This document shows, one piece after another, positions 1 to 64,000 of a stretch of DNA of 64,000 nt. The translations under genes were made by a program, and so were the position numbers. Numbering within the stretch: the stretch's first letter is position 1; the number at the start of each line of letters is the position of its first letter. The notes under the pieces are model-generated. The model worked only from the letters and a program-made list of their open reading frames with translations. It made no database searches and was not told the DNA's origin. Origin of the DNA: Patescibacteria group bacterium (lineage in GTDB: Bacteria; Patescibacteriota; Patescibacteriia; SG8-24; DYFX01); NCBI GenBank assembly GCA_041659045.1, contig JBAZZB010000001.1, positions 326,111 to 390,110 of the forward strand, in the 5' to 3' direction.

Positions 1-567
1 AAGCAGTGCCTCGTTCGTGAGGATCGACCAAGCGAGCTGATGCAATGCGTTCTGCAGCAGCGCGAGATCTCCCTTGATGTAGGTGAAGCGTGCGCCGGCG
101 ACTTCGGAGCCGGTCTCGTTGTCGATAATACCCAGCGCTTCGCCGAGCGCGACGTGATCTTTGGGCTCAAAATCAAACGTTGTCGGCCCCCCTACTTTTC
201 GAATGACAACGTTACCGGATTCATCGGGACCGATCGGCGTGTCTTCGGATGGAATGTTCGGCAAAGCTTTGAGTAAGAGATCGAGCTCTGCTTCCACTTC
301 CACGAGCGCGGTTTCGGTCGCCTTCATGCCATCTTTGAGCGCGCGCATCTCTTCGACCGCCTTCGACTTCGCATCTGCGTCCGTCTCCTTCGCAATTTTC
401 TCTCCGGCCGTATTCTGCTCGGCGCGCTTTTCTTGAAGCTCGCCGATCAGGCGGCGGCGCTTTTCGTCGATTTCCAAAAGCGCGTCAACGTTCACCGGCG
501 AATTTTTCGCGGCGGCGCCTTTCTTTACGAGGTCGGGGTGTTCGCGGACGAAATTCAGGTCAAGCAT
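1..567 (-). CDS. serS: Seryl-tRNA synthetase, N-terminal part; the gene runs off the window start
   Basis: Manual minus-strand translation from the ATG at 565-567 gives MLDLNFVREHPDLVKKG...LPNIPSEDTPIGPDESGNVVIRKVGGPTTFDFEPKDHVALGEALGIIDNETGSEVAGARFTYIKGDLALLQNALHQ. There is no stop before position 1. This is the typical SerS N-terminal coiled coil and the start of the catalytic core. It is absent from the ORF track because it is truncated at the window edge. Confidence 0.85.
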   Translation of the reverse strand, partial: MLDLNFVREHPDLVKKGAAAKNSPVNVDALLEIDEKRRRLIGELQEKRAEQNTAGEKIAKETDADAKSKAVEEMRALKDGMKATETALVEVEAELDLLLKALPNIPSEDTPIGPDESGNVVIRKVGGPTTFDFEPKDHVALGEALGIIDNETGSEVAGARFTYIKGDLALLQNALHQLAWSILTNEALL

Positions 568-568
568 A

Positions 569-961
569 TCAGCGGTTCAGTATCGAAGATTTGTAGCGTT
601 CAGGTTCAAGGGCTTCCATGCGGAGGATCTTGGCTTCCAAGCCTCGTTCTTTACAGGCTTCTGAAAGTTTGTCGACGAAAGCTTCCTGGTCGTAACCGAG
701 GCAGATCACGTCTGGTCGGATTTGGCCGAGAACGGCGTATTTGTCGGTTTCAGAGCCTAGAATCGCGTCATATCCGGCGGCTTGGACTCCCGCTTGGCGC
801 GCGATTTCGTCGTGCAGCGGAGGCCGACCTTTTACCTTGAGCACCGTCGTGTCGCGAGCGATAACGACCGTGAGGTCGCCGTGCGCGGACGCGGAGTCAA
901 GATAGAATTTGTGGCCAGGATGAAAACCATCGAAGGTGCCGAAGGCAAGAACTTTAGGCAT
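569..961 (-). CDS. Small cytidylyltransferase-like nucleotidyltransferase (TagD/RibL-like, HxGH motif)
   Basis: 130 aa. The N-terminal FGTFDGFHPGH matches the (Y/F)GTFDxxHxGH signature of glycerol-3-phosphate cytidylyltransferase and FAD synthase-type nucleotidyltransferases. The stop abuts the serS start. Confidence 0.6.
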   Translation of the reverse strand: MPKVLAFGTFDGFHPGHKFYLDSASAHGDLTVVIARDTTVLKVKGRPPLHDEIARQAGVQAAGYDAILGSETDKYAVLGQIRPDVICLGYDQEAFVDKLSEACKERGLEAKILRMEALEPERYKSSILNR

Positions 962-1790
962 AGAGCTTCTTGATCAGCGCCGTCATCGTGCGAGGCGTGA
1001 ACTTCGTGCGCGCGTTTGTCGGCGCAACGAGATCGCCGTGCAAGAGCATGCGTTTCGAGTGATGGAAGTACCACTCGTTCTCCGGCTCCTTCGCGCGTAC
1101 GGCCTTCGCAAGATTCGTGAGATCGATCTTCGAACTCGGCGCCGCGCGGACGTGGAGATAGCGGCGCGAGGGATGCTCGAGCACGATGAGTGCATACCCG
1201 AGTTCCGCCGAGATCGTGCTGGCCATGCCGGGCAGCATCGCCGAACGAACGGCAACGCCCTTTCCGTGCTTCGTCGTGAAAACGACTCCGCGCTTGATTG
1301 CGTGCATGGCTTCTTCGCGCTCCTTGTAAAGGCTCAAAAGCGCGTCCATCAATACGAAACCCCAACCGCACGCCATGAGCGAATCTCCGCTCGGCAGTCC
1401 GGCGATCGTCTGCAAAATTTTGGTATCGTTGCGGAAATGCCCTGGTGTACCAATCCCGCTTCCCATGTCGCCGAGACGCACGTCGTCGACCAATGCGGCG
1501 AGCGCCTTTCCTTCTGCGCCGCTCGGAAGTTTCCCTCGGCGCTTCAGATCTTTCCAAATGAGGCTCGTCGCCGAGTCTTTGAGATCGCCTTTATGCTCGT
1601 CGTATTTTCCGCGACCGATACCAACGCCGATTTTTTCGGGAGGCAGCTTTACGCCGCCAGCAGACGTCGGAACGAATTCGATCTCCGCTTTGCGCAGCGA
1701 CGAATCAAAACGCTTCAAAAGCCACAAACCCGCGACGTCGTCGCGGTGCGGGAAGAGATGGGTGACGAGGGTTTTAGGATGTTTGGACAT
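954..1790 (-). CDS. Hypothetical protein, possibly a UPF0160/MYG1-like metal-dependent hydrolase
   Basis: 278 aa. N-terminal THLFPHRDDVAGLWLL and later GVGIGRGKYDEHKGD loosely resemble the HxxxFHxDE and GGxYDxxxxRFDHH motifs of the MYG1/UPF0160 family. The fit is weak. It overlaps lysS by 16 bp and the upstream gene by 8 bp. Confidence 0.4.
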   Translation of the reverse strand: MSKHPKTLVTHLFPHRDDVAGLWLLKRFDSSLRKAEIEFVPTSAGGVKLPPEKIGVGIGRGKYDEHKGDLKDSATSLIWKDLKRRGKLPSGAEGKALAALVDDVRLGDMGSGIGTPGHFRNDTKILQTIAGLPSGDSLMACGWGFVLMDALLSLYKEREEAMHAIKRGVVFTTKHGKGVAVRSAMLPGMASTISAELGYALIVLEHPSRRYLHVRAAPSSKIDLTNLAKAVRAKEPENEWYFHHSKRMLLHGDLVAPTNARTKFTPRTMTALIKKLYA

Positions 1791-3273
1791 CGTCTTCTTG
1801 TACCTGCTGCTCCGGACGCATGGTCGGGAACAGAATGACTTCCTTGATGGAGTGCGCGCCCGTGAGCAGTGCGGTCAGGCGGTCGATGCCCATGCCGAAA
1901 CCGGCCGTGGGCGGCATGCCGTATTTGAGCGCTTCGACGAAGTCGGCGTCGGCCGGCATGGCTTCTTCCGAACCCGCTTCTTTTTTCTGCGCTTCTTCCA
2001 TGAAGCGCGCTTCTTGTTCGAGCGGATCGTTCAGCTCGTTGTAGGCCTTCGTGACCTCGATGCCTTGAACGAGAAGTTGGACCGAGGCGATACGATCCGG
2101 TTGATCGGGCTTCCGCTTGGCGAGCGGAATCATCTCGGCAGGATAGTCGATAACGAACGTCGGCTGGACGATCTTCGGGCGCACGTACGTTTTATAGAGC
2201 GCGTCGACGCACTCGCCAAAACCATGCAGGTTCTCTGCATCGATTTTCAAATTCTTTTCGGAGAGCGCTTTTTTAAGCGTCTGCTCGTCGCGCACCTGCT
2301 CGAGATCGATGCCAGTCCCCTCTTTGACGAGATCATAAAACTTTCGGCGCGGATACGGGCCACTGAAATCGAGTGTCGTACCGTCGCGCTCGACGGTCAT
2401 CTTGCCGCCTTGCGTCGCCGAAACGATTCCGGAGACGAGGCGCTCGGTCAGATCCATGAGGTTCTCGTAGTTCGCGTAGGCCCAGTAGAATTCAACCTGC
2501 GTGAATTCAGGGTTGTGCTGAAAGCTGATGCCTTCGTTGCGGAAACAGCGCGCAACTTCGAAAACTTTTTCGAATCCACCGACGATCAAACGCTTGAGGA
2601 AAAGTTCCGGTGCGATGCGCAGCTGCAGATCGAGATCGAGCGCGTTGTGATGCGTGGTGAACGGTCGCGCCGCGGCGCCGCCGGCCTGCGTTTGCAGAAT
2701 CGGCGTCTCGACTTCCATAAAACCTTCCGCGTGGAGGAAATCGCGGATCGTGCGGACAATCAAGCTACGCGTGCGGAAAATGCCGCGCACCTCTTCGTTC
2801 GCGATCAGGTCGAGATGACGCTTGCGATAGCGGATTTCGACGTCCGACAAACCGTGCCACTTTTCCGGCATGGGAAGAAGCGCTTTCGAGAGCACGCGCC
2901 ACGAACGCGCTTCGAGCGTTTTTTCGCCGCGCTTCGTGAGGAACACGACACCTTCGGCTTCGATGAAATCGCCAAGATCAATTGCAGCGGTGAATTTTTC
3001 AAACGATTCCTGGCCGATCGTATCGAGTTTGAGATGTAGCTGGAGTTTTCCGGATTCATCGGCCAGGTCGGCAAAGGCTGCTCCTCCGTGCGTACGAACG
3101 GCGCGGACGCGACCGCAGAGCGTGACGGTCTTCTGTTCGGCGCTCAGCGCATCAAAATGCGAGACGACTTGGGCGCACGTCATCGTACGATGCGCGTTGG
3201 CCGGATAGGGATCCGTGCCTGCCACGCGCAGATTCTTCGCTTTGTCTCGTCGAACGATTTCCTCTTCGAGCAT
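1774..3273 (-). CDS. lysS: Lysyl-tRNA synthetase, class II
   Basis: The OB-fold anticodon-binding region and class II core are present (FRNEGISFQHNPEFTQVEFYWAY, GFGMGIDRLTALLTG). The true start is probably the internal Met MLEEEIVRRDKAKNLRVAGTDPYP, with ATG at 3271-3273, immediately after the greA stop (TGAtATG). The longer listed ORF has a basic N-extension that is probably an artefact. Confidence 0.9.
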   Translation of the reverse strand: MLEEEIVRRDKAKNLRVAGTDPYPANAHRTMTCAQVVSHFDALSAEQKTVTLCGRVRAVRTHGGAAFADLADESGKLQLHLKLDTIGQESFEKFTAAIDLGDFIEAEGVVFLTKRGEKTLEARSWRVLSKALLPMPEKWHGLSDVEIRYRKRHLDLIANEEVRGIFRTRSLIVRTIRDFLHAEGFMEVETPILQTQAGGAAARPFTTHHNALDLDLQLRIAPELFLKRLIVGGFEKVFEVARCFRNEGISFQHNPEFTQVEFYWAYANYENLMDLTERLVSGIVSATQGGKMTVERDGTTLDFSGPYPRRKFYDLVKEGTGIDLEQVRDEQTLKKALSEKNLKIDAENLHGFGECVDALYKTYVRPKIVQPTFVIDYPAEMIPLAKRKPDQPDRIASVQLLVQGIEVTKAYNELNDPLEQEARFMEEAQKKEAGSEEAMPADADFVEALKYGMPPTAGFGMGIDRLTALLTGAHSIKEVILFPTMRPEQQVQEDDVQTS

Positions 3274-3274
3274 A

Positions 3275-3736
3275 TCAGCAAGTGATGTCCAGAATTTCGT
3301 AGGTCGTCGTGGAGCCGTTTGGCATGACGTTGTCGAACTTCTCTCCTTTTTTGCGGCCAAGAAGCGCGGTGCCGATCGGCGACTCGTTCGAGATCTTGCC
3401 GATGGTTGGATCGGATTCTTTGGGACCAACAATGTGATACTCCTTTTCCTTCTCACCGGCTTTGCAGCGCACGTGGCAACCGACGTTTACGACTTCCGTA
3501 GAAGTGGGGGCAGAGACGACAGCGCGCGCCAAGAAACTTTCGAGCTCCTGAATGCGCCCCTCCATGAAGGCAAGCGCGTCTTTGGCATCGTGGTACTCGG
3601 CGTTCTCGGACAGGTCGCCCAAGTCCTTGGCTTTGGCGATGCGGTCCGCGATCTCAAAACGACGGACGCTTTTGAGCTCATGAAGCTCCGCGCGCATCGT
3701 CTCGAGGCCCTCTTTTGTGGTGATGTATGACTTCAT
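3275..3736 (-). CDS. greA: Transcription elongation factor GreA
   Basis: MKSYITTKEGLETMRAELHELKSV... gives a GreA N-terminal coiled coil with DLSENAEYHDAKD and a C-terminal FKBP-like domain. Length is about 153 aa. Confidence 0.85.
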   Translation of the reverse strand: MKSYITTKEGLETMRAELHELKSVRRFEIADRIAKAKDLGDLSENAEYHDAKDALAFMEGRIQELESFLARAVVSAPTSTEVVNVGCHVRCKAGEKEKEYHIVGPKESDPTIGKISNESPIGTALLGRKKGEKFDNVMPNGSTTTYEILDITC

Positions 3737-3769
3737 AAAATCCGGTCGCAAAGCGATCGTTTGTTACGC

Positions 3770-5794
3770 CTAGTATAGGCCGCTTGAAGTCGCCGCGTCA
3801 ATCGGATTTGAGGCCGCCTCCGGGCTGGCTGCCGACCCGTTTTTTGGGCGCATCCATGCCTCGATAATGTCCCTGGCGACGGGGGCTGAGGCGCGTGAGC
3901 CCTCGCCACCAGCTTCTACGAGGACGACGACGACGATTTCAGGGTCGTTATAAGGGGCAAACCCAGCAAACCAGGCGTGGGTCGGCTTATTTGAGCTCCA
4001 CTGGGCGGTACCTGTTTTACCGGCGATCTCGACGAACGAGGTTTTGAGGCCTTGGGCCGAGCCGGCCAGGACGGTCTGTCGCATGCCGTGCCGTACGACG
4101 TCGACGATGTCTTTGGAGACAACGCCTTTCACGATCGGTTCCGGCGCGTGCTTTTCGATGGTCTTGTCGGAGCGTATTTGTTTTACGACGTGTGGCCGCA
4201 CAATATCGCCGCCGTTGGCGAAGGCGGCGGTCCAGGCCGCCACCTGAAGCGGTGTCGACGTCATGTCACCTTGGCCGATCGCGACGTGGTAAGTGTCACC
4301 GATATACCAGACCTCGTCCTTCACGCGTTCTTTCCAAGCACTGTCCGGTACAAAGCCGGCCGCTTCGCTCGGAAGGTCGATGCCCAGCTTGGTACCGATG
4401 CCGAATTTGCGATACCAGGAAGCCAGGCGTTCGATTCCAAGACCTTCGATGCGATCCCAACCGCCACCAACCGCGTAGAAAAACGTGTTGACGGACTCAG
4501 CAATCGCCTTCGTAACGTTGGTCGTACCGTGGCCGCCGTTCTTCCAGTCTGGAAAGAACCACGCGCCGAAATGAATACCGCCAGTTGAGAGAACGGTCGT
4601 CGACGGCGAAACAACACCTTCGGCCAATGCGGCGGCGGCAACGATGGTTTTGATGGTCGAGCCTGGAGGAAACGCTCCGGCGACGGCGCGTGGGAAAAGC
4701 GGTTGGTTCGTATCTTGCAGCAGTGCTTGGTACTCCTTGTTTGAGATGCCGCGCGCAAAGAGGTTCGCGTCGTAGGCGGGCCAGCTGACGAGTGCCAAGA
4801 TCTCTCCGTTACGCGGATCCATGGCGACAACAGAGCCTCGTCCGAGTCCGTTTCTTGCCGCTGAATTTTTCAGAGCGGTTTCTGCTGCTGCTTGAAGCTT
4901 GGCGTCGATCGTAAGCGTGATGTCCATGCCTTGAACCGGCTCATCAGCGGCCAAAACTTTTTGTTCGCGACCAAAGGCGTCTACCTCGATCTGCTTTTTA
5001 CCGTAGGTGCCGCGCAGCTCGCGCTCGTAGAAGGCTTCGATGCCCGTTTTACCAATGGCGTCGGTTGGTAAATACCCCGAAGACTTGAGTCGCGAATACT
5101 CAGCCTCGTTGATGCGACCTTCGTAGCCGATCACGTGCGAAAGACTCATGATCGGCTCTTTGGCGCCCTCAGGTTTCAAGAGAATTTCGCGCTTTGTGCC
5201 CGCACCGAGCGCGACGCCCGTCATGCGACCGCTTTGGATATCGAGCTTGAGCGCCTGTTCGTAGTCGAGGTGCTCCTTGATCGGCACGGGTGAGGCAAGG
5301 TTCGCTGGGTAGTTGCGCAGGCTTTTTTCGACATCGACCGGCGTCAATCCAACAGCCTCTGCTAGCTGCACGATGAGCTGCTCGCGCGCTTCCGTGTCGC
5401 GCGGCACGTCTGCCGGCGTTACCGTCAATGTAAAATCCGGGACGTTGCGAACAAGAAGTGTGCCGTTGCGGTCATAGATTACGCCGCGTTCAGAAGGAAC
5501 GGCGGCGATACGCAAGCGGTTTCCCTCGGCTTGCTGTCGATACTCCGCGCCCTTTACAAGATCAAGATATCCCGCGCGAGCGCCAAGTGTGGCGAGCATG
5601 AGAAAGAAAACGATAAAAGAGATCTTCAGCTTTCGCGAGGTTAAAGAGGGGCCGATATACCCGTGATGGCCGAGGGGCTGCTCTTCAAACGGCTGACCGA
5701 TCGGTCCGCCCGACGATTCGTCAATCGTGGGAATCGCCTGATCGATCTCGCCGTGTCCGAGGCCTTCGACGTCAGGAAAAAGCGTGCGGGGCAT
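3770..5794 (-). CDS. mrdA: Penicillin-binding protein 2 (elongasome transpeptidase)
   Basis: It has an N-terminal TM segment and a PBP dimerisation domain. The transpeptidase motifs are STIK (SxxK), SVN and KTGTA. It sits directly downstream of mreBCD. The start was chosen at the internal MPRTLFPDV; the longer ORF overlaps mreD. Confidence 0.85.
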   Translation of the reverse strand: MPRTLFPDVEGLGHGEIDQAIPTIDESSGGPIGQPFEEQPLGHHGYIGPSLTSRKLKISFIVFFLMLATLGARAGYLDLVKGAEYRQQAEGNRLRIAAVPSERGVIYDRNGTLLVRNVPDFTLTVTPADVPRDTEAREQLIVQLAEAVGLTPVDVEKSLRNYPANLASPVPIKEHLDYEQALKLDIQSGRMTGVALGAGTKREILLKPEGAKEPIMSLSHVIGYEGRINEAEYSRLKSSGYLPTDAIGKTGIEAFYERELRGTYGKKQIEVDAFGREQKVLAADEPVQGMDITLTIDAKLQAAAETALKNSAARNGLGRGSVVAMDPRNGEILALVSWPAYDANLFARGISNKEYQALLQDTNQPLFPRAVAGAFPPGSTIKTIVAAAALAEGVVSPSTTVLSTGGIHFGAWFFPDWKNGGHGTTNVTKAIAESVNTFFYAVGGGWDRIEGLGIERLASWYRKFGIGTKLGIDLPSEAAGFVPDSAWKERVKDEVWYIGDTYHVAIGQGDMTSTPLQVAAWTAAFANGGDIVRPHVVKQIRSDKTIEKHAPEPIVKGVVSKDIVDVVRHGMRQTVLAGSAQGLKTSFVEIAGKTGTAQWSSNKPTHAWFAGFAPYNDPEIVVVVLVEAGGEGSRASAPVARDIIEAWMRPKNGSAASPEAASNPIDAATSSGLY

Positions 5795-6314
5795 GCGAGA
5801 GGAAAGTTTGTCTGTAACGGCGGCTGAGCATGTTCTCGACGCCGACGAGGAGCAGGAGTGCTCCACCGGCGACGATACCTTGGCGGACCGGCGCCAAAAT
5901 AGAAGCGGCGGAAAGATCGATCAAGATCGGCACGCCGCCGAACAGAACGTTGACGCCGTCGAGTGCCGAGAGCGTGAACCAATGAATGATTGCGGTGGCA
6001 GCACCGATCAGGAAGAGCGCGAGGGTTCCGGTGTTCGTAACGACGCGTTGGAAAAGAAAACGGGCGGCGAAAAACGCGACAAACAGCGCGAAGAGTTCCG
6101 AGCCAAAGCCGAGGAGGCCATGCATGTCGAGCACAATGCCGCCGATGAGCGCCCAGCCGGACGAAAGGAGTGGGCGGTCACGCACGATGCCGTACGCGAT
6201 CGCAATGATGGGCAAAGAAAGAGCTGAAAACGGAAACGGTAGTTGCGACAAGAAGCTGATTTGTACGATCGTGGCGAAGATGGCAATCGTGCCGTGAAGC
6301 AAAACCTTCCACAT
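5772..6314 (-). CDS. mreD: Rod shape-determining protein MreD
   Basis: Polytopic membrane protein of about 180 aa between mreC and PBP2. The start was chosen at MWKVLLHG, overlapping the mreC stop. Confidence 0.65.
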   Translation of the reverse strand: MWKVLLHGTIAIFATIVQISFLSQLPFPFSALSLPIIAIAYGIVRDRPLLSSGWALIGGIVLDMHGLLGFGSELFALFVAFFAARFLFQRVVTNTGTLALFLIGAATAIIHWFTLSALDGVNVLFGGVPILIDLSAASILAPVRQGIVAGGALLLLVGVENMLSRRYRQTFLSHAPHAFS

Positions 6315-6315
6315 A

Positions 6316-7116
6316 TCAGGGAAATGGAATCGCGACGACATCGAGGCGATCGAGCGCGATCGGTGACGAAATCGTAGCGGTTTTGAAAGGGCTCTTCTCC
6401 TGAGTTTCTACGGCCGTGATGCGTCCGATCAATAGACCTCTCGGCGTCATGGGTTCGATGCCGGAGGTGATGATCATATCACCCGTCGTCAGCTCTTCGT
6501 TCTGAGGGATGAGCCGCATTTCCAAGCTCAGTCCTCGCTTGCCTTGGACAACGCCTTGCGTGCGCACGGAGTTTTGAACGGAAGCGCCAACGCGGCTGCG
6601 CGTGTCAGTCAAAAGAAGTGCGATGGACGTCGTGCGCTCGGCTTTGAAAATTTTTCCAATTAAAACGCCATCGGCGGCCACAACCGGCATGTCCGGGGCG
6701 ACACCGTCATCGGTGCCACGATCAAGCAAAATCGTATGCGTACCGGCTTCCGGCGTACGTGCCAGTACGCGCGCTACGACGGGAGTTTTTTTCTGCTGCT
6801 TGGCGTATCCCAAAAGCTTTTCCAGCTCTTCGTTCTCTTCCTGCACGGTCGTAAGCCGGGCGACCTCAACAGACAAGTCAGCATTTTCCGCGCGTAACGC
6901 GTCGTTTTCATTCAAGACAGCGTTGATGCGAAATGGCGCGCTGATGGCCGCACGAAGCGATCGTCCGGCCTCGGCAAGTTTGGCTTCCTGTCCTGAAAGT
7001 TTCTTGAGCGTCCAGGCCTCTGCGTTAGCCGTTGCGCCGAGGAGGTGCAAGAAAAAAAGCAAGCCGCCCGCGGCGACGATCAAAATGATCAGGCGGGATC
7101 GGGCGACGGGTGTCAT
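6316..7116 (-). CDS. mreC: Rod shape-determining protein MreC
   Basis: N-terminal TM segment, a coiled coil and a C-terminal beta domain (GDMIITSGIEPMTPRGLLIGRI). It lies between mreB and mreD. Confidence 0.85.
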   Translation of the reverse strand: MTPVARSRLIILIVAAGGLLFFLHLLGATANAEAWTLKKLSGQEAKLAEAGRSLRAAISAPFRINAVLNENDALRAENADLSVEVARLTTVQEENEELEKLLGYAKQQKKTPVVARVLARTPEAGTHTILLDRGTDDGVAPDMPVVAADGVLIGKIFKAERTTSIALLLTDTRSRVGASVQNSVRTQGVVQGKRGLSLEMRLIPQNEELTTGDMIITSGIEPMTPRGLLIGRITAVETQEKSPFKTATISSPIALDRLDVVAIPFP

Positions 7117-7118
7117 CG

Positions 7119-8171
7119 TTAGGCCCTAGTGTTTTCCGAAGCCGACGGGAGCGCGATGGTGCGGAGGAGCTCGGGGCTTTCGAGCAGCATGCCCGTGCCA
7201 CGGACGACACAGGTGAGCGGATCATCCGCAATGCGGACCGGAATTTCGGCGGCTTTGGAGATGACCTTGTCGAGCTCTTTGAGCAAGGCTCCCCCGCCGG
7301 TCAAGATAATGCCGCGTTCGTAGATATCGGCGACAAGTTCCGGTGGCGTCTGTTCGAGCGTCGCTTTGATGTTTTCAACAATAGAGCGCATCGAACGGTA
7401 GATGGCTTCGCGGATTTGCGCGTCAGTGACAATAATTTCCTTCGGCAAACCCGTCAGAAGATCGCGTCCACGCATTTCGATTTCAAGCGGTGTTTCCAAT
7501 TCTGCGGCGGAACCGATCGCGCATTTGATCGTTTCAGCAGCATGTTCGCCAAGAAGCAGGTTAAACGTATCGCGCGCGTACTGAACAATGTTTTTGTTCA
7601 TTTCATCACCGGCGATAGCCAACGATTTCCAGGTGACGACGCCGCGCAGCGAGATGACAGCAATCTCCGTTTTACCGCCGCCGATGTCGACCACCATGTT
7701 GCCGATCGCCTCTTCGATCGGAAGACGCGCGCCGATTGCGGCTGCCATCGGACTTTCGATCAAGAAGACTTCGCGAGCACCAGCGGACAAGGCGGCGTCT
7801 TCGACGGCTTTGCGTTCGACTTCCGTGATTTCGAGCGGCACGCCGATCACGATGCGCGGACGTGGCACAACGGTGAAGCCGTCATGGTGCACTTTCTCGA
7901 TAAAGTAGCGCAGCATTTTTTCGGTCACTTCAAAATCCGAAATAATGCCCTTTGAGAGAGGGCGAGCTGTGATGATGTGAGATGGCGTCTTGCCGACCAT
8001 CTCCTTTGCTTCTTTGCCGACAGCCAAAATCTGGTTCGTGCGCGTGTTGATGGCCACGACCGACGGTTCGTTGATGACGATCCCCTTTTCTTTGACAAAA
8101 ACGCGCGTCGAGGACGTGCCGAGATCGATACCGAGATCCTTTGAAAATCGCCCGAAAAGGCTGTTCAGCAT
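7119..8171 (-). CDS. mreB: Rod shape-determining protein MreB (actin homologue)
   Basis: MLNSLFGRFSKDLGIDLGTSSTRVFVKEKGIVINEPSVVAI plus actin-fold phosphate and adenosine motifs. 350 aa. Confidence 0.95.
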   Translation of the reverse strand: MLNSLFGRFSKDLGIDLGTSSTRVFVKEKGIVINEPSVVAINTRTNQILAVGKEAKEMVGKTPSHIITARPLSKGIISDFEVTEKMLRYFIEKVHHDGFTVVPRPRIVIGVPLEITEVERKAVEDAALSAGAREVFLIESPMAAAIGARLPIEEAIGNMVVDIGGGKTEIAVISLRGVVTWKSLAIAGDEMNKNIVQYARDTFNLLLGEHAAETIKCAIGSAAELETPLEIEMRGRDLLTGLPKEIIVTDAQIREAIYRSMRSIVENIKATLEQTPPELVADIYERGIILTGGGALLKELDKVISKAAEIPVRIADDPLTCVVRGTGMLLESPELLRTIALPSASENTRA

Positions 8172-8202
8172 AGGGTGTGGATAAGGATGCTACCCTACCA
8201 TA

Positions 8203-8583
8203 CTAACGACCCGAACGAAAGGAAATCAGGAAGAATTCCAGGACGATCAGGGTACCGGCGAACAGGAGGAGGTTCCACCAGGTCAGAATGATGCGGGATT
8301 GAAGAATCAGGGCTCCAACGACCAAGACCGTCAGGAGCAGGCTTTGGCGGAACGAGATGGCAATATGACGCGTGGCGGCTTCGTGGCGGCGCAGGATGGC
8401 TCGGAAGAGCATTCCGAGGACCGAGAAGGTGCCGATCAGCGCCAAGGAGAGCGCCGCATAGAAAAGAAGCAGGCCAAGAACTCCTCCTTCGAGAGGATCA
8501 ACGATACTCACAATGGAAAACACACCGAGCCAGCAGAGCGCGGTTGAGATCGCCATCCAGAAAAGGTATTGGCGGAAGGTCAT
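8203..8583 (-). CDS. Hypothetical small membrane protein (about 4 TM)
   Basis: 126 aa, hydrophobic, no recognisable motif. It lies immediately upstream of mreB. Confidence 0.45.
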   Translation of the reverse strand: MTFRQYLFWMAISTALCWLGVFSIVSIVDPLEGGVLGLLLFYAALSLALIGTFSVLGMLFRAILRRHEAATRHIAISFRQSLLLTVLVVGALILQSRIILTWWNLLLFAGTLIVLEFFLISFRSGR

Positions 8584-8595
8584 GCGCCTATTGTA

Positions 8596-8889
8596 TCACC
8601 GCCACGGGGAGAGAAGGAACTGGATTCTTTCGCCACCCGCTTCTTTCATTGTGCCAAGGAGTGTCTCTTCATTCTTTCGGAGAATCGCGGCGACACTTGC
8701 AGACTTGCAGGCGACCGTCAGTGTTCCGTCGGCGAAACGCAGGACCTTAAACCCTGGCTCATCGCCCACCGGCAAAAAAGTGCGCGCTGCCTCTTCAAAC
8801 GTCAAAGAAACGCGGGCACGAGCCACTTTCGGGGCCATGCCGTTTTTTTTGACGGTTTCGGGAAGGATGTGTCCGATCGGGGTAAACAT
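8596..8889 (-). CDS. DUF721/DciA-like protein (putative replicative-helicase loader family)
   Basis: The internal start MFTPIGHILPE... gives about 98 aa with a C-terminal segment FADGTLTVACKSASVAAILRKNEETLL that resembles the DUF721 pattern. The longer listed ORF has a basic extension and runs into the uvrD-like stop. Confidence 0.45.
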   Translation of the reverse strand: MFTPIGHILPETVKKNGMAPKVARARVSLTFEEAARTFLPVGDEPGFKVLRFADGTLTVACKSASVAAILRKNEETLLGTMKEAGGERIQFLLSPWR

Positions 8890-8896
8890 GGGTCCT

Positions 8897-11773
8897 TTAT
8901 AGCACTTTGAAGCGGCAGATGTCTTTGAAGTCGCAATACTTGCAGGTGTGTTCACTGGGCGTTGGCGCGAAGTCGGAATCTTTGATTTCCGTGATCTTTT
9001 TGTCGATCGACGCACGGATCTCGTCGAGGTTCTCTTCGGCTTCGACTTCCTGCAAGACATCGTCCTTGAGGAACCAAAACGCCATACGGCTTGTTTTGAC
9101 TTGATACACGTCGGCAAGCGCCAGCTGGTAGATACGCAGCTGTTCCTTCATGCCGGAATCCAGACGTTCCTTCGATTTACCCGTCTTGTAGTCGATGATG
9201 ACGACGGTGCCGTCCGGCAGCTTGTCGATGCGATCGATTTTACCTTTCAAGACGTAGCCGCCGATTTTGAGCGTGAAGGGTGCTTCGGTCATCCAAGGCG
9301 TGGGTTGCTCGGCAAGTGTTCTCGCGTGGGCGCGGCTGATTGCGTCACGTCCGGCTTGGTGGAAACGCTCTCGCTCCACCGCATCGTCGTACCACTCCCC
9401 CGTCCACTGGCTTTCGTAGATCACAAGCAGTTCGTCGAGCGACATGGGCGCCTCCGGTTTCGCTTTGTACGCCTCGATGAACGTTTCAAGAACTGAGTGA
9501 ATCAGCTTGCCGAAGTGGAGCGGACCCTTGTCGAGCGTTGGAATCTTCAGAAGATGCGCAAACTTGTATTGCAGCGGGCAATTATCAAACGCCGCTAGCT
9601 GCGAAAAGCTGAAGCTGGATGGGAGTTCAAGCACAATTGCTCGCTCGGAACCGGAAGTCGCGGTTTCCGCTTCATGAAAGCCGGATTTTTTTGGCGACGT
9701 CACGACCGAAATGACGGCCTTATTTTCTTCATCGGCAAAAACCTCGTCGATAAAGCGTGACGGTTTCTTTTTTCGCGAGCCTCCCGAGTCTTCTGCGGCG
9801 GTCAGGTAGAGACGATCCTTGGCGCGCGTGCAGGCAACGTAAAATAAACGTCGCTCTTCCTCGAGGTGTGCGTCGACGCCTTCGTTTGGAGTTTCTTTGA
9901 CGAGCGCATCGGGAAACGGAATCGGTTCGCGCCGGTTGTCGCCTGGAAATCGGCGTGAGACGAGTTGGACGACAAAAACATTCTTGAACTCAAGACCCTT
10001 CGAGGTGTGCGCCGTCATGAGTTTCACGGTGTCCGGTCCCTCCGCGAGATCAGGTGGAATACGTCCCTCCTCGCCCGACTCCAGCTCCCAATCGAGCACG
10101 CGCATAAACCCGCGCAGGGTTGGGCGCGGTTCGTCGTTCTCGTACGTTTGAATGCGGCGCACGAGCTGGTTGAGGTAGCCGATAGCTTCAAGCGTTTCGG
10201 GCGTCTCCTCTTTCAAGAGGTCTTCGTAATATCCGGTATCGACGAAGACTTCCTTCAGGAGACGAGCTGGTGTTGTTTTACGCGCTCGTTCGGCGTGTTT
10301 TTCGATCAGCGATTCAATACGTCGGAATTTTTCAACGGTCTCTGCAGAAAAACCAAGCGTTCCGGCTTCGTGGAGCGTTTCGTAGAGCGACCAGCTTTTT
10401 CGATCAGCCTCATGCGTGAGTTTGATGACATCGAGCGCGGGAATACCGAAGATCGGCCAAGAGAGCACGCGGTGCAGCGCCGGGCTCTCGTGGTAGTTAT
10501 CAAGCAGCTTGAAATAGCAGATGGCGTCTTGGATCACGGGTTTTACGTACAGACCGCGAGAAGCAACATAGAGATGCGGAATACCGCGCCGAGAGAGCGC
10601 TTCCATGAACGGTTTGAGGTGCGAATTGGCGCGCGCCAAAATTGCGAAGTTGCCCCAAGTCGCTTCAGGGTCGTTTTCCTTGATGCGTGAAATCTCTTCA
10701 GCGACGTAACGCGCTTCGTCGTCGATGTCGGCTAGGTTGGCGTGCGTAATGACGCCGCCGTTGCCTCGCTCCGCAATGAGGCGCTTCGATAAACCAAGCT
10801 TGGCTTCGAGGCGGTTCGGGTCATTGCGCTTGATGAAGCGATAGCTGACGTCGAGAATCTCTTGCTTTGAACGATAGTTGCGCGTTAAGAAGACTTGCGC
10901 GGCTTTCGGAAAGTCGTCTTTAAACGCCAAAATATTCGAGACGGAAGCGCCTCGGAATTTATAAATTGACTGGTCATCATCGCCGACGACTGTCAGGTTG
11001 CCGTCCTGTCCAGAAAGAAGCTTTACGAGTTCGTACTGGGCGACGTTCGTGTCTTGAAACTCGTCGACCAAAATGTATTTGAAACGCTTGCGGAACTCGG
11101 CAAGCACGCTGGGGCGCTCGCGGAAGAGGCGGATTGATTCGGAAATCAACGCTCCAAAATCGAGTTGCTTTCGTTCGAGCAAGAGATTCTCGTAAACTTC
11201 AAAGGCGCGCGCGACTTCAAGAACGCGTGTTTTTTCATCCGGTTCCGCTTCGAGCGCCTCCGCGTACGCGCGATACTGCGGTGGTGTAACGAGCTCGTCT
11301 TTGGCGTGGCTGAAATGATCGAGCAGATAATGGATGAAGCGCGACGGGTCGCCAAGCGGACGGTAATATTCGAGACCGAAATCCGTCAGGCGGTCGCGTA
11401 CTGAAAGCCAAGCACCCGTTTCATCGAGCAGTTTGGCGTCGGCAGCTAAGCCGATATCAATGCCGCGTTCCTTGAGGACACGCTCGCCAAAGCCGTGGAA
11501 GGTCAAAGCCCAGAGTTCGACATAGCCAATCGGCAAGAGGGCGTCGAGACGTTCTTCAAGCTCGGAAGCCGCTTTTTCGGTGAAGGTAAGCGCCAAAATC
11601 TCCCCAGGTGCCGCCCGGCCCGTGGCGATGAGCCAGGCAATGCGCTGGGCGATCACAGTCGTCTTTCCGGTGCCTGCCCCCGCCACAATCAAAAGAGGCC
11701 CCTCCACGTGCGTGACCGCGGCCTTTTGCTCCGGGTTCAAACCCTCCAAGAGTTTTTCGGGATCCATTGACAT
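8897..11773 (-). CDS. UvrD/PcrA-family SF1 helicase fused to a C-terminal PD-(D/E)XK nuclease (Cas4/AddB-type, Cys-rich)
   Basis: N-terminus LNPEQKAAVTHVEGPLLIVAGAGTGKT contains the Walker A motif, followed by the UvrD helicase motifs. The C-terminal roughly 250 aa carry GKIDRID...HTCKYCDFKDICRF, which is a RecB-family nuclease with a Cys cluster. Start at MSMDPEKLLEGL. Confidence 0.85.
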   Translation of the reverse strand: MSMDPEKLLEGLNPEQKAAVTHVEGPLLIVAGAGTGKTTVIAQRIAWLIATGRAAPGEILALTFTEKAASELEERLDALLPIGYVELWALTFHGFGERVLKERGIDIGLAADAKLLDETGAWLSVRDRLTDFGLEYYRPLGDPSRFIHYLLDHFSHAKDELVTPPQYRAYAEALEAEPDEKTRVLEVARAFEVYENLLLERKQLDFGALISESIRLFRERPSVLAEFRKRFKYILVDEFQDTNVAQYELVKLLSGQDGNLTVVGDDDQSIYKFRGASVSNILAFKDDFPKAAQVFLTRNYRSKQEILDVSYRFIKRNDPNRLEAKLGLSKRLIAERGNGGVITHANLADIDDEARYVAEEISRIKENDPEATWGNFAILARANSHLKPFMEALSRRGIPHLYVASRGLYVKPVIQDAICYFKLLDNYHESPALHRVLSWPIFGIPALDVIKLTHEADRKSWSLYETLHEAGTLGFSAETVEKFRRIESLIEKHAERARKTTPARLLKEVFVDTGYYEDLLKEETPETLEAIGYLNQLVRRIQTYENDEPRPTLRGFMRVLDWELESGEEGRIPPDLAEGPDTVKLMTAHTSKGLEFKNVFVVQLVSRRFPGDNRREPIPFPDALVKETPNEGVDAHLEEERRLFYVACTRAKDRLYLTAAEDSGGSRKKKPSRFIDEVFADEENKAVISVVTSPKKSGFHEAETATSGSERAIVLELPSSFSFSQLAAFDNCPLQYKFAHLLKIPTLDKGPLHFGKLIHSVLETFIEAYKAKPEAPMSLDELLVIYESQWTGEWYDDAVERERFHQAGRDAISRAHARTLAEQPTPWMTEAPFTLKIGGYVLKGKIDRIDKLPDGTVVIIDYKTGKSKERLDSGMKEQLRIYQLALADVYQVKTSRMAFWFLKDDVLQEVEAEENLDEIRASIDKKITEIKDSDFAPTPSEHTCKYCDFKDICRFKVL

Positions 11774-11795
11774 TGTCAGTGTTTTCAGGTATCCT
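11767..11795 (+). promoter_or_regulatory. Sigma70-like promoter TTGACA-17-TATCCT for the 11824 gene
   Basis: TTGACA at 11767-11772, a 17-nt spacer, and TATCCT at 11790-11795. The -35 element overlaps the divergent helicase start codon. Confidence 0.45.
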
Positions 11796-11823
11796 AGCAT
11801 GAATTCGGAGATCAACCTTCCGA

Positions 11824-12252
11824 ATGAGAAAGAAGAGGTTTATTGTGCCTGTTCCCGCTCCTTCCCTCGCCCACAAGAGCGTCCATGTCATCGAGTACTA
11901 CGAGCCCAACCACGAGAGCTACCTGCGGTTCATCCGCCACCGACTCGGCGACGCGCCTGTGGAGATCAAGGTCTTCGGCGACCACGAGGCGTACTTCAAC
12001 GCTGTGACGCCGGACAAGCTGCCCGACGTGCTCGTCCTCTCCAACCGCCAGAAGGGCATGACGGGCGTCGACTTGATCACCAGACTGCGCCGCGAGGGCT
12101 ACGCCGGCAAGGCGTTCATCTTCACCGGCGGCCCGCAGATCGAGCTGAGCGCCGAGATGGAGGCGGACGACGTCTTCTACAAGCCGACCGACACCAGGCG
12201 GCTGCTCGACGCGATCTACCTCGCGCTCCACGCGCCCAACGAGCCGCACTGA
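11824..12252 (+). CDS. Stand-alone CheY-like pseudo-receiver domain protein
   Basis: 142 aa. It aligns to the REC fold (conserved Thr in IFTGG and Lys in YKPTD). The acidic pocket is replaced by EYY, and the phospho-acceptor Asp is replaced (PDVLVLSN). The gene is GC3-rich. Confidence 0.55.
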   Translation: MRKKRFIVPVPAPSLAHKSVHVIEYYEPNHESYLRFIRHRLGDAPVEIKVFGDHEAYFNAVTPDKLPDVLVLSNRQKGMTGVDLITRLRREGYAGKAFIFTGGPQIELSAEMEADDVFYKPTDTRRLLDAIYLALHAPNEPH

Positions 12253-12257
12253 CGCGA

Positions 12258-12291
12258 AACCCCCCGACATACGTCGAGGGGTTATTTTTTT
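12258..12291 (+). terminator. Intrinsic terminator (hairpin plus T-run) after the pseudo-receiver gene, convergent with the SulP stop
   Basis: aaccccccgacatacgtcgaggggtt followed by ttatttttttat. Confidence 0.55.
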
Positions 12292-13933
12292 ATGAAGCCT
12301 TGTTCAAATCAGCCTTCGCGAGTTCGATCGCCTCCGCCGAAGTCTTCGTGAAGCACTGTTCTCCGCCGACTTTCTCGACCAAGCCCAGTTTGCGCAACTT
12401 TTCCACGAGGCGCGGGTGAAGCGTCGAGAAGTAGATACGTCCGCCGTTGTTGAGTACGCGGTCGATGATGATCTCTAAGGCATGTACGCCCGTTGCGTCC
12501 ATGTGCGTCACATATTTCATGCGCAAGATCAGCGTTTCGCCGCGGTTGTGGCGAATGCGGCTTTCGAATTCCGTTGCGACGCCGAAGAACAAGGGGCCCG
12601 CGACTTTATAGAGAACAATCTGCGGATACGCGCGCAACGTTTCTTGCAGGCGGTTGAACTCCTCACTGTCTGGGCTCTCGATCTCTCCGATGTTCTCGAA
12701 AATCGTGAGCTTGCTCACGCGTTGGATGAAGAGCGCGGCGGCCATGACAACGCCGATACCGACGGCAATCGTGAGGTCGGTGAAGATCGTGAGGAGGAAT
12801 GTTGTAATGAGAACAGCGGCGTCCTGCTTCGGGCTGTGCAGAAGGTGGGTAAAGTGCGGAATTTCTGCCATGCCGTAGGCGACCATCATGAGAATCGCGG
12901 CCAGCGTCGCAAGCGGAATGTAGCGCGCGAGCGGGGCGGCGAAGAGCAAGATGATAACCAAGACCAAACTGTGAACGATCGAGGATACACGCGTACGCGC
13001 GCCGTTTCTGATATTGGCGGCCGTGCGCGCGATGGCGCCCGTAGCCGGGATACCAGAGAAAAACGGCAAGAGCATATTGCCGATACCTTGAGCGATCAGC
13101 TCCTTGTTGGAATTGTGCTTTTTTCCGGTCATGCCGTCCGCCACGACGGCGGAAAGCAGCGATTCAATGGCTCCAAGCGCGGCGATCGTGAAGGCCGCAG
13201 GCAGAAGCGCGCGCGCCGTCTCCCAAGAAAACGAAAGGAGGTGCAGGCGCGGAAGACCAGTCGGGATTGAACCAATTGTCGCCGCTGGGGCCAGGTTCTT
13301 GAAGAACGCGTTCAGGATCAGGCTTACCGCGATACCGACGAACAAGGCCGCCGGAGCTGGCGGAAATTTTTTCACGCGCTTTTGCCAGAGCACGTAGGTC
13401 GCGAGCGTCGTAAGACCGATGATCACGGCGCTAAGGTTCACACCTTTGACGACGTGCTGAGCGATCATCGTGACCGTCTCCACGAAATCGTGCGGGCGGT
13501 GCTCGAAACTCAGACCGAGAAAATCTTTAATTTGGCCGAAAAAGATGATGACGCCGATGCCGGAGGTGAAGCCGACCGTCACGGGGTATGGAATGAATCG
13601 AATGATCGAACCGAATTTACAGAGACCCATGACGAGCAGGATGACGCCTGCCATGAATCCCGCGACCATTAAGCCTTCGATGCCGTGATTGTTGACGACG
13701 TTGAGCAGGATGACGACGAACGCTCCGGTCGGACCAGAGACTTGGAAACCGGAACCGGAAAGAAGACCGATCACGAGACCGGCGATAATCGAAGTGTAGA
13801 TGCCTTGTTCGGGACGCGCACCGCTCGCAACCGCGAAAGCGATGGCGAGAGGAAGCGCGATCAAACCGACGACGGTGCCTGAAATCAGGTCAAACTTAAA
13901 CGTGTCTTTGAAATACGCTCGTACACTCTGCAT
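12290..13933 (-). CDS. SulP-family anion transporter with C-terminal STAS domain
   Basis: The N-terminus FDLISGTVVGLIALPLAIAFAVASGARPEQGIYTSIIAG is the SulP signature region. It has about 11 TM helices and a C-terminal STAS domain. Its start is only about 5 bp after the stop of the upstream beta-CA-like gene. Confidence 0.85.
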   Translation of the reverse strand: MQSVRAYFKDTFKFDLISGTVVGLIALPLAIAFAVASGARPEQGIYTSIIAGLVIGLLSGSGFQVSGPTGAFVVILLNVVNNHGIEGLMVAGFMAGVILLVMGLCKFGSIIRFIPYPVTVGFTSGIGVIIFFGQIKDFLGLSFEHRPHDFVETVTMIAQHVVKGVNLSAVIIGLTTLATYVLWQKRVKKFPPAPAALFVGIAVSLILNAFFKNLAPAATIGSIPTGLPRLHLLSFSWETARALLPAAFTIAALGAIESLLSAVVADGMTGKKHNSNKELIAQGIGNMLLPFFSGIPATGAIARTAANIRNGARTRVSSIVHSLVLVIILLFAAPLARYIPLATLAAILMMVAYGMAEIPHFTHLLHSPKQDAAVLITTFLLTIFTDLTIAVGIGVVMAAALFIQRVSKLTIFENIGEIESPDSEEFNRLQETLRAYPQIVLYKVAGPLFFGVATEFESRIRHNRGETLILRMKYVTHMDATGVHALEIIIDRVLNNGGRIYFSTLHPRLVEKLRKLGLVEKVGGEQCFTKTSAEAIELAKADLNKAS

Positions 13934-13938
13934 AGATT

Positions 13939-14973
13939 TCAGTCGATGACTTCAAGTTTTCGCGTGTCCCAGTGCATGACCGTCGTGAGCGGCTTAAAGT
14001 AGCCTTCAAGATCGGGATGCGCCTGTTTAATCGTTTCAAGACCGAGTTTCGTGAGATACCGCGCGTTCATGATTGCTCCGTTGCGCTCCGTTTCGTCGAA
14101 ATAGGAAACTGAGGCGAAGAGCACCGCGCTCTCTTTTGAGATGCGCCCAGCGTCGCGGTTCGCCTTGATGATTTTGGCGGCGGTGGCGATGGATTGGTTC
14201 AACTGCGGATCGGTGTCGTTGATAATGAGCGCGTAGTTGATTTTGTGGAGCCAGTCGAAGCCTTGTCCGATCGCCAGGATGCGTTCCATGTGTTCGAGCT
14301 CGACGTGCGACTTTTCTTTGCAGCCGAGATCGCGTACGTGCTCGATGTTACCAGCCATGAGCGGAATCAAATCGTGGGCGACTTGCTGCGGCATGTCCGG
14401 ATACAAGTCTTTGATGGTTGCCATCAATTCCCCTCCGTCAATCGATTTAATGTCAGCCATGGAAATCGTTTTGCCGTTGCGGCCATGGAACACCAATGCT
14501 TCGCAGTCTGTCTCGACGCCAACCAGGATATTGTACACCTGGCGGAGTGGGTCGACGGCAAAGTAGAAATCGAGCTGTTTGACCAGCTCGGTCGAGCACG
14601 AGATGGATTTTTCCGTGTCATAGCCGTGTCCGGCGCAGCCACGATGTGGATCCCCTTTCGAGTAGTGATACGTCGCCATGCAAAGGACATGGCGTCCTTT
14701 TCCGAGCGCGTATTTACGAAGATCGTTGACGCGACTGCGGAGCGCCGGCCAACCCATATTGAAAATGCCGCCAATGTTGCGCTTGGGGCGGATCATGCCG
14801 AACGGCGTGCGTGTCATGACGGGCAAATGCACGCGGCCATCCATGCATTTGAACGCGACCATCATGGTCGGATGCTTGGCGCGATAGGCTTTGCGCGACG
14901 GTGTTTGTTGGAGGTAGAGCTCTGACTGCGCACGGTTCAATTCCAGCAGTTCAGGGATGATCTGATGAGCCAT
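13939..14973 (-). CDS. Divergent beta-carbonic-anhydrase-like protein, paralog A
   Basis: About 344 aa. Motifs KCMDGRV (C-x-D-x-R), RPKRNIGGIF (compare the beta-CA RNxGN segment) and TYHYSKGDPHRGCAGHG (H-x-x-C-x-G) have beta-CA-like spacing. Start chosen at the ATG for MAHQIIPELLELN; the listed ORF begins at a TTG. Confidence 0.55.
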   Translation of the reverse strand: MAHQIIPELLELNRAQSELYLQQTPSRKAYRAKHPTMMVAFKCMDGRVHLPVMTRTPFGMIRPKRNIGGIFNMGWPALRSRVNDLRKYALGKGRHVLCMATYHYSKGDPHRGCAGHGYDTEKSISCSTELVKQLDFYFAVDPLRQVYNILVGVETDCEALVFHGRNGKTISMADIKSIDGGELMATIKDLYPDMPQQVAHDLIPLMAGNIEHVRDLGCKEKSHVELEHMERILAIGQGFDWLHKINYALIINDTDPQLNQSIATAAKIIKANRDAGRISKESAVLFASVSYFDETERNGAIMNARYLTKLGLETIKQAHPDLEGYFKPLTTVMHWDTRKLEVID

Positions 14974-14993
14974 AGGGTGTTGAAGATTTTCCA

Positions 14994-15022
14994 AGTGTAG
15001 GCCTCCACCAAGCGAACGTCAA
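14994..15022 (-). promoter_or_regulatory. Sigma70-like promoter TTGACG-17-TACACT upstream of paralog A
   Basis: Minus strand reads TTGACGttcgcttggtggaggccTACACT. Confidence 0.4.
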
Positions 15023-15025
15023 GAT

Positions 15026-15048
15026 GAAAAAACCACCCGCGGGGGTGG
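15026..15048 (-). terminator. Intrinsic terminator after paralog B
   Basis: Minus strand reads CCACCCccgcGGGTGG followed by TTTTTTCATC, immediately after the TGA stop. Confidence 0.45.
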
Positions 15049-16086
15049 TCAGAGGTTGGGAGAAGCGATGACGTCGAGGCCGCGGGTTCGCCAGTCCATG
15101 ACGGCGGTGAGCGGCTCGAAGAAGTCCTGAAGATCGGGGTGGAACTTCGCGATCGACTCGATCCCCAGCTCGGTGAGCTTGCGGGCTCGCAGTTCGGCGA
15201 GACGGCGCTCAGGTCCGTCGTTCTCGTACGGCGCGCACGCGAAGAGCAGGGCCTTGTCGCGCGGAATGCGTCCGGCGTCACGGTTCCCCTTGATGATGCC
15301 GACGGCCTTGCCGATCGTGTCATCCATGGAGAGCTCGATATCGTCGATGACGAGCGCGAGATTGTGCGGCATCCACTCGTAGTCCTCGCCGAGAGCGACG
15401 ATGCGCTCGCGATGCTCGAGTTCTTCCGGAGGACGACCTGCCACGCGCACGTCCCGGGTATGGCGGATGTTGCCGCTCATGACCGGGACAAGATCGCGGG
15501 CGATCTCGGGGCGCATGTCGGGGTAGAGCGAACCGATGACCTCGGTGATGGTGCTCACGTCGTCCGCGAGATCCGCCATCGAGACAATCCGTCCGTCGCG
15601 CCCGTGAAAGGACAGGGTTTGGTGATCCGTCTCGACGCCGACCAAGACTGTGTAGATCTTGTGGCAGCCGAGGAAGACCGCGCGGAACTGATCCGCGAGC
15701 GCGCTTGCGCTGGCGATCGACCGACCCTTGTCGTATTCGTGACCGCGGCACCCTCGGTGGCTGTCGCCTTCCGCGTAGTGGTAGGTCACGACGAACAAGA
15801 TGTTGCGATCTTTCTCAAACGAAGCGCGTACGTAGCGCTCGACCTTCATGCCGAGTGCCGTCCAGCCAAGATCGAAGATGCCGCCGATGTTCCGGAAGGG
15901 CCGAACGATGCCGCGTGGCAGCAGAGTCAGATCCGACCAGCCGACGCGGCCGTCCATGCACTTGGTGACGGCGTAGTTGGTGGGGTGCTCGGCGTGGTGC
16001 CGATCACGATCGGCCCGCTGTTCGATGAACAGCCGGGAGTGCTGGGTGTTCAGATCCAGCACTTCTTGAACGAGCCTTTTCGTCAT
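15049..16086 (-). CDS. Divergent beta-carbonic-anhydrase-like protein, paralog B (compositionally atypical)
   Basis: About 345 aa starting at MTKRLVQEVLDLN (ATG at 16084-16086, preceded by GGCGAGG). It shares KCMDGRV, RPFRNIGGIF, TYHYAEGDSHRGCRGHEYD, LVGVETD, FHGRDG, LYPDM and NRDAGRI with paralog A. Identity is roughly 45-50% by eye. It is markedly GC3-rich. Confidence 0.55.
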   Translation of the reverse strand: MTKRLVQEVLDLNTQHSRLFIEQRADRDRHHAEHPTNYAVTKCMDGRVGWSDLTLLPRGIVRPFRNIGGIFDLGWTALGMKVERYVRASFEKDRNILFVVTYHYAEGDSHRGCRGHEYDKGRSIASASALADQFRAVFLGCHKIYTVLVGVETDHQTLSFHGRDGRIVSMADLADDVSTITEVIGSLYPDMRPEIARDLVPVMSGNIRHTRDVRVAGRPPEELEHRERIVALGEDYEWMPHNLALVIDDIELSMDDTIGKAVGIIKGNRDAGRIPRDKALLFACAPYENDGPERRLAELRARKLTELGIESIAKFHPDLQDFFEPLTAVMDWRTRGLDVIASPNL

Positions 16087-16131
16087 GCGCGAACCTCGCC
16101 TTGAGAACCCGATGGATTCGGGACGGGCGGT

Positions 16132-16160
16132 ATAATACCTCCAGAGATCGCTCGCGTCAA
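16132..16160 (-). promoter_or_regulatory. Sigma70-like promoter TTGACG-17-TATTAT upstream of paralog B
   Basis: Minus strand reads TTGACGcgagcgatctctggaggTATTAT. Confidence 0.45.
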
Positions 16161-16167
16161 TGGGTAT

Positions 16168-16190
16168 AAAAAAACGCGCAGGAAGCGCGG
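16168..16190 (-). terminator. Short hairpin plus T7 terminator or attenuator after the small membrane gene
   Basis: Minus strand reads CGCGCttcctGCGCG followed by TTTTTTT. Confidence 0.35.
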
Positions 16191-16199
16191 TGGAGACTC

Positions 16200-16541
16200 T
16201 TACCCGATCGTGGGCGGGTTCTTGATGCGATCCTGATTGAGGTCGCTGTCGGGGTTGAGGAAGGATTCTTCCCAAGTGGCACGGTCAAAGGCGGGCTTCT
16301 GGGCGCTCGCTACGCCACCTGCCTGCTCCCAGATGCGGTTGCGCTTCATGCGGGCGAAGCCGATCGCGATCATGAGTGGGATCAGCATGACGGAGGCCAT
16401 CGCGAGCCCCTCGACCACCTCGCCTCGGAAGAAGTGGTTGAGACTGTAGGCGCACATGAGGAGCGCCATGAGACCAAACGACCAGGCAAAGAGGGTGAGA
16501 TCGGACTTGCTCCACGCGTGCATCGACGAATGTGTTTTCAC
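16200..16541 (-). CDS. Small 2-TM membrane protein leading the beta-CA-like/SulP cluster
   Basis: About 113 aa. It has an AAGGAGG ribosome-binding site 5 nt before a GTG start (VKTHSSMHAWSK...) and two hydrophobic helices. Confidence 0.45.
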   Translation of the reverse strand: MKTHSSMHAWSKSDLTLFAWSFGLMALLMCAYSLNHFFRGEVVEGLAMASVMLIPLMIAIGFARMKRNRIWEQAGGVASAQKPAFDRATWEESFLNPDSDLNQDRIKNPPTIG

Positions 16542-16563
16542 GAGGGCCTCCTTGGATGGGCAT

Positions 16564-16592
16564 AGGATAGGCGGTGGAAACAGTTTTGTCAA
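16564..16592 (-). promoter_or_regulatory. Sigma70-like promoter TTGACA-17-TATCCT for the small membrane gene
   Basis: Minus strand reads TTGACAaaactgtttccaccgccTATCCT, followed by the AAGGAGG ribosome-binding site. Confidence 0.5.
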
Positions 16593-16602
16593 CGATCTGC
16601 TT

Positions 16603-16634
16603 TTCACAAAATCCCCCGCCGAGTGGCGAGGGAT
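16603..16634 (-). terminator. Intrinsic terminator at the end of the atp operon
   Basis: After the atpC stop the minus strand reads tccctcgccactcggcggggga followed by TTTTGTG. The plus strand also has a T-run after the hairpin. Confidence 0.55.
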
Positions 16635-16640
16635 TTTTTC

Positions 16641-17087
16641 TTACTGCTGTTCGATATGTGGCATGCCTCCGCGGCTGCGATGCTTGCGGACGACGCGCAG
16701 GCGCGCCAGTTCGCGGGCAAGGCCGGCGGCAGCGTCGGCGTAGCGCTCTTCGTCGTCGAACTTTTCCTTGAGAAGTTCTTCGGCGCGTGCTTTGGCTTCT
16801 TCAATCGCTTTGAGATCGAGTTCGTCTGCGCGTTCGGCGCTGTCAGCCAGAATGGCCAAGCGGTTGCCGGGGTGCATCGTGACGAATCCACCAGAGACGG
16901 CCAGGAGCATTTCAGAGCCGTCTTCGTTCACGACACGAAGCTCGCCCGCCTGGATGGGGGCGACGAGCGGCAGATGGTCGGGCAGGACGGTGATCTCGCC
17001 TTCAGTCGTCGGGATCGAGACTTGGCGAACCTTGGCCTGCACGGCGACGCGCTCGGGTGTGGTGAGTTCGAAGTCGAGGAGTTTCAT
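16641..17087 (-). CDS. atpC: F1 ATP synthase epsilon subunit
   Basis: GEITVLPDHLPLVAPIQAGELRV; 148 aa. Confidence 0.9.
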   Translation of the reverse strand: MKLLDFELTTPERVAVQAKVRQVSIPTTEGEITVLPDHLPLVAPIQAGELRVVNEDGSEMLLAVSGGFVTMHPGNRLAILADSAERADELDLKAIEEAKARAEELLKEKFDDEERYADAAAGLARELARLRVVRKHRSRGGMPHIEQQ

Positions 17088-17124
17088 AGGTATGGTTGAT
17101 CATCCCGCCTGCGCGGGATCTTCG

Positions 17125-19403
<2,279 letters not shown>

Positions 19404-19438
19404 AAGCTAAGGTAGAACTCACCCTACCCTCTCTTGAA

Positions 19439-20956
19439 TCAAGAGAGGGTTTTCTTAAATTCAGCGATCGCTTCCTTGAGCTCAGCTTCAATTTCCGGTT
19501 CGAGTGCTTTCTTTTCGCGCATCGCTTCCATCATGCTGGAGCGCGAAGCCTTGAGGTAGCGGTGGAAGCCGTCTTCCCAGGCGCGCACGGCGTCGATGGC
19601 GACGTCGTCAATCAAGCCGTTTGTCACGGCGTAGATGATTGCAGCCTGATGCTCGAACGGCATCGGCTGGTATTGCGGCTGCTTCAAGATTTCGACGGTG
19701 CGGCGTCCGCGTTCAATTTGCTTGCGCGTGGTGTCGTCGAGATCGGATGCGAACTGCGCGAAGGCCTCCAGTTCGCGGAACTGGGCGAGGTCGAGGCGCA
19801 GACGTCCGGCGACTTTCTTCATCACTTTCGTTTGCGCGGCGCCGCCGACGCGGGAAACCGACAAGCCGACGTTCACGGCCGGGCGAATGCCGCGGTAGAA
19901 CAGGTCGGATTCGAGATAGATTTGGCCGTCAGTGATCGAGATGACGTTCGTCGGAATGTAGGCCGAGACGTCACCGGCTTGCGTTTCGATGATCGGCAAT
20001 GCCGTCAGCGATCCGCCGCCATATTCTTTGTTGCGGCGGCAGGCGCGCTCGAGCAAGCGGGAGTGGAGATAGAAGACGTCGCCCGGATACGCTTCGCGGC
20101 CCGGCGGGCGGCGGAGAATCAAGGAGATTTGGCGGTAGGCCCAAGCGTGCTTGGAGAGGTCGTCATACACGACGAGCGCGTCCTTGCCTTGGTCCATGAA
20201 GTATTCGCCGATCGTGGCGCCCGCGTACGGCGCGAGATACGAAAGCGAAGCCGGGTCAGAGGCGCCGGCTACGACGATGATCGTGTACTCCATCGCTCCT
20301 GCCTCTTCGAGCTTGGCTTTGATACGCGCGATCTTCGATTCCTTCTGGCCGATCGCGACGTAAATACAAATCACGCCCGTCCCCTTTTGGTTGATGATGG
20401 TGTCGACGCCGATCGCGGTTTTACCCGTTTGGCGGTCGCCGATGATCAGTTCGCGCTGGCCGCGGCCGATCGGAACCATGGCGTCGATGGCCTTGATACC
20501 TGTCTGGAGCGGAACCGAAACCGGTTCGCGCGTGACGACGCCTGGAGCGACTTTTTCGATCGGATACGCCTTGCCGCCCTTGATGGCGCCTTTGCCATCG
20601 AGCGCGCGACCAAGCGGGTCAACGACGCGACCAATGAAAGCGTCGGACACATCGATCGACAAAATCTTGCCGGTCGAGCGCACGGTGTCGCCTTCTTTCA
20701 AATGTTTGGCGTCGCCGAGGACGATCGCGCCGACGGTTTCCTCTTCGAGGTTCAGCGCCATGCCGTAAGTCGGCTCTTTGCCGTCCGGTCCCGGGAACTC
20801 AAGCATTTCCGAAGACATCGCTTCGGTCAGGCCCGTCATGCGAACAACGCCGTCGCCGGATTCGACGATGGTACCGACTTTTTCAGCCTTGGAATCGACG
20901 GACGCGCCGGCGATCTCCTTCTTCAATGTTTCGATGATGAAATCTTTCGTGGCCAT
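19439..20956 (-). CDS. atpA: F1 ATP synthase alpha subunit
   Basis: GDRQTGKTA Walker A; 505 aa. Confidence 0.95.
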
Positions 20957-20957
20957 A

Positions 20958-21353
20958 TCAGATGAGTTGCTGTTTCAGACGATCGAGGCGTCCTTTGATG
21001 GAGGCGTCGAGGAGAATGTCGTCGAAGCGGATGACGGCGCCGCCAATGAGGTCAGGCTCCGTCTTCCAGCGCATTTCGACTTTTGCGCCGAGCGTTTTCT
21101 CGAAGGTTTTTTCCAAACGTTCTTTGTGGTCGTCGGAGAGCGCTTCGGCGGAAGCGACCGAGATTTCGCGAACGCCTTCGGCTTTGCGAGCCTCGTGTTC
21201 GAACGCGTTGATGACGTTCGGGGCGAGATCGAGTTCGTGGCGCGACGCGAGGAGTTCGACGAAGCGCGAGATCGTGCGCTTTACGTCTTTCTCGGAGAGG
21301 CTAGCCGTCAGGCGATAGAGCGATTGGCCGTAGGTGCGGGCGGTGCTAGCCAT
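20958..21353 (-). CDS. atpH: ATP synthase delta (OSCP) subunit, shortened form
   Basis: 131 aa with a C-terminal [25 protein letters not shown] typical of delta. Its position between atpF and atpA supports the call. Confidence 0.7.
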
Positions 21354-21354
21354 A

Positions 21355-21906
21355 TCAGCTCTTTAGATGTTTCGTCGCTTCCTCGAGCAACGTTTTTTTC
21401 TGAGACTCCGTCAGCGTGGCACCGAGCGCTTTTTTGGCGGCGTCGACTGCGAGCTCCGCGATTTCCGCGCGCGCGCTTTGGACCATCTTGTCCTTTTCGG
21501 CGGCCAGCGTGTCTTTGCCTTGTTGGATCAAGGTCGCGAGTTCTGCTTGCGTCTTGGCTTTCGCCTCGGAGCGATGCGTGTCCGCTTGTTTCTGTGACTC
21601 TTCGAGAATGCGTTGCGCTTCGCGGCGAGCGGTGACGATCGCCTCTTCGGCCGCTTTTTCGGCGCCGCTCTTGGCGGCTGCGGCGGCTTCGGCGTCTTGC
21701 AGACCCTTGTCGATTTTGGCCGTGCGGGCGTCGATGATCTTGAGAAGCGGCTTGTAGACCCACTTCCACATGACGAACAGCACCACGGCGAAGTTGGCGA
21801 GTTGAGCAATGAACAATTTCCAGTTGACGCCGAGTGATCCGAGCACGGATTCCTTGGTGATTTCAGCGGCGGCAGTGACGAGTTCGGGAGAAACAGGAGT
21901 GGACAT
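21355..21906 (-). CDS. atpF: Fo ATP synthase b subunit
   Basis: N-terminal TM helix followed by a long Ala/Glu/Lys-rich helix; 183 aa. Confidence 0.8.
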   Translation of the reverse strand: MSTPVSPELVTAAAEITKESVLGSLGVNWKLFIAQLANFAVVLFVMWKWVYKPLLKIIDARTAKIDKGLQDAEAAAAAKSGAEKAAEEAIVTARREAQRILEESQKQADTHRSEAKAKTQAELATLIQQGKDTLAAEKDKMVQSARAEIAELAVDAAKKALGATLTESQKKTLLEEATKHLKS

Positions 21907-21929
21907 AGGTGTTCAGAGTTCAGGTTTCA

Positions 21930-21950
21930 GGACTCAGGCAGGCTGAGTCC
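21930..21950 (-). other. Intercistronic hairpin between atpE and atpF
   Basis: ggactcag-gcaggc-tgagtcc: an 8-bp stem with a 6-nt loop. Confidence 0.35.
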
Positions 21951-21976
21951 TGTGATCTGACCTCTGTCTCAAGGCG

Positions 21977-22195
21977 TTAGATCGTGAAGACGACGACGAG
22001 GGAGTAAATAGCGATAGCTTCGGCGAAAGCGGCGCCGAGAAGCATCGGAACGAACAGCTTGCCGGCGGATTCCGGGTTGCGGCCGATCGCTTCCATGGCC
22101 TTGCCGACGAGGTTGCCGATCGCGAGAGCCGGGGCGAAGCCGCCGATGGCCATCGTCAAACCTTTCACGAGTACGCTCATGGTCTCTGCATCCAT
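21977..22195 (-). CDS. atpE: Fo ATP synthase c subunit
   Basis: 72 aa helical hairpin with GRNPE in the loop and a carboxylate in FAEAIAIY. There is no Q/E/S-T Na+ motif, so H+ coupling is likely. Confidence 0.9.
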   Translation of the reverse strand: MDAETMSVLVKGLTMAIGGFAPALAIGNLVGKAMEAIGRNPESAGKLFVPMLLGAAFAEAIAIYSLVVVFTI

Positions 22196-22274
22196 ACGAG
22201 TTGGGTCCTTCAGGGCGACGGGGGTTGGGGTTTATCGTCGCTGAACAGACCGGCTAAGAGTGAGAATCAGATTC

Positions 22275-22288
22275 CGACCGAAGTCGGG
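22275..22288 (-). other. UUCG-tetraloop hairpin between atpB and atpE
   Basis: The minus-strand RNA would read CCGAC-UUCG-GUCGG. Confidence 0.35.
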
Positions 22289-22304
22289 AGCTGATGGCTT
22301 CCTC

Positions 22305-23153
22305 TTAGGAAGCGTGCGCGATCTGCGCGGCGTGTGCCTTCTCGTGATGTTCCTCTTCGTGATCGCCGTGTGGCTTCTCCGATAGGATCGTGAGATAGAC
22401 CAAGGCGAGCATGGCGAAAACGGTTGCCTGGATCATGCCGACGATGAGTTCAAGCGCCATGAACGGCAGCGGCACGACGTAGGAGACGAGCGAGTACATG
22501 ACGGTGATCAACACTTCTCCGGCAAAGATGTTTCCGAAAAGACGCAGCGAGAGCGAAACGACTTTGGCGATTTCCGCCGAGAGCTCGATCACGCCAACCA
22601 TCGTTTCGACCAGGCCAACCATGATGTTCACTCCCCCCTTCTTGAAATTTTTGAAGAGCGTGCCGAGCGCGATGAATTTGTTCCAATGCACGAAAAAACC
22701 GACGGTGATCATGCCGACGAAGTGCGAAACAACGACGGTGAGCAGCGCCATCGCGAGCGTCAGGTTCAAGTCGGCGTTGGCGGGACGGAAGATTGGGGCG
22801 TTTTCGATTTCGCCGTGGAGTTCGATCGTGCGGGTGATACTGCCGACGCCCGGAATCAGACCCATCCAGTTGGAGACGAGGATGAACAGGAAGAGCGTGC
22901 CGATCAGCGGCAAGAATTTTTTGGATTTTTTGCGATCCTGCGTAACCTGGTCGACGTAGCCGAGCAAAAATTCAAGCAGACCTTCGACGGCGGATTGAAA
23001 ACGATTCGGTTTGCCGGAGGTGAGCTTGGCGCGCACAAAAGCGGCAAACACCACGAACAGCCCGACGGCGATCCAGGCGTTGATCAGCGAGTTGGTAACC
23101 GGAAACGATCCAAGGTGGAAAATCGGTTCAGCGGCGATCGGTGGGATGGTCAT
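22305..23153 (-). CDS. atpB: Fo ATP synthase a subunit
   Basis: 282 aa polytopic protein with a conserved Arg-containing helix. It has an unusual His-rich C-terminal tail, HGDHEEEHHEKAHAAQIAHAS. Confidence 0.9.
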   Translation of the reverse strand: MTIPPIAAEPIFHLGSFPVTNSLINAWIAVGLFVVFAAFVRAKLTSGKPNRFQSAVEGLLEFLLGYVDQVTQDRKKSKKFLPLIGTLFLFILVSNWMGLIPGVGSITRTIELHGEIENAPIFRPANADLNLTLAMALLTVVVSHFVGMITVGFFVHWNKFIALGTLFKNFKKGGVNIMVGLVETMVGVIELSAEIAKVVSLSLRLFGNIFAGEVLITVMYSLVSYVVPLPFMALELIVGMIQATVFAMLALVYLTILSEKPHGDHEEEHHEKAHAAQIAHAS

Positions 23154-23400
23154 AGCGATTCACGAGGTTCTGATATTCGGTTCCGTAGGCGATGGCTTTT
23201 TTCCGGATGATCAGGATGGAGAAGCCAAAGGCAAGTGCCAAGCAGGCAAAGAGCGCGTAGGGCTTCGTTCCCCAAGACGCGTCGATCTTCGTGCCAAGCC
23301 AACCTGCTGCGACCGCAGGAACGGCGAGCGACACGCCGAAGTCTCCGATAATACGGAGACCGAACAAATAATAGGCGTGCGTTCCGTCGTTTTTCTCCAT
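23128..23400 (-). CDS. Small membrane protein upstream of atpB (AtpZ/AtpI-like)
   Basis: 90 aa, 2 TM. The call rests on position and size only. Confidence 0.4.
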   Translation of the reverse strand: MEKNDGTHAYYLFGLRIIGDFGVSLAVPAVAAGWLGTKIDASWGTKPYALFACLALAFGFSILIIRKKAIAYGTEYQNLVNRYDHPTDRR

Positions 23401-23472
23401 AGGTACAAGACGACGCCAGACTACAGTTGAATCCAGGCGTCGTCAACGGTGGGCAATTTTGCTTTGCTAAGA

Positions 23473-24336
23473 TTAGCGCATTTTACGAAAAAGGCGCTTT
23501 GCATTGCTTGTCGTAGCCTCAGCGATTTCTTCGTAGGCAAGCCCTCTGAGTTCAGCAATTTTCTGTGCAACAAACTTCACGTTCAACGGCGTGTTGCGTT
23601 CTCCACGGTGCGGTACGGGCGTGAGGTAGGGCGCGTCGGTTTCGACGACGATGCGGTCGAGCGGTGCCCACTTTACGACGTCCGTTAAAAGTTCTTTGCC
23701 GGCCGCGACGTCGGACTTGCGTGGCGGATACGTGATCGTGCCACCGAAGGCCAGCATGAAACCCAGCGCCAAATAGCGCTCTGCGTCATGCTTCGTGCCG
23801 GTGAAACAATGGATCACGCCGCGGATGTGCTCGCCTTCCTTATATGAACCCCAAATCTTTTCGATCAGCGCGATTTGGTCTTCGTGCGCGTCGCGGCAAT
23901 GAATGACGACGGGAAGATCGTTCGCGATCGCCAAACGCGCGCCAGCTTCGAAGGCGGCTGCTTCCTTGGCTTTCATTTCTTCCAACGAGACGCCTTCGTA
24001 CTCGTAGTGATAATCCAAACCCATCTCCCCCACCGCCACGACTTTGGGGTGCTTCAAAAGATTTCCGTAATACTCTGGATCAAACGTTTCGTTGCGCGAT
24101 TTGAACTGCACTTCGCCCTCATCGTGATACCCGGCGAAAATGTGGGAGGGATGCAGCCCGACCGTCGCCCAGACGCCGTCGTATTTTTCCGCGAGCGCAA
24201 TCCCGTTTGCGCTCGTATCCTTTTGCGTCCCGATCGTCACCATCTGCACGCCTTCGGAAAGACAAGTACGGACGACATCATCCATGTCGTCCTTGTAGGC
24301 GTTGAAATGTACGTGGCAGTGGGTGTCGATCAACAT
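23473..24336 (-). CDS. tatD: TatD-family metal-dependent DNase/hydrolase
   Basis: MLIDTHCHVHF start and further His/Asp metal ligands; 287 aa. Confidence 0.85.
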   Translation of the reverse strand: MLIDTHCHVHFNAYKDDMDDVVRTCLSEGVQMVTIGTQKDTSANGIALAEKYDGVWATVGLHPSHIFAGYHDEGEVQFKSRNETFDPEYYGNLLKHPKVVAVGEMGLDYHYEYEGVSLEEMKAKEAAAFEAGARLAIANDLPVVIHCRDAHEDQIALIEKIWGSYKEGEHIRGVIHCFTGTKHDAERYLALGFMLAFGGTITYPPRKSDVAAGKELLTDVVKWAPLDRIVVETDAPYLTPVPHRGERNTPLNVKFVAQKIAELRGLAYEEIAEATTSNAKRLFRKMR

Positions 24337-24353
24337 GCACCGAGCCTACACGA

Positions 24354-24866
24354 TCAGATGACGGCTTTCAATTGCCTGACCGCTTCCGGCAGGAGCGGCA
24401 CGAGAAAACCGAAGGCTTGAAGAAGCCAGATGCCGATATTCGAGGCGGAGAGCGCCTCGGCGAAGTGCGCCGAGATCGGATAACGCGCCGCGATGTAGAG
24501 CGCGCCGCCGACAACGAGCGTTCCTTCGATAAATCCGAGTACGCCGCCCAGGATCGCGTTGAACGTTTTCATGAACGGAATGACCGACACGACCTTGAAA
24601 ACCTTTTCGATCAACCAGAAGACAAGTCCGATCAAACGGTTCACCAGGATCATGATCACAAGGAACATGATCGTTCGCGAAAGGTTGATGTTGCCGAAGA
24701 AGATGCTCGAAGCGGCTTCGCCCCAGGCGTTGTAGTAGCGTCCGGCGACGAGCACGGAAAGCACCGTACCGATGACGGCGCCGAGCGCGTGGACCAATCC
24801 AAACCACAAGCCCGCCAGCACGAAGGCGAAAACGGCGAGGATGAGGAGGAGGTCTAAGATGGTCAT
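24354..24866 (-). CDS. CvpA-family membrane protein
   Basis: 170 aa with 4 TM helices. The N-terminus MTILDLLLILAVFAFVLAGLWFG resembles CvpA. Confidence 0.55.
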   Translation of the reverse strand: MTILDLLLILAVFAFVLAGLWFGLVHALGAVIGTVLSVLVAGRYYNAWGEAASSIFFGNINLSRTIMFLVIMILVNRLIGLVFWLIEKVFKVVSVIPFMKTFNAILGGVLGFIEGTLVVGGALYIAARYPISAHFAEALSASNIGIWLLQAFGFLVPLLPEAVRQLKAVI

Positions 24867-26797
24867 GACTTCTTTTTACCGTGCGCCGCTTTCTTGTAGG
24901 CGTTGTGCAGGTTCTTGATATCCTCCGATTCCAGTGTTTCGGGGAGCTTGAAACCGGCTTCTGCCAACGCGTCGCGGAAACCAGCGGGCGTGGCGAACTT
25001 TCCGTCTTTTTTCTTGCCTGCGGTTTTGAGCGCCTCGACAATTGCGGGCATGGCCTCCGGATGCAACGGGTTTTCTTTAGGATCGATCAGGTTTTTTACC
25101 GTCTCGGCTTTTGCTGCAGTCGGCACTTCCTGTGCTGTCGCGGCTGGTGCCTTCATGAGGTTCTTCAGCATTTCTACGCGCGCGGCATCATCCAACACGA
25201 CGCGTTTGCTGCCGCTCTCGACGACCGGAGCGTTCATCGGAGCCGTATCGGCTTTTTCCGCCTGAACCTTCGCGCCCAAGGCCTCCTGCAATCCGGGGAT
25301 CTTGCGCGTCGGCGTTTTTGTTCCAGGGAGCTTCTCTCCGGGCGCGCCAAATTGAATCGGGATCGGTGGCTTTTCACCAACGACGATGCCTCCTTTTGAA
25401 GCGATCGCTTCCCAGGCTGCGTTACGAGCGTTCTCGATCTCGTCGTTCGACATGCGGCTGAGCGTGTCCGCTGTCTCAAATCCGTTTTCTTGAAGGAAGT
25501 CTTTTACCTCAGCGTCCGTGCGCGCTTGGCCCAGCGTCTTAAGTTGCGACTCGGCCTCGCTCGTCAGGCGTTTCCAATCGGGCGCTTCGGAGACGATCAT
25601 GGCGTCGCTCACGTCCTTATTCTTCTTCATGTCTGGCGTAAGCAAAATCGGATTCTCAGGCGTCCCCTCGGGTGCCGGAGCGTCGCCTCGCTTCAGCCGT
25701 TCGCGGCGCTTTTTCTGCTCAGCCTTTTCGTTGTTCTCGGCGTTCAGTTCGGCTACGCCACGATCAATCGCCTCTTGCACGCCGGCTTCTGAAGCCTCGG
25801 CTTCCAAAGTCTGGTTCGCTTTCCGCATCTGCTCACCGGGCGAAGGCTGTTCCGCGCCGATCCACTCGACCACAATACCGCCGACCGCGGCGATTTCATC
25901 CTTGATATCCTGGCGGCGCGCGTCGACTTCCGCATCCGTAAGTTGCGCGAGTTCTTCGGCGGGCAGCAATTTTTCTTTCACGATAAACGCACGAAGTTCC
26001 GCCGTGGTTTTCGCGGCTTCGAGATCCTTCAAGCCCTTTTCGGCAAGTTTCGAATTTTTCTCCCAATCCGGAACGAGACGCGGTTCTTCGGGTGCGAGAG
26101 GAGGTTTGCCGACAGACTTCAAATCGGGAGCCGGCTTCGGCTTCTTGATGACAAACGGTCCTTCGAGCGTTTCAATTTGGCCTCCGTCGAGCACGCGCAA
26201 GACCACGCCGCTCGGAAATTTACGGAGCGAGGTGCCGTCGGCATACTCAACGCGAATCTGACCGAGGCGTTCGTCGAACTGCACGTCGCCGATTTGGCCG
26301 TGCTCGTCGACCTGGCCAATTTTTTCCTTATACGTAAAAAGTTCCTCCACCATTTTTTGCGCCGACGCGTTGCCCTTGAGCTTCTCGAAGAGCACCGCGG
26401 CTTCGTGCTTCGCTTCAGCGCGCTTCTCGACATTCTCGTCGCGTACCACCATCTTGCCGCTTTCGGTGGTGCTCACCACTTCTTGCGCCGCACTTTGGTA
26501 GCCCGCTTTGAGTGCCGCGAGCTGGTCATCAAGTTTTTTGATCTCTGCTTCATTCATGACCCAGTTCGACGCGCGACCAAAAGCTGCCTTGGTTCTGCTC
26601 CACCAGGACTCTGTCGTTTGTGTGAATTCCGTCGCCGCTTCTTCAACCTTGGCGTCTGTCTCTTTCTTGATCGGTTCCAAGGCTTCCGATTTGGAACCAA
26701 TCTTCTCGCGACCCTTCGCGAACATGTCGCTCTCGGCTTCAGAGAGCGACTTCTTCTCAACTTCCTGCGATGCGTTCTGTTCGGCTGGGAGTGCCAT
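24863..26797 (-). CDS. Large Ala/Glu/Lys-rich predicted coiled-coil protein with an internal roughly 50-aa repeat; hypothetical
   Basis: 644 aa, low complexity, no enzymatic motif. It has two related segments ending in IAAVGGIVVEWIG and IASKGGIVVGEKP. Confidence 0.6.
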   Translation of the reverse strand: MALPAEQNASQEVEKKSLSEAESDMFAKGREKIGSKSEALEPIKKETDAKVEEAATEFTQTTESWWSRTKAAFGRASNWVMNEAEIKKLDDQLAALKAGYQSAAQEVVSTTESGKMVVRDENVEKRAEAKHEAAVLFEKLKGNASAQKMVEELFTYKEKIGQVDEHGQIGDVQFDERLGQIRVEYADGTSLRKFPSGVVLRVLDGGQIETLEGPFVIKKPKPAPDLKSVGKPPLAPEEPRLVPDWEKNSKLAEKGLKDLEAAKTTAELRAFIVKEKLLPAEELAQLTDAEVDARRQDIKDEIAAVGGIVVEWIGAEQPSPGEQMRKANQTLEAEASEAGVQEAIDRGVAELNAENNEKAEQKKRRERLKRGDAPAPEGTPENPILLTPDMKKNKDVSDAMIVSEAPDWKRLTSEAESQLKTLGQARTDAEVKDFLQENGFETADTLSRMSNDEIENARNAAWEAIASKGGIVVGEKPPIPIQFGAPGEKLPGTKTPTRKIPGLQEALGAKVQAEKADTAPMNAPVVESGSKRVVLDDAARVEMLKNLMKAPAATAQEVPTAAKAETVKNLIDPKENPLHPEAMPAIVEALKTAGKKKDGKFATPAGFRDALAEAGFKLPETLESEDIKNLHNAYKKAAHGKKKS

Positions 26798-26799
26798 AG

Positions 26800-26976
26800 C
26801 TACTCTTGAAGTTCTTTGAGAAGCAGTGCGATTTCCTCGCGTTCTAAGTCGCTGATGACGCGTTTCATGATACTCAGCCGATCAGCCTCAAGCCCACGGA
26901 GCTGCGTCATAAACGCATTGTAGGCTTCCTGGAGTTTCTTTTCCTTCTCTTCGATGGACAAGTCGTTTTCAGCCAT
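26800..26976 (-). CDS. Small charged coiled-coil protein (about 58 aa); hypothetical
   Basis: MAENDLSIEEKEKKLQEAYNAFMTQLRGLEADRLSIMKRVISDLEREEIALLLKELQE. Its stop overlaps the start of the 644-aa gene. Confidence 0.35.
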   Translation of the reverse strand: MAENDLSIEEKEKKLQEAYNAFMTQLRGLEADRLSIMKRVISDLEREEIALLLKELQE

Positions 26977-26994
26977 ATGTCCACAGTATACAAC

Positions 26995-27024
26995 ACGACA
27001 CGTCGTTCGCGAACGACGTGTCGT
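26995..27024. repeat. Perfect 30-bp palindrome between the metG stop and the small ORF start
   Basis: acgacacgtcgttcg|cgaacgacgtgtcgt. The two halves are exact reverse complements. No T-run follows. Confidence 0.9.
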
Positions 27025-27029
27025 ATCAG

Positions 27030-28526
27030 TTATGCGGCCAGTCGGGGGAAGAGGATATCGCCTTTTTTGACGACGGAGCCGGTGACGAGACCTCCCCAAG
27101 CCTGTGCTACCGGCAGTTTGACGGTAGACGGGTCGATCGAGAGCTGGGCAAGGACCTTTTCCGCGCCCGCCGGAATGACGGGTAAGAGCGCCACGGCAAT
27201 GTGCCGGAGCGCCTCGGCGATTTGGTACATGAAGGGAGAGACATCAATGCCCTCTTTTGCTTTCTTGAACGGCGCTTCGATGTCGATCGCCTGGTTGACG
27301 GAGGTGACGTAGTGCTCAAGCACGCGCATCGCCTCGTCGAAATGGTAGGCATCGAGCGCAGCTTCGTAGGCTTTCCAGAAGGTCGGCGTCTCAAAGCGGT
27401 CTTCGGTGACAGCCGGAGCTTTGCCTTCGCAATACTTCTCCACCATCGTGGCGGTGCGGGCAGCGAGGTTGCCGACGCCATTCACAAGTTTGGCGGTGTA
27501 CGTTTCCTCGAAGTGTTTTTTCGAGTAATCGCCGTCTTCATAGGAAGGCAGCGCACCCAGGAGGAAGTAGCGGAGCGGATCGGTGCCGTACTGCGCGACG
27601 AGGTCGTAGGGATTCACGACGTTGCCGAGCGACTTCGACATTTTCTGGCCGTCGGCGGTGATGAAGCCGTGGATGAAAATCTGTTTCGAGAGCGGAATGC
27701 CAGCCGAAAGCAGCATGCCCTGCCACATGGCGGATTGCTGACGAAGATTGTCCTTGCCGGCGACCTGGATGTTCGGCCAGAACTCGGCGTATTTTTCGTC
27801 AGGCCAACCCAGCGTCGAAATATAGTTCACGAGCGCGTCGAACCAGACGTACATGACGTGCGCTTCGTCACCCGGAACCGCAATACCCCACGGCATCTTT
27901 TCTTTGAGGCGCGAGATGCTGAAATCCTGAAGGCCACCCTCGACGAACTTTGAAATTTCGTGAAGACGGCTCTCTGGCATGACGAACTGCGGATTCTCCT
28001 TGTAGTGCTTCAAAAGCGCGTCCTGGTATTTCGACCAGCGGAAGAAATAGTTTTCCTCGTCGCGATTTTCGATTTCAAGCTTTGGGTGGATCGGGCACTT
28101 ACCTTCGACGAGTTCCGAGTCGGTTTTTTCCAATTCGCAACCGACGCAGTACTTTACTTGATACTGCTTCTTATAGATGTCACCCGCCGCGTCGCAGCGT
28201 TTCCAAAATTCCTGAGCAGCTTTGACATGATGCTCGTCGGTCGTGCGAATGAAATGCGTGTACGTCAAATTGAGCGCTTCTTTCAAGCCGTGAAACCTCG
28301 CGGCGTACTGGTCGCAGTACGCTTTCGGATCCATGCCGGCTTCCGTCGCGTTCTTCCAGATTTTTTGACCGTGCTCGTCGGTGCCGGTGTTGAAGACGAC
28401 CTGCTCCCCCTTCAAGCGGTGCCAGCGCGCGAGCACGTCGGCTTGAATGATTTCCAACGCGAAGCCGATATGCGGATCGGCGTTGACGTATGGAAGCGTC
28501 GTAGTGATGGAGTAAGAGGTTTTCAT
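27030..28526 (-). CDS. metG: Methionyl-tRNA synthetase
   Basis: HIGH motif (NADPHIGF), KMSKS and the CP domain are present. Start chosen at internal MKTSYSITTTLPYV with ATG at 28524-28526. Confidence 0.9.
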   Translation of the reverse strand: MKTSYSITTTLPYVNADPHIGFALEIIQADVLARWHRLKGEQVVFNTGTDEHGQKIWKNATEAGMDPKAYCDQYAARFHGLKEALNLTYTHFIRTTDEHHVKAAQEFWKRCDAAGDIYKKQYQVKYCVGCELEKTDSELVEGKCPIHPKLEIENRDEENYFFRWSKYQDALLKHYKENPQFVMPESRLHEISKFVEGGLQDFSISRLKEKMPWGIAVPGDEAHVMYVWFDALVNYISTLGWPDEKYAEFWPNIQVAGKDNLRQQSAMWQGMLLSAGIPLSKQIFIHGFITADGQKMSKSLGNVVNPYDLVAQYGTDPLRYFLLGALPSYEDGDYSKKHFEETYTAKLVNGVGNLAARTATMVEKYCEGKAPAVTEDRFETPTFWKAYEAALDAYHFDEAMRVLEHYVTSVNQAIDIEAPFKKAKEGIDVSPFMYQIAEALRHIAVALLPVIPAGAEKVLAQLSIDPSTVKLPVAQAWGGLVTGSVVKKGDILFPRLAA

Positions 28527-28530
28527 GATG

Positions 28531-29067
28531 TTATGGCTTTTGGAAATGCTGATAATCAATCGGTTCTGTCCAGCGGCCTCCCCACGTCCAGCCGCGGCTT
28601 TCAAGAAACGCGACAATGAAAGAATCCGCCGAGATCGTGCCTGGCCTGTCGAGGTCGTACGTGGCGCCCTGGGGTTCGATGCGACCCTCGCGAATATAGG
28701 GGTTTCTCGCGGGATTGAGATCGATTGCGCGTCCGTAGGCATGGTAGGACAGGCGGTCCGTTCCGGCAATCGTTCGATAGTTGAAGCCGGAAGAGTTGTC
28801 GGCCGCCATCATTTTTTCGTCGCTCCAGGCAAAGCGCGGGTCGGATGCCGGAATGACGCTGGCCAGAGGAAATCGACGTCGCTGCATTTCTTCGAAGAGT
28901 GCGCGCACGTCTTCGGCGACATCTTGGTGCACGACGATGATGCCGTCGCAATTATGTTCGTCGAAGTCGACATACGGCACCGTGAGCGAGACAAGCGCAC
29001 GATGAATCTCTTCTGGCGCATCCGGATGGAAGACGCTCGCGTCACCGACCTTCAACGGCAATGACAT
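28531..29067 (-). CDS. Peptidase M15 family (VanY/D-Ala-D-Ala carboxypeptidase-like)
   Basis: SYHAYGRAIDLNP...GWTWGGRW...DYQHF matches the H-x6-D / DxxH zinc-site pattern of the M15 family. Confidence 0.7.
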   Translation of the reverse strand: MSLPLKVGDASVFHPDAPEEIHRALVSLTVPYVDFDEHNCDGIIVVHQDVAEDVRALFEEMQRRRFPLASVIPASDPRFAWSDEKMMAADNSSGFNYRTIAGTDRLSYHAYGRAIDLNPARNPYIREGRIEPQGATYDLDRPGTISADSFIVAFLESRGWTWGGRWTEPIDYQHFQKP

Positions 29068-29719
29068 ACTCGCCTTTGATCGGCTCTGATTTCAAAAGCT
29101 CCGACGCGTCCTTCATTTTTCCGTAGCGCACCGACTCGAACATCTTCGTGAGCTCGCGACCGATGACGATTTTACGATCGCCGTCGCACAAGGCGGAAAG
29201 TTCCGTCATGGCTTTCTCGACGCGGTGCGGGCTTTCGTAAAACACCGAGGTCCGTTCTTCATCGGCGATTTGTTTCCAAAAAGCGGTGCGGCCTTTTTTG
29301 TGAGGCGGGAATCCTTGAAAGACGAAACTGCCGGCCGCGAGACCTGAAACGGAGAGCAGCGTGGCGATAGCGGATGGCCCCGGAATCGGAACAATTTTCA
29401 CGGCGCTGCCGGCTTCGCGCACGAGTTCGGTGACGAAGTGGGCACCCGGATCGGAGATCCCTGGCGTGCCCGCGTCCGAAACGAGCGCCATCGTCTCCCC
29501 CGCCGTGATGCGTGCAACAAGCGCGCGAAGTTTCGAAGGGCCGGTGTACTCGTGATAGCTCGTCGTTTGCGATTTGATTTCGAAATGCGTGAGGAGCTTG
29601 CGCGTCACGCGCGTATCTTCGCACAACACCAACTGTGCCTCGCTGAGCGCAGCGATGGCGCGCGGGCTGAAATCACCCAAGTTTCCGATCGGCGTCGCGA
29701 CGACGTAGAGAAGTCCCAT
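29042..29719 (-). CDS. rsmI: 16S rRNA (cytidine1402-2'-O)-methyltransferase
   Basis: MGLLYVVATPIGNLGDFSPRAIAALSEAQLVLCEDTR is the tetrapyrrole-methylase fold characteristic of RsmI; 225 aa. Confidence 0.85.
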   Translation of the reverse strand: MGLLYVVATPIGNLGDFSPRAIAALSEAQLVLCEDTRVTRKLLTHFEIKSQTTSYHEYTGPSKLRALVARITAGETMALVSDAGTPGISDPGAHFVTELVREAGSAVKIVPIPGPSAIATLLSVSGLAAGSFVFQGFPPHKKGRTAFWKQIADEERTSVFYESPHRVEKAMTELSALCDGDRKIVIGRELTKMFESVRYGKMKDASELLKSEPIKGEYVIAVEGR

Positions 29720-29762
29720 ATAATCGCAGACTATAGAAAAAACCCTCGAGTGTCGAGGGTTG

Positions 29763-30743
29763 TCAGCCGATCTGGTGTCGGAGCGATTCCTTCACGTGCG
29801 TGGGCGCGAACGAAGTTTCGACCGCGTTGCGCACAAGTTGGCGCAGCTCGCTCTCGCGCAAACCCCAGTGGTGCGCGGCGTGCACGAACTCGCTCAGCAT
29901 CGTGGTGCCAGCCAGCACCCGATTGTCGGTGCTCAGCGACACGCGCGCTCCTTTCTGGAGGAACTCACGGGCGGGGTGCGCGTCGTATCCGCGCACGGTT
30001 CTGGTTTGGACGTTCGAGGTCAGGCACGCCTCGATGCCAATGCCGCGTTCGATCAGCATGTTCAGCGTGTTCGAGTCGCTCCTGAGCGTGACACCGTGAC
30101 CGATCCGTTCGGCGCCGAAGAGTTCGACGGCCTCGCGCGCACGTTGCGGCGGGCCTTCTTCGGCGGCGTGAATCGTGACGCGGAGACCGCCTTCCTTGGC
30201 GCGCATGAAATGCGCAGCGTGATCGAGCGCGCGGTGGTTGTCGTCGCCCGCGAGATCGACGGCGACAACACCGTGCTTCTGATACGCGAGCGCGAGATCG
30301 ATCATGCGCCCCGTCACTTCGGGAGCGACGTGCCGCATGCTGCAGACGATGAGTCCCCAGGCCACGTCGTGTTTCCGTCCGCCGAGAAGCAATCCGTCGA
30401 GGACAGCCTCCATCACTTCCTCGCCGGCCAAGCCGCGCAAGGTGTGGAGTTCCGGCATGAAACGGATTTCGACGTAGCGTAGGCCGTCGGCAGAAACGTC
30501 TTCGAGAAGCTCGGAAGCGATGCGCCCAAGCGCGGACCGCGTTTGCATCACCGAGGTGGTGAGTGCGAACGCTTCGAGATAGTCCGCCAGGTCCAGTCGA
30601 ACCTGTCCGCACCGGAGCGCGCGCTTCAGTTCCGCTTCGCCCGTTGCCGGGAGCAGAGTTCTGTCGTGCGCGGCGATGTCGAGCATTGTGCCGATGCGTA
30701 CGGAGCCGTCGAGATGCAAGTGAAGTTCAACCAAAGGTCTCAT
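29763..30743 (-). CDS. add: Adenosine/adenine deaminase family
   Basis: HLHLDGS and SLSTDN metal and active-site motifs; 326 aa. Confidence 0.8.
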   Translation of the reverse strand: MRPLVELHLHLDGSVRIGTMLDIAAHDRTLLPATGEAELKRALRCGQVRLDLADYLEAFALTTSVMQTRSALGRIASELLEDVSADGLRYVEIRFMPELHTLRGLAGEEVMEAVLDGLLLGGRKHDVAWGLIVCSMRHVAPEVTGRMIDLALAYQKHGVVAVDLAGDDNHRALDHAAHFMRAKEGGLRVTIHAAEEGPPQRAREAVELFGAERIGHGVTLRSDSNTLNMLIERGIGIEACLTSNVQTRTVRGYDAHPAREFLQKGARVSLSTDNRVLAGTTMLSEFVHAAHHWGLRESELRQLVRNAVETSFAPTHVKESLRHQIG

Positions 30744-30782
30744 TTCGAAAAGCCTCCCTTTCCAATGAACGTTGGGGGGAGG

Positions 30783-31952
30783 CTACCAAGAAACGTCGCT
30801 GATGTCGAGACGCTCCTCTTCCTTCATCACGCGGGCGATCAAGGCTTCGACATCGAGTTTCTTTTCGTCTTCGGCGACGAAGGTTTCGATCGATTTCGTG
30901 GCCGGGCGCGGCGGCATGAAGAGCGAGCAGCAATCGGAGTGAGGCAGGATGGAAAGCTCGTAGGTGCCGATCAAGCGCGCGCGGCTCATGATTTCTTCCT
31001 TGTCCATGCCGATGAGCGGGCGGAGTACGGGAATGACAGTTACCGCTTCGATCGTGCGCATGTTCTCGACCGTCTGCGAAGCGACCTGTCCGAGCGATTC
31101 GCCCGTCACGAGTCCACCCGCGCCTTCGCGCAGTGCGATTCGTTCAGCGATGCGGAACATCATGCGGCGATACAAAATAACGCGGTACTGCGGATTGCAG
31201 ACGGCAGCAATCTCTTCCTGAATCGGTGTCAGATTGATGAGCGAAAGCGTCGCGCGGATGGCGGTGCGGTTCAAGACACGCGCCAAGTCTTTGACGATGT
31301 CGATCGAAGCGCGATCGGTGTATGGAAAATTGTGGAAGTGGACGTAGTGAAGCGGGGCACCGCGACGCGCGATCATCCACGAGGCAACTGGAGAATCGAT
31401 ACCGCCCGAAAGGAGTGATACAAGTTTGCCGCCAGTGCCAAGCGGGAGCCCGCCCGCGGCTTTTACTTTTTCATCGGAAACGTAGGCACCATGATCAGTG
31501 AGCTCGATCCAGCAGGTGTGGTCGGGCGCGTGTAGATCAACCTTCAAGTTCGGATTCGCATTCAAGATCGCCTCGCCGACGGCGGCGGAGAGATCCTGCG
31601 AGGTTGTGAGGAAACGTTTGTTGGGCCGACGCGTCGTGACGCGAAATGAACCCGTTTTGGAAACAAAGCGTTTGACCGCTTCTTTAATGATGGGATCCGT
31701 CTCAAGCGGCAAGCGCGTCGTTGGAGAAACCGTGGCCGCACCTGCGACCATCTTGAGGCGTTTCAAAACTTCGATTGGATCTGCCTCGCCTGCCTCCACA
31801 CGAATCATCCCCGTGTTCCGCATGACGCCGCTCACCTTCAAGCCCCTAAGCTGCGTCTTGATATTCGAAACCAGCTTCTCTTCAAAGAAGTCGCGGTTAT
31901 TCCCCTTGATTCCGAGCTCGGCGTAGTGGACAACGAAGGTCATGCGTTCCAA
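30783..31952 (-). CDS. thiI: tRNA 4-thiouridine synthase ThiI (THUMP plus PP-loop)
   Basis: SGGIDSPVASWM PP-loop and an N-terminal THUMP region; 389 aa. Confidence 0.85.
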   Translation of the reverse strand: MERMTFVVHYAELGIKGNNRDFFEEKLVSNIKTQLRGLKVSGVMRNTGMIRVEAGEADPIEVLKRLKMVAGAATVSPTTRLPLETDPIIKEAVKRFVSKTGSFRVTTRRPNKRFLTTSQDLSAAVGEAILNANPNLKVDLHAPDHTCWIELTDHGAYVSDEKVKAAGGLPLGTGGKLVSLLSGGIDSPVASWMIARRGAPLHYVHFHNFPYTDRASIDIVKDLARVLNRTAIRATLSLINLTPIQEEIAAVCNPQYRVILYRRMMFRIAERIALREGAGGLVTGESLGQVASQTVENMRTIEAVTVIPVLRPLIGMDKEEIMSRARLIGTYELSILPHSDCCSLFMPPRPATKSIETFVAEDEKKLDVEALIARVMKEEERLDISDVSW

Positions 31953-33106
31953 TGAGTAACGAGCCAGTCCCCCGCTTCGGAGGGATCGCTGAGCTTACCC
32001 TTGGCTTCTGCATCAATCAAGAGGTCCTGAGCGCGGCCGACATCTGGACCGGGCATCAGGTTCAAAAGCTTCATGACGGTCTCGCCGTCCAAGAGCGGTT
32101 TGAGTCCCAGCTCCTTATAGAGCGCCACGTCGCCGCTAGAGATGATTTTTTGCACGAAGGCGTCATCGATGCCGACGCCGGCGGAGGAAAGTCTGAGTCG
32201 CCGTGTGAGTGCGCCTGCATTTTCCGCGCCGCGATACGCGATTGAAAGCGCGAAGAGGACGCGCGTCGGAATGACGCCTTCGCCGACGATGCGCTGCACG
32301 TCTTCTCGTGTCACGCGCGACAGCGCTTCGCGTACATGCTCCGGCCAGTCGCTCAGTTCCGGCATGAGCTGCGCCGTCGCTCCAGCTTCCTGCCACAACT
32401 CAGCCGTGCGTACAGGATCCGCAGCAAAGCCGCGCAAGAGTTCGCGCGCCACGAGTTCAAGCGGCACAAGACGCTGTTCGTCACGTTCGTCGTTCAAGCG
32501 CGGTATAAGAAGAAGCGCCGCTCTCCACGTTTCCCATTCAATTTCAAAGTTGAGTTGTGCGGCAAAACGAAGCAAACGCAACACGCGCGTGTAGTCTTCA
32601 GCGAAACGCACGTCAGCGTCGCCGACAGCGCGAAGCACGCGCTTTTCAAGATCTTCGCGCCCGCCGTACGGATCGATCATGCGATCGGTGGAGGCTTCCC
32701 ACGCCAGCGCGTTGACGGTGAAGTCGCGACGACCGAGATCTTCCTCGATCGATATCGAGGGATCAGAATCCGTTTCAACATCGCGGTAGCCTCCGGTGCC
32801 AGCAGAACGTTCACGCCGCGGCAGGGCGATATCAAGCCGCATTCCGTCTTCGCTCGCCACGAATTTGAGCACCCCGAACGTGCGACCAACCGCGTCGACA
32901 GAACCGCGCGCTTCGAGAAACGTCGTGACGTCGTCAAACGAAATGTTCGCAACCAACACGTCGATGTCTTGAAGCGGGCGTCCGAGCAGTTCATCGCGCA
33001 CGGCTCCGCCAACGACAAACCAGCGCGAACCCGGCAACTCTGCGCCCCATCGTTCCAACAAGCCTTTGATTGAATGCGTGTCGAACATACGCCGCCACTG
33101 TAGCAC
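31940..33106 (-). CDS. cca: CCA tRNA nucleotidyltransferase / poly(A) polymerase family
   Basis: VVGGAVRDELLGRPLQDIDVLV head domain; 388 aa. Confidence 0.8.
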   Translation of the reverse strand: MLQWRRMFDTHSIKGLLERWGAELPGSRWFVVGGAVRDELLGRPLQDIDVLVANISFDDVTTFLEARGSVDAVGRTFGVLKFVASEDGMRLDIALPRRERSAGTGGYRDVETDSDPSISIEEDLGRRDFTVNALAWEASTDRMIDPYGGREDLEKRVLRAVGDADVRFAEDYTRVLRLLRFAAQLNFEIEWETWRAALLLIPRLNDERDEQRLVPLELVARELLRGFAADPVRTAELWQEAGATAQLMPELSDWPEHVREALSRVTREDVQRIVGEGVIPTRVLFALSIAYRGAENAGALTRRLRLSSAGVGIDDAFVQKIISSGDVALYKELGLKPLLDGETVMKLLNLMPGPDVGRAQDLLIDAEAKGKLSDPSEAGDWLVTHWNA

Positions 33107-33137
33107 CGCGCCCCAAAAAGAAAAAAGCCCAAGCGTT

Positions 33138-34016
33138 TTATGCTTGGGCGGCGATCAGAGCCTCGCGCATTTCGCCCGCGCTCTGGAAGCGGTCGTCGGC
33201 GCGTCTCTTGAGCGCACGAAAGATGACGCGTTCGAGATCCTTGGGGATACGCATGCCCGGCGCAGCGATATCGAACGGTATCGGCTGGGCCTGCCTGTGA
33301 CAATCGATGACGTTTCGAACGCCGATCTTCTCCGCGCCATACGCCCAGGTTTCGGCGAGCAGGCGGTAGAGCACGTGTCCGACCGCGTACAGATCGGCGC
33401 GTCCGTCGAGACGCCGCAAACAGTAAGACTGCTCCGGAGACATGTAGAGCGGCGTGCCGATCATGCGTCCGTCGATCGCGCGCGGATCGTCCGCGAGACT
33501 CGTGAACGACAGGCCAAAATCGATGATCTTGAGTCCGTCGTCGGTGATGATGAGGTTCGCGGGCTTGATGTCCCGGTGCACGAGACCCGCCTCATGAATC
33601 GCCTCAAGGCCTTCAAGCAGCTGGCAGCCAAGCTCGATGACGAACGCTGGTTTCAGCCGATTGATCTTGTACTGGCGCAAGAGGTGAAGCGGCATGCCTT
33701 CGAGATACTCGAGAACGATGTAGTGGTTCCCCCAGCCGTCGGTGCCTGCATCGATCATGCACACGACGCGCGGATGCGAGAGCGAGGAGAGAATGAACGC
33801 TTCTCGCTCGATGTATCCGTTGAGGGCTTTGTTCCGCTCGTTTCCGGGGATATATGGAATGCTCGGAGCTTCCCAGACAGGTTCGTGGAACGTCCCGATC
33901 GCTCGTGGTGTTTTGACGACGACGAGGCATTCCTTCTTCGTGTCCCGTGCCAGGTAGACGAGCGACATCGCGCTCACGTGAAGGCTGCGCAGAATCGTGT
34001 AGCGCCCATTCAACAT
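33138..34016 (-). CDS. Ser/Thr protein kinase (kinase domain only)
   Basis: VHRDIKPANLIITDDGLKIIDFGLS catalytic loop and DFG motif; 292 aa. Confidence 0.85.
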   Translation of the reverse strand: MLNGRYTILRSLHVSAMSLVYLARDTKKECLVVVKTPRAIGTFHEPVWEAPSIPYIPGNERNKALNGYIEREAFILSSLSHPRVVCMIDAGTDGWGNHYIVLEYLEGMPLHLLRQYKINRLKPAFVIELGCQLLEGLEAIHEAGLVHRDIKPANLIITDDGLKIIDFGLSFTSLADDPRAIDGRMIGTPLYMSPEQSYCLRRLDGRADLYAVGHVLYRLLAETWAYGAEKIGVRNVIDCHRQAQPIPFDIAAPGMRIPKDLERVIFRALKRRADDRFQSAGEMREALIAAQA

Positions 34017-34125
34017 CGCACACCTCGTTGTTGAGGATCGAGCACGGTGACGCTAGCCGAAAAAAGAGTTTTTGTCAATAAGAAAAACCTCGCGCCATGC
34101 ATCGCGAGGTCACGTTTTTGTGTTG

Positions 34126-34338
34126 CTAGTAGGCGGCGACTTCGGCGGCCGCGAGCTCTTCAGCTCCGCAGATGCCGCACTCGATCGCGAGGTCGTCTTT
34201 TCGAATTTCTCCGCACCCGTTGCAGAAGAACGCGTTGTCCATCTCATCGACGCGCGAGGAACTGCACAGCCCGCAGCGGAAGGCCAGGTCCTTGGCTCCC
34301 AACTCTCCGCAGAACGGACAGGCGTACGACATGGGCAT
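34126..34338 (-). CDS. Small tandem zinc-ribbon protein
   Basis: 70 aa with two repeats of CxxCGE(L/I)xxKDLAxxCGxC. It is divergent from lexA and shares its operator region. It is GC-rich. Confidence 0.5.
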   Translation of the reverse strand: MPMSYACPFCGELGAKDLAFRCGLCSSSRVDEMDNAFFCNGCGEIRKDDLAIECGICGAEELAAAEVAAY

Positions 34339-34437
34339 ACGAAAGATCGATCACTAATTCTTAAAACTGGTTGGGAGTATAACATAGGCTCATTTGAGGA
34401 CAAGCAAAAAAGATATCCACACATGGGGTCTTGCGCT

Positions 34438-34482
34438 GTTCGCCTTTTGTTCATCTATGATGTAGGCGAACGATACACGAAC
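34438..34482. promoter_or_regulatory. Putative LexA operator: two GTTC-N7-GTTC direct-repeat motifs, one per strand
   Basis: gttcgccttttgttc at 34438-34452, and gaacgatacacgaac (GTTCgtgtatcGTTC on the opposite strand) at 34468-34482. They lie 26-70 bp upstream of lexA. Confidence 0.45.
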
Positions 34483-34507
34483 GATTCATTCATCTCATTC
34501 CTCTTCT

Positions 34508-35110
34508 ATGTTCGAACTCACCTCGAAACAGAAGGAGCTGCTCGACGCGATCTCAGAACACGTTGGTAGGCGCGGCGTCATGCCGAGCTATCGCGAGTTA
34601 GCGGGAGCCATGGGCGCTTCGAGTCCGGCGACCATTCATAAGCACGTGTCGCTTCTCGAAAAGAAGGGGTATGTGTTGCGCCACGATGGCGGTCGTTCGC
34701 TGGCACTCACACCGAAAGCCACCATGCGTCGTCCGGCCATCGGTTTGCCGCTGCGCGGACTCATCACGGCGGGACAACCGATCGAAGCAATCGAAACAAA
34801 CGACACGATTGATGTCCCGGCCGATCTCGTCGTTGATGAAGTGAACTCGTACGTCCTCAAAGTACGCGGCACCTCGATGATCGACGACGGTATTTTGGAC
34901 GGTGACTACGTCGTCGTAGAACGCAACCCTTCGCCGCGCAACGGTGACATCGTCGTCGCCCTTCTCGAGAACACCTACGCCACTTTGAAGCGCTTCTATC
35001 GCGAAGCCACGCGCATCCGTCTCCAGCCCGCCAACGCCACGATGTCGCCGATCTTCGTCCATGATCCGCTCATTCAAGGAGTCGTCCGTGCCGTGCTTCG
35101 GAAATACTAA
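34508..35110 (+). CDS. lexA: LexA repressor (S24 peptidase)
   Basis: N-terminal wHTH, then the S24 domain GTSMIDDGILDGDYVVVER with the conserved Ser and Lys; 200 aa. Confidence 0.9.
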   Translation: MFELTSKQKELLDAISEHVGRRGVMPSYRELAGAMGASSPATIHKHVSLLEKKGYVLRHDGGRSLALTPKATMRRPAIGLPLRGLITAGQPIEAIETNDTIDVPADLVVDEVNSYVLKVRGTSMIDDGILDGDYVVVERNPSPRNGDIVVALLENTYATLKRFYREATRIRLQPANATMSPIFVHDPLIQGVVRAVLRKY

Positions 35111-35145
35111 CCGCCCACCCTATGAGCAGGAGGAAATTTAAGTCC

Positions 35146-35229
35146 ATGTACCGTCAGCTCGTCGGTAAAGTTGTTGATTGGTTTGAAATCTCCGAATATG
35201 AAGATCGCGTCGATTCTTTCGCGTCGTAA
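35146..35229 (+). CDS. Possible 27-aa small ORF downstream of lexA
   Basis: AGGAGG lies 12 nt before the ATG. It encodes MYRQLVGKVVDWFEISEYEDRVDSFAS. No other support. Confidence 0.15.
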   Translation: MYRQLVGKVVDWFEISEYEDRVDSFAS

Positions 35230-35345
35230 ATCGAGGCACGAGACCGCGCTTGCTTTCAAAGTAAAAATAACTTGGCTCGGTCAATCTTCGCTTTAAAAAA
35301 TAAGCCGTCCTGCTATACTGGCGACGTCATTACTTATTTCTCCGT

Positions 35346-35939
35346 ATGGCTGAATTGCAACCGAAACCTCTCAAATACAAGGACCTGCCAGGACTCTCCG
35401 AAAAGCAGCTCGCCGAGCACCACGATGTTTTGTACGCCGGTTACGTCAAAAAAACGAACGAGATCCGCACCAAGCTCGAAGGCGTCGATCTTACGAACGT
35501 TAACGCGACATACAGCGATCTTCGTGAACTGAAGGTTGAAGAAACATTCGCCTTGAACGGCGTAAAACTCCACGAACGGTATTTTGATAACTTGGGTGGA
35601 AAAGGCGGTGCGCCGGAAGGCAAGATTGCCGACCTCCTCATGCGCGACTTCGGTTCCTACGAAAAGTGGGCGGCTGAGTTTGCGGCTTGCGGCATGGCCG
35701 CGCGCGGCTGGGTCGTTCTGGCCTACGATTTGGAAGAGGGTCGCCTCATGAACGTCGTTTGCGACGTCCATAACCAAGGCGGTGTTTGGGGTCAGGTTCC
35801 AGTTCTCGTCCTTGACGTTTATGAGCACGCGTACTTTATTGATTACGCCACGGGCCGCAAGAAGTACCTCGAAACGTTCATGCAGAACGTGGACTGGAGC
35901 GTCGCCAACGCCCAGATCGAAAAATATAACCTGAAATAG
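35346..35939 (+). CDS. sodA: Fe/Mn superoxide dismutase
   Basis: LPGLSEKQLAEHHDVLYAGYV N-terminus and a C-terminal DVYEHAYFIDY metal site; 197 aa. Confidence 0.9.
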   Translation: MAELQPKPLKYKDLPGLSEKQLAEHHDVLYAGYVKKTNEIRTKLEGVDLTNVNATYSDLRELKVEETFALNGVKLHERYFDNLGGKGGAPEGKIADLLMRDFGSYEKWAAEFAACGMAARGWVVLAYDLEEGRLMNVVCDVHNQGGVWGQVPVLVLDVYEHAYFIDYATGRKKYLETFMQNVDWSVANAQIEKYNLK

Positions 35940-35941
35940 TC

Positions 35942-36463
35942 ATGGAAACCCTGATCGGCAAGCAAGCTCCGGATTTCAAGCTCGAAGGCGTCTCGCACGA
36001 AACGTTCGAGCACCACGCGCTGTCCGACTACCGCGGCAAGTGGGTTGTGCTGTTCTTCTACCCGCTCGACTTCACCTTCATCTGCCCGACGGAAATCACC
36101 GGCTTTTCCAAGGCCGACGATGAGTTCGAGAAGTTGAACGCGAAAGTCTTGGGTGTCTCGACCGACTCCGTTCACTCGCACAAAGCTTGGCTCAAGGAAC
36201 TCGGCGCGCTCAAGTATCCGCTGCTCTCGGACATGAATCACAAAGTTTCGTCCGACTACGGTGTCTTGATCGAAGAAGAAGGCATCGCGCTCCGCGGCAC
36301 CTTTATCATCGACCCCGAAGGCAAGGTGCGTTACGCGCTCGTCCACGACAATGGCGTCGGACGTTCGGTCAAAGAAACTCTCCGCGCGCTCCAGGCGCTC
36401 CAAACTGGCGAACTCTGCCCAGTCGAGTGGACTCCGGGGGAGAAGACGTTGGGGAAGGCGTAA
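35942..36463 (+). CDS. Typical 2-Cys peroxiredoxin (AhpC/Prx1 family)
   Basis: FTFICPTEI peroxidatic Cys motif and a resolving Cys in GELCPVEW; 173 aa. Confidence 0.9.
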   Translation: METLIGKQAPDFKLEGVSHETFEHHALSDYRGKWVVLFFYPLDFTFICPTEITGFSKADDEFEKLNAKVLGVSTDSVHSHKAWLKELGALKYPLLSDMNHKVSSDYGVLIEEEGIALRGTFIIDPEGKVRYALVHDNGVGRSVKETLRALQALQTGELCPVEWTPGEKTLGKA

Positions 36464-36516
36464 GAAAAGAAAAAAGAGGGCTGAAAGGCCTTCTTTTGTT
36501 TTTTGCAAGGAGTTTC

Positions 36517-37314
36517 TCACTCTTGTATCAATCGAATGATCTCGTCATGAAGAGTTTTGTTTGCTGCCACGATCCCCTTCGCGCCGAACGCCCATGGCTT
36601 GCCTGCCATATCCGTGACCGTGCAGCCCGCCTCGCTCAGCAGAAGCGCCGGTGCGGACGTATCCCACACGCTGCCTGCTGGCGTGACCCACCAGTCCCGC
36701 CGTCCGCTGGCAACCCAAGCAGCTTCCACGGCTACGGAACCGATCAAACCCATCCAGAAGGGTCGGTGCGCAATCATCCGAGTCGCAAGATCGTTCCAGA
36801 CTTGATGACGTGATTCGAAATTGACACAGCCAACGCCGTAACTTTCGTTCCAAGCCGTTTTTTGCGCACAAGAGATGCGCTTGCCGTTCAGAAAAGCACC
36901 CGCCCCTTTCTCCGCGAAATACAACTCGCGTGAGAACGGCAAGTAGATCGCCGAGAGCAGTACTTCGCCAGCTCGTACATATGCGACCATCGTACCGAAC
37001 AGCGGCGTACTCGTTGAAAAGTTCCTGCTGCCGTCCAGAGGATCGATGATCCATACGTGTTCAGCCTCGACCGACGCGTTTTCGCTCTCCTCCGACACGA
37101 CGACGTGGTCAGGAAAAGCTTTCTGGATACGCGCGAGGCAATGCTGGTGGGACGCGATGTCTGCCTTCGTCACAACATCCGACACACCTTCTTTCGTATA
37201 GAGCACCTCGGTATCACCGAAGTGTTGCCACGTGATCTCCGCGGCCTCGCGACATATATCTTGAATGAACGTTTTCATGTGTTGAAGTGTCAGCTTATTT
37301 TTTAAAAAAGTCAA
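36517..37314 (-). CDS. Inositol monophosphatase family (SuhB/CysQ-like)
   Basis: WIIDPLDGSRNF and WDTSAPALLLSEAG motifs; 265 aa. Confidence 0.8.
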   Translation of the reverse strand: MTFLKNKLTLQHMKTFIQDICREAAEITWQHFGDTEVLYTKEGVSDVVTKADIASHQHCLARIQKAFPDHVVVSEESENASVEAEHVWIIDPLDGSRNFSTSTPLFGTMVAYVRAGEVLLSAIYLPFSRELYFAEKGAGAFLNGKRISCAQKTAWNESYGVGCVNFESRHQVWNDLATRMIAHRPFWMGLIGSVAVEAAWVASGRRDWWVTPAGSVWDTSAPALLLSEAGCTVTDMAGKPWAFGAKGIVAANKTLHDEIIRLIQE

Positions 37315-37371
37315 GATTCGTTATTTTGAGTATTTTCCAGATCCTCTGCCGACAATTCAGGTATGGCACAT

Positions 37372-37409
37372 CAAAATAAAACGCCCGCCGGATGCAAGTC
37401 CGTGCGGGC
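37372..37409 (-). terminator. Intrinsic terminator after the small membrane gene
   Basis: After the stop the minus strand reads gcccgcacggacttgcatccggcgggc followed by gTTTTATTTTG. Confidence 0.5.
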
Positions 37410-37422
37410 TTTTCGAAGCGAG

Positions 37423-37737
37423 TCAGTGCCCCAAGGCCTCAAGGTCGCGGATGGCGGCCCCGGGGTCGTCCGTGTAGTCCTTGGGAACAGGCGGTGGCGG
37501 CATGCGGCGCGGAGTCACCGAGCGTTGCTCAATGATCGGAGGCGGTCCTCCGAGTGGCCTAGCGCCCGGCGGTGCTACAGCACCGTGATTGCCGCAGCGA
37601 TGCGCGGGAAGTGCCGTGAGAAGAACCACGATCACGAGCAGTCCAACGAAGACATGCTTGGGATGACCGTGCATCCACTTGAGAGCCTGCGAAAGGAGGT
37701 TTAGCCCCTCCCACATCCAGTGAAAGAACTTTTTCAT
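37423..37737 (-). CDS. Small membrane-anchored Pro-rich protein; hypothetical
   Basis: GGAGGA lies 4 nt before the ATG of MKKFFHWMW.... A TM helix is followed by a Pro-rich tail. About 104 aa. Confidence 0.4.
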   Translation of the reverse strand: MKKFFHWMWEGLNLLSQALKWMHGHPKHVFVGLLVIVVLLTALPAHRCGNHGAVAPPGARPLGGPPPIIEQRSVTPRRMPPPPVPKDYTDDPGAAIRDLEALGH

Positions 37738-37843
37738 TCGATCCTCCAGGTGCATGCGGAAGATGACACAAATTTTGGAATTTGTCAATGAATGAAAATA
37801 AAAAAGGACTGTTGTAAAACAGTCCCGGAGTCCGCACTTTTCT

Positions 37844-39445
37844 TTACCAGTTGCTCCAAATGGTGAGCGCGATGACGATGGCAATCACCCCAGCAATGTT
37901 GCCTAGAGTTTGTATCGCCAAGAGCGAGCCGACGACGACGGCCAGGAAGACCAAGAGGTACTTAAACGCTTTTGTCACTGCTTCGTCGTGCTCCCGTTGT
38001 GCACGAATCGCCGCCTCTTGCTGCTCACGCGCCCTGCGATCAGTCTCTTCGCGCCGAGTGCGCTGTTCTCGTTCGTACTTGTCTTGAGCCTCTCGCTGCG
38101 CTTGAGCGATTTCCGCCTGGCGCTTCGCCTCAAGACGACCACGCTCGGCGTTTTCCTTGGCGATTCGCTCTTTCCCTTGAGCAAAAGCTTCGTAGACGGA
38201 GCGTTGATCCGTATCGAATCTCCGCTCATATTGCAGCAGATCGAATAGCCCCCAATCGTCCTTGAGCAGACTGTTCCAGCGATCGAGAACAGCAGCTTGA
38301 GACTTCACTTCGACCACTTCGAGCATTTGATGATGCGCACGCACGAGGGAGGCTTCGGCTTTCGGTGCGAGCATGCCAAACGTTTGCTTTCTCATTTCCG
38401 ATAGAAAACCGTCCAGTTCAGCTCTACACCGCTTGAACTCCGGATCGGCAGCCGCTTTGAACACGTACCGAGGGTCGAGTTTGATAGCCCGCTTCAATAT
38501 TCCCATGGCGTCATTGGCAAACCCCCCAGTTACCAGGAATTTAGCCGATTGAAACCATGCCTCGCCACTGCCTGCATCGAGGGTAGTGGCTTCGTTTGTA
38601 TGCGCCCGTGCTTCATTCAAGTTGCGCTGCACGTAAGCGATAAAGCCAGCCTGAAGCATGTCGCATGCCGCTTCCTTCGGCTCGTCGCTCCGCGCGTATC
38701 TCGCCGAAAGCAGAAACGATTCCTTTGCCAGTCGAAGGTTGATGAGATCCGTGTCGCAACCTACGAAGCCCAGACGAATGACGCCCACAAGACGGTGAAA
38801 GCGCCACTCCAGCTTGTAGCCGGAAGTTCTGCGGTCTCCGTAGATCGCCTTCTGAAGCGCCTCGAGTGCCTCCGGATACAATCCTTGGCGGAAAGCATCG
38901 CGCGCGATTTCGAAGTGCTCATAGGCCGCCGTCTGCGTCGGGGTCTTGGCAGTCTCGAGCAGCGACTCAAGCGAATCGCCCATGCCGCCAAGCGAGCCAA
39001 GAATCTGCCCGAACCCGGACTCGAGCGTGCTGTTGAGACCAGAGATCTCCTCAGAGACGCCGTCGAGGTACTCTCGCAACTCGCCGCGCCCTTGCTCTAA
39101 GGAACGGATAACTTCATCGAACCCTGTCCGGAACTCGCGGGACAGTGTCTGCGTAGAAGACGCCATGCCGCCCAAGATCGAGCGGGTCTGGCCGGAGATC
39201 TCCTTGATGACCATCATCGCCGACTCTCGATCTGACTTCATCAGGTCGTTGGTGATGGTCTTTCGCTTGAGATACTCGTGCCAACTTTCTCCCCACATGT
39301 AATTCCAACCGGTCGCCATGGCATACTCCTTCTGCGGTGCTGCTTGAAGCAGGTCGTCCGTTTTTCCGTTTCCGAAGTATTCGGAAACCGAGACGCGACG
39401 ACCTTCGAACCTATTCATTTTTTCCGGCTTTGTCAAGTATCGCAA
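37844..39445 (-). CDS. Tail-anchored protein with a TPR-like region and a long charged single-helix segment; hypothetical
   Basis: 533 aa. TPR-like YEHFEIARDAFRQGLYPEALEALQKAI. An E/R/K/Q-rich segment (EAKRQAEIAQAQREAQDKYEREQRTRREE...). C-terminal TM helix LLVFLAVVVGSLLAI. Confidence 0.5.
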   Translation of the reverse strand: MRYLTKPEKMNRFEGRRVSVSEYFGNGKTDDLLQAAPQKEYAMATGWNYMWGESWHEYLKRKTITNDLMKSDRESAMMVIKEISGQTRSILGGMASSTQTLSREFRTGFDEVIRSLEQGRGELREYLDGVSEEISGLNSTLESGFGQILGSLGGMGDSLESLLETAKTPTQTAAYEHFEIARDAFRQGLYPEALEALQKAIYGDRRTSGYKLEWRFHRLVGVIRLGFVGCDTDLINLRLAKESFLLSARYARSDEPKEAACDMLQAGFIAYVQRNLNEARAHTNEATTLDAGSGEAWFQSAKFLVTGGFANDAMGILKRAIKLDPRYVFKAAADPEFKRCRAELDGFLSEMRKQTFGMLAPKAEASLVRAHHQMLEVVEVKSQAAVLDRWNSLLKDDWGLFDLLQYERRFDTDQRSVYEAFAQGKERIAKENAERGRLEAKRQAEIAQAQREAQDKYEREQRTRREETDRRAREQQEAAIRAQREHDEAVTKAFKYLLVFLAVVVGSLLAIQTLGNIAGVIAIVIALTIWSNW

Positions 39446-39464
39446 ACACCGCTCGCGCGACTTG

Positions 39465-39773
39465 TCACCTCGCTTTCAATGCGCCTTCACGCTTTAACAA
39501 GGCAAGTTTCTTTTTGGAACCCCCGAACGCGTAGCCGCCAACGTTGCCGTCCGAACGCACCACGCGGTGACACGGTACACGCTTCGTGTCGCGGTTCTTG
39601 CTCATGATCGTACCGACCGCGCGGGCTGCGCCTGGACGACCGGCCGCTTTGGCGACCTCGCCGTAGGTGCGCGTTTCACCACGCGGGATTTGCGCCACGA
39701 TAGCGTAAACCTTCTGGGCGAAAGGCGTTTCACTTCCCGAGTACGTTGAGATCCTGAAGGACTTCTTCGGCAT
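39465..39773 (-). CDS. ogt: Methylated-DNA-protein-cysteine methyltransferase C-domain protein (Ogt-like)
   Basis: The PCHRVV active-site Cys motif is preceded by an HTH (TYGEVAKAAG); 102 aa. Confidence 0.7.
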   Translation of the reverse strand: MPKKSFRISTYSGSETPFAQKVYAIVAQIPRGETRTYGEVAKAAGRPGAARAVGTIMSKNRDTKRVPCHRVVRSDGNVGGYAFGGSKKKLALLKREGALKAR

Positions 39774-40202
39774 GATTCGCGGGTTTAACGTCTTCGTAGA
39801 TTTTTGCGATTTTTCCTTCTGGATCGATCAGAAACGACCAGCGTTTCGTGCCCATGTATTCGCGACCCATGAACTTTTTCTTGCCCCACACGCCGTAGGC
39901 CTCAACAACCTCTTTCTTCTCGTGGCCAAAAGCGTAAACGGAAGATCGTATTTCTCGGCGAACTTGGCATGCTTCTTTACGGGGTCAACACTGACGCCAA
40001 GCACGACCGCCTTCAGTTTTTTGAATTTTGGAAAATGATCACGGAGCGTGCAAGCCTCGACAGTACAGCCTGGAGTATCGTCCTTGGGATAAAAGTACAG
40101 CAGAACCCAAGAGCCGGCGTAGTCTTTAAGCGCGTGTGTTTTTCCTTCTTGGTCGGGCAGGACGAACGCGGGGGCGCGGCCACCGATTTTCGGCGTTGAC
40201 AT
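39730..40202 (-). pseudogene. bcp: Thiol peroxidase Bcp, frameshifted (1-nt deletion near 39922)
   Basis: The N-terminal frame gives ...LLYFYPKDDTPGCTVEAC...KYDLPFTLLA. The canonical continuation EKKEVVEAYGVWGKKKFMGREYMGTKRWSFLIDPEGKI... is in the -1 frame from about 39922 and ends at the stop at 39730. This is either real pseudogenisation or an assembly indel. Confidence 0.55.
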
Positions 40203-40257
40203 ATGGTATATTTACGGAGTCGTGCAAAAGTATAACACGAGTTTTGGAGGAAACCCT

Positions 40258-40596
40258 ATGCAGAACGAGCCACTGATCGGACAGGTGTGCGTCTCCTGTC
40301 GCCCCGGCATGCCGACCCTGACGCGCGCGGAGATCGACGCCTTCATGCCGCAGACTCCGGGCTGGGAGCTTTCGGATGATAGCAAGTGGATCCGCCGTGA
40401 CTTCACGTTCAAGAACTTCATGGAGGCACTCACCTTTCTGAACAAGGTGGCCGAGGTCGCCGAAACGGAGGGGCACCACCCGGACTACCGAGGAGGTTGG
40501 GGTCGTCTCACGATCGAGTTGACCACGCACGCTATCCACGGGCTTTCGAAGAACGACTTCATCCTCGCCGCAAAAATAAACGCGCTGCTCACCTGA
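40258..40596 (+). CDS. Pterin-4a-carbinolamine dehydratase (PCD/DCoH)
   Basis: EGHHPD motif; GGAGG 8 nt before the ATG of MQNEPLIGQ; about 113 aa; GC3-rich. Confidence 0.85.
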   Translation: MQNEPLIGQVCVSCRPGMPTLTRAEIDAFMPQTPGWELSDDSKWIRRDFTFKNFMEALTFLNKVAEVAETEGHHPDYRGGWGRLTIELTTHAIHGLSKNDFILAAKINALLT

Positions 40597-40610
40597 GCAA
40601 CGCGTTTTTC

Positions 40611-41789
40611 TTATCGACTGACCCGGAAAATAAACGTTTTCAGGTACAACGATTCTGGGAAGTAAATCGATTGCGGATGGTCAGGGCTTTGGCGGACAAC
40701 CTGCAGGAGGTCGAGCTTGATTCCGGCTTGGACGGAAGCACGTCGAAGGGTGAACGCCAGATCGTCTTCTGAAAGGAAGTGCGAGCAGCTCGACGTCGCG
40801 AAAATACCGCCGTCTTCCACGAGGCGCATGGCCGCGCGGTTCAGGAAGTGATACGCCTTGCGACCTTCTTCAGCATCTTTCATCGTCTTGATGAGTGCCG
40901 GCGGGTCCATCACAACCATGTCGTATGTTTTTTCCTGGCCCGCTCCGAGCCACTGGAAAATATCCGTCTGCTCGGTCGTGAATTTCTTTTCGGAGAATTC
41001 GTGGAGCTCGGCGTGCTTTTGGCAAAGTGCCAACGCGTCTTCGGAGGCATCGATGTTATGCACCGATTTGGCGCCGCCTTTCATCATCGCCACGCTCGCG
41101 GCACCGGAGTACGAAAAGAGGTTCAGCACGTCTTTTCCTTTTGCCATGCGTCCAAGCGCCGAGCGCGCGTCTTTTTGGTCCAGAAAGAATCCAGTCTTCT
41201 GACCCTTGATCGGATCAGCCAAGAACTGAATCCCTCGCTCTTCAAACTGTACGAGGTCGTCAGCCGCGCCTTCGTGGATTTTTACGACGTCTTCCAAACC
41301 TTCTTCGGCACGTACGGCCATGTCGCTGCGCTCAATAAGGCAGCTCGGGCGGAGCGTCGTAACGATCGCTTGAATGACGTCTTCACGCAGGGCGTCCATG
41401 CCAGCGGTCGAAATCTGGAACACGATCGTATCGGCAAACCGATCGATGACAAGTCCGGGGATTCCGTCCGATTCGCCGAAAACAACGCGATAGCCGTTGG
41501 TATCCGTTTTCGCGCCGTAGCCCATCAAGGCGCGACGCTCGTGGGCTTCGCCGATTTTCTTTTCAAGCCAAGCGCGATCGATGGTTGCCTCTCCGAATTC
41601 GAAGCAGCGCACCGCGATCGAGGAACGAGCGGAGAACGAACCGGTCGCCAAAATCTTGCCGTTTTTGTCGGCAACACGCACAAAAGAGCCGTGTTCGGCT
41701 TCGAGGTCTTCAAGCGCGCCGGAGAAAATCCACGGGTGGAGGAATCCGACGTTGGCTTCTTTGCCAGGTTTGAGGGTCAGCGTGATCAT
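40611..41789 (-). CDS. rlmI: SAM-dependent 23S rRNA m5C methyltransferase, RlmI-like (PUA plus MTase)
   Basis: An N-terminal PUA-like domain precedes a class I MTase with DLFSYSG and VVMDPP motifs; 392 aa. Confidence 0.75.
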   Translation of the reverse strand: MITLTLKPGKEANVGFLHPWIFSGALEDLEAEHGSFVRVADKNGKILATGSFSARSSIAVRCFEFGEATIDRAWLEKKIGEAHERRALMGYGAKTDTNGYRVVFGESDGIPGLVIDRFADTIVFQISTAGMDALREDVIQAIVTTLRPSCLIERSDMAVRAEEGLEDVVKIHEGAADDLVQFEERGIQFLADPIKGQKTGFFLDQKDARSALGRMAKGKDVLNLFSYSGAASVAMMKGGAKSVHNIDASEDALALCQKHAELHEFSEKKFTTEQTDIFQWLGAGQEKTYDMVVMDPPALIKTMKDAEEGRKAYHFLNRAAMRLVEDGGIFATSSCSHFLSEDDLAFTLRRASVQAGIKLDLLQVVRQSPDHPQSIYFPESLYLKTFIFRVSR

Positions 41790-41858
41790 AGTGGGAGGAG
41801 CATAGCAGGAAATCCTTTCTATGAAAAGGCTCGCCCTTGCGGGCGAGCACTTTCCTTC

Positions 41859-42818
41859 CTACTGAACGCGGCGCTTCCAAGCGCGAACAATGAGCCAAAC
41901 GACGAGACCAATCGGCAGCAGAATGCCGCCCCAGACGATCACGAGCCAGATCAAACCCGCGATCAGGTCCTGAACCACGACGACGAGCGTCTGAAATGCC
42001 GTCTTGATGATCGTGACCGGACGGAACTCCTTGGTCGGCGCACGCACGACAGGTTCCTCAGAGAGAGAAACGGAAATCGTGGAGAGCGAGGTCGTGTTCG
42101 TGAGGTACTGGATGCGGCCTTGGAGCGATTCAATTTGCGCACGGATCGAACCGAGTCGTTCTTGAACCTTCAGAATATCTTCAACACTCCTGGCCTGCTT
42201 GAGCACTTCAAGATACGTTTCTTCTTGTGCCTTGGCGTTACGGAGCTGGGCCTCGAGATCAGTATACTGTTCCGTCACGTCCTGACCGTTCGACGACTCG
42301 TTACGTACGAGCGTGGCGAGGCCGCGCAGGTCAGCCATCGTCGACTCAAACTTTTCAACCGGCACGCGCACGACGATATTTCCGTAGTAGGTGCCGTTTC
42401 CACCTTCTGTGATCGAAGATGATTGCACGTAACCACCGCGATCAACGGCGATACCGCCAATTTTGGCGGCTGTATTCGAAACGTCGTCAACGAGCAGCTC
42501 CAAGGCGCCGGTCTTGATGATCTTTTGATCAACGTCCGCGGCCGTTTGACCGGCTGTCGAGGACGGTACGGGCATCATTCGTCCATAGAAGTCCGGGGCC
42601 GACTCGTAGGTCGACTTCACGGCATCGTTCGCGATTCCAAAAGAACCGACGGTGTACCCAACTTCACCGAGCATTGGCGGCTTTATGTCCCATGGCGCTT
42701 CTCGATCAGCAACGCGCTTTCCGTTCGCAAGCCACGCCGTCATTAAAACCACGGAAACGCCAAGAAGGACGAAGAAGGTCTTCGGGCGCTCCTTAAAGTG
42801 CGCAATGAGTTTTTGCAT
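41859..42818 (-). CDS. DUF4349-like membrane-anchored protein
   Basis: 319 aa. N-terminal TM segment, a coiled coil (LEAQLRNAKAQEETYLEVLKQ) and two C-terminal TM helices. Confidence 0.45.
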   Translation of the reverse strand: MQKLIAHFKERPKTFFVLLGVSVVLMTAWLANGKRVADREAPWDIKPPMLGEVGYTVGSFGIANDAVKSTYESAPDFYGRMMPVPSSTAGQTAADVDQKIIKTGALELLVDDVSNTAAKIGGIAVDRGGYVQSSSITEGGNGTYYGNIVVRVPVEKFESTMADLRGLATLVRNESSNGQDVTEQYTDLEAQLRNAKAQEETYLEVLKQARSVEDILKVQERLGSIRAQIESLQGRIQYLTNTTSLSTISVSLSEEPVVRAPTKEFRPVTIIKTAFQTLVVVVQDLIAGLIWLVIVWGGILLPIGLVVWLIVRAWKRRVQ

Positions 42819-42881
42819 AGATTCAAAAGAATTCTAAAAGCATTCTATCATATATACGGCATTCCGACGGTATGGTAACTT

Positions 42882-43184
42882 TTGAGCATGGAGCGCTTCG
42901 AAATGCCCGTACAACCCGAGACCGAACGTATCGCGCGTTTAGCTGCCGCTGCTTTGCGCTTGGAGAGGACTGTCGATCTCAAACGGTCGCCTGACGGCCA
43001 TATTTACGCCGCTCTTGATGGCGAAAAAATTTCCGATCTCCCCACGCGGAAGAAGCTCATCGGCAAGATCAAAGCGGAAATCGCTCGCCAGCGACCCACG
43101 TCACTCTCAGAACGTCAGGATCTCATCGACGACGCGCGCCGGGTCAGCGAGCTGCACCCAAGCGACGACGACATCGAAAACTAA
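42882..43184 (+). CDS. Hypothetical protein
   Basis: 100 aa, charged, no motif. Confidence 0.3.
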   Translation: MSMERFEMPVQPETERIARLAAAALRLERTVDLKRSPDGHIYAALDGEKISDLPTRKKLIGKIKAEIARQRPTSLSERQDLIDDARRVSELHPSDDDIEN

Positions 43185-43213
43185 CTCCGCGAGTGCGGGG
43201 TTTTTTCATAGAG

Positions 43214-43774
43214 CTACCTGAATGTTGGGTGCATCGTGTGCAGTGCTTTACGCCGTATTCGATGGTCTGGCACCGTTCTTGCGACTTGCGCCCAAAAGCG
43301 CGGCGAGTGATTGAATTCGATCAGATGCGAGAGCTCGTGAGCCACGATATACTCCGCCAACGACTCCGGCATGAGCGCGATCCGATAATTAAAAGAAAGC
43401 GTGCCGCTTCGCGAACAGCTGCCCCAACGGCTTTTTTGATCGCGAATAGAAACCGAGCGTACGGTAAGGCCGTACACCGGAGCAAGACGCGCGATCAGCA
43501 CGTAGGCTCTTCGACGCGCAGCTTCTTTGTGAAGGAGGTATTCACCATGCGCCTCAGATTTCGTTTTTGGTGCCGGGACGCGCAAAAGCGTTTCACGCGT
43601 GCGTTCAATCCAAACGCGGTTCTGTTCAAGGAAACTGGCGACAAGCGCGTACGAACAGCGTCTTGGCACCGTGACCGATACGCGTCCGCCTGGATGTACG
43701 CGAATACGCAAACTTCTGGCACGCGCGTGCGGGCGTACGTCTGCTTCAAAAGGAAGTTCGATCGCGCGTCGCAT
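43214..43774 (-). CDS. DUF45/YgjP-like (M48-like) metal-dependent hydrolase
   Basis: RWGSCS and HELSHL (HExxH) motifs; 186 aa. Confidence 0.7.
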   Translation of the reverse strand: MRRAIELPFEADVRPHARARSLRIRVHPGGRVSVTVPRRCSYALVASFLEQNRVWIERTRETLLRVPAPKTKSEAHGEYLLHKEAARRRAYVLIARLAPVYGLTVRSVSIRDQKSRWGSCSRSGTLSFNYRIALMPESLAEYIVAHELSHLIEFNHSPRFWAQVARTVPDHRIRRKALHTMHPTFR

Positions 43775-43854
43775 AGGTCTTCAACTCTATCGTTTTTCTA
43801 GAACCGCCGCAATTCATGGTATATTGGAAGCATCGTAATTCACTTGCTTAGCGT

Positions 43855-44316
43855 ATGAAGAGCGCAGAAATGCAAAAGTACGTCCCCTATGTCCTTTTGG
43901 GCGTATTGATCGGAGTCGTTGTGTACGGCTTGGCCGCACGCAAGGTAAACGCGCCGGTGGTCGAACAACCGGCACAACCCGTCGAAACATCGCCAGCGGC
44001 CGATGTCGTGATTGGTGGAGAGACGGAGGCCGTGGCCCCGTCCGCCAAGTACCCGACGAAAGCGCTGCCCTATATCGAGAACGGTTACCGCTTCCAGTTC
44101 TCGAACTGCCGTGGCACTCCGGGCAGCCTGGTCGTGAAGGCTGGTAAGTACTTCCTGTTCGACAACCGCGACGCCAAATCGCACACGATCGCGGTCGCGG
44201 GCCAGTCCTACTCGGTCGGCGCGTACGGCGCAGCCGTGGCGGCCGTCTGGAAGCCCGGTACCTACAACATCACCTGCGACGGCGGCGGAGCCGCATCGCT
44301 CACGGTGCAGAAGTAA
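43855..44316 (+). CDS. Secreted or membrane-anchored hypothetical protein
   Basis: An N-terminal TM or signal helix precedes a beta-rich domain (ITCDGGG). TGgTATATT extended -10 upstream. GC3-rich; 153 aa. Confidence 0.5.
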   Translation: MKSAEMQKYVPYVLLGVLIGVVVYGLAARKVNAPVVEQPAQPVETSPAADVVIGGETEAVAPSAKYPTKALPYIENGYRFQFSNCRGTPGSLVVKAGKYFLFDNRDAKSHTIAVAGQSYSVGAYGAAVAAVWKPGTYNITCDGGGAASLTVQK

Positions 44317-44321
44317 GGATC

Positions 44322-44352
44322 GAAAAAACGCCCCGCGAGGGGCGTTTTTGTT
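44322..44352. terminator. Bidirectional intrinsic terminator between convergent genes
   Basis: acgccccgcgaggggcgt is flanked by aaaaaa and tttttgttt. Confidence 0.6.
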
Positions 44353-44353
44353 T

Positions 44354-46294
44354 CTACTGACAGACGGCGCATTCTTCGTTGGCGAAGTCTCTGGCCTGCA
44401 TTTTGATCTGCGCGTTGTCGATAGCGTCGGCTTCAATCGGCGCGGCCGAGCGGAGATAGTAGAGGCTCTTGGCGCCAGCCTTCCAGGCGAGGAAGTGCGC
44501 GTCGTGGAGATACTTACCGCTGATCGGCGTCGGGAAGAACAGGTTCACCGACTGCGACTGGCAGAGGTACGGCTGACGATCAGCCGCTTGCTGCACGATC
44601 TCGCGCATGTTCATTTCGTAGCCGGTGCGGAAGACGGCCTTCTCTTCATCGGTCAGTTCTTCCATGTGCTGCACGCTGCCTTTGGCCGCAATCACCTTCT
44701 TCCACGTTTCGACGGTGTTGATCCCCTTCTTTTCGAAAAGCTTTTCAAGGTGGCGTCCTTTGACGAGGAAGCTGCCGGAGAGCGTCTTCTGGAGATAGGC
44801 GTTACCGGTGATCGGTTCGACGCACGGGGTCGCTTCGCCGCAGATGAAGCTGATCGAAGCGGTCGGCGCAATCGAGAGAATATAGCTGTTGCGCTGGTCT
44901 CCACCATCGAGCGGAGCACCGCGTTCTTCCTTCAGCTTTCGAGATGCCGCTTTGGCGTGCGTGTGGATCAGGCTGAAGATTTTTTTGTTGATCGAGCGAG
45001 CGGCCATGCTTTCGAACGGCAGATTCTTTGACATCAGATAGCCGTGGTAGCCCATGACGCCGAGTCCGATCGAGCGCTCGTGCTTCACGGAGTTGATCGA
45101 CTTCGCGTAGTACTTCGGATCGGCCGCTTCAACGAAGTTGTCGAGTACGTTATCGAGCGCACGCACAGCGTCGTTGATGAGTGATTCGGCCTGCGACTCC
45201 CACTCGTCGAAGCGCTCGAGGTTGAGCGACGAAAGGCAGCAGACGGCCGTGCGGTCGTGTGTGGTCGGAAGCGTGATCTCCGAGCAGAGGTTGCTCTGCT
45301 GGATGAAGAGGCCCTTCTCGGCGTGATGCGCGGGAACAGCGCGGTTCACGGTGTCGATGAACAGAAGATATGGTTCGCCAGTTTCGACGCGCGTCTTCAA
45401 GATCTTGCGCCAAACCTCAGTTGCGTCGAGTTCCTTCACCGCCACCTGGCGCTTCGGGTCGATCAGCTGATAGGTGCGCTTTTCTTCAACCGCCTTCATG
45501 AACTCGTCGGTGACGACAAGACCGTGGTTGGTGTTCAAACAGCGGCGGTTCATGTCGCCGACCGGCTTGCGGATGTCGATGAACTCTTCGATATCCGGGT
45601 GATCCACGCGCAGATAGGCCGCACCGGCGCCACGACGTACACCGCCTTGCGAGACGGCGATGATCGAGGAGTCCATGACCTTGATAAACGGAATGACACC
45701 CGAGGATGTGCCTCCCATCGAAAGCGGCGCGTTTTGTCCACGCAACTCGGACCAGCTCGTGCCAATGCCGCCGCCGTTCTTGGAAATAAAAGCGTTCTCC
45801 GCGTAACCGGCGTAGATGCCTTCAATCGAGTCTTCGACCGTGTTCAAGAAGCACGAAATCGGCAAGCCGCGGTTCGTGTACGTGTTCGTCAAAACAGGCG
45901 TCGCCGGCATGAACCAGTTCATCGACATCGCGTCATAAAGACGCTGGGCGTGCTCTGCGTCGCCGCGCGCCATACCACAGGCCACGCGAGAGAAGAACAT
46001 CTGCGGATCTTCGACGATCCTGCCTGTTGCGTCCTTCAGGAAGTAGCGATCACGAAGATTCTCAAGACCGAAGTACGTGAGAAGGGCGTTGCGATCGACG
46101 CGCGTCACGATTTTGCGCTGCACGTCGGCATCGCCGCGGTACTGCGGGGAATCCCAGCTGCCGCGACCCTGCGTTTTAACGAGAACCTCTTCAAGAAGAA
46201 TATCGCGGGCGTCGACGAGGTCATTGTTGGACAGAGCATCGATGACGGATGCGTGGCGTGGCATAGGCTTGCTCGTTAATAACGTAGAGTTCAC
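44354..46294 (-). CDS. nrdA: Class I ribonucleotide reductase alpha subunit (no ATP cone)
   Basis: SNLCSEI catalytic Cys region and C-terminal Cys pair (ECAVCQ); 646 aa; no N-terminal ATP-cone motif. Confidence 0.9.
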   Translation of the reverse strand: MNSTLLTSKPMPRHASVIDALSNNDLVDARDILLEEVLVKTQGRGSWDSPQYRGDADVQRKIVTRVDRNALLTYFGLENLRDRYFLKDATGRIVEDPQMFFSRVACGMARGDAEHAQRLYDAMSMNWFMPATPVLTNTYTNRGLPISCFLNTVEDSIEGIYAGYAENAFISKNGGGIGTSWSELRGQNAPLSMGGTSSGVIPFIKVMDSSIIAVSQGGVRRGAGAAYLRVDHPDIEEFIDIRKPVGDMNRRCLNTNHGLVVTDEFMKAVEEKRTYQLIDPKRQVAVKELDATEVWRKILKTRVETGEPYLLFIDTVNRAVPAHHAEKGLFIQQSNLCSEITLPTTHDRTAVCCLSSLNLERFDEWESQAESLINDAVRALDNVLDNFVEAADPKYYAKSINSVKHERSIGLGVMGYHGYLMSKNLPFESMAARSINKKIFSLIHTHAKAASRKLKEERGAPLDGGDQRNSYILSIAPTASISFICGEATPCVEPITGNAYLQKTLSGSFLVKGRHLEKLFEKKGINTVETWKKVIAAKGSVQHMEELTDEEKAVFRTGYEMNMREIVQQAADRQPYLCQSQSVNLFFPTPISGKYLHDAHFLAWKAGAKSLYYLRSAAPIEADAIDNAQIKMQARDFANEECAVCQ

Positions 46295-46312
46295 TGACCA
46301 ACGCGTGCGGCT

Positions 46313-47296
46313 TCAGGCCCAATCCTCGAGGATGGCTCCTTTGCCGTATTCCGTCGCGCGATTTTCGAAAAAGTTTGTGTGCTCTTTGGCGTTCACCATC
46401 GTATCGAGCCAGAGCAGTGGGTTGGCGGTGCGGTATTTCGCTTCAAGACCGATCTCCTGAAGTTTTTTGTCTGCGGTGTAACGGATGTAGGCTTTGACTT
46501 GATCCGCCGTGAGTCCGGGGACGTCGCCCATCGAAAAACAGGTGTCGATGAATTTGTCTTCGAGATTGATCATGTCGTCGCAAGCCTTATAGAGCTTGGC
46601 TTGAAACTCTTCCGTCCAGATCTGCTTGTTTTCGGCAATGAGGTCGCGGAACAAGTGACAGACGCCGCGGCTGTGCAGGCTCTCGTCTCGGATGCTCCAG
46701 GTGATGATCTGCCCGACACCTTTGAGCTTTCCCATGCGCGGGAAGTTCATAAGAATCGCGAAGCTTGAGAACAAGCTGACACCTTCCATGAACGCGCCGA
46801 ACACGGCGAGGTTCAACGCGAGGTTTTCAACCGAATCGGTTTCAAAGTTCTGAAGGAACTGGTACTTGTTGCGCATCGCGTCGTACTCGAGGAACGCCGA
46901 GTATTCGCGCTCCGGCAGGCCGAGCGAGTCGTTGAGATACGAGTAGGCCCAGACGTGAATGCTCTCCATGGCGGCAAATGCCGAGAGCATCATTTTGATT
47001 TCCGGTTTCGGAATCGCCGGAATCAAGCGCGTGTTGTAGTTGTTGTTGACCTCGATGTCACCTTGCGTGAAGAAACGGAGGATCTGGACAATGAGATTTT
47101 TTTCTTCCTCCGAGAGTCGAAATTTATAGTCGGCAATATCGGCTTCCATCGGAACCTCCGTCGGCATCCAATGCGCCTGGTTTTGCTTTTGGAAATATTC
47201 AAAATACTGCGGGTACTCGAAGGGCCGATAAAATTTTCTCGGCGTTAGGATGCGTGAAGTGGACATAAGGCGAGAAAAAAACATCAGAGACCGCAT
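46313..47296 (-). CDS. nrdB: Class I ribonucleotide reductase beta subunit (diiron-tyrosyl radical type)
   Basis: The diiron ligands are D in FTQGDIEV, E-x-x-H in AMESIH, E in FMEGV and E-x-x-H in RDESLH. Tyr is at H+4 (HVWAY). The true start may be internal (M5 or M11). Confidence 0.9.
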   Translation of the reverse strand: MRSLMFFSRLMSTSRILTPRKFYRPFEYPQYFEYFQKQNQAHWMPTEVPMEADIADYKFRLSEEEKNLIVQILRFFTQGDIEVNNNYNTRLIPAIPKPEIKMMLSAFAAMESIHVWAYSYLNDSLGLPEREYSAFLEYDAMRNKYQFLQNFETDSVENLALNLAVFGAFMEGVSLFSSFAILMNFPRMGKLKGVGQIITWSIRDESLHSRGVCHLFRDLIAENKQIWTEEFQAKLYKACDDMINLEDKFIDTCFSMGDVPGLTADQVKAYIRYTADKKLQEIGLEAKYRTANPLLWLDTMVNAKEHTNFFENRATEYGKGAILEDWA

Positions 47297-47297
47297 T

Positions 47298-47346
47298 ACA
47301 CTACATATTGTGTAACACGGTCTCAGTATACCACTACACGTAGTGG
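47298..47346. promoter_or_regulatory. Two NrdR-box-like 16-bp elements about 33 bp apart upstream of nrdB
   Basis: acactacatattgtgt at 47298-47313 matches the NrdR consensus acaCwAtATaTwGtgt at 15 of 16 positions. ccactacacgtagtgg at 47331-47346 has 7-bp palindromic arms. Confidence 0.5.
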
Positions 47347-47465
47347 TTATGAACCTAACAGGTGGGGATAAACCGGGCCGCTCACGACTAGCAAGCCCAG
47401 TCTAATTTTTTTAATCGCGTTCTACCAGAGGAGAAACTGTGGACAGAGAATGTGGCTGCTCATTT

Positions 47466-47945
47466 TCAGCTGTGGCAGGCTCCTTGTCCCCTCTTTTGGA
47501 GGTATTTTTGGTGATATTCTTCAGCCTTCCAGAACTCCTTGGCGGGCATGATTTCCGTCACGATGGGCTTTGACCATTTTCCAGAAGCTTCCAAGGCCGC
47601 CTTGGAGCGTTCAGCCGATTCCTTTTGCGACGCATCATGATAAAAAATAGTGGATCGGTACTGCGTACCGACGTCCGGGCCCTGACGATTCAAGGTTGTT
47701 GGGTTGTGATTCTCCCAAAAGACTTGAAGAAGCTTCTCATACGGAACCCGCTCAGGGTCGTATGTTATCTGCACGACCTCGGCATGACCGCTTTTATCGC
47801 TACAAACGTCTTCATACGTGGGATTCGGTTTTAAGCCTCCCATGTAGCCCGCTGATGTCTCCGTCACCCCTTCGAGCAGACGGTAGACCTCTTCAACTCC
47901 CCAAAAACAGCCGGCTCCAAAGGTTGCGGTTGCAAGTTGTGACAT
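47466..47945 (-). CDS. msrA: Peptide methionine sulfoxide reductase MsrA
   Basis: MSQLATATFGAGCFWG (GCFWG active site) start; 159 aa. The longer listed ORF N-extension is an artefact. Confidence 0.85.
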   Translation of the reverse strand: MSQLATATFGAGCFWGVEEVYRLLEGVTETSAGYMGGLKPNPTYEDVCSDKSGHAEVVQITYDPERVPYEKLLQVFWENHNPTTLNRQGPDVGTQYRSTIFYHDASQKESAERSKAALEASGKWSKPIVTEIMPAKEFWKAEEYHQKYLQKRGQGACHS

Positions 47946-47988
47946 ATGAGGCCATGATACCAAACGGGACAAAATCCAGGAGGTTCCC

Positions 47989-48657
47989 ATGCACATTCTC
48001 GACTTCAGGCCGGAGGAAATCGCAGCCGCGCTCGCCGGCGAGGAAAAGGCAAAAAAAAGCCTCGACGGGAAGCTCGATCGGATCGCCACGCGGATAGGCA
48101 GCCTGACCAAGAAGCTGGCCGAACTCAAGAAGGAAGCCACCGCTTCAGAGCGTCGTATCGAGCACCTGAACGTCGCGCGCGCACTGCACGTTCCGATTCC
48201 GGAAGAGGTCTGGAACATGCGCGTCGCGCTCGGAGAGATGCGCGTCAAGGCACGAGAAACCGACTCCAAGAGCGAATCAGCGTCTCTTGGCGCGGAGATC
48301 TCGCGTCTCGAGAAGGCTCTTCTCGCGAAGTGTTCGCATTCGTTCGTGATCAATGCGGCGGGTTACCAAGCCTATCAGAGCAACGCCGATGAGGATCGGT
48401 CGGAGCCGGGCGAGCGCTTCTGTGCCATCTGCAACCATCACGAGCGCGAGTACGCGACGTGGTCTGGCGGTGAGGGCGGCTACAAGCAGCTCGTCGAAGC
48501 CGAACACCGCGTGTGGGGCGTAGGACACCGCGAGAAAATCGGGGATCTCCGCAAAGAGTTCCTCGGTAACCACGACCTGAGACAGCTCATCATGCATTTC
48601 ACGCCGCAGCGCGTGCTCGAACTCCTCCAGAACTTCCGCACTCCGCCGACGAAGTAA
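47989..48657 (+). CDS. Hypothetical coiled-coil and Cys-containing protein
   Basis: GGAGG ribosome-binding site. 222 aa with an N-terminal coiled coil and CAICNHHEREY. No family recognised. Confidence 0.45.
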   Translation: MHILDFRPEEIAAALAGEEKAKKSLDGKLDRIATRIGSLTKKLAELKKEATASERRIEHLNVARALHVPIPEEVWNMRVALGEMRVKARETDSKSESASLGAEISRLEKALLAKCSHSFVINAAGYQAYQSNADEDRSEPGERFCAICNHHEREYATWSGGEGGYKQLVEAEHRVWGVGHREKIGDLRKEFLGNHDLRQLIMHFTPQRVLELLQNFRTPPTK

Positions 48658-48672
48658 TCGTCGGTTTTTTGT
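48646..48672 (+). terminator. Intrinsic terminator
   Basis: ccgacgaagtaatcgtcgg (the stem includes the stop codon) followed by ttttttgttg. Confidence 0.55.
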
Positions 48673-48708
48673 TGCTTTTGGCTCGAAAACTGCGTACGCT
48701 GCTTCCGT

Positions 48709-50478
48709 ATGCGCACCCTCCTCGAACTCTCAGACCTTCGTAAGACGCATGGACGCTCCGTTATTCTCGACGGAGTGGATTTAACCGTGGCCGAAGGGCA
48801 GAAGATTGCGTTGATCGGCCGCAACGGCGCTGGTAAATCAACCCTCATTCGGATCCTGCTTGGCGAAGAAGAGGCCGATGCGGGCGAAGTGCGTATTTTT
48901 CCTTCATTACGCCTCGGTGCGGTTTCTCAACACGAGACGATTCCAGAAGGCGTGACGGGTTTTGAATACCTCGCCAAAAAAACGGGTCGAGAAACGTGGG
49001 CATGCGCTAAAATGGGCGCGCAGTTCGGTTTGCATCGCGCGCACCTCGACGCGCCAGCTTCGACACTCTCGGGCGGTTACCAAATGCGCTTGAAGCTCAC
49101 GGCCATGCTTCTTGCGGATCCAAATTTGCTTGTCCTCGACGAACCGGTCAACTATCTCGATCTTCCAACTCTGTTGTTGCTTGAGCGTTTTTTGAAAACG
49201 TATCGCGGAGCGTTTATCGTCACGTCACACGATCGCGCTTTTTTGAATGCCGTTGCAGATCGCACGGCGGAAATTGAGCGCGGAAAACTGACGTCGTCGC
49301 CGGAAGCGGTCAATACCTATCTCGTCCGAAAGGCCGAGGCGCGCGCCTTCGTGTTGCGTACCAATAAAAAAATCCAGAAGGAACGCGCGCACATTCAGGA
49401 ATTTATCGATCGCTTCCGTTTCAAAGCGAGCAAAGCCAAGCAGGCACAGTCGCGCATCAAGAAGCTTTCAAAGATGGCGAACATCGACGTTGAGAGTCTG
49501 CTGCCGACGGCGCGTATCGCAATCCCCTCGCCTCTTGTCACGCACGGCCCGGCGCTGCACGTGCAGGACCTTGCGATCGGCTACGACGGCCGCGTTGTAG
49601 CTTCTGACATCGTTTTTGATCTCCAGCGTGGCGAGCACGTCGCGATTTTGGGAGGTAACGGCATGGGTAAGTCGACGCTCCTTAAAACGATCTCCGGTTT
49701 CTTGCCGTCCATAAGTGGCGTCGCGAAATGGTGGCACAAAGCGGAAATCGGCTACTACGCTCAGCATACCGAAGCGGCGCTGAAGCCTGAGGACACGGTC
49801 ATGGAACATCTTGCGCGCTCAGCTCCACCGTCAACGCGCCAGGAGGATCTGCTCAAGATGGCGGGCGATTTTCTGTTTCGAGAAGATGATCTCGAAAAAC
49901 GCGTCTCGGTACTTTCCGGCGGAGAACGCGCGCGCTTGTGTTTGGCGGGCCTGCTGCTTTCGCCGCACAACGTCCTTCTTCTCGACGAACCGACGAACCA
50001 CTTAGACGCTGAGACGTCGGAATCGCTCGCGCGTGCGCTCCAGAAATATCCCGGCACGATCGTTTTCGTGAGCCACAGCCAATCGTTCATCAAAGCGCTC
50101 GCCACGCGCATTTTTGAAGCGCGCGAAGGTAAGGTGCGGCAGTATCCAGGCACCTATGATGAATATCTGGCCGACCTCGGTGCCGCGATGGAAGAAGACG
50201 TGCACGGCGCGGAAAACGAATCGGAGCCGACGACCACGGCCGAAGTCGAAGCTCGTCGTCACGCCCAGACGGTTTTGAAAGAGAAGCGCCGCCGCCAGCA
50301 AAAAATCGAAGAACGCATGAAAGTTCTTGATCGCGAAAAAAGCGAGATTCTCGCCTACTATTTTGAAAACCCAACGGATTACGCGCCTGAAAAACACACG
50401 CGCTTGCAGGAGCTCGATGAAGAACTTACGCGGCTGGAAAAGGAGTGGTACGCGCTTCTCGCCGAAACCGGTTCCTAG
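48709..50478 (+). CDS. ABC-F family ATPase (tandem ABC domains, no TMD)
   Basis: Two Walker A motifs (GRNGAGKST and GGNGMGKST), two LSGG signatures, a linker and a C-terminal coiled coil. Confidence 0.85.
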   Translation: MRTLLELSDLRKTHGRSVILDGVDLTVAEGQKIALIGRNGAGKSTLIRILLGEEEADAGEVRIFPSLRLGAVSQHETIPEGVTGFEYLAKKTGRETWACAKMGAQFGLHRAHLDAPASTLSGGYQMRLKLTAMLLADPNLLVLDEPVNYLDLPTLLLLERFLKTYRGAFIVTSHDRAFLNAVADRTAEIERGKLTSSPEAVNTYLVRKAEARAFVLRTNKKIQKERAHIQEFIDRFRFKASKAKQAQSRIKKLSKMANIDVESLLPTARIAIPSPLVTHGPALHVQDLAIGYDGRVVASDIVFDLQRGEHVAILGGNGMGKSTLLKTISGFLPSISGVAKWWHKAEIGYYAQHTEAALKPEDTVMEHLARSAPPSTRQEDLLKMAGDFLFREDDLEKRVSVLSGGERARLCLAGLLLSPHNVLLLDEPTNHLDAETSESLARALQKYPGTIVFVSHSQSFIKALATRIFEAREGKVRQYPGTYDEYLADLGAAMEEDVHGAENESEPTTTAEVEARRHAQTVLKEKRRRQQKIEERMKVLDREKSEILAYYFENPTDYAPEKHTRLQELDEELTRLEKEWYALLAETGS

Positions 50479-51740
50479 CGAATCGCCTCACTCCACTTTT
50501 TAACGACTTCCTCGAAGGCCGTTTTCTCCTCTGGCTTGATCGGGTCAGTACCCGGAAACGTTTCCTTCATCGGATTGATCTTCGTTCCGTTTTTGACCAT
50601 CTCATAGTGCAGGTGAGGTCCGGTCGAAAAACCCGTCGAACCGACGTAGCCGATCACCTGGCCCTGCGTCACCTTCTGACCGCGCTTCACGGCAATCTTC
50701 GATTGGTGCGCGTAGTTCGTAGTGTAGGTGCCGTTGTGGCGAATCGACACTTTGTTGCCGTAAGGACCATCCCAGCCAGCAAAAGCAACGACGCCGTCGG
50801 CCGTGGCGCGAATTGGCGTGCCTTTTGAAGCCGCGTAATCGATAGCGCGGTGGCCCGTCGAGGTATTAAAAGCGCTCACGTAGCGTCGACCGGTCGTGAA
50901 ACCGGACGTGATGTATTTGAAGGCGACAGGAGCCTTCAAGAACATTTTGCGCTGCGAGTTTCCTTTTTCATCGTAATACCCGCCTTCGCCCGCGGCGTTC
51001 TCAAACCAGAAGGCGCGATACGGTTCGCCGCCATTCACGTACTCTGCCGCGAAGACGCGACCAGGCATGACGTAGGCACCATCGCGATAACGTTCTTCAT
51101 AGACAACTGTGAACGTGTCGCCGACGCGCACGTCTTGCGCAAAGTCGATCGTCCACTGGAACACGTCGCCAAGTTCGATAACGGCGCGTTCATCCATCCC
51201 CTGCTCGAGCCCGGCCGCGTAGAGCGAAGACGAAACGGTACCTTTTACCGTTTTCAGTTTGATGTCGTACGTAATCGCTTCAAGCGCCGCTGTCCAGCCG
51301 TCTGCGCCTTTACGCACGTGCAACTCTTCTTCACTGCTTGGCGCGTACATCAGCTCCTTGAATGCTCCGGTTTGCGGATCGAACGCCAGCTCGAGACGCT
51401 TGCCAGCGCGAATCGTGGCCAGGTCATACAGTTCTTTGGCGGCTTCGTAGATCGCTGTCGCGTCTGTAGCGGAGATGCCATGTTCTTCCATCAAAATCCC
51501 ATACGTTGCCTTCGGGGCGATCTCTACCGTCTCGACGCGATCTTTTGGGGATTCCGGCGGCGCAATCGTTTCTTCTTCCACCACGCGCTCCTGGCTCCCT
51601 ACGGCTTTATGCGAAGAAGGAAGCAAAAGAAAAACGCCGCCTACCAGCATCACGATTCCAGCCACGAGCGTGAGCATCTTGCCTTTCATAAGGACGAGTG
51701 TAACGCAGAAGCAAAAGGCACGGAAGGCGAGCCTTGACAT
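50475..51740 (-). CDS. M23 family metallopeptidase (LytM-like) with an N-terminal TM segment
   Basis: HRAIDYAA...GSTGFSTGPHLHYEM zinc-site motifs; 421 aa. Confidence 0.8.
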   Translation of the reverse strand: MSRLAFRAFCFCVTLVLMKGKMLTLVAGIVMLVGGVFLLLPSSHKAVGSQERVVEEETIAPPESPKDRVETVEIAPKATYGILMEEHGISATDATAIYEAAKELYDLATIRAGKRLELAFDPQTGAFKELMYAPSSEEELHVRKGADGWTAALEAITYDIKLKTVKGTVSSSLYAAGLEQGMDERAVIELGDVFQWTIDFAQDVRVGDTFTVVYEERYRDGAYVMPGRVFAAEYVNGGEPYRAFWFENAAGEGGYYDEKGNSQRKMFLKAPVAFKYITSGFTTGRRYVSAFNTSTGHRAIDYAASKGTPIRATADGVVAFAGWDGPYGNKVSIRHNGTYTTNYAHQSKIAVKRGQKVTQGQVIGYVGSTGFSTGPHLHYEMVKNGTKINPMKETFPGTDPIKPEEKTAFEEVVKKWSEAIR

Positions 51741-51806
51741 TTTCGCTTATTTCTGCTTAAATTGCTTCTTGCTCATTCCGACAACCCGCCACGAAAAGAG
51801 GACTCA

Positions 51807-52484
51807 ATGCCCCGCACGCGCACCGCTGTCCTGATCCACGGCTTCCACCTGCAGTCCGCCATGACCTCCAACGGTCGCGTCTACGACTGGCGCGATCTCG
51901 CGATCGGTCGGATCGAAGACGGTCACCTGAACGGACGCGCCACCTATGGCGTCGGCCTGGCCTTCAAGGAGTGCGCCGACACGATCATCTTCTCCACCGG
52001 CGCGAGCGAGCGCGATGGGCTCAAGGAGGCCCAGTACACGCACCGAGAGATCGTGCGTGAGTCCGAGCGCATCTCGCGGGCACTCGGCGTCACGTCCGAC
52101 CACTTCCAGGAGTGGCTCCTGACGCGCGTTCGGCTCGACATCGAGTCCCAGACCACGGCGGAGGAGCTCCGGCGGAACCTCACCTGGTGCGCCGAGCACG
52201 ATCACCACCGCGTGTTCCTGATCACGAGCCGCTTCCACGCGCCGCGCGCACTGGCCAACGCTCACGCTGTGAGTGCGCGGCTCGGGCTCCACAAGCTCCA
52301 GCTCTTCGCCTCGGCGCCCGACGATCCGTCGCCCGCGCCCGTGATCTTCGAACCGCCGACGCGCCCGGATCGCCCGAGCCACGACTGGCACGGTACGCTC
52401 CCCGGGATCTTCTCGATTCCGGACGCGCACCAGGCGGCGGCGCTCGCCGAGATCCAGGCGGTCATCGCCAAGTACAAGCTCTGA
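51807..52484 (+). CDS. DUF218/YdcF-SanA-like protein
   Basis: AAGAGGA ribosome-binding site before MPRTRTAVLIHGFH; IIFSTGAS and LITSRFHAPRA; GC3-rich. Confidence 0.6.
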   Translation: MPRTRTAVLIHGFHLQSAMTSNGRVYDWRDLAIGRIEDGHLNGRATYGVGLAFKECADTIIFSTGASERDGLKEAQYTHREIVRESERISRALGVTSDHFQEWLLTRVRLDIESQTTAEELRRNLTWCAEHDHHRVFLITSRFHAPRALANAHAVSARLGLHKLQLFASAPDDPSPAPVIFEPPTRPDRPSHDWHGTLPGIFSIPDAHQAAALAEIQAVIAKYKL

Positions 52485-52492
52485 ACGCACAA

Positions 52493-52522
52493 GCCCCGCA
52501 TCCTTGGATGCAGGGCTTTTCA
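52493..52522. terminator. Bidirectional terminator between convergent genes
   Basis: agccccgcatccttggatgcagggct followed by tttt. Confidence 0.5.
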
Positions 52523-52526
52523 TTTA

Positions 52527-53993
52527 CTAGAGCGCGGCGAGATCGATGCGTTCGCTGATGCGGATTTGCGAAACGAAGTCGGGAATGTGGCTCACCATGA
52601 TCATGGCGCCCTCGTATGAATCGAGAGCCTTGGCGATCACGGGAAGATGGCGGAAGTTGATGTGGTTGGTGGGTTCGTCGAGGATCAAGAGGCCTGGGCG
52701 CATGAGCATGAGCCGAGCAAAGGCCAAGAGACCTTTCTGTCCTTCGGAGAGCTGCCCAATCTTCGTTGCAAGGGCCTTGCCGTCGAGCAGGAAGCCCGCG
52801 GCGGCCGAACGCAGATCGTGTTCACTCTTCTCGACCATCGCGTCGTAGAGGCTGTCGTAGCCCGTCTGGCTGAAGTCGAGTGTCGAGAAGTCCTGGCGGT
52901 AGTAGCCGACCACGACTTCCGGCGCGACCTTCACGCCTTCGGCGGTTCCGGAGGCGATCTTTTCGAGCAAGGTCGTCTTACCGATGCCGTTCGGACCGGA
53001 CAAGAGCAAGTGCGATCCGCGCCGCAGATCAAGGTCGAGATTCTTCAATACAGGTTCGCCGTGTTTGACGATGCCAACCTGCGTGATCCCGACGATCTTG
53101 CCACTGAACTCTCGTTCGAACTTTTGGCACGGGATCGTAAAGTCGCGGATCGTGCGGTCTTCCTGACGCACTTCGACCATACTCTCTTCCGCTTCTTCGG
53201 CGGCTTCGCGCATGCGCTTGGCGACCGAGCGAAGTTTTCCGCCTTTGTGCGCGAAAACTTCCGCTTGCTCGCGCTTCTTCCTGATTTCGGCTTCGGCACG
53301 GGCGTTCTGCTGGCGTTCGCGTTCGACACGCTGGTTGATTTCTTCTACTACGTTGTAGTAGTTGCCTTCGTACTGCTCAACTTTGTGCGTGTGCACGTCG
53401 AGATATAGGACGCCGTCGGTGAAGGCATTCAAGAACTCTGCGTCGTGGGAAATGACGATGACGGTTTTGTCGTACGTCATGAGGAAACCCGTCAGGTGGT
53501 CGATGCCGGCCTGGTCGAGGTTGTTGGTCGGCTCGTCGAGAAGAAGAATGTCCGGGTTCTGGATGAGCGCGTAGGCCAATAGAAGACGCGCTTGCTGGCC
53601 TCCGGAGTGCGCGCGGACTTTCTTCGTGATGTCCGTCGTGAAGTTTACGGCTTCAAAAACATCGGCGATGCGCTTGTCGAGGTTGTACGGCACTTCAGCG
53701 AACGTTGAGGCGAACAAGTCGCGTACCGTGAGGTCGAGCTGTTCTTGCGTGAAGACTTGCTTGCCGATGCCGACGGTCGCGTCTTTTGGGGTCAGGAACA
53801 TGCCGCCGGAACGGTGCTTGTTTTCGCCGAGGATCAGCTTGAAGAGCGACGTCTTGCCAGCGCCGTTCTGTCCCATGAGAGCGATCTTCGAGCCGTTACG
53901 AACCGAAAAAGAAGCCTCATCAAGGATGAGCTTGTGGTCACCATATTCGAAGGTGACATCGCTAAAACGGAGGACGACAGCGTCGTTGGCCAT
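52527..53993 (-). CDS. ABC-F family ATPase, second paralog
   Basis: Walker A motifs in LMGQNGAGKT and SGPNGIGKT; LSGG and LSEGQ signatures. Start chosen at MANDAVVLRF. Confidence 0.85.
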   Translation of the reverse strand: MANDAVVLRFSDVTFEYGDHKLILDEASFSVRNGSKIALMGQNGAGKTSLFKLILGENKHRSGGMFLTPKDATVGIGKQVFTQEQLDLTVRDLFASTFAEVPYNLDKRIADVFEAVNFTTDITKKVRAHSGGQQARLLLAYALIQNPDILLLDEPTNNLDQAGIDHLTGFLMTYDKTVIVISHDAEFLNAFTDGVLYLDVHTHKVEQYEGNYYNVVEEINQRVERERQQNARAEAEIRKKREQAEVFAHKGGKLRSVAKRMREAAEEAEESMVEVRQEDRTIRDFTIPCQKFEREFSGKIVGITQVGIVKHGEPVLKNLDLDLRRGSHLLLSGPNGIGKTTLLEKIASGTAEGVKVAPEVVVGYYRQDFSTLDFSQTGYDSLYDAMVEKSEHDLRSAAAGFLLDGKALATKIGQLSEGQKGLLAFARLMLMRPGLLILDEPTNHINFRHLPVIAKALDSYEGAMIMVSHIPDFVSQIRISERIDLAAL

Positions 53994-54085
53994 ATCGGCA
54001 GGAACAGTACTCTCTTTTGCGAGTTTCGGCAAGCCCCGTAGAGCGCGTTGCGCCACGGGGCAAGTCCGGCTACCATGACGGACAT

Positions 54086-54589
54086 ATGCAAGTCCCGAAG
54101 CGCAAACCCGGCAAATACGCCCCTGGCCCCGCCGACTATCATCTGACGCCGGAAGCCATGCAAGCCCTGAAAGACGAGATGGAGCGCATCGTGACGAAGA
54201 TCCAGCCAAAAGCCGTAGAGGAGCTGCGCCGCACCCGCGAGATGGGCGACCTCTCCGAAAACTTCGCGTACTCCGCCGCCAAGGCGAAAGTAGGCGGTTT
54301 AGAGATGCGCGTGCTGGAAATTAAAGAACGCCTGAGGAACGCGATTCCGATTCGACGCGGAGCGGCCGCGGACGGAAGCGTGCGCATCGGTGCGTCCGTG
54401 GAGGTTGAAGTGAACGGCAAAACGAAAGTCTACGACGTCGTCGGTTCGCAAGAGACAAACCCAGGCAGCGGCGCGATCTCCTACCTCTCACCTCTCGGCG
54501 AAGCGCTCATGGGCCACAAAGCCGGCGAGATCGTCAAAATCTCCGCGGGCGGAAAAGAAGTGATCTACAAAATTCTGGGCGTACGCTAA
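54086..54589 (+). CDS. GreA/GreB-family transcription elongation factor, second paralog
   Basis: MQVPKRKPG...LTPEAMQALKDEMERI coiled coil with DLSENFAYSAAKA, and a C-terminal FKBP-like domain. Confidence 0.75.
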   Translation: MQVPKRKPGKYAPGPADYHLTPEAMQALKDEMERIVTKIQPKAVEELRRTREMGDLSENFAYSAAKAKVGGLEMRVLEIKERLRNAIPIRRGAAADGSVRIGASVEVEVNGKTKVYDVVGSQETNPGSGAISYLSPLGEALMGHKAGEIVKISAGGKEVIYKILGVR

Positions 54590-54594
54590 GTCCG

Positions 54595-55779
54595 TCAGTG
54601 AACGTGCGCGTGTCCTTGGTGGTCCGTGGTTTCATCCGGACCCGTTTTTCCGAATATCGCCGCAGCCAAGGCGGTCGTAATCGGCACCGCCAAGATCAAA
54701 CAAACGCTGCCGACAAGCGTACGCACAATCTCCTCAGAAATAACTTCGTTGTTGAGCAGGAACCAGACCGGCTGGTCTCGATAAACCGTGAAGAGCATGA
54801 AGAGAGGCAGCGATGCGCCGGCATACGCAAGAAACAGAGTGTTGACGAGAGAAGCAATGTGCTCGCGACCAACCGAGAGCCCGCGCTTATAGAGCTCCTT
54901 GAACGGTAGGCTCGGGTTCGCGCGTTTGAGTTCATCGACGACGGCCGATTGTGCCGTCGTGATGTCATCGAGGACACCAAGAACGCCGAGCATGATGCCG
55001 CCAAGCAGGAGTCCACGCAGATCGATCGCGCCAAAGTCTCCATTTTGAAGATAGAGCGCGTGCTCGTCGCCCATGCCGTTCATGCGGGCGATCGATACGG
55101 CGAAAGCGGCGGCGAGAGCAGAAAGCGCCAGCGTGATGATCGTGCCGACGAAGGCGACGGACGTGCGTTTGTTGAAACCGTGCGCGAGGTAGAGCGAAAC
55201 CGCCGCGATTCCGAACGTGCCGATCAAGGTCGCGGTAAACGGATTACCGCCCCCGAGAATTCTCGGAACGATATAGCCGAGAATGATGAAGACGCTCGCG
55301 CCTAAACCGAGTATCGACGTGAAGCCTCGCCAGCCACCGAAGGCAACGGCGAGCACGAAGAAGCCGAGCGTCATCCAAAACAAGGTCGGCAAGCGATAGT
55401 TGTCGGCCATGTACCAGCGCTCGCTCCCATCGAGCTGCGCGCTTTTCACAACGACGACTCTGTCCCCCACGTTGATCGAGCGCTGATTTCCGTTTGCGTT
55501 GAAGACACTTCCTTCGATTCGAACTTCATCGCCTTTCTCTGGACCGCTCTCGAGTCGAACCCGGTAATCGGTCACGCGATCGGTTTCGCCGAGCGAATCT
55601 TGTTGCGTTCCTTTTTCTTCGACGGAAAGCACCTTAGCTCGCAGGTATTCGTCTTGCGGCAATGAGGCGGGCTCTTGTTGCGCGAACGCAAAGCTTGGAA
55701 TCGTTAGAAAAACCAAAGCTCCCAAGAGTGCGGTGGTTGTTCGGAAACGCAGCATCATATGACTCAGTATACCTGACAT
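54595..55779 (-). CDS. YibE/F-family polytopic membrane protein
   Basis: A signal/TM segment, a soluble N-domain, then about 7 TM helices and a His-rich C-terminus. Confidence 0.55.
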   Translation of the reverse strand: MSGILSHMMLRFRTTTALLGALVFLTIPSFAFAQQEPASLPQDEYLRAKVLSVEEKGTQQDSLGETDRVTDYRVRLESGPEKGDEVRIEGSVFNANGNQRSINVGDRVVVVKSAQLDGSERWYMADNYRLPTLFWMTLGFFVLAVAFGGWRGFTSILGLGASVFIILGYIVPRILGGGNPFTATLIGTFGIAAVSLYLAHGFNKRTSVAFVGTIITLALSALAAAFAVSIARMNGMGDEHALYLQNGDFGAIDLRGLLLGGIMLGVLGVLDDITTAQSAVVDELKRANPSLPFKELYKRGLSVGREHIASLVNTLFLAYAGASLPLFMLFTVYRDQPVWFLLNNEVISEEIVRTLVGSVCLILAVPITTALAAAIFGKTGPDETTDHQGHAHVH

Positions 55780-57018
55780 CTATGCCTCCGTACCCGCGCT
55801 CTCGCCAGCTGCTCGACCGGCCGCCCAAGAAGCTTGGAGATTGAAGCCGCCGGTAAAGCCGTCGATGTCGAGAATCTCTCCCGCAAAAAACAGTCCGGGG
55901 GAGATTTTTGATTCCATCGTGCGCGGGTCGACGTCTGCCAGGTCGACGCCACCCGCCGTCACAAATTCATCGCCCGCACCTCGCCCGATAATGTTGAGTG
56001 GGATCGCTTTGAGCCACGTGATGATGCGTCGTGTGTCTTTTTTCGAAACTTCGGCCGCTTTCGTGTGTTCATCAAGACCCAACTCGCGACAGAGCACTTC
56101 CGCAAGCGACTTCGACATCAGGAAATCAAGAATCGTACCGAGCAGTTTTTTCGAATGGGTGTGGAAAAGCGTTTCGAGTTTCCCTAGCAGTTCCTCCTCG
56201 GAAAGATCCGGGAAGATATCGATGAGGAGCGGCATCGGATGCGCGGCGTCGTATGTTTCAAACGCAACAAGGCTGGAGAGCGCGAAAACAGCGGGACCGC
56301 TCACGCCGCGGTGCGTGAACAGGAATGGCCCGGTGAACTCGTAGCCTTTCTCAAAGCGCGCGCGTAACCGCCCTTTTTCGAACGACAAGCCCGACACTTC
56401 CTTCGGCCACGTCTCGCGCGCAAAAAACGAATTCAAACTTGGTGCCAGCGGCGTAACTTTGTGGCCGAGTGCCTCGGCAAAAGCGTAACCGTCGCCCGTC
56501 GAACCGGTGTGACGAAAGGCTTGGCCTCCTGTCGTTAAAATAACGCGATCAACATCCAACGCTTCGCTATCTTTAAAAGAAATTCGATACCCACTCCCCT
56601 GCCGTTCAATCTTAATCGCATGGCGATTCAACCAGACGCGCACGTTGGAATCTTCAAAAAGACGCTCAAAGGCGCCAACGATGTCGTGACCATCGTTAGA
56701 CTGTGGAAACGCGCGCAGGTCCTCTTCGATTTTGAGCGGCACGCCGTGCCCCTCGAACCACTCGTAAACCGCTTCAGGCGGAAAGCGACGCATGACGGAG
56801 TTCAAAAACTTCCCGCCGCGCGGATACTTCGAAAGCACGATACGGATGTCGCGGAGCCCCGTCGTGACGTTGCAGCGTCCGCCGCCCGAGATGATGACTT
56901 TTTTTCCCAGGCCGTTGTTTTTCTCAATCAAGAAAACTTCGACGTTTGGATTCTGTTCACGGATCGTGGCGGCGGCCATGAGCCCAGCCGCGCCAGCTCC
57001 GATAATGGCGACTTTCAT
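55780..57018 (-). CDS. HI0933-like (BaiN/aminoacetone oxidase family) flavoprotein
   Basis: MKVAIIGAGAAGLMAA Rossmann GxGxxG motif and ISGGGRCNVT. Confidence 0.8.
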   Translation of the reverse strand: MKVAIIGAGAAGLMAAATIREQNPNVEVFLIEKNNGLGKKVIISGGGRCNVTTGLRDIRIVLSKYPRGGKFLNSVMRRFPPEAVYEWFEGHGVPLKIEEDLRAFPQSNDGHDIVGAFERLFEDSNVRVWLNRHAIKIERQGSGYRISFKDSEALDVDRVILTTGGQAFRHTGSTGDGYAFAEALGHKVTPLAPSLNSFFARETWPKEVSGLSFEKGRLRARFEKGYEFTGPFLFTHRGVSGPAVFALSSLVAFETYDAAHPMPLLIDIFPDLSEEELLGKLETLFHTHSKKLLGTILDFLMSKSLAEVLCRELGLDEHTKAAEVSKKDTRRIITWLKAIPLNIIGRGAGDEFVTAGGVDLADVDPRTMESKISPGLFFAGEILDIDGFTGGFNLQASWAAGRAAGESAGTEA

Positions 57019-57040
57019 GCCTTTAGCCTAGCACAACTCG

Positions 57041-58498
57041 CTATCCAGCATAATTCCGGATCGCATCCATGAAGGTTTCGCCAAACATTTCCAGTTTTTT
57101 CTGACCAACACCACTGATGGCCGCGAATTCCTCGCGGTTACCGGGTCGCGAAGCCGCCATCTGCTTTAAACTCACGTCCCCGAAGATCATGTAGGGCGGC
57201 ACGTGCTGCGCATAGGCAAGACGCTTACGAAGCGCTCGCAGATGTTCGAAAAGCGCAGTATCGGGGGAGAGTTTAACAGGAGCGGCTTTGGGTCGAAGTT
57301 CCTCACGCGCCACCGTACCGAGGCAGACGTCGCAACCTTCACACGACACCGAGGCGCGCGTTTCGCCAAAGTAGCTGAGCAGATAGCTCCGACGGCACTG
57401 GCGTAGTTCGCCGTACCGCATGACGGACTCAAGCTTCTGTCGCGCTTGATCGCGCTGTGGGCCGTCGTCCATGACGTTGATAAAGTACATCTGCTTACGC
57501 TTGTCGGCGTACGAAAAAAACAGCACGCACTCTGAGGGCAGGCCGTCGCGTCCGGCGCGTCCGGTTTCTTGATAGTAGCCTTCAACCGATTTCGGTAGAT
57601 CGCAATGCGCCACGAGACGCACGTCCGGTTTGTCGATGCCCATACCGAAGGCGATCGTCGCGACGACAATGTCCAGATCGTCGGAGATGAAACGTTCCTG
57701 AGTGCGCGAACGGATATCTTGCGAGAGTCCGGCGTGATAGGCCCCGGCTTTGAATCCTCGCTTTCGCAGCTCCAGCGCGAGTGCCTCCGTATCTTTGCGC
57801 GAGAAGCAATAGAGAATCGCGCTCTCACCGCGATACTTTTCCAGCAAGGCAAAGAGCGATGCCGAACCTTTTTTCTTCGGCACGACGGAGTACGTCAAAT
57901 TCGGCCGATTGAAACTCGAAATGAACACGCGTGGAGAACGCAGATGCAGCTGGCGAATAATGTCGGCGCGAACGTGTTCCGTAGCCGTCGCGGTGAGCGC
58001 GATAGTCGGCACGTTCGGGAACTCCATTCGGAGGATTTTCAGGTTCGCATATTCGGGACGGAAGTCGTGGCCCCACTCCGAAATACAATGCGCCTCGTCG
58101 ATCGCGAGGAGCTTCACGTCGAGCGTCGAGAGAAACTGCCGAAACTCCGGCATCGACAGACGCTCCGGCGCGATATAGAGCAAGCGCAACTTTCCCGCTT
58201 GCGCGTTTTTCATGACGTTCGCGATTTCGGAAGCGGAGATCGAGCTGTTGAGATAGGCTGCCGGGATACCGTTCGTCGTCAGCTGATCAACCTGATCTTT
58301 CATGAGCGCAATGAGCGGAGAGACGACGATCGTGAGGCCGCCCGCAAGAAGCGCCGGCATCTGGAAACACAACGATTTGCCGCCGCCGGTTGGCATCAAT
58401 GCGACGCAGTCTTTCCCTTCCATGACGTGGCGAATGATCTCTTCCTGGAGCGGCCGGAAGCGGTCGTAGCCGAAATGTCGTTTGAGCGTTTCCAACAT
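57041..58498 (-). CDS. recQ: ATP-dependent DNA helicase RecQ
   Basis: FGYDRFRPLQEEII, MPTGGGKSLCFQ, DEAH and a C4 zinc-binding RQC region. Confidence 0.9.
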   Translation of the reverse strand: MLETLKRHFGYDRFRPLQEEIIRHVMEGKDCVALMPTGGGKSLCFQMPALLAGGLTIVVSPLIALMKDQVDQLTTNGIPAAYLNSSISASEIANVMKNAQAGKLRLLYIAPERLSMPEFRQFLSTLDVKLLAIDEAHCISEWGHDFRPEYANLKILRMEFPNVPTIALTATATEHVRADIIRQLHLRSPRVFISSFNRPNLTYSVVPKKKGSASLFALLEKYRGESAILYCFSRKDTEALALELRKRGFKAGAYHAGLSQDIRSRTQERFISDDLDIVVATIAFGMGIDKPDVRLVAHCDLPKSVEGYYQETGRAGRDGLPSECVLFFSYADKRKQMYFINVMDDGPQRDQARQKLESVMRYGELRQCRRSYLLSYFGETRASVSCEGCDVCLGTVAREELRPKAAPVKLSPDTALFEHLRALRKRLAYAQHVPPYMIFGDVSLKQMAASRPGNREEFAAISGVGQKKLEMFGETFMDAIRNYAG

Positions 58499-58560
58499 GC
58501 GTGTTCGATTATGAACGATGTCGCCGCTCTACCTAAACTTCCACGCGGGACGCAAGACCC

Positions 58561-59334
58561 CTATTGCCGCATGCCGATACCCTTGTGAAGCAACGTGAGG
58601 TTCGTGATGATCAGGCCAGCGGTCACGACCAAGAGCAAGAGCGCACTCTGCCAGACGGGAATCGCCGAGATGCCGAAGAATCCATAGCGGAAACCGTCGA
58701 CCATGTAGAGAATCGGGTTGAACTTCGAAACGGTCTGCCAAAACGGCGGAAGCTGAGCGATGGAGTAGAAGACGCCGCCGAGATACGTGAGCGGTACGAG
58801 CACGAACGTCGAGAAGATACTGATGTCGTCGAACTTCTTGGCGAAGATTGAGTTGAGGAACCCGGCAAGGGCGAAGAGCGTGCTGGTCAGAAGCAGAAAC
58901 AAGAACACGGCCCACGGATGCGCCACGGTCGGTCGCGCGAAGACGAATGAAACCAAGAAGACGAGGAATCCTGTGACAACGCCGCGCACGATGCCTCCGC
59001 TTGTGAAGCCAGCGAGCACGACCCAGTTCGGCGTCGGTGAAACCATGATCTCTTCAACGTTGCGCATAAACTTCGCGCTGAAGAATGAGCTCACGACGTT
59101 GCCGAAACTATTCTGGATTACCGCCATCATCACGAGACCGGGAATGATGAACGACATGTACGGCACGCCTTCGACCAAACCGACGCGTGAGCCGATGAAC
59201 GCGCCGAAGATCAGGAAGTACAACGATTGCGTGATGAGCGGAGGGAGCAGCGTCTGCGACCAGATACGGAAGATACGGTTCGTTTCCTTCCGCACGATCG
59301 TGAGGTAGGCATTGAGAGGAATATTGTTCGGCAT
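58561..59334 (-). CDS. ABC-2 type transporter permease
   Basis: Six TM helices. Start at MPNNIPLNAY, one base after the ATPase stop. Confidence 0.75.
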   Translation of the reverse strand: MPNNIPLNAYLTIVRKETNRIFRIWSQTLLPPLITQSLYFLIFGAFIGSRVGLVEGVPYMSFIIPGLVMMAVIQNSFGNVVSSFFSAKFMRNVEEIMVSPTPNWVVLAGFTSGGIVRGVVTGFLVFLVSFVFARPTVAHPWAVFLFLLLTSTLFALAGFLNSIFAKKFDDISIFSTFVLVPLTYLGGVFYSIAQLPPFWQTVSKFNPILYMVDGFRYGFFGISAIPVWQSALLLLVVTAGLIITNLTLLHKGIGMRQ

Positions 59335-59335
59335 A

Positions 59336-60247
59336 CTACTTGGCGAGCGTTGAAAGATACAGCTCTTCGACGCGATTTTCCGCGTGCGAAACATCGAGCA
59401 CGCGCAAGCCGGCGCCGTGCACGCGTTCAAAGAGCGCGTCGAGTGTTTCGTCTGAACGGAGCGTGAAGACCGCGACCGCGGCGTTCACTTCGTCGGCAGC
59501 GAGCGCTTTCGTTTGCGCGTCATTGGGTGCCGAAGAAAGCGTCAGGCGGTATCGGCGGCCATCCGACTCAGCCAAAAGACCATGAACGGAACCGGACTTC
59601 ACGACCACGCCACGCTGGATGATCGTCATGTTGCGACAGAGCTGCTCGACTTCTTCGAGGTAGTGCGTCGTGAGAAGAATCGTCATACCCTCCGCGTTGA
59701 GCTTACGAAGGTAGTCCCACATGCCACGACGGAGCTCTACGTCGACGCCCGCCGTCGGCTCGTCGAGAATCAGGAGTTTTGGCTCGTGCACCAACGCGCG
59801 CGCGATCATCAAGCGGCGTTTCATGCCGCCGGAAAGCGTACGCGAGGCCACGTCGCGCTTGTCCCACAAACCGAGGTCTTTAAGGAGTACGTCGGCGCGC
59901 GCTTCCGCGTCTTTGCGCGACATGCCGTAATAGCCACCTTGCGTCACAACAATATCGCGCACATTCTCGAAGATGCTGAAGTTGAATTCTTGCGGTACCA
60001 CGCCGATTTTGGCTTTGGCGGCGTCCAGATCTTTCTCGTGATCGATGCCGAACACGAAAACTTCACCTGCCGTTTTTGTAACGAGGCTGACGAGAATATT
60101 GATGAGTGTCGTCTTCCCCGCACCGTTCGCGCCCAAGAGCGCGAAGAAGTCCCCTTCTGCCACGGTCAGATCGACGCCGGAAAGCGCAACCGTGCCACCG
60201 GCGTAGGTTTTACGCAGTCCAGTGATCTTCAATGCGTCCATAGTCAT
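59336..60247 (-). CDS. ABC transporter ATP-binding protein (exporter type)
   Basis: GANGAGKTT Walker A and LSGGMKRR signature. Confidence 0.9.
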   Translation of the reverse strand: MTMDALKITGLRKTYAGGTVALSGVDLTVAEGDFFALLGANGAGKTTLINILVSLVTKTAGEVFVFGIDHEKDLDAAKAKIGVVPQEFNFSIFENVRDIVVTQGGYYGMSRKDAEARADVLLKDLGLWDKRDVASRTLSGGMKRRLMIARALVHEPKLLILDEPTAGVDVELRRGMWDYLRKLNAEGMTILLTTHYLEEVEQLCRNMTIIQRGVVVKSGSVHGLLAESDGRRYRLTLSSAPNDAQTKALAADEVNAAVAVFTLRSDETLDALFERVHGAGLRVLDVSHAENRVEELYLSTLAK

Positions 60248-60874
60248 TTAGCCCTGCTTGGCCTTGGCGTACGCCGGGCGTTCGGCACAGCGCGCCATCC
60301 ACGCCATGATCGACGGATAGCTGGAGAGATCAACCTTGCCGGCTTCGGCGTAGCCAAACGAGGTGCGCGTGATGATGTCTGCGACCGTAAAATCTTCACC
60401 AACGACAAACGTGTGGTTTTTCAGCCATCCTTCAAACACCGGTAGCGAACGAGCGAGCGTTTCGTCAGCTTTCTTGAGCGCCTCTTCCTCAACCTGCATG
60501 CCCCACGCTTTGAGTGCGTGCGCCGTGAGGTGCTTGTCGATATTGAGCAAAACGTACAGCTCCCAGCGAAGAAGCGTCGCGTGAGATTCGGGAGTCATCG
60601 GTCCGAAGAACGACGGATCGTGCTTCTCGGCCAAATAATGAACCATCGCGGCTGATTCGGTCAGAACGAAACCATCGTAGACCATCGCGGGAACCTGTCC
60701 GGCCGGGTTGATCGCCAAATAATCCGGCGACTTGTGTTCACCCTTGGACATATCGACTTCCTTCGCTTCGTAGGAAAGGCCGAGTTCAGCGAGCATCCAG
60801 TGCGGGCGGAATGAGGAGCCGCCGCGCGGTCCGTACAATGTAATAGAAGGCATGTAAATGTAGTGATGAATCAT
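60248..60874 (-). CDS. Glutathione S-transferase family protein
   Basis: A thioredoxin-like N-domain (ITLYGPRGGSSFRPHWML) and an alpha-helical C-domain. Confidence 0.7.
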   Translation of the reverse strand: MIHHYIYMPSITLYGPRGGSSFRPHWMLAELGLSYEAKEVDMSKGEHKSPDYLAINPAGQVPAMVYDGFVLTESAAMVHYLAEKHDPSFFGPMTPESHATLLRWELYVLLNIDKHLTAHALKAWGMQVEEEALKKADETLARSLPVFEGWLKNHTFVVGEDFTVADIITRTSFGYAEAGKVDLSSYPSIMAWMARCAERPAYAKAKQG

Positions 60875-60944
60875 CTTGCAGCTCGCTTATGATACTCGCC
60901 GCCGAGCGTCGCGTCCAGGCGACGGAGTCTCCTTGCGTAGCTAC

Positions 60945-60970
60945 AAAAAAAAGCGCCCACTAGCGGGCGC
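60945..60970 (-). terminator. Intrinsic terminator overlapping the stop of the 60960 gene
   Basis: Minus strand reads GCGCCCgctagtGGGCGC followed by TTTTTTTT. Confidence 0.6.
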
Positions 60971-61661
60971 GTACGATGTCCGAGAGCGCGCGCACGCGCA
61001 CCGGATCGAGTTCTGTGTGCGAGAAGCTGACGCCCGTCGCCACGAGAACGCAGTCGACGTAGTCGAGGTACACGTCCACGTTCTCGGGAGTCATACCACT
61101 CGCAATCGCGAGCGGCTTGTCCCCGATTGCGCCGCGCATCGCCTCGATCTTAGCGATTGAAGGTGGCTGCCCGGTCGCCTCACCGCTGGTCGTCAGCACG
61201 TCCATGTAGGGCACGGCCATGCACGCCTCCAACGCCGGATCCCCCGCTTGCGGCTGATACTTGAAGGCCACGCCTCCGAAGTGCACGCCGCGCCACGAGG
61301 AGTTGCGGTCATGCGCCCGCACGATCGCGCGAGCTTCGCGCGTGGGGTCATCGCTCGAGAGATCGATGCCTCCTCGATCGAACCAGAGCCCGGACACGTC
61401 CGAAGGCACGTGGCGGAGCGTCTCCATTGGCGCAAGATCGAGCGCGTTCACACCAAGCCACCAATCCAGATGTGCGATGCGCGCCCGCCGATAGACGGCG
61501 AGTAGCCCAAGCACGTCGATGTTGTGGTTGATGAGAAACACGCCGTGCGCACCGTTGTCGCGCGCGTGCGCGACGTTTCGAAGTGTTTGCGCTTCGTTCT
61601 CGACGTGCACGACAGCGAGAAACACCTTGTGGTGGCCTCGAAAGGCTTCACGAAAGTCCAT
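60960..61661 (-). CDS. Hypothetical TIM-barrel-like protein, possibly BtpA/SgcQ family
   Basis: 233 aa with VLTTSGEATG and IASGMTPENV Gly-rich phosphate-binding-like segments. Confidence 0.4.
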   Translation of the reverse strand: MDFREAFRGHHKVFLAVVHVENEAQTLRNVAHARDNGAHGVFLINHNIDVLGLLAVYRRARIAHLDWWLGVNALDLAPMETLRHVPSDVSGLWFDRGGIDLSSDDPTREARAIVRAHDRNSSWRGVHFGGVAFKYQPQAGDPALEACMAVPYMDVLTTSGEATGQPPSIAKIEAMRGAIGDKPLAIASGMTPENVDVYLDYVDCVLVATGVSFSHTELDPVRVRALSDIVRAR

Positions 61662-61704
61662 GGGTACCTCCTATTGGTAGTCCATCGCGTTCTCTCGAGA
61701 TTGT

Positions 61705-61730
61705 CAATCAACAAGAAACCCCTCCGTATG
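61705..61730. terminator. Strong hairpin after the surface-protein gene
   Basis: gaaacccctcc-gtat-ggaggggtttc: an 11-bp perfect stem with only a weak T tract. Confidence 0.4.
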
Positions 61731-61780
61731 GAGGGGTTTCTTCGTTCAGCACCCTTTAGGAACCCAGTCGAGACGAGCTC

Positions 61781-64000
61781 TTACGAGCGGGTCATCGTCT
61801 GCGTATCCGATGGGAGGATCTTGACGTAGCGACCATTCATCCAGTCGTTCGAACCAGCACCGTCAGCAGACATATCCGTATCAACCGTATCGGAGTGCGG
61901 AATCGAGCTGTTGTCGGACCAGATGAAGTTGTGTTCGATCTCACCACTTCCATCGAGGTCATCGATAGAGAGATAGGCCGTGTTGGGGAAGGTGAAGGGC
62001 ACTCCGCGATCAAGTTCACCAGTGATCAGCGTTGTGTCGCCAAGCAGCGAAGTGCTGATGGATTCGCCAGACGTATCGGCGCCAGCAACCGTCACGAGTA
62101 CTTCATACGACTTCGAAGCGCCAGCGGCGATCGTCTGTTCGTCGGTGAAGGTGACGCGGAGGGTGCAGGTCGCAGACGTGACCGCAACGCAGCTGCCGAT
62201 GTCAGAGACGCCGGCAATGTTCGAGCCCTGGCCGACTTCGCGAATCATCGAGTCGGAAACTGTCGTAGTGGCCGACATATCGGTACCACCAGCGTCGTTC
62301 AAGCTGAGACTGAAAGTCAGCTTCTTGAACGAGACCTGCTGTGCAGCATCAGCCGTGATCGTGAAGTGCGAGATGACCTGCGATCCGTTCGACAAGGTCG
62401 AGGTCGGCAACGAAGCGTTGATGAACGTCGGCTTGGTCTTGCGCAGAATCTTCGTGCGAGCCGTAATATCGCCGCTGTCACCGGTCGTATCGAGCGTGCT
62501 CGATCCGGCAGACGTACCGCGGACTTCGTAGGTACCAGTGTCACCGGTGCAATCACCAGCACCAGAACCGTCGCACAGGATGACGGCCAGGTTCGCACCA
62601 GAGACCGTTCCGGACGGACCAACCGAGCTCAACTGAGCTTTCACGGTGAGGACCTTGGAGGAGTCTTTGGGGACGACGAGGGCGAAGCTCGAGAAGTCAG
62701 CAGTACCACTCGAAGACACCGAGACTGGGCCAGCGATCAACGTTGAGCCTTCATACAAGCTCATGCTTTGAAGGGCCGCTTCGGAACCAGACTGCACCAT
62801 GTCCATGCGCACTTTCGTGAGCTTGAGGTCTTCGGTCTGAGCCGTGAAGCGGTACTTGGCGAGGACGGCGGTCGTTCCGCCAATCACCAAACCGGCTTCC
62901 GATTCAACGTCATCCGGCGCGAGCGCGTAGGTCATGGCGCCGCTCGACGAGATGGTCATGCGCGGCGAAACGTCTCCGCCCGATACCGTGAGGGAGTTCC
63001 CTTCCATATCCTGTGCGGTGGTATCCGAGCTGCTAAAGGCGAAAGCAATGATGTCGTTCAGGTTCGCGATCGAACCGGAAAGAGTACCGACAACGTCCAG
63101 CGTGATCGTCTGACCGGCCAGGATTGTCAAGTTCATGTTCGAGAACTGGAGGAGACCGCCGCTGTTGGTGGGGCAGCCAGCAATCGAAGTCGTCGGGCTC
63201 TTGATGTCACCCACCTGGGTGGTTCCGTTCATGAGCTTGGCGGTGAGAAGGATGTCGGTCGAGAACTTGTCTGCGGAACCCGATTCAGTGCCGTCTTCGC
63301 AGCCATCGTAGATATCACCGTCGCTGTTCGCGTCGACACGCATCTGGACAGTCATCGCAGTGACCTTCACGTCAGAGCCCTGGCCAGCCTTGAGGTTGAT
63401 ACCGGCGAGCGAGACGTTCTGGGAACCCTGGATGAAGGTCTGCGCAACCGGCGTCGAAGCGGCCGAAACCGTGAGCGACGCGGAGCGGACCGTCATGGCG
63501 TTACCAGTGATGGTCGAGGACGGGACGATGGTCGACGTCGCGACGTAGGTCGAGTTGTCGAGGTTGCGGATGTCGGAAGCGCCGAAGGCCGTGAGGTCGA
63601 CGCGGACCGTGTCACCATTAAGGATGGAGTTGTTGGCAACATCGAGCGTCACCTTGAAGGTGCGGGCCTGGCCAGCAGCAAGCGTAAAAACGTCCGTATA
63701 CACAAGAGCTTGCGTCGTGTCGCTTGCTGGGAGCAGCGAGACATCTTTCGGGCCGGCAACGACGGCGGAGGTTGCCGTGTCGATCACTTTGATGTCGGTG
63801 TAGTTGGCAATATCAGCGACATCCTGGTAAAGACCGCCGACATCGTTGATATCGTTCGCCGTAATTGCAAGGCGCAAGTTGCGAACTTCGACGTTGGACT
63901 GCGAGGCGAGGGTGAAGTTCAAGACTTCCTTGTCCTTGCCGTTGGTCGCAATGTCGGTCGCGGCCGGGCCGTTGAAGGTGATCGTGATCTGACCGCCTTC
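61781..64000 (-). CDS. Very large Ser/Thr/Gly/Ala/Val-rich repetitive beta-rich surface protein (partial; the N-terminus is beyond the window)
   Basis: The open frame runs to the window edge. The listed M is a TTG, not a true start. There is no enzymatic motif, and the repeats look Ig-like or adhesin-like. Confidence 0.7.
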   Translation of the reverse strand, partial: EGGQITITFNGPAATDIATNGKDKEVLNFTLASQSNVEVRNLRLAITANDINDVGGLYQDVADIANYTDIKVIDTATSAVVAGPKDVSLLPASDTTQALVYTDVFTLAAGQARTFKVTLDVANNSILNGDTVRVDLTAFGASDIRNLDNSTYVATSTIVPSSTITGNAMTVRSASLTVSAASTPVAQTFIQGSQNVSLAGINLKAGQGSDVKVTAMTVQMRVDANSDGDIYDGCEDGTESGSADKFSTDILLTAKLMNGTTQVGDIKSPTTSIAGCPTNSGGLLQFSNMNLTILAGQTITLDVVGTLSGSIANLNDIIAFAFSSSDTTAQDMEGNSLTVSGGDVSPRMTISSSGAMTYALAPDDVESEAGLVIGGTTAVLAKYRFTAQTEDLKLTKVRMDMVQSGSEAALQSMSLYEGSTLIAGPVSVSSSGTADFSSFALVVPKDSSKVLTVKAQLSSVGPSGTVSGANLAVILCDGSGAGDCTGDTGTYEVRGTSAGSSTLDTTGDSGDITARTKILRKTKPTFINASLPTSTLSNGSQVISHFTITADAAQQVSFKKLTFSLSLNDAGGTDMSATTTVSDSMIREVGQGSNIAGVSDIGSCVAVTSATCTLRVTFTDEQTIAAGASKSYEVLVTVAGADTSGESISTSLLGDTTLITGELDRGVPFTFPNTAYLSIDDLDGSGEIEHNFIWSDNSSIPHSDTVDTDMSADGAGSNDWMNGRYVKILPSDTQTMTRS

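Follow-up and report, generated by a model that had tools for sequence, protein, structure and literature searches.

A tandem pair of predicted CsoSCA2-type carbonic anhydrases beside a SulP transporter gene and the ATP synthase operon in a Patescibacteria genome

Introduction

CsoSCA, the carbonic anhydrase of carboxysomes, has an active site built from C173, D175, R177, H242, C253, H397 and E399 in H. neapolitanus numbering (PMC9164163). Its compact, non-carboxysomal homologs were described as the CsoSCA2 variant by Sutter, Kerfeld, Scott et al. in 2022, and have already been recorded in Moran-, Magasanik-, Uhr-, Falkow-, Pace- and Staskawiczbacteria (PMC9164163). CsoSCA2 was named but is unstudied, and activity was never measured for any member (PMC9164163); in the later literature, the only mention that we found is its use as an outgroup.

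Canonical β-carbonic anhydrase genes adjoin or are fused to one clade of SulP genes, and the SulP clade classically tied to them carries no STAS domain (PMC6458275). Arrangements of this kind, in which a β-carbonic anhydrase stands beside or is fused with a STAS-less SulP, include the Rv3273 type and the Acidithiobacillus can2-sulP pair; they are read as a bicarbonate transport unit (PMC6458275).

Results

Organization of the locus

The window is the whole 64,000-nt stretch of DNA that was analysed; it comes from a Patescibacteria group bacterium (assembly GCA_041659045.1, contig JBAZZB010000001.1, positions 326,111-390,110 of the forward strand). The locus occupies positions 12290-16541 of the window on the minus strand, and comprises a membrane protein gene, paralog A, paralog B and a SulP/STAS gene. 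Its features, in the direction of reading, are listed below.

16641..17087 (-), atpC (PF02823 and PF00401), which closes the F1Fo ATP synthase operon; directly upstream and given as context
16200..16541 (-), membrane protein gene, 113 aa, GTG start at 16541, AAGGAGG ribosome-binding site
16175..16189 (-), terminator-like hairpin after the membrane gene, CGCGCTTCCTGCGCG followed by TTTTTTT, matched to consensus alone
16132..16160 (-), sigma-70-like promoter 5′ of paralog A, TTGACG-17-TATTAT, 10/12, intergenic, matched to consensus alone
15049..16086 (-), paralog A, predicted CsoSCA2-type two-domain β-carbonic anhydrase, 345 aa, ATG start, GAGG 8 nt upstream
15031..15050 (-), terminator-like hairpin after paralog A, GACCACCCCCGCGGGTGGTT and then TTTTCATCTT, stem of 8 pairs, matched to consensus alone
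14994..15022 (-), sigma-70-like promoter 5′ of paralog B, TTGACG-17-TACACT, 9/12, matched to consensus alone
13939..14973 (-), paralog B, predicted CsoSCA2-type two-domain β-carbonic anhydrase, 344 aa, ATG start
12290..13933 (-), anion transporter of the SulP family, STAS domain at the C-terminus, 547 aa, ATG at 13933

Paralog A is entered in GenBank as MFA5853818.1 ('hypothetical protein') and paralog B as MFA5853817.1. The open frame of paralog B extends to a TTG at 14994; since this TTG shares bases with the -10-like hexamer and public gene calls start at the ATG, the ATG was taken as the start. Between the TGA of paralog B (13941-13939) and the SulP ATG (13933), the spacer is exactly 5 nt (AATCT), and no Shine-Dalgarno sequence for SulP is visible in this spacer or at the end of paralog B. 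The membrane protein is hydrophobic in two segments, at residues 15-34 and 42-64, and has no Pfam match; its homologs, 28-54% identical, lie 5′ of A-type csoSCA2 genes on four other contigs (L002, L003, L083 and L085), with W-KSD and LNPEHP..RI.NPP.IG as conserved motifs. Owing to the terminator-like hairpins and sigma-70-like promoters that follow the membrane gene and paralog A, the locus looks like three transcription units, which are the membrane gene, A, and B with SulP.

The original prediction described two adjacent paralogs of about 345 aa, a two-TM membrane gene at the head of the cluster and a downstream paralog that stops 5 bp before a SulP/STAS gene; all of these were recovered. 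It had also coupled both paralogs to SulP. Paralog B indeed abuts the transporter gene, but A and the membrane gene seem to have transcripts of their own.

Genes within 10 kb of the pair include the atp genes (with atpD, atpG and atpA upstream of atpC), SulP, and those for a receiver domain, a UvrD-like helicase, DciA, MreB/C and PBP2. Carboxysome shell, CsoS2 and RuBisCO (cso/cbb) genes were found neither within 10 kb nor among the scanned ORFs of the window. There is no dabA or PF00361 gene near the locus, and no enzyme consuming bicarbonate or CO2 was recognised in the 64-kb window.

Family and fold of paralogs A and B

Paralogs A and B share 45% identity over 344 residues (E = 4e-109), far beyond chance, and each of the motifs KCMDGRV, RPxRNIGGIF, TYHYxxGDxHRGCxGH, LVGVETD, FHGRxG, LYPDM and NRDAGRI is found in both, as had been predicted. 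Both proteins pass PF20686, the model of the CsoSCA catalytic domain, with 38.8 bits for B and 28.9 bits for A (cut-off 21.5). The canonical β-carbonic anhydrase model PF00484, which had been proposed as the search to run, is matched by neither at E ≤ 1, and the carboxysomal equivalog TIGR02701 is missed, with 33.7 and 24.2 bits versus a cut-off of 241. In the PDB sequence search with paralog B, the CsoSCA entries 8thm and 2fgy are the best matches (E = 3e-9), and only CsoSCA entries are significant. By sequence, both paralogs are assigned to CsoSCA2, a group of compact relatives of CsoSCA that spans at least 584 species genomes; within it, the tandem copies A and B group in a small clade of their own. 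Orthologs of paralog A, 58-79% identical, are present in L002, L003, L085, L091 and L092. The suggestion of a possibly undescribed subtype does not hold, since PF20686 was passed and CsoSCA2 was named in 2022 with candidate-phyla genomes included (PMC9164163).

The AF2 model of paralog B (pLDDT 91.9) contains two helices (residues 2-22 and 24-33), followed by two α/β domains. Foldseek ranked the CsoSCA entries 8thm, 2fgy and 9g4t first, with matches over the full length; the TM range of CsoSCA is 0.76-0.80, with 8thm at E = 3e-18 and TM 0.80. The two-repeat β-carbonic anhydrase 1ddz and canonical β-carbonic anhydrases (3e2a, 2w3n, 1i6o and others) come next, and the canonical enzymes match one domain, with probability around 0.98 (range 0.9-0.99). 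The fold search is therefore in line with the β-carbonic anhydrase likeness that was predicted. The extra ~130 aa, by which the proteins had been noted to exceed β-carbonic anhydrases, are explained in the model by a second, zinc-less β-carbonic anhydrase-like domain, as in CsoSCA. By direct reading of the sequences, no hydrophobic stretch is present in the N-termini of A and B.

Active-site residues

In paralog B numbering, the residues equivalent to the CsoSCA active site are C43, D45, R47, H103, C113, H228 and E230; all seven are kept in A too. They are invariant in a 30-sequence alignment, and the full set is retained in 92 of the 93 family sequences from the fetched loci; the Cys/Asp/Arg/His/Cys set, for which an alignment had been asked, is thus conserved. 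H103, located in TYHY, is the aligned counterpart of H242, a zinc ligand of CsoSCA, and is invariant (93/93), whereas H110 of HRGC is found in only 74 of the 93 sequences. H103 and C113 are 10 residues apart, comparable to H242 and C253 of CsoSCA, and differ in this from the canonical H-x-x-C spacing. On this alignment, the predicted zinc-binding histidine is H103 of TYHY, not the HRGC histidine. The ligand layout proposed originally stands in part: C-x-D-x-R and H-x-x-C are literally present, but the histidine was misplaced.

The SulP transporter

The transporter matches PF00916 (294 bits, E = 2e-87) and the STAS model PF01740 (60 bits, E = 2e-16), and passes TIGR00815 with 387.9 bits (cut-off 380.45). 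Its top curated model is NF008660 for the C4-dicarboxylate transporter DauA, at 508.4 bits and below the cut-off of 614; NF050096, the model of the SulP bicarbonate transporter BicA, gives 305.9 bits, below the cut-off of 880. The PDB matches, with BicA 6ki1 on top (182 bits) and SLC26Dg 5da0 at 177 bits, do not discriminate between BicA and DauA. The protein is nearer to the DauA than to the BicA model and carries a STAS domain, both of which count against a bicarbonate reading.

Gene neighbourhoods in relatives

The linkage between the carbonic anhydrase genes and SulP is patchy: four close lineages have it and two lack it, and it recurs independently in one distant CsoSCA2-SulP pair, in Nitrospira and in Nitrosomonadales. 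SulP lies 3′ of the B-type paralog in L001, L083 and L085, which are the closest relatives; in L086, a single B-like CsoSCA2 gene ends 3 bp before a SulP of 69% identity, and the rest of the neighbourhood is unrelated. Other SulP subfamilies adjoin csoSCA2 in Nitrospira (L071 and L077), Nitrosomonadales (L038) and Nitrosomonas (STAS-less type). Juxtaposition of csoSCA2 with differing SulP subfamilies was seen at least four times independently. A SulP-type gene is located within 6 kb of csoSCA2 in 11 of the 79 species loci, versus the ~1% expected for a gene of 1-3 copies in 12 kb, a rough estimate with no computed control. L081/L082 and L092 keep the tandem carbonic anhydrase pair at 72-76% identity, and SulP is absent from them; in L092 the order is A, B, receiver, helicase, with the flanking genes kept and the SulP slot empty. 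SulPs that are 53-65% identical occur with no carbonic anhydrase nearby in L087, L089 and L090, and L088, from Moranbacteria, has a SulP of 58% identity after atpC, again with no carbonic anhydrase. The SulP link is not a CsoSCA2 family trait; the linkage expected in related genomes is seen in L001, L083 and L085, with a further pair in L086, and fails in L081/L082 and L092.

Compared to SulP, the ATP synthase operon is a more conserved neighbour of the carbonic anhydrase pair. It precedes csoSCA2 on the same strand, with csoSCA2 directly after atpC, in 14 of the 79 species loci, which belong to several CPR lineages, and also in L083, L085 and L091; in L093, csoSCA2 is located between atpA and atpG, with gaps of 5 and 15 bp. 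Of the CPR loci with sufficient flanking sequence, about half have no atp linkage. NuoB-, NuoL- and NuoH-like genes follow csoSCA2 in L003 and six other loci. DabA with antiporter-like subunits is found within 6 kb of csoSCA2 in 22 of the 79 loci; in Nitrosomonas oligotropha, dabA is followed by three PF00361 genes and then csoSCA2, and in Nitrosomonadaceae csoSCA2 closes such an operon. These DabA neighbourhoods tie the CsoSCA2 family to inorganic-carbon handling.

Discussion

We read the locus as encoding two cytoplasmic, zinc-dependent carbonic anhydrases of CsoSCA2 type, with paralog B and SulP forming a bicarbonate operon that would serve bicarbonate supply or pH buffering; taken as a whole, our confidence in this reading is evenly balanced. 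The analysis shows the family, fold, residue conservation and gene order; from them we infer enzymatic activity, the SulP substrate, the direction of transport and the physiological purpose. Each enzyme would consist of two short N-terminal helices, a catalytic β-carbonic anhydrase domain and a zinc-less β-carbonic anhydrase-like domain. In paralog B, zinc would be held by C43, H103 and C113, with D45-R47 as the dyad, and the second domain would give H228 and E230. Paralog B and SulP would share one transcript and are probably translationally coupled. Paralogs A and B would keep the cytoplasmic CO2/HCO3- equilibrium, and SulP, as a facultative partner whose substrate is most likely bicarbonate, would pass HCO3- across the membrane. 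The role in bicarbonate supply and/or pH buffering is probably linked to the adjoining ATP synthase. We do not read the locus as a carboxysome or CO2-concentrating mechanism, since the host belongs to Patescibacteria and there are no carboxysome genes nearby.

It is possible, though doubtful, that the pair is a stand-alone housekeeping cytoplasmic carbonic anhydrase, like E. coli Can, and that SulP is an unrelated sulfate/dicarboxylate transporter whose gene happens to fill a variable slot, with the pair on one side and the receiver/helicase genes on the other. Exactly this slot is empty in L092; SulP is also missing in L081/L082, its homologs stand on their own in L087, L089 and L090 or after atpC in L088, its best curated model is DauA and not BicA, and only 11 of the 79 family loci have a SulP-type gene within 6 kb. 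However, the 5-nt spacer between B and SulP with no ribosome-binding site, the 3-bp pair in the different neighbourhood of L086 and the independent juxtapositions with different SulP subfamilies all argue against this, and 11/79 is well above the estimated, uncontrolled ~1%. Hydrolysis of CS2 or COS instead of CO2, with SulP carrying a related anion, was an alternative offered in the original prediction, and is highly improbable. CS2 and COS hydrolases are enzymes of β-carbonic anhydrase fold, the fold seen here; however, none of them appears in the PDB sequence matches (E ≤ 10) or the top 50 Foldseek matches, the nearest relatives by sequence and structure are bona fide CsoSCA carbonic anhydrases, and the complete CsoSCA catalytic set is conserved.

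CsoSCA2 could also be an accessory subunit of cation-coupled membrane machines and not a free enzyme, here serving the F1Fo ATPase alongside SulP and the small membrane protein, for ATPase-linked pH/bicarbonate homeostasis or energy-coupled CO2 hydration. The position of csoSCA2 directly after atpC or, in L093, inside the atp operon agrees with this, as do the Nuo-like genes downstream, the Nitrosomonadaceae dabA operons that end with csoSCA2 and the small membrane protein conserved beside A-type copies. All of this is gene order, and we consider such a subunit unlikely: A and B have promoter-like sites of their own, a terminator-like hairpin separates them from atpC, about half of the CPR loci with sufficient flanking sequence show no atp linkage, carboxysomal CsoSCA is active alone (PMC9164163), and supporting literature was looked for and none was found. 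Hardly credible is the view that a carboxysome locus decayed and left these genes behind, to which the match to the carboxysome carbonic anhydrase Pfam model might point. The carboxysome genes searched for are missing within 10 kb and among the scanned ORFs of the window, TIGR02701 reaches only 34 and 24 bits versus 241, the long N-terminal domain is absent, the strong conservation, seen over at least 584 species genomes, speaks for purifying selection, and the variant lies outside the carboxysomal clade (PMC9164163).

Comparison with known systems

Different from the csoSCA2 genes that end dabA and PF00361 operons, as for the DAB inorganic-carbon pumps (DabA/DabB), the window locus has neither a dabA nor a PF00361 gene nearby. 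Its SulP shares family and domain layout with BicA (6KI1, cyanobacteria) and DauA/YchM (E. coli), although it falls below both equivalog cut-offs. Like the Rv3273 and can2-sulP arrangements, the locus places a β-class carbonic anhydrase gene immediately beside a SulP-family gene; different from them, its carbonic anhydrase is of CsoSCA2 type and not PF00484, and its SulP bears a STAS domain, with DauA as the nearest model by score.

The paralogs resemble carboxysomal CsoSCA (2FGY, 8THM) in fold (TM 0.76-0.80), zinc ligands and the Asp-Arg dyad. However, they are only 17-21% identical to it, are 344/345 aa versus about 460-540 aa in length, lack the ~144-residue N-terminal domain and the RuBisCO-binding peptide, have shorter loops, and have no cso/cbb neighbours. 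They agree with published CsoSCA2 in size (~345 aa), in the ~40-residue two-helix N-terminus, in having active and defunct β-carbonic anhydrase domains, in the seven active-site residues and in lying outside carboxysome loci. Four features of the locus are absent from PMC9164163: the two tandem, 45%-identical copies in their own small clade, their place behind the atp operon, the conserved small membrane protein 5′ of the A-type copy, and the apparently operonic link of one copy with a SulP/STAS gene, a family that PMC9164163 does not mention.

Organization of the carbonic anhydrase–SulP locus

Four genes lie between 12290 and 16607 of the window, all on the minus strand:

16200–16541, minus strand, small membrane-protein gene (TM), 113 aa, GTG start preceded by AAGGAGG
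15049–16086, minus strand, carbonic anhydrase (CA) paralog A (MFA5853818.1), 345 aa
13939–14973, minus strand, CA paralog B (MFA5853817.1), 344 aa
12290–13933, minus strand, SulP anion transporter with a C-terminal STAS domain, 547 aa

The observations behind the original prediction were borne out by our analysis: every listed motif is common to A and B, which are 45% identical over the full length (E = 4e-109), the stop codon of B is separated from the SulP start by 5 nt, and the cluster is headed by a membrane-protein gene with two hydrophobic segments. No Shine-Dalgarno sequence is visible in the 5-nt gap. The frame of paralog B is open back to a TTG at 14994, which overlaps one −10-like box; the ATG is used in the public gene calls. 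Both paralogs are annotated as 'hypothetical protein' in public records, and the transporter as 'sulfate permease'.

One sigma-70-like promoter is located upstream of A (TTGACG-17-TATTAT) and another upstream of B (TTGACG-17-TACACT); hairpin-plus-T-run terminators are present in the gaps 3′ of the membrane gene and 3′ of A. All of these are consensus matches only, and their total count is not above the shuffled expectation; it is their placement in three intergenic gaps that suggests three transcription units, TM, A and B–SulP. As a composition check for recent horizontal transfer, we compared the GC and GC3 of B and SulP with those of the neighbouring genes, and both are inside the spread.

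Elsewhere in the window, one 972-aa UvrD-type helicase with a fused C-terminal PD-(D/E)XK/Cas4-like nuclease (8897–11815) is followed by DciA, MreB, MreC and PBP2, and the block is syntenic in three of the comparison loci (L081, L083 and L085). For two long minus-strand ORFs (24863–26797, 644 aa; 61781–63922, 713 aa) the Pfam search gave nothing at E ≤ 0.001. Across the whole 64 kb, ARAGORN found no tRNA gene, and no Rfam family reached the gathering threshold.

Family and fold of the paralogs

A and B had been read as a divergent beta-CA pair. In the Pfam profile search neither of them matches PF00484, the canonical beta-CA family, which rules out canonical membership; instead, both pass PF20686, the CsoSCA catalytic domain (38.8 bits for B and 28.9 bits for A, cut-off 21.5). 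Among solved structures, the significant sequence matches are CsoSCA entries only (8thm, 2fgy, 9g4t and 9sk*; E ∼1e-8 to 3e-9). The AlphaFold2 model of B, built from a 30-sequence alignment, is confident (pLDDT 91.9, pTM 0.89); it begins with two helices, after which come two alpha/beta domains. In the Foldseek search it matched CsoSCA over the full length (8thm, E = 3e-18, TM 0.80; 2fgy, TM 0.76); next came the two-repeat Porphyridium beta-CA 1ddz and then single-domain beta-CAs, with probability ∼0.98. The beta-CA fold expected from the motifs is therefore predicted, and the full-length CsoSCA match explains the ∼130 extra residues as a second, zinc-less beta-CA-like domain. Neither N-terminus has a hydrophobic stretch when read from the sequence, so both proteins are probably cytoplasmic.

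Two other identities were also rejected. A CS2/COS hydrolase, the alternative raised originally, gave no similarity signal in either the PDB sequence matches or Foldseek. Against a carboxysome remnant, the neighbourhood of the locus showed neither cso nor cbb genes, and the scores against the carboxysomal equivalog TIGR02701 are only 34 and 24 bits (cut-off 241).

The suggestion of a possibly undescribed subtype does not hold. Sutter, Kerfeld, Scott and co-authors gave the name CsoSCA2 to exactly this group in 2022 (PMC9164163). They described the compact variant with a ∼40-residue two-helix N-terminus, shortened loops, active and defunct domains and all catalytic residues; placed it apart from the carboxysomal clade; reported it in Moran-, Magasanik-, Uhr-, Falkow-, Pace- and Staskawiczbacteria; and remarked that it is unstudied. 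SulP was not discussed there, and in one 2025 PNAS paper CsoSCA2 serves as outgroup only. Some members carry the NCBI name 'carboxysome shell carbonic anhydrase domain-containing protein', and in our genome scan at least 584 species genomes contained relatives; the metagenome scan for further close relatives yielded four loci only. Given this naming, description and spread, together with the PF20686 match, the family itself is not new. The locus is a further member of the known CsoSCA2 family, and what is unusual is its tandem, SulP-linked arrangement.

Active site

The HMMER alignment to 2fgy/8thm places KCMDGRV on C173-A-D175-G-R177, the His of TYHY on H242, the Cys of RGC on C253 and LEHxE on H397/E399, the CsoSCA active-site residues being those listed in PMC9164163. 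In B numbering, the corresponding C43, D45, R47, H103, C113, H228 and E230 show no variation across the 30 aligned sequences, and all seven are kept in 92 of the 93 CsoSCA2 sequences from the fetched loci; the lone exception is an E-to-Q change in one divergent second copy. The proposed Cys/Asp/Arg/His/Cys set is thus conserved, but the ligand His is H103 of TYHY rather than H110 of HRGC. Since H110 is kept in just 74 of the 93, the ligand layout is of CsoSCA type, not the canonical H-x-x-C. We consider it very probable that A and B are functional CsoSCA2-family carbonic anhydrases.

Highly divergent second csoSCA2 copies are located next to the normal copy at L026:7080–8201 and L014:1083–2189. 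In the L026 copy E230 is replaced by Q, and this may be one non-catalytic or altered paralog.

The tandem pair and the small membrane protein

In one neighbour-joining tree (without support values), A and B group together in a small clade, separate from most of the family, that contains A-type and B-type sub-lineages. Tandem csoSCA2 pairs arose elsewhere too (L012, L014, L026, L035 and L084). No Pfam family matches the 113-aa membrane protein. A-type copies in L002, L003, L083 and L085 are preceded by a conserved version of it; L091 lacks it. The protein's motifs are an N-terminal W-KSD and a C-terminal LNPEHP..RI.NPP.IG.

Linkage to SulP

Across 79 species-level csoSCA2 loci, 11 have a SulP-type gene within 6 kb. 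The gene comes after the CA pair in L001, is directly downstream of csoSCA2 in L038, directly upstream in Nitrospira (L071 and L077) and farther away in L027 and L052; in Nitrosomonas loci one STAS-less PF00916 protein is encoded ∼0.8 kb downstream. About six separate events account for these juxtapositions, and the SulP subfamilies involved differ.

The predicted linkage in related genomes stood in part. L001, the closest relative among the matches listed, has the CA–CA–SulP order of the window, and among close relatives of B (72–96% identity), L001, L083 and L085 have SulP after B; however, L081/L082 and L092 keep the tandem CA pair without SulP. The order in L092 (A, B, receiver, helicase) is that of the window minus SulP. 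L086 encodes one SulP 69% identical to that of the window, with a single B-like CsoSCA2 (42% identity) 3 bp before it and entirely different surroundings. Other SulP homologs stand alone (L087, L089 and L090; 53–65% identity), and in Moranbacteria (L088) one lies directly after atpC with no CA. The association of csoSCA2 with sulP as a gene pair is genuine and recurs, but it is facultative, not defining. The receiver gene (11824–12252, response regulator) was rejected as a module part: where SulP is absent (L092 and L081) it stays on the helicase side, and it is probably outside the CA–SulP module.

In the Gracilibacteria MAG locus L090 (6910–11638), the 53%-identical SulP homolog adjoins one 1387-aa Cas12a-like gene, with REC1, RuvC_1 and Cpf1 PI-like domains, and one Cas4 gene.

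The window SulP scores below the cut-offs of both curated models, DauA (508 bits, cut-off 614) and BicA (306 bits, cut-off 880), and against structures it matches BicA and SLC26Dg alike (182 and 177 bits). That it carries bicarbonate together with A and B is a tentative reading, to which we give slightly less than even weight. According to PMC6458275, the SulP proteins that classically neighbour, or are fused to, canonical beta-CA form a clade without STAS. Here a CsoSCA2 is combined with a STAS-bearing SulP, so that the pair is a variation on a known theme.

ATP synthase, DAB and complex-I-like neighbourhoods

In 14 of the 79 species loci, mostly from candidate-phyla bacteria of several lineages, csoSCA2 is directly 3′ of atpC on the same strand, in the place of a final atp-operon gene (L002–L005, L010, L011, L016, L021, L023, L030, L035, L045, L058 and L078). 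The window has the same atpC-first arrangement, with the atp operon at 16641–20956, as do L083, L085 and L091. In one JGI metagenome contig (Ga0209542_10058633, L093:769–4759), csoSCA2 is inside the ATP synthase operon: atpA (769–2277), csoSCA2 (2283–3341; 41% identical to B) and atpG (3357–4262) are separated by gaps of 5 and 15 bp.

Seventeen Nitrosomonadaceae loci, such as L006:13–7029 of Nitrosomonas oligotropha Nm75, share one closely packed operon in which dabA and then three PF00361 antiporter-like genes precede csoSCA2, the last gene, a layout that differs from the canonical two-gene DAB; in some of them one P-II-like gene or one STAS-less SulP (PF00916 only, ∼450 aa) comes next. In five more loci dabA and dabB both occur close to csoSCA2, on the opposite strand. 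NuoB-, NuoL- and NuoH-like genes follow csoSCA2 in seven loci: L003, where csoSCA2 is the A-type ortholog, and L002, L017, L021, L029, L041 and L050. The order there, as in L003:5998–12704 (Minisyncoccota MAG), is csoSCA2, NuoB-like (PF01058), PF00361, NuoH-like (PF00146), weak PF00420-like and a second PF00361; in these candidate-phyla bacteria the gene set makes up a membrane module of complex-I/Mrp-like type.

ATP synthase, DAB and complex-I-like modules are cation-coupled membrane machines, and DAB is an inorganic-carbon pump. Their recurrence beside csoSCA2 supports, by gene order only, a possible inorganic-carbon or proton-related role of the family. Our literature searches on CsoSCA with DabA and Nitrosomonas, on CA in Patescibacteria and on CA in atp operons found nothing relevant.

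Proposed function

The original interpretation, an inorganic-carbon module of a beta-CA pair and SulP/STAS, is partly supported: it keeps its core as CsoSCA2-type CAs with an apparent SulP operon, and loses the undescribed family and the canonical beta-CA layout. The sequences hold two intact CsoSCA-type catalytic sites, and B is in an apparent operon with the SulP/STAS transporter. A and B would catalyse CO2 + H2O = HCO3− + H+, SulP would carry HCO3−, and the unit would serve bicarbonate supply and/or cytoplasmic pH buffering. No carboxysomal or Calvin-cycle genes were found within 10 kb of the CA locus or among the scanned window ORFs, which, in one small-genome Patescibacteria host, argues for such roles rather than CO2 concentration. 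We give this explanation as a whole an even chance.

CsoSCA2 is a widespread CA family without experimental study so far, and the window locus and its relatives offer the first concrete gene-context clues to its role: operonic pairing with SulP; in candidate-phyla bacteria, a position at the end of the ATP synthase operon or inside it; and, in ammonia oxidisers, the last place in DabA/antiporter-like operons. The useful new leads lie in these gene-context patterns, including the complex-I-like modules. If confirmed, the clues would reveal how CO2, bicarbonate and pH are handled in minimal-genome fermenters, and would provide compact, carboxysome-independent CsoSCA-type enzymes to study.

The persistent adjacency to the atp operon hints at a possible tie to ATPase-driven proton movement, although we consider an ATPase-linked role of the unit unlikely. 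One joint reading, which we regard as quite improbable, would count csoSCA2 in Patescibacteria, to all intents, as accessory to the F1Fo ATP synthase operon; in the window lineage it would have duplicated into A and B, which may hetero-oligomerise, A with a dedicated small membrane partner and B with a recruited SulP bicarbonate carrier, together providing ATPase-linked bicarbonate and pH homeostasis in fermentative, non-autotrophic bacteria. On that joint reading, the system would have parallels in the dabA/antiporter-like and NuoB/L/H-like modules found beside CsoSCA2 in other genomes, and would be the prokaryotic counterpart of the animal arrangement of proton pump, carbonic anhydrase and bicarbonate transporter.
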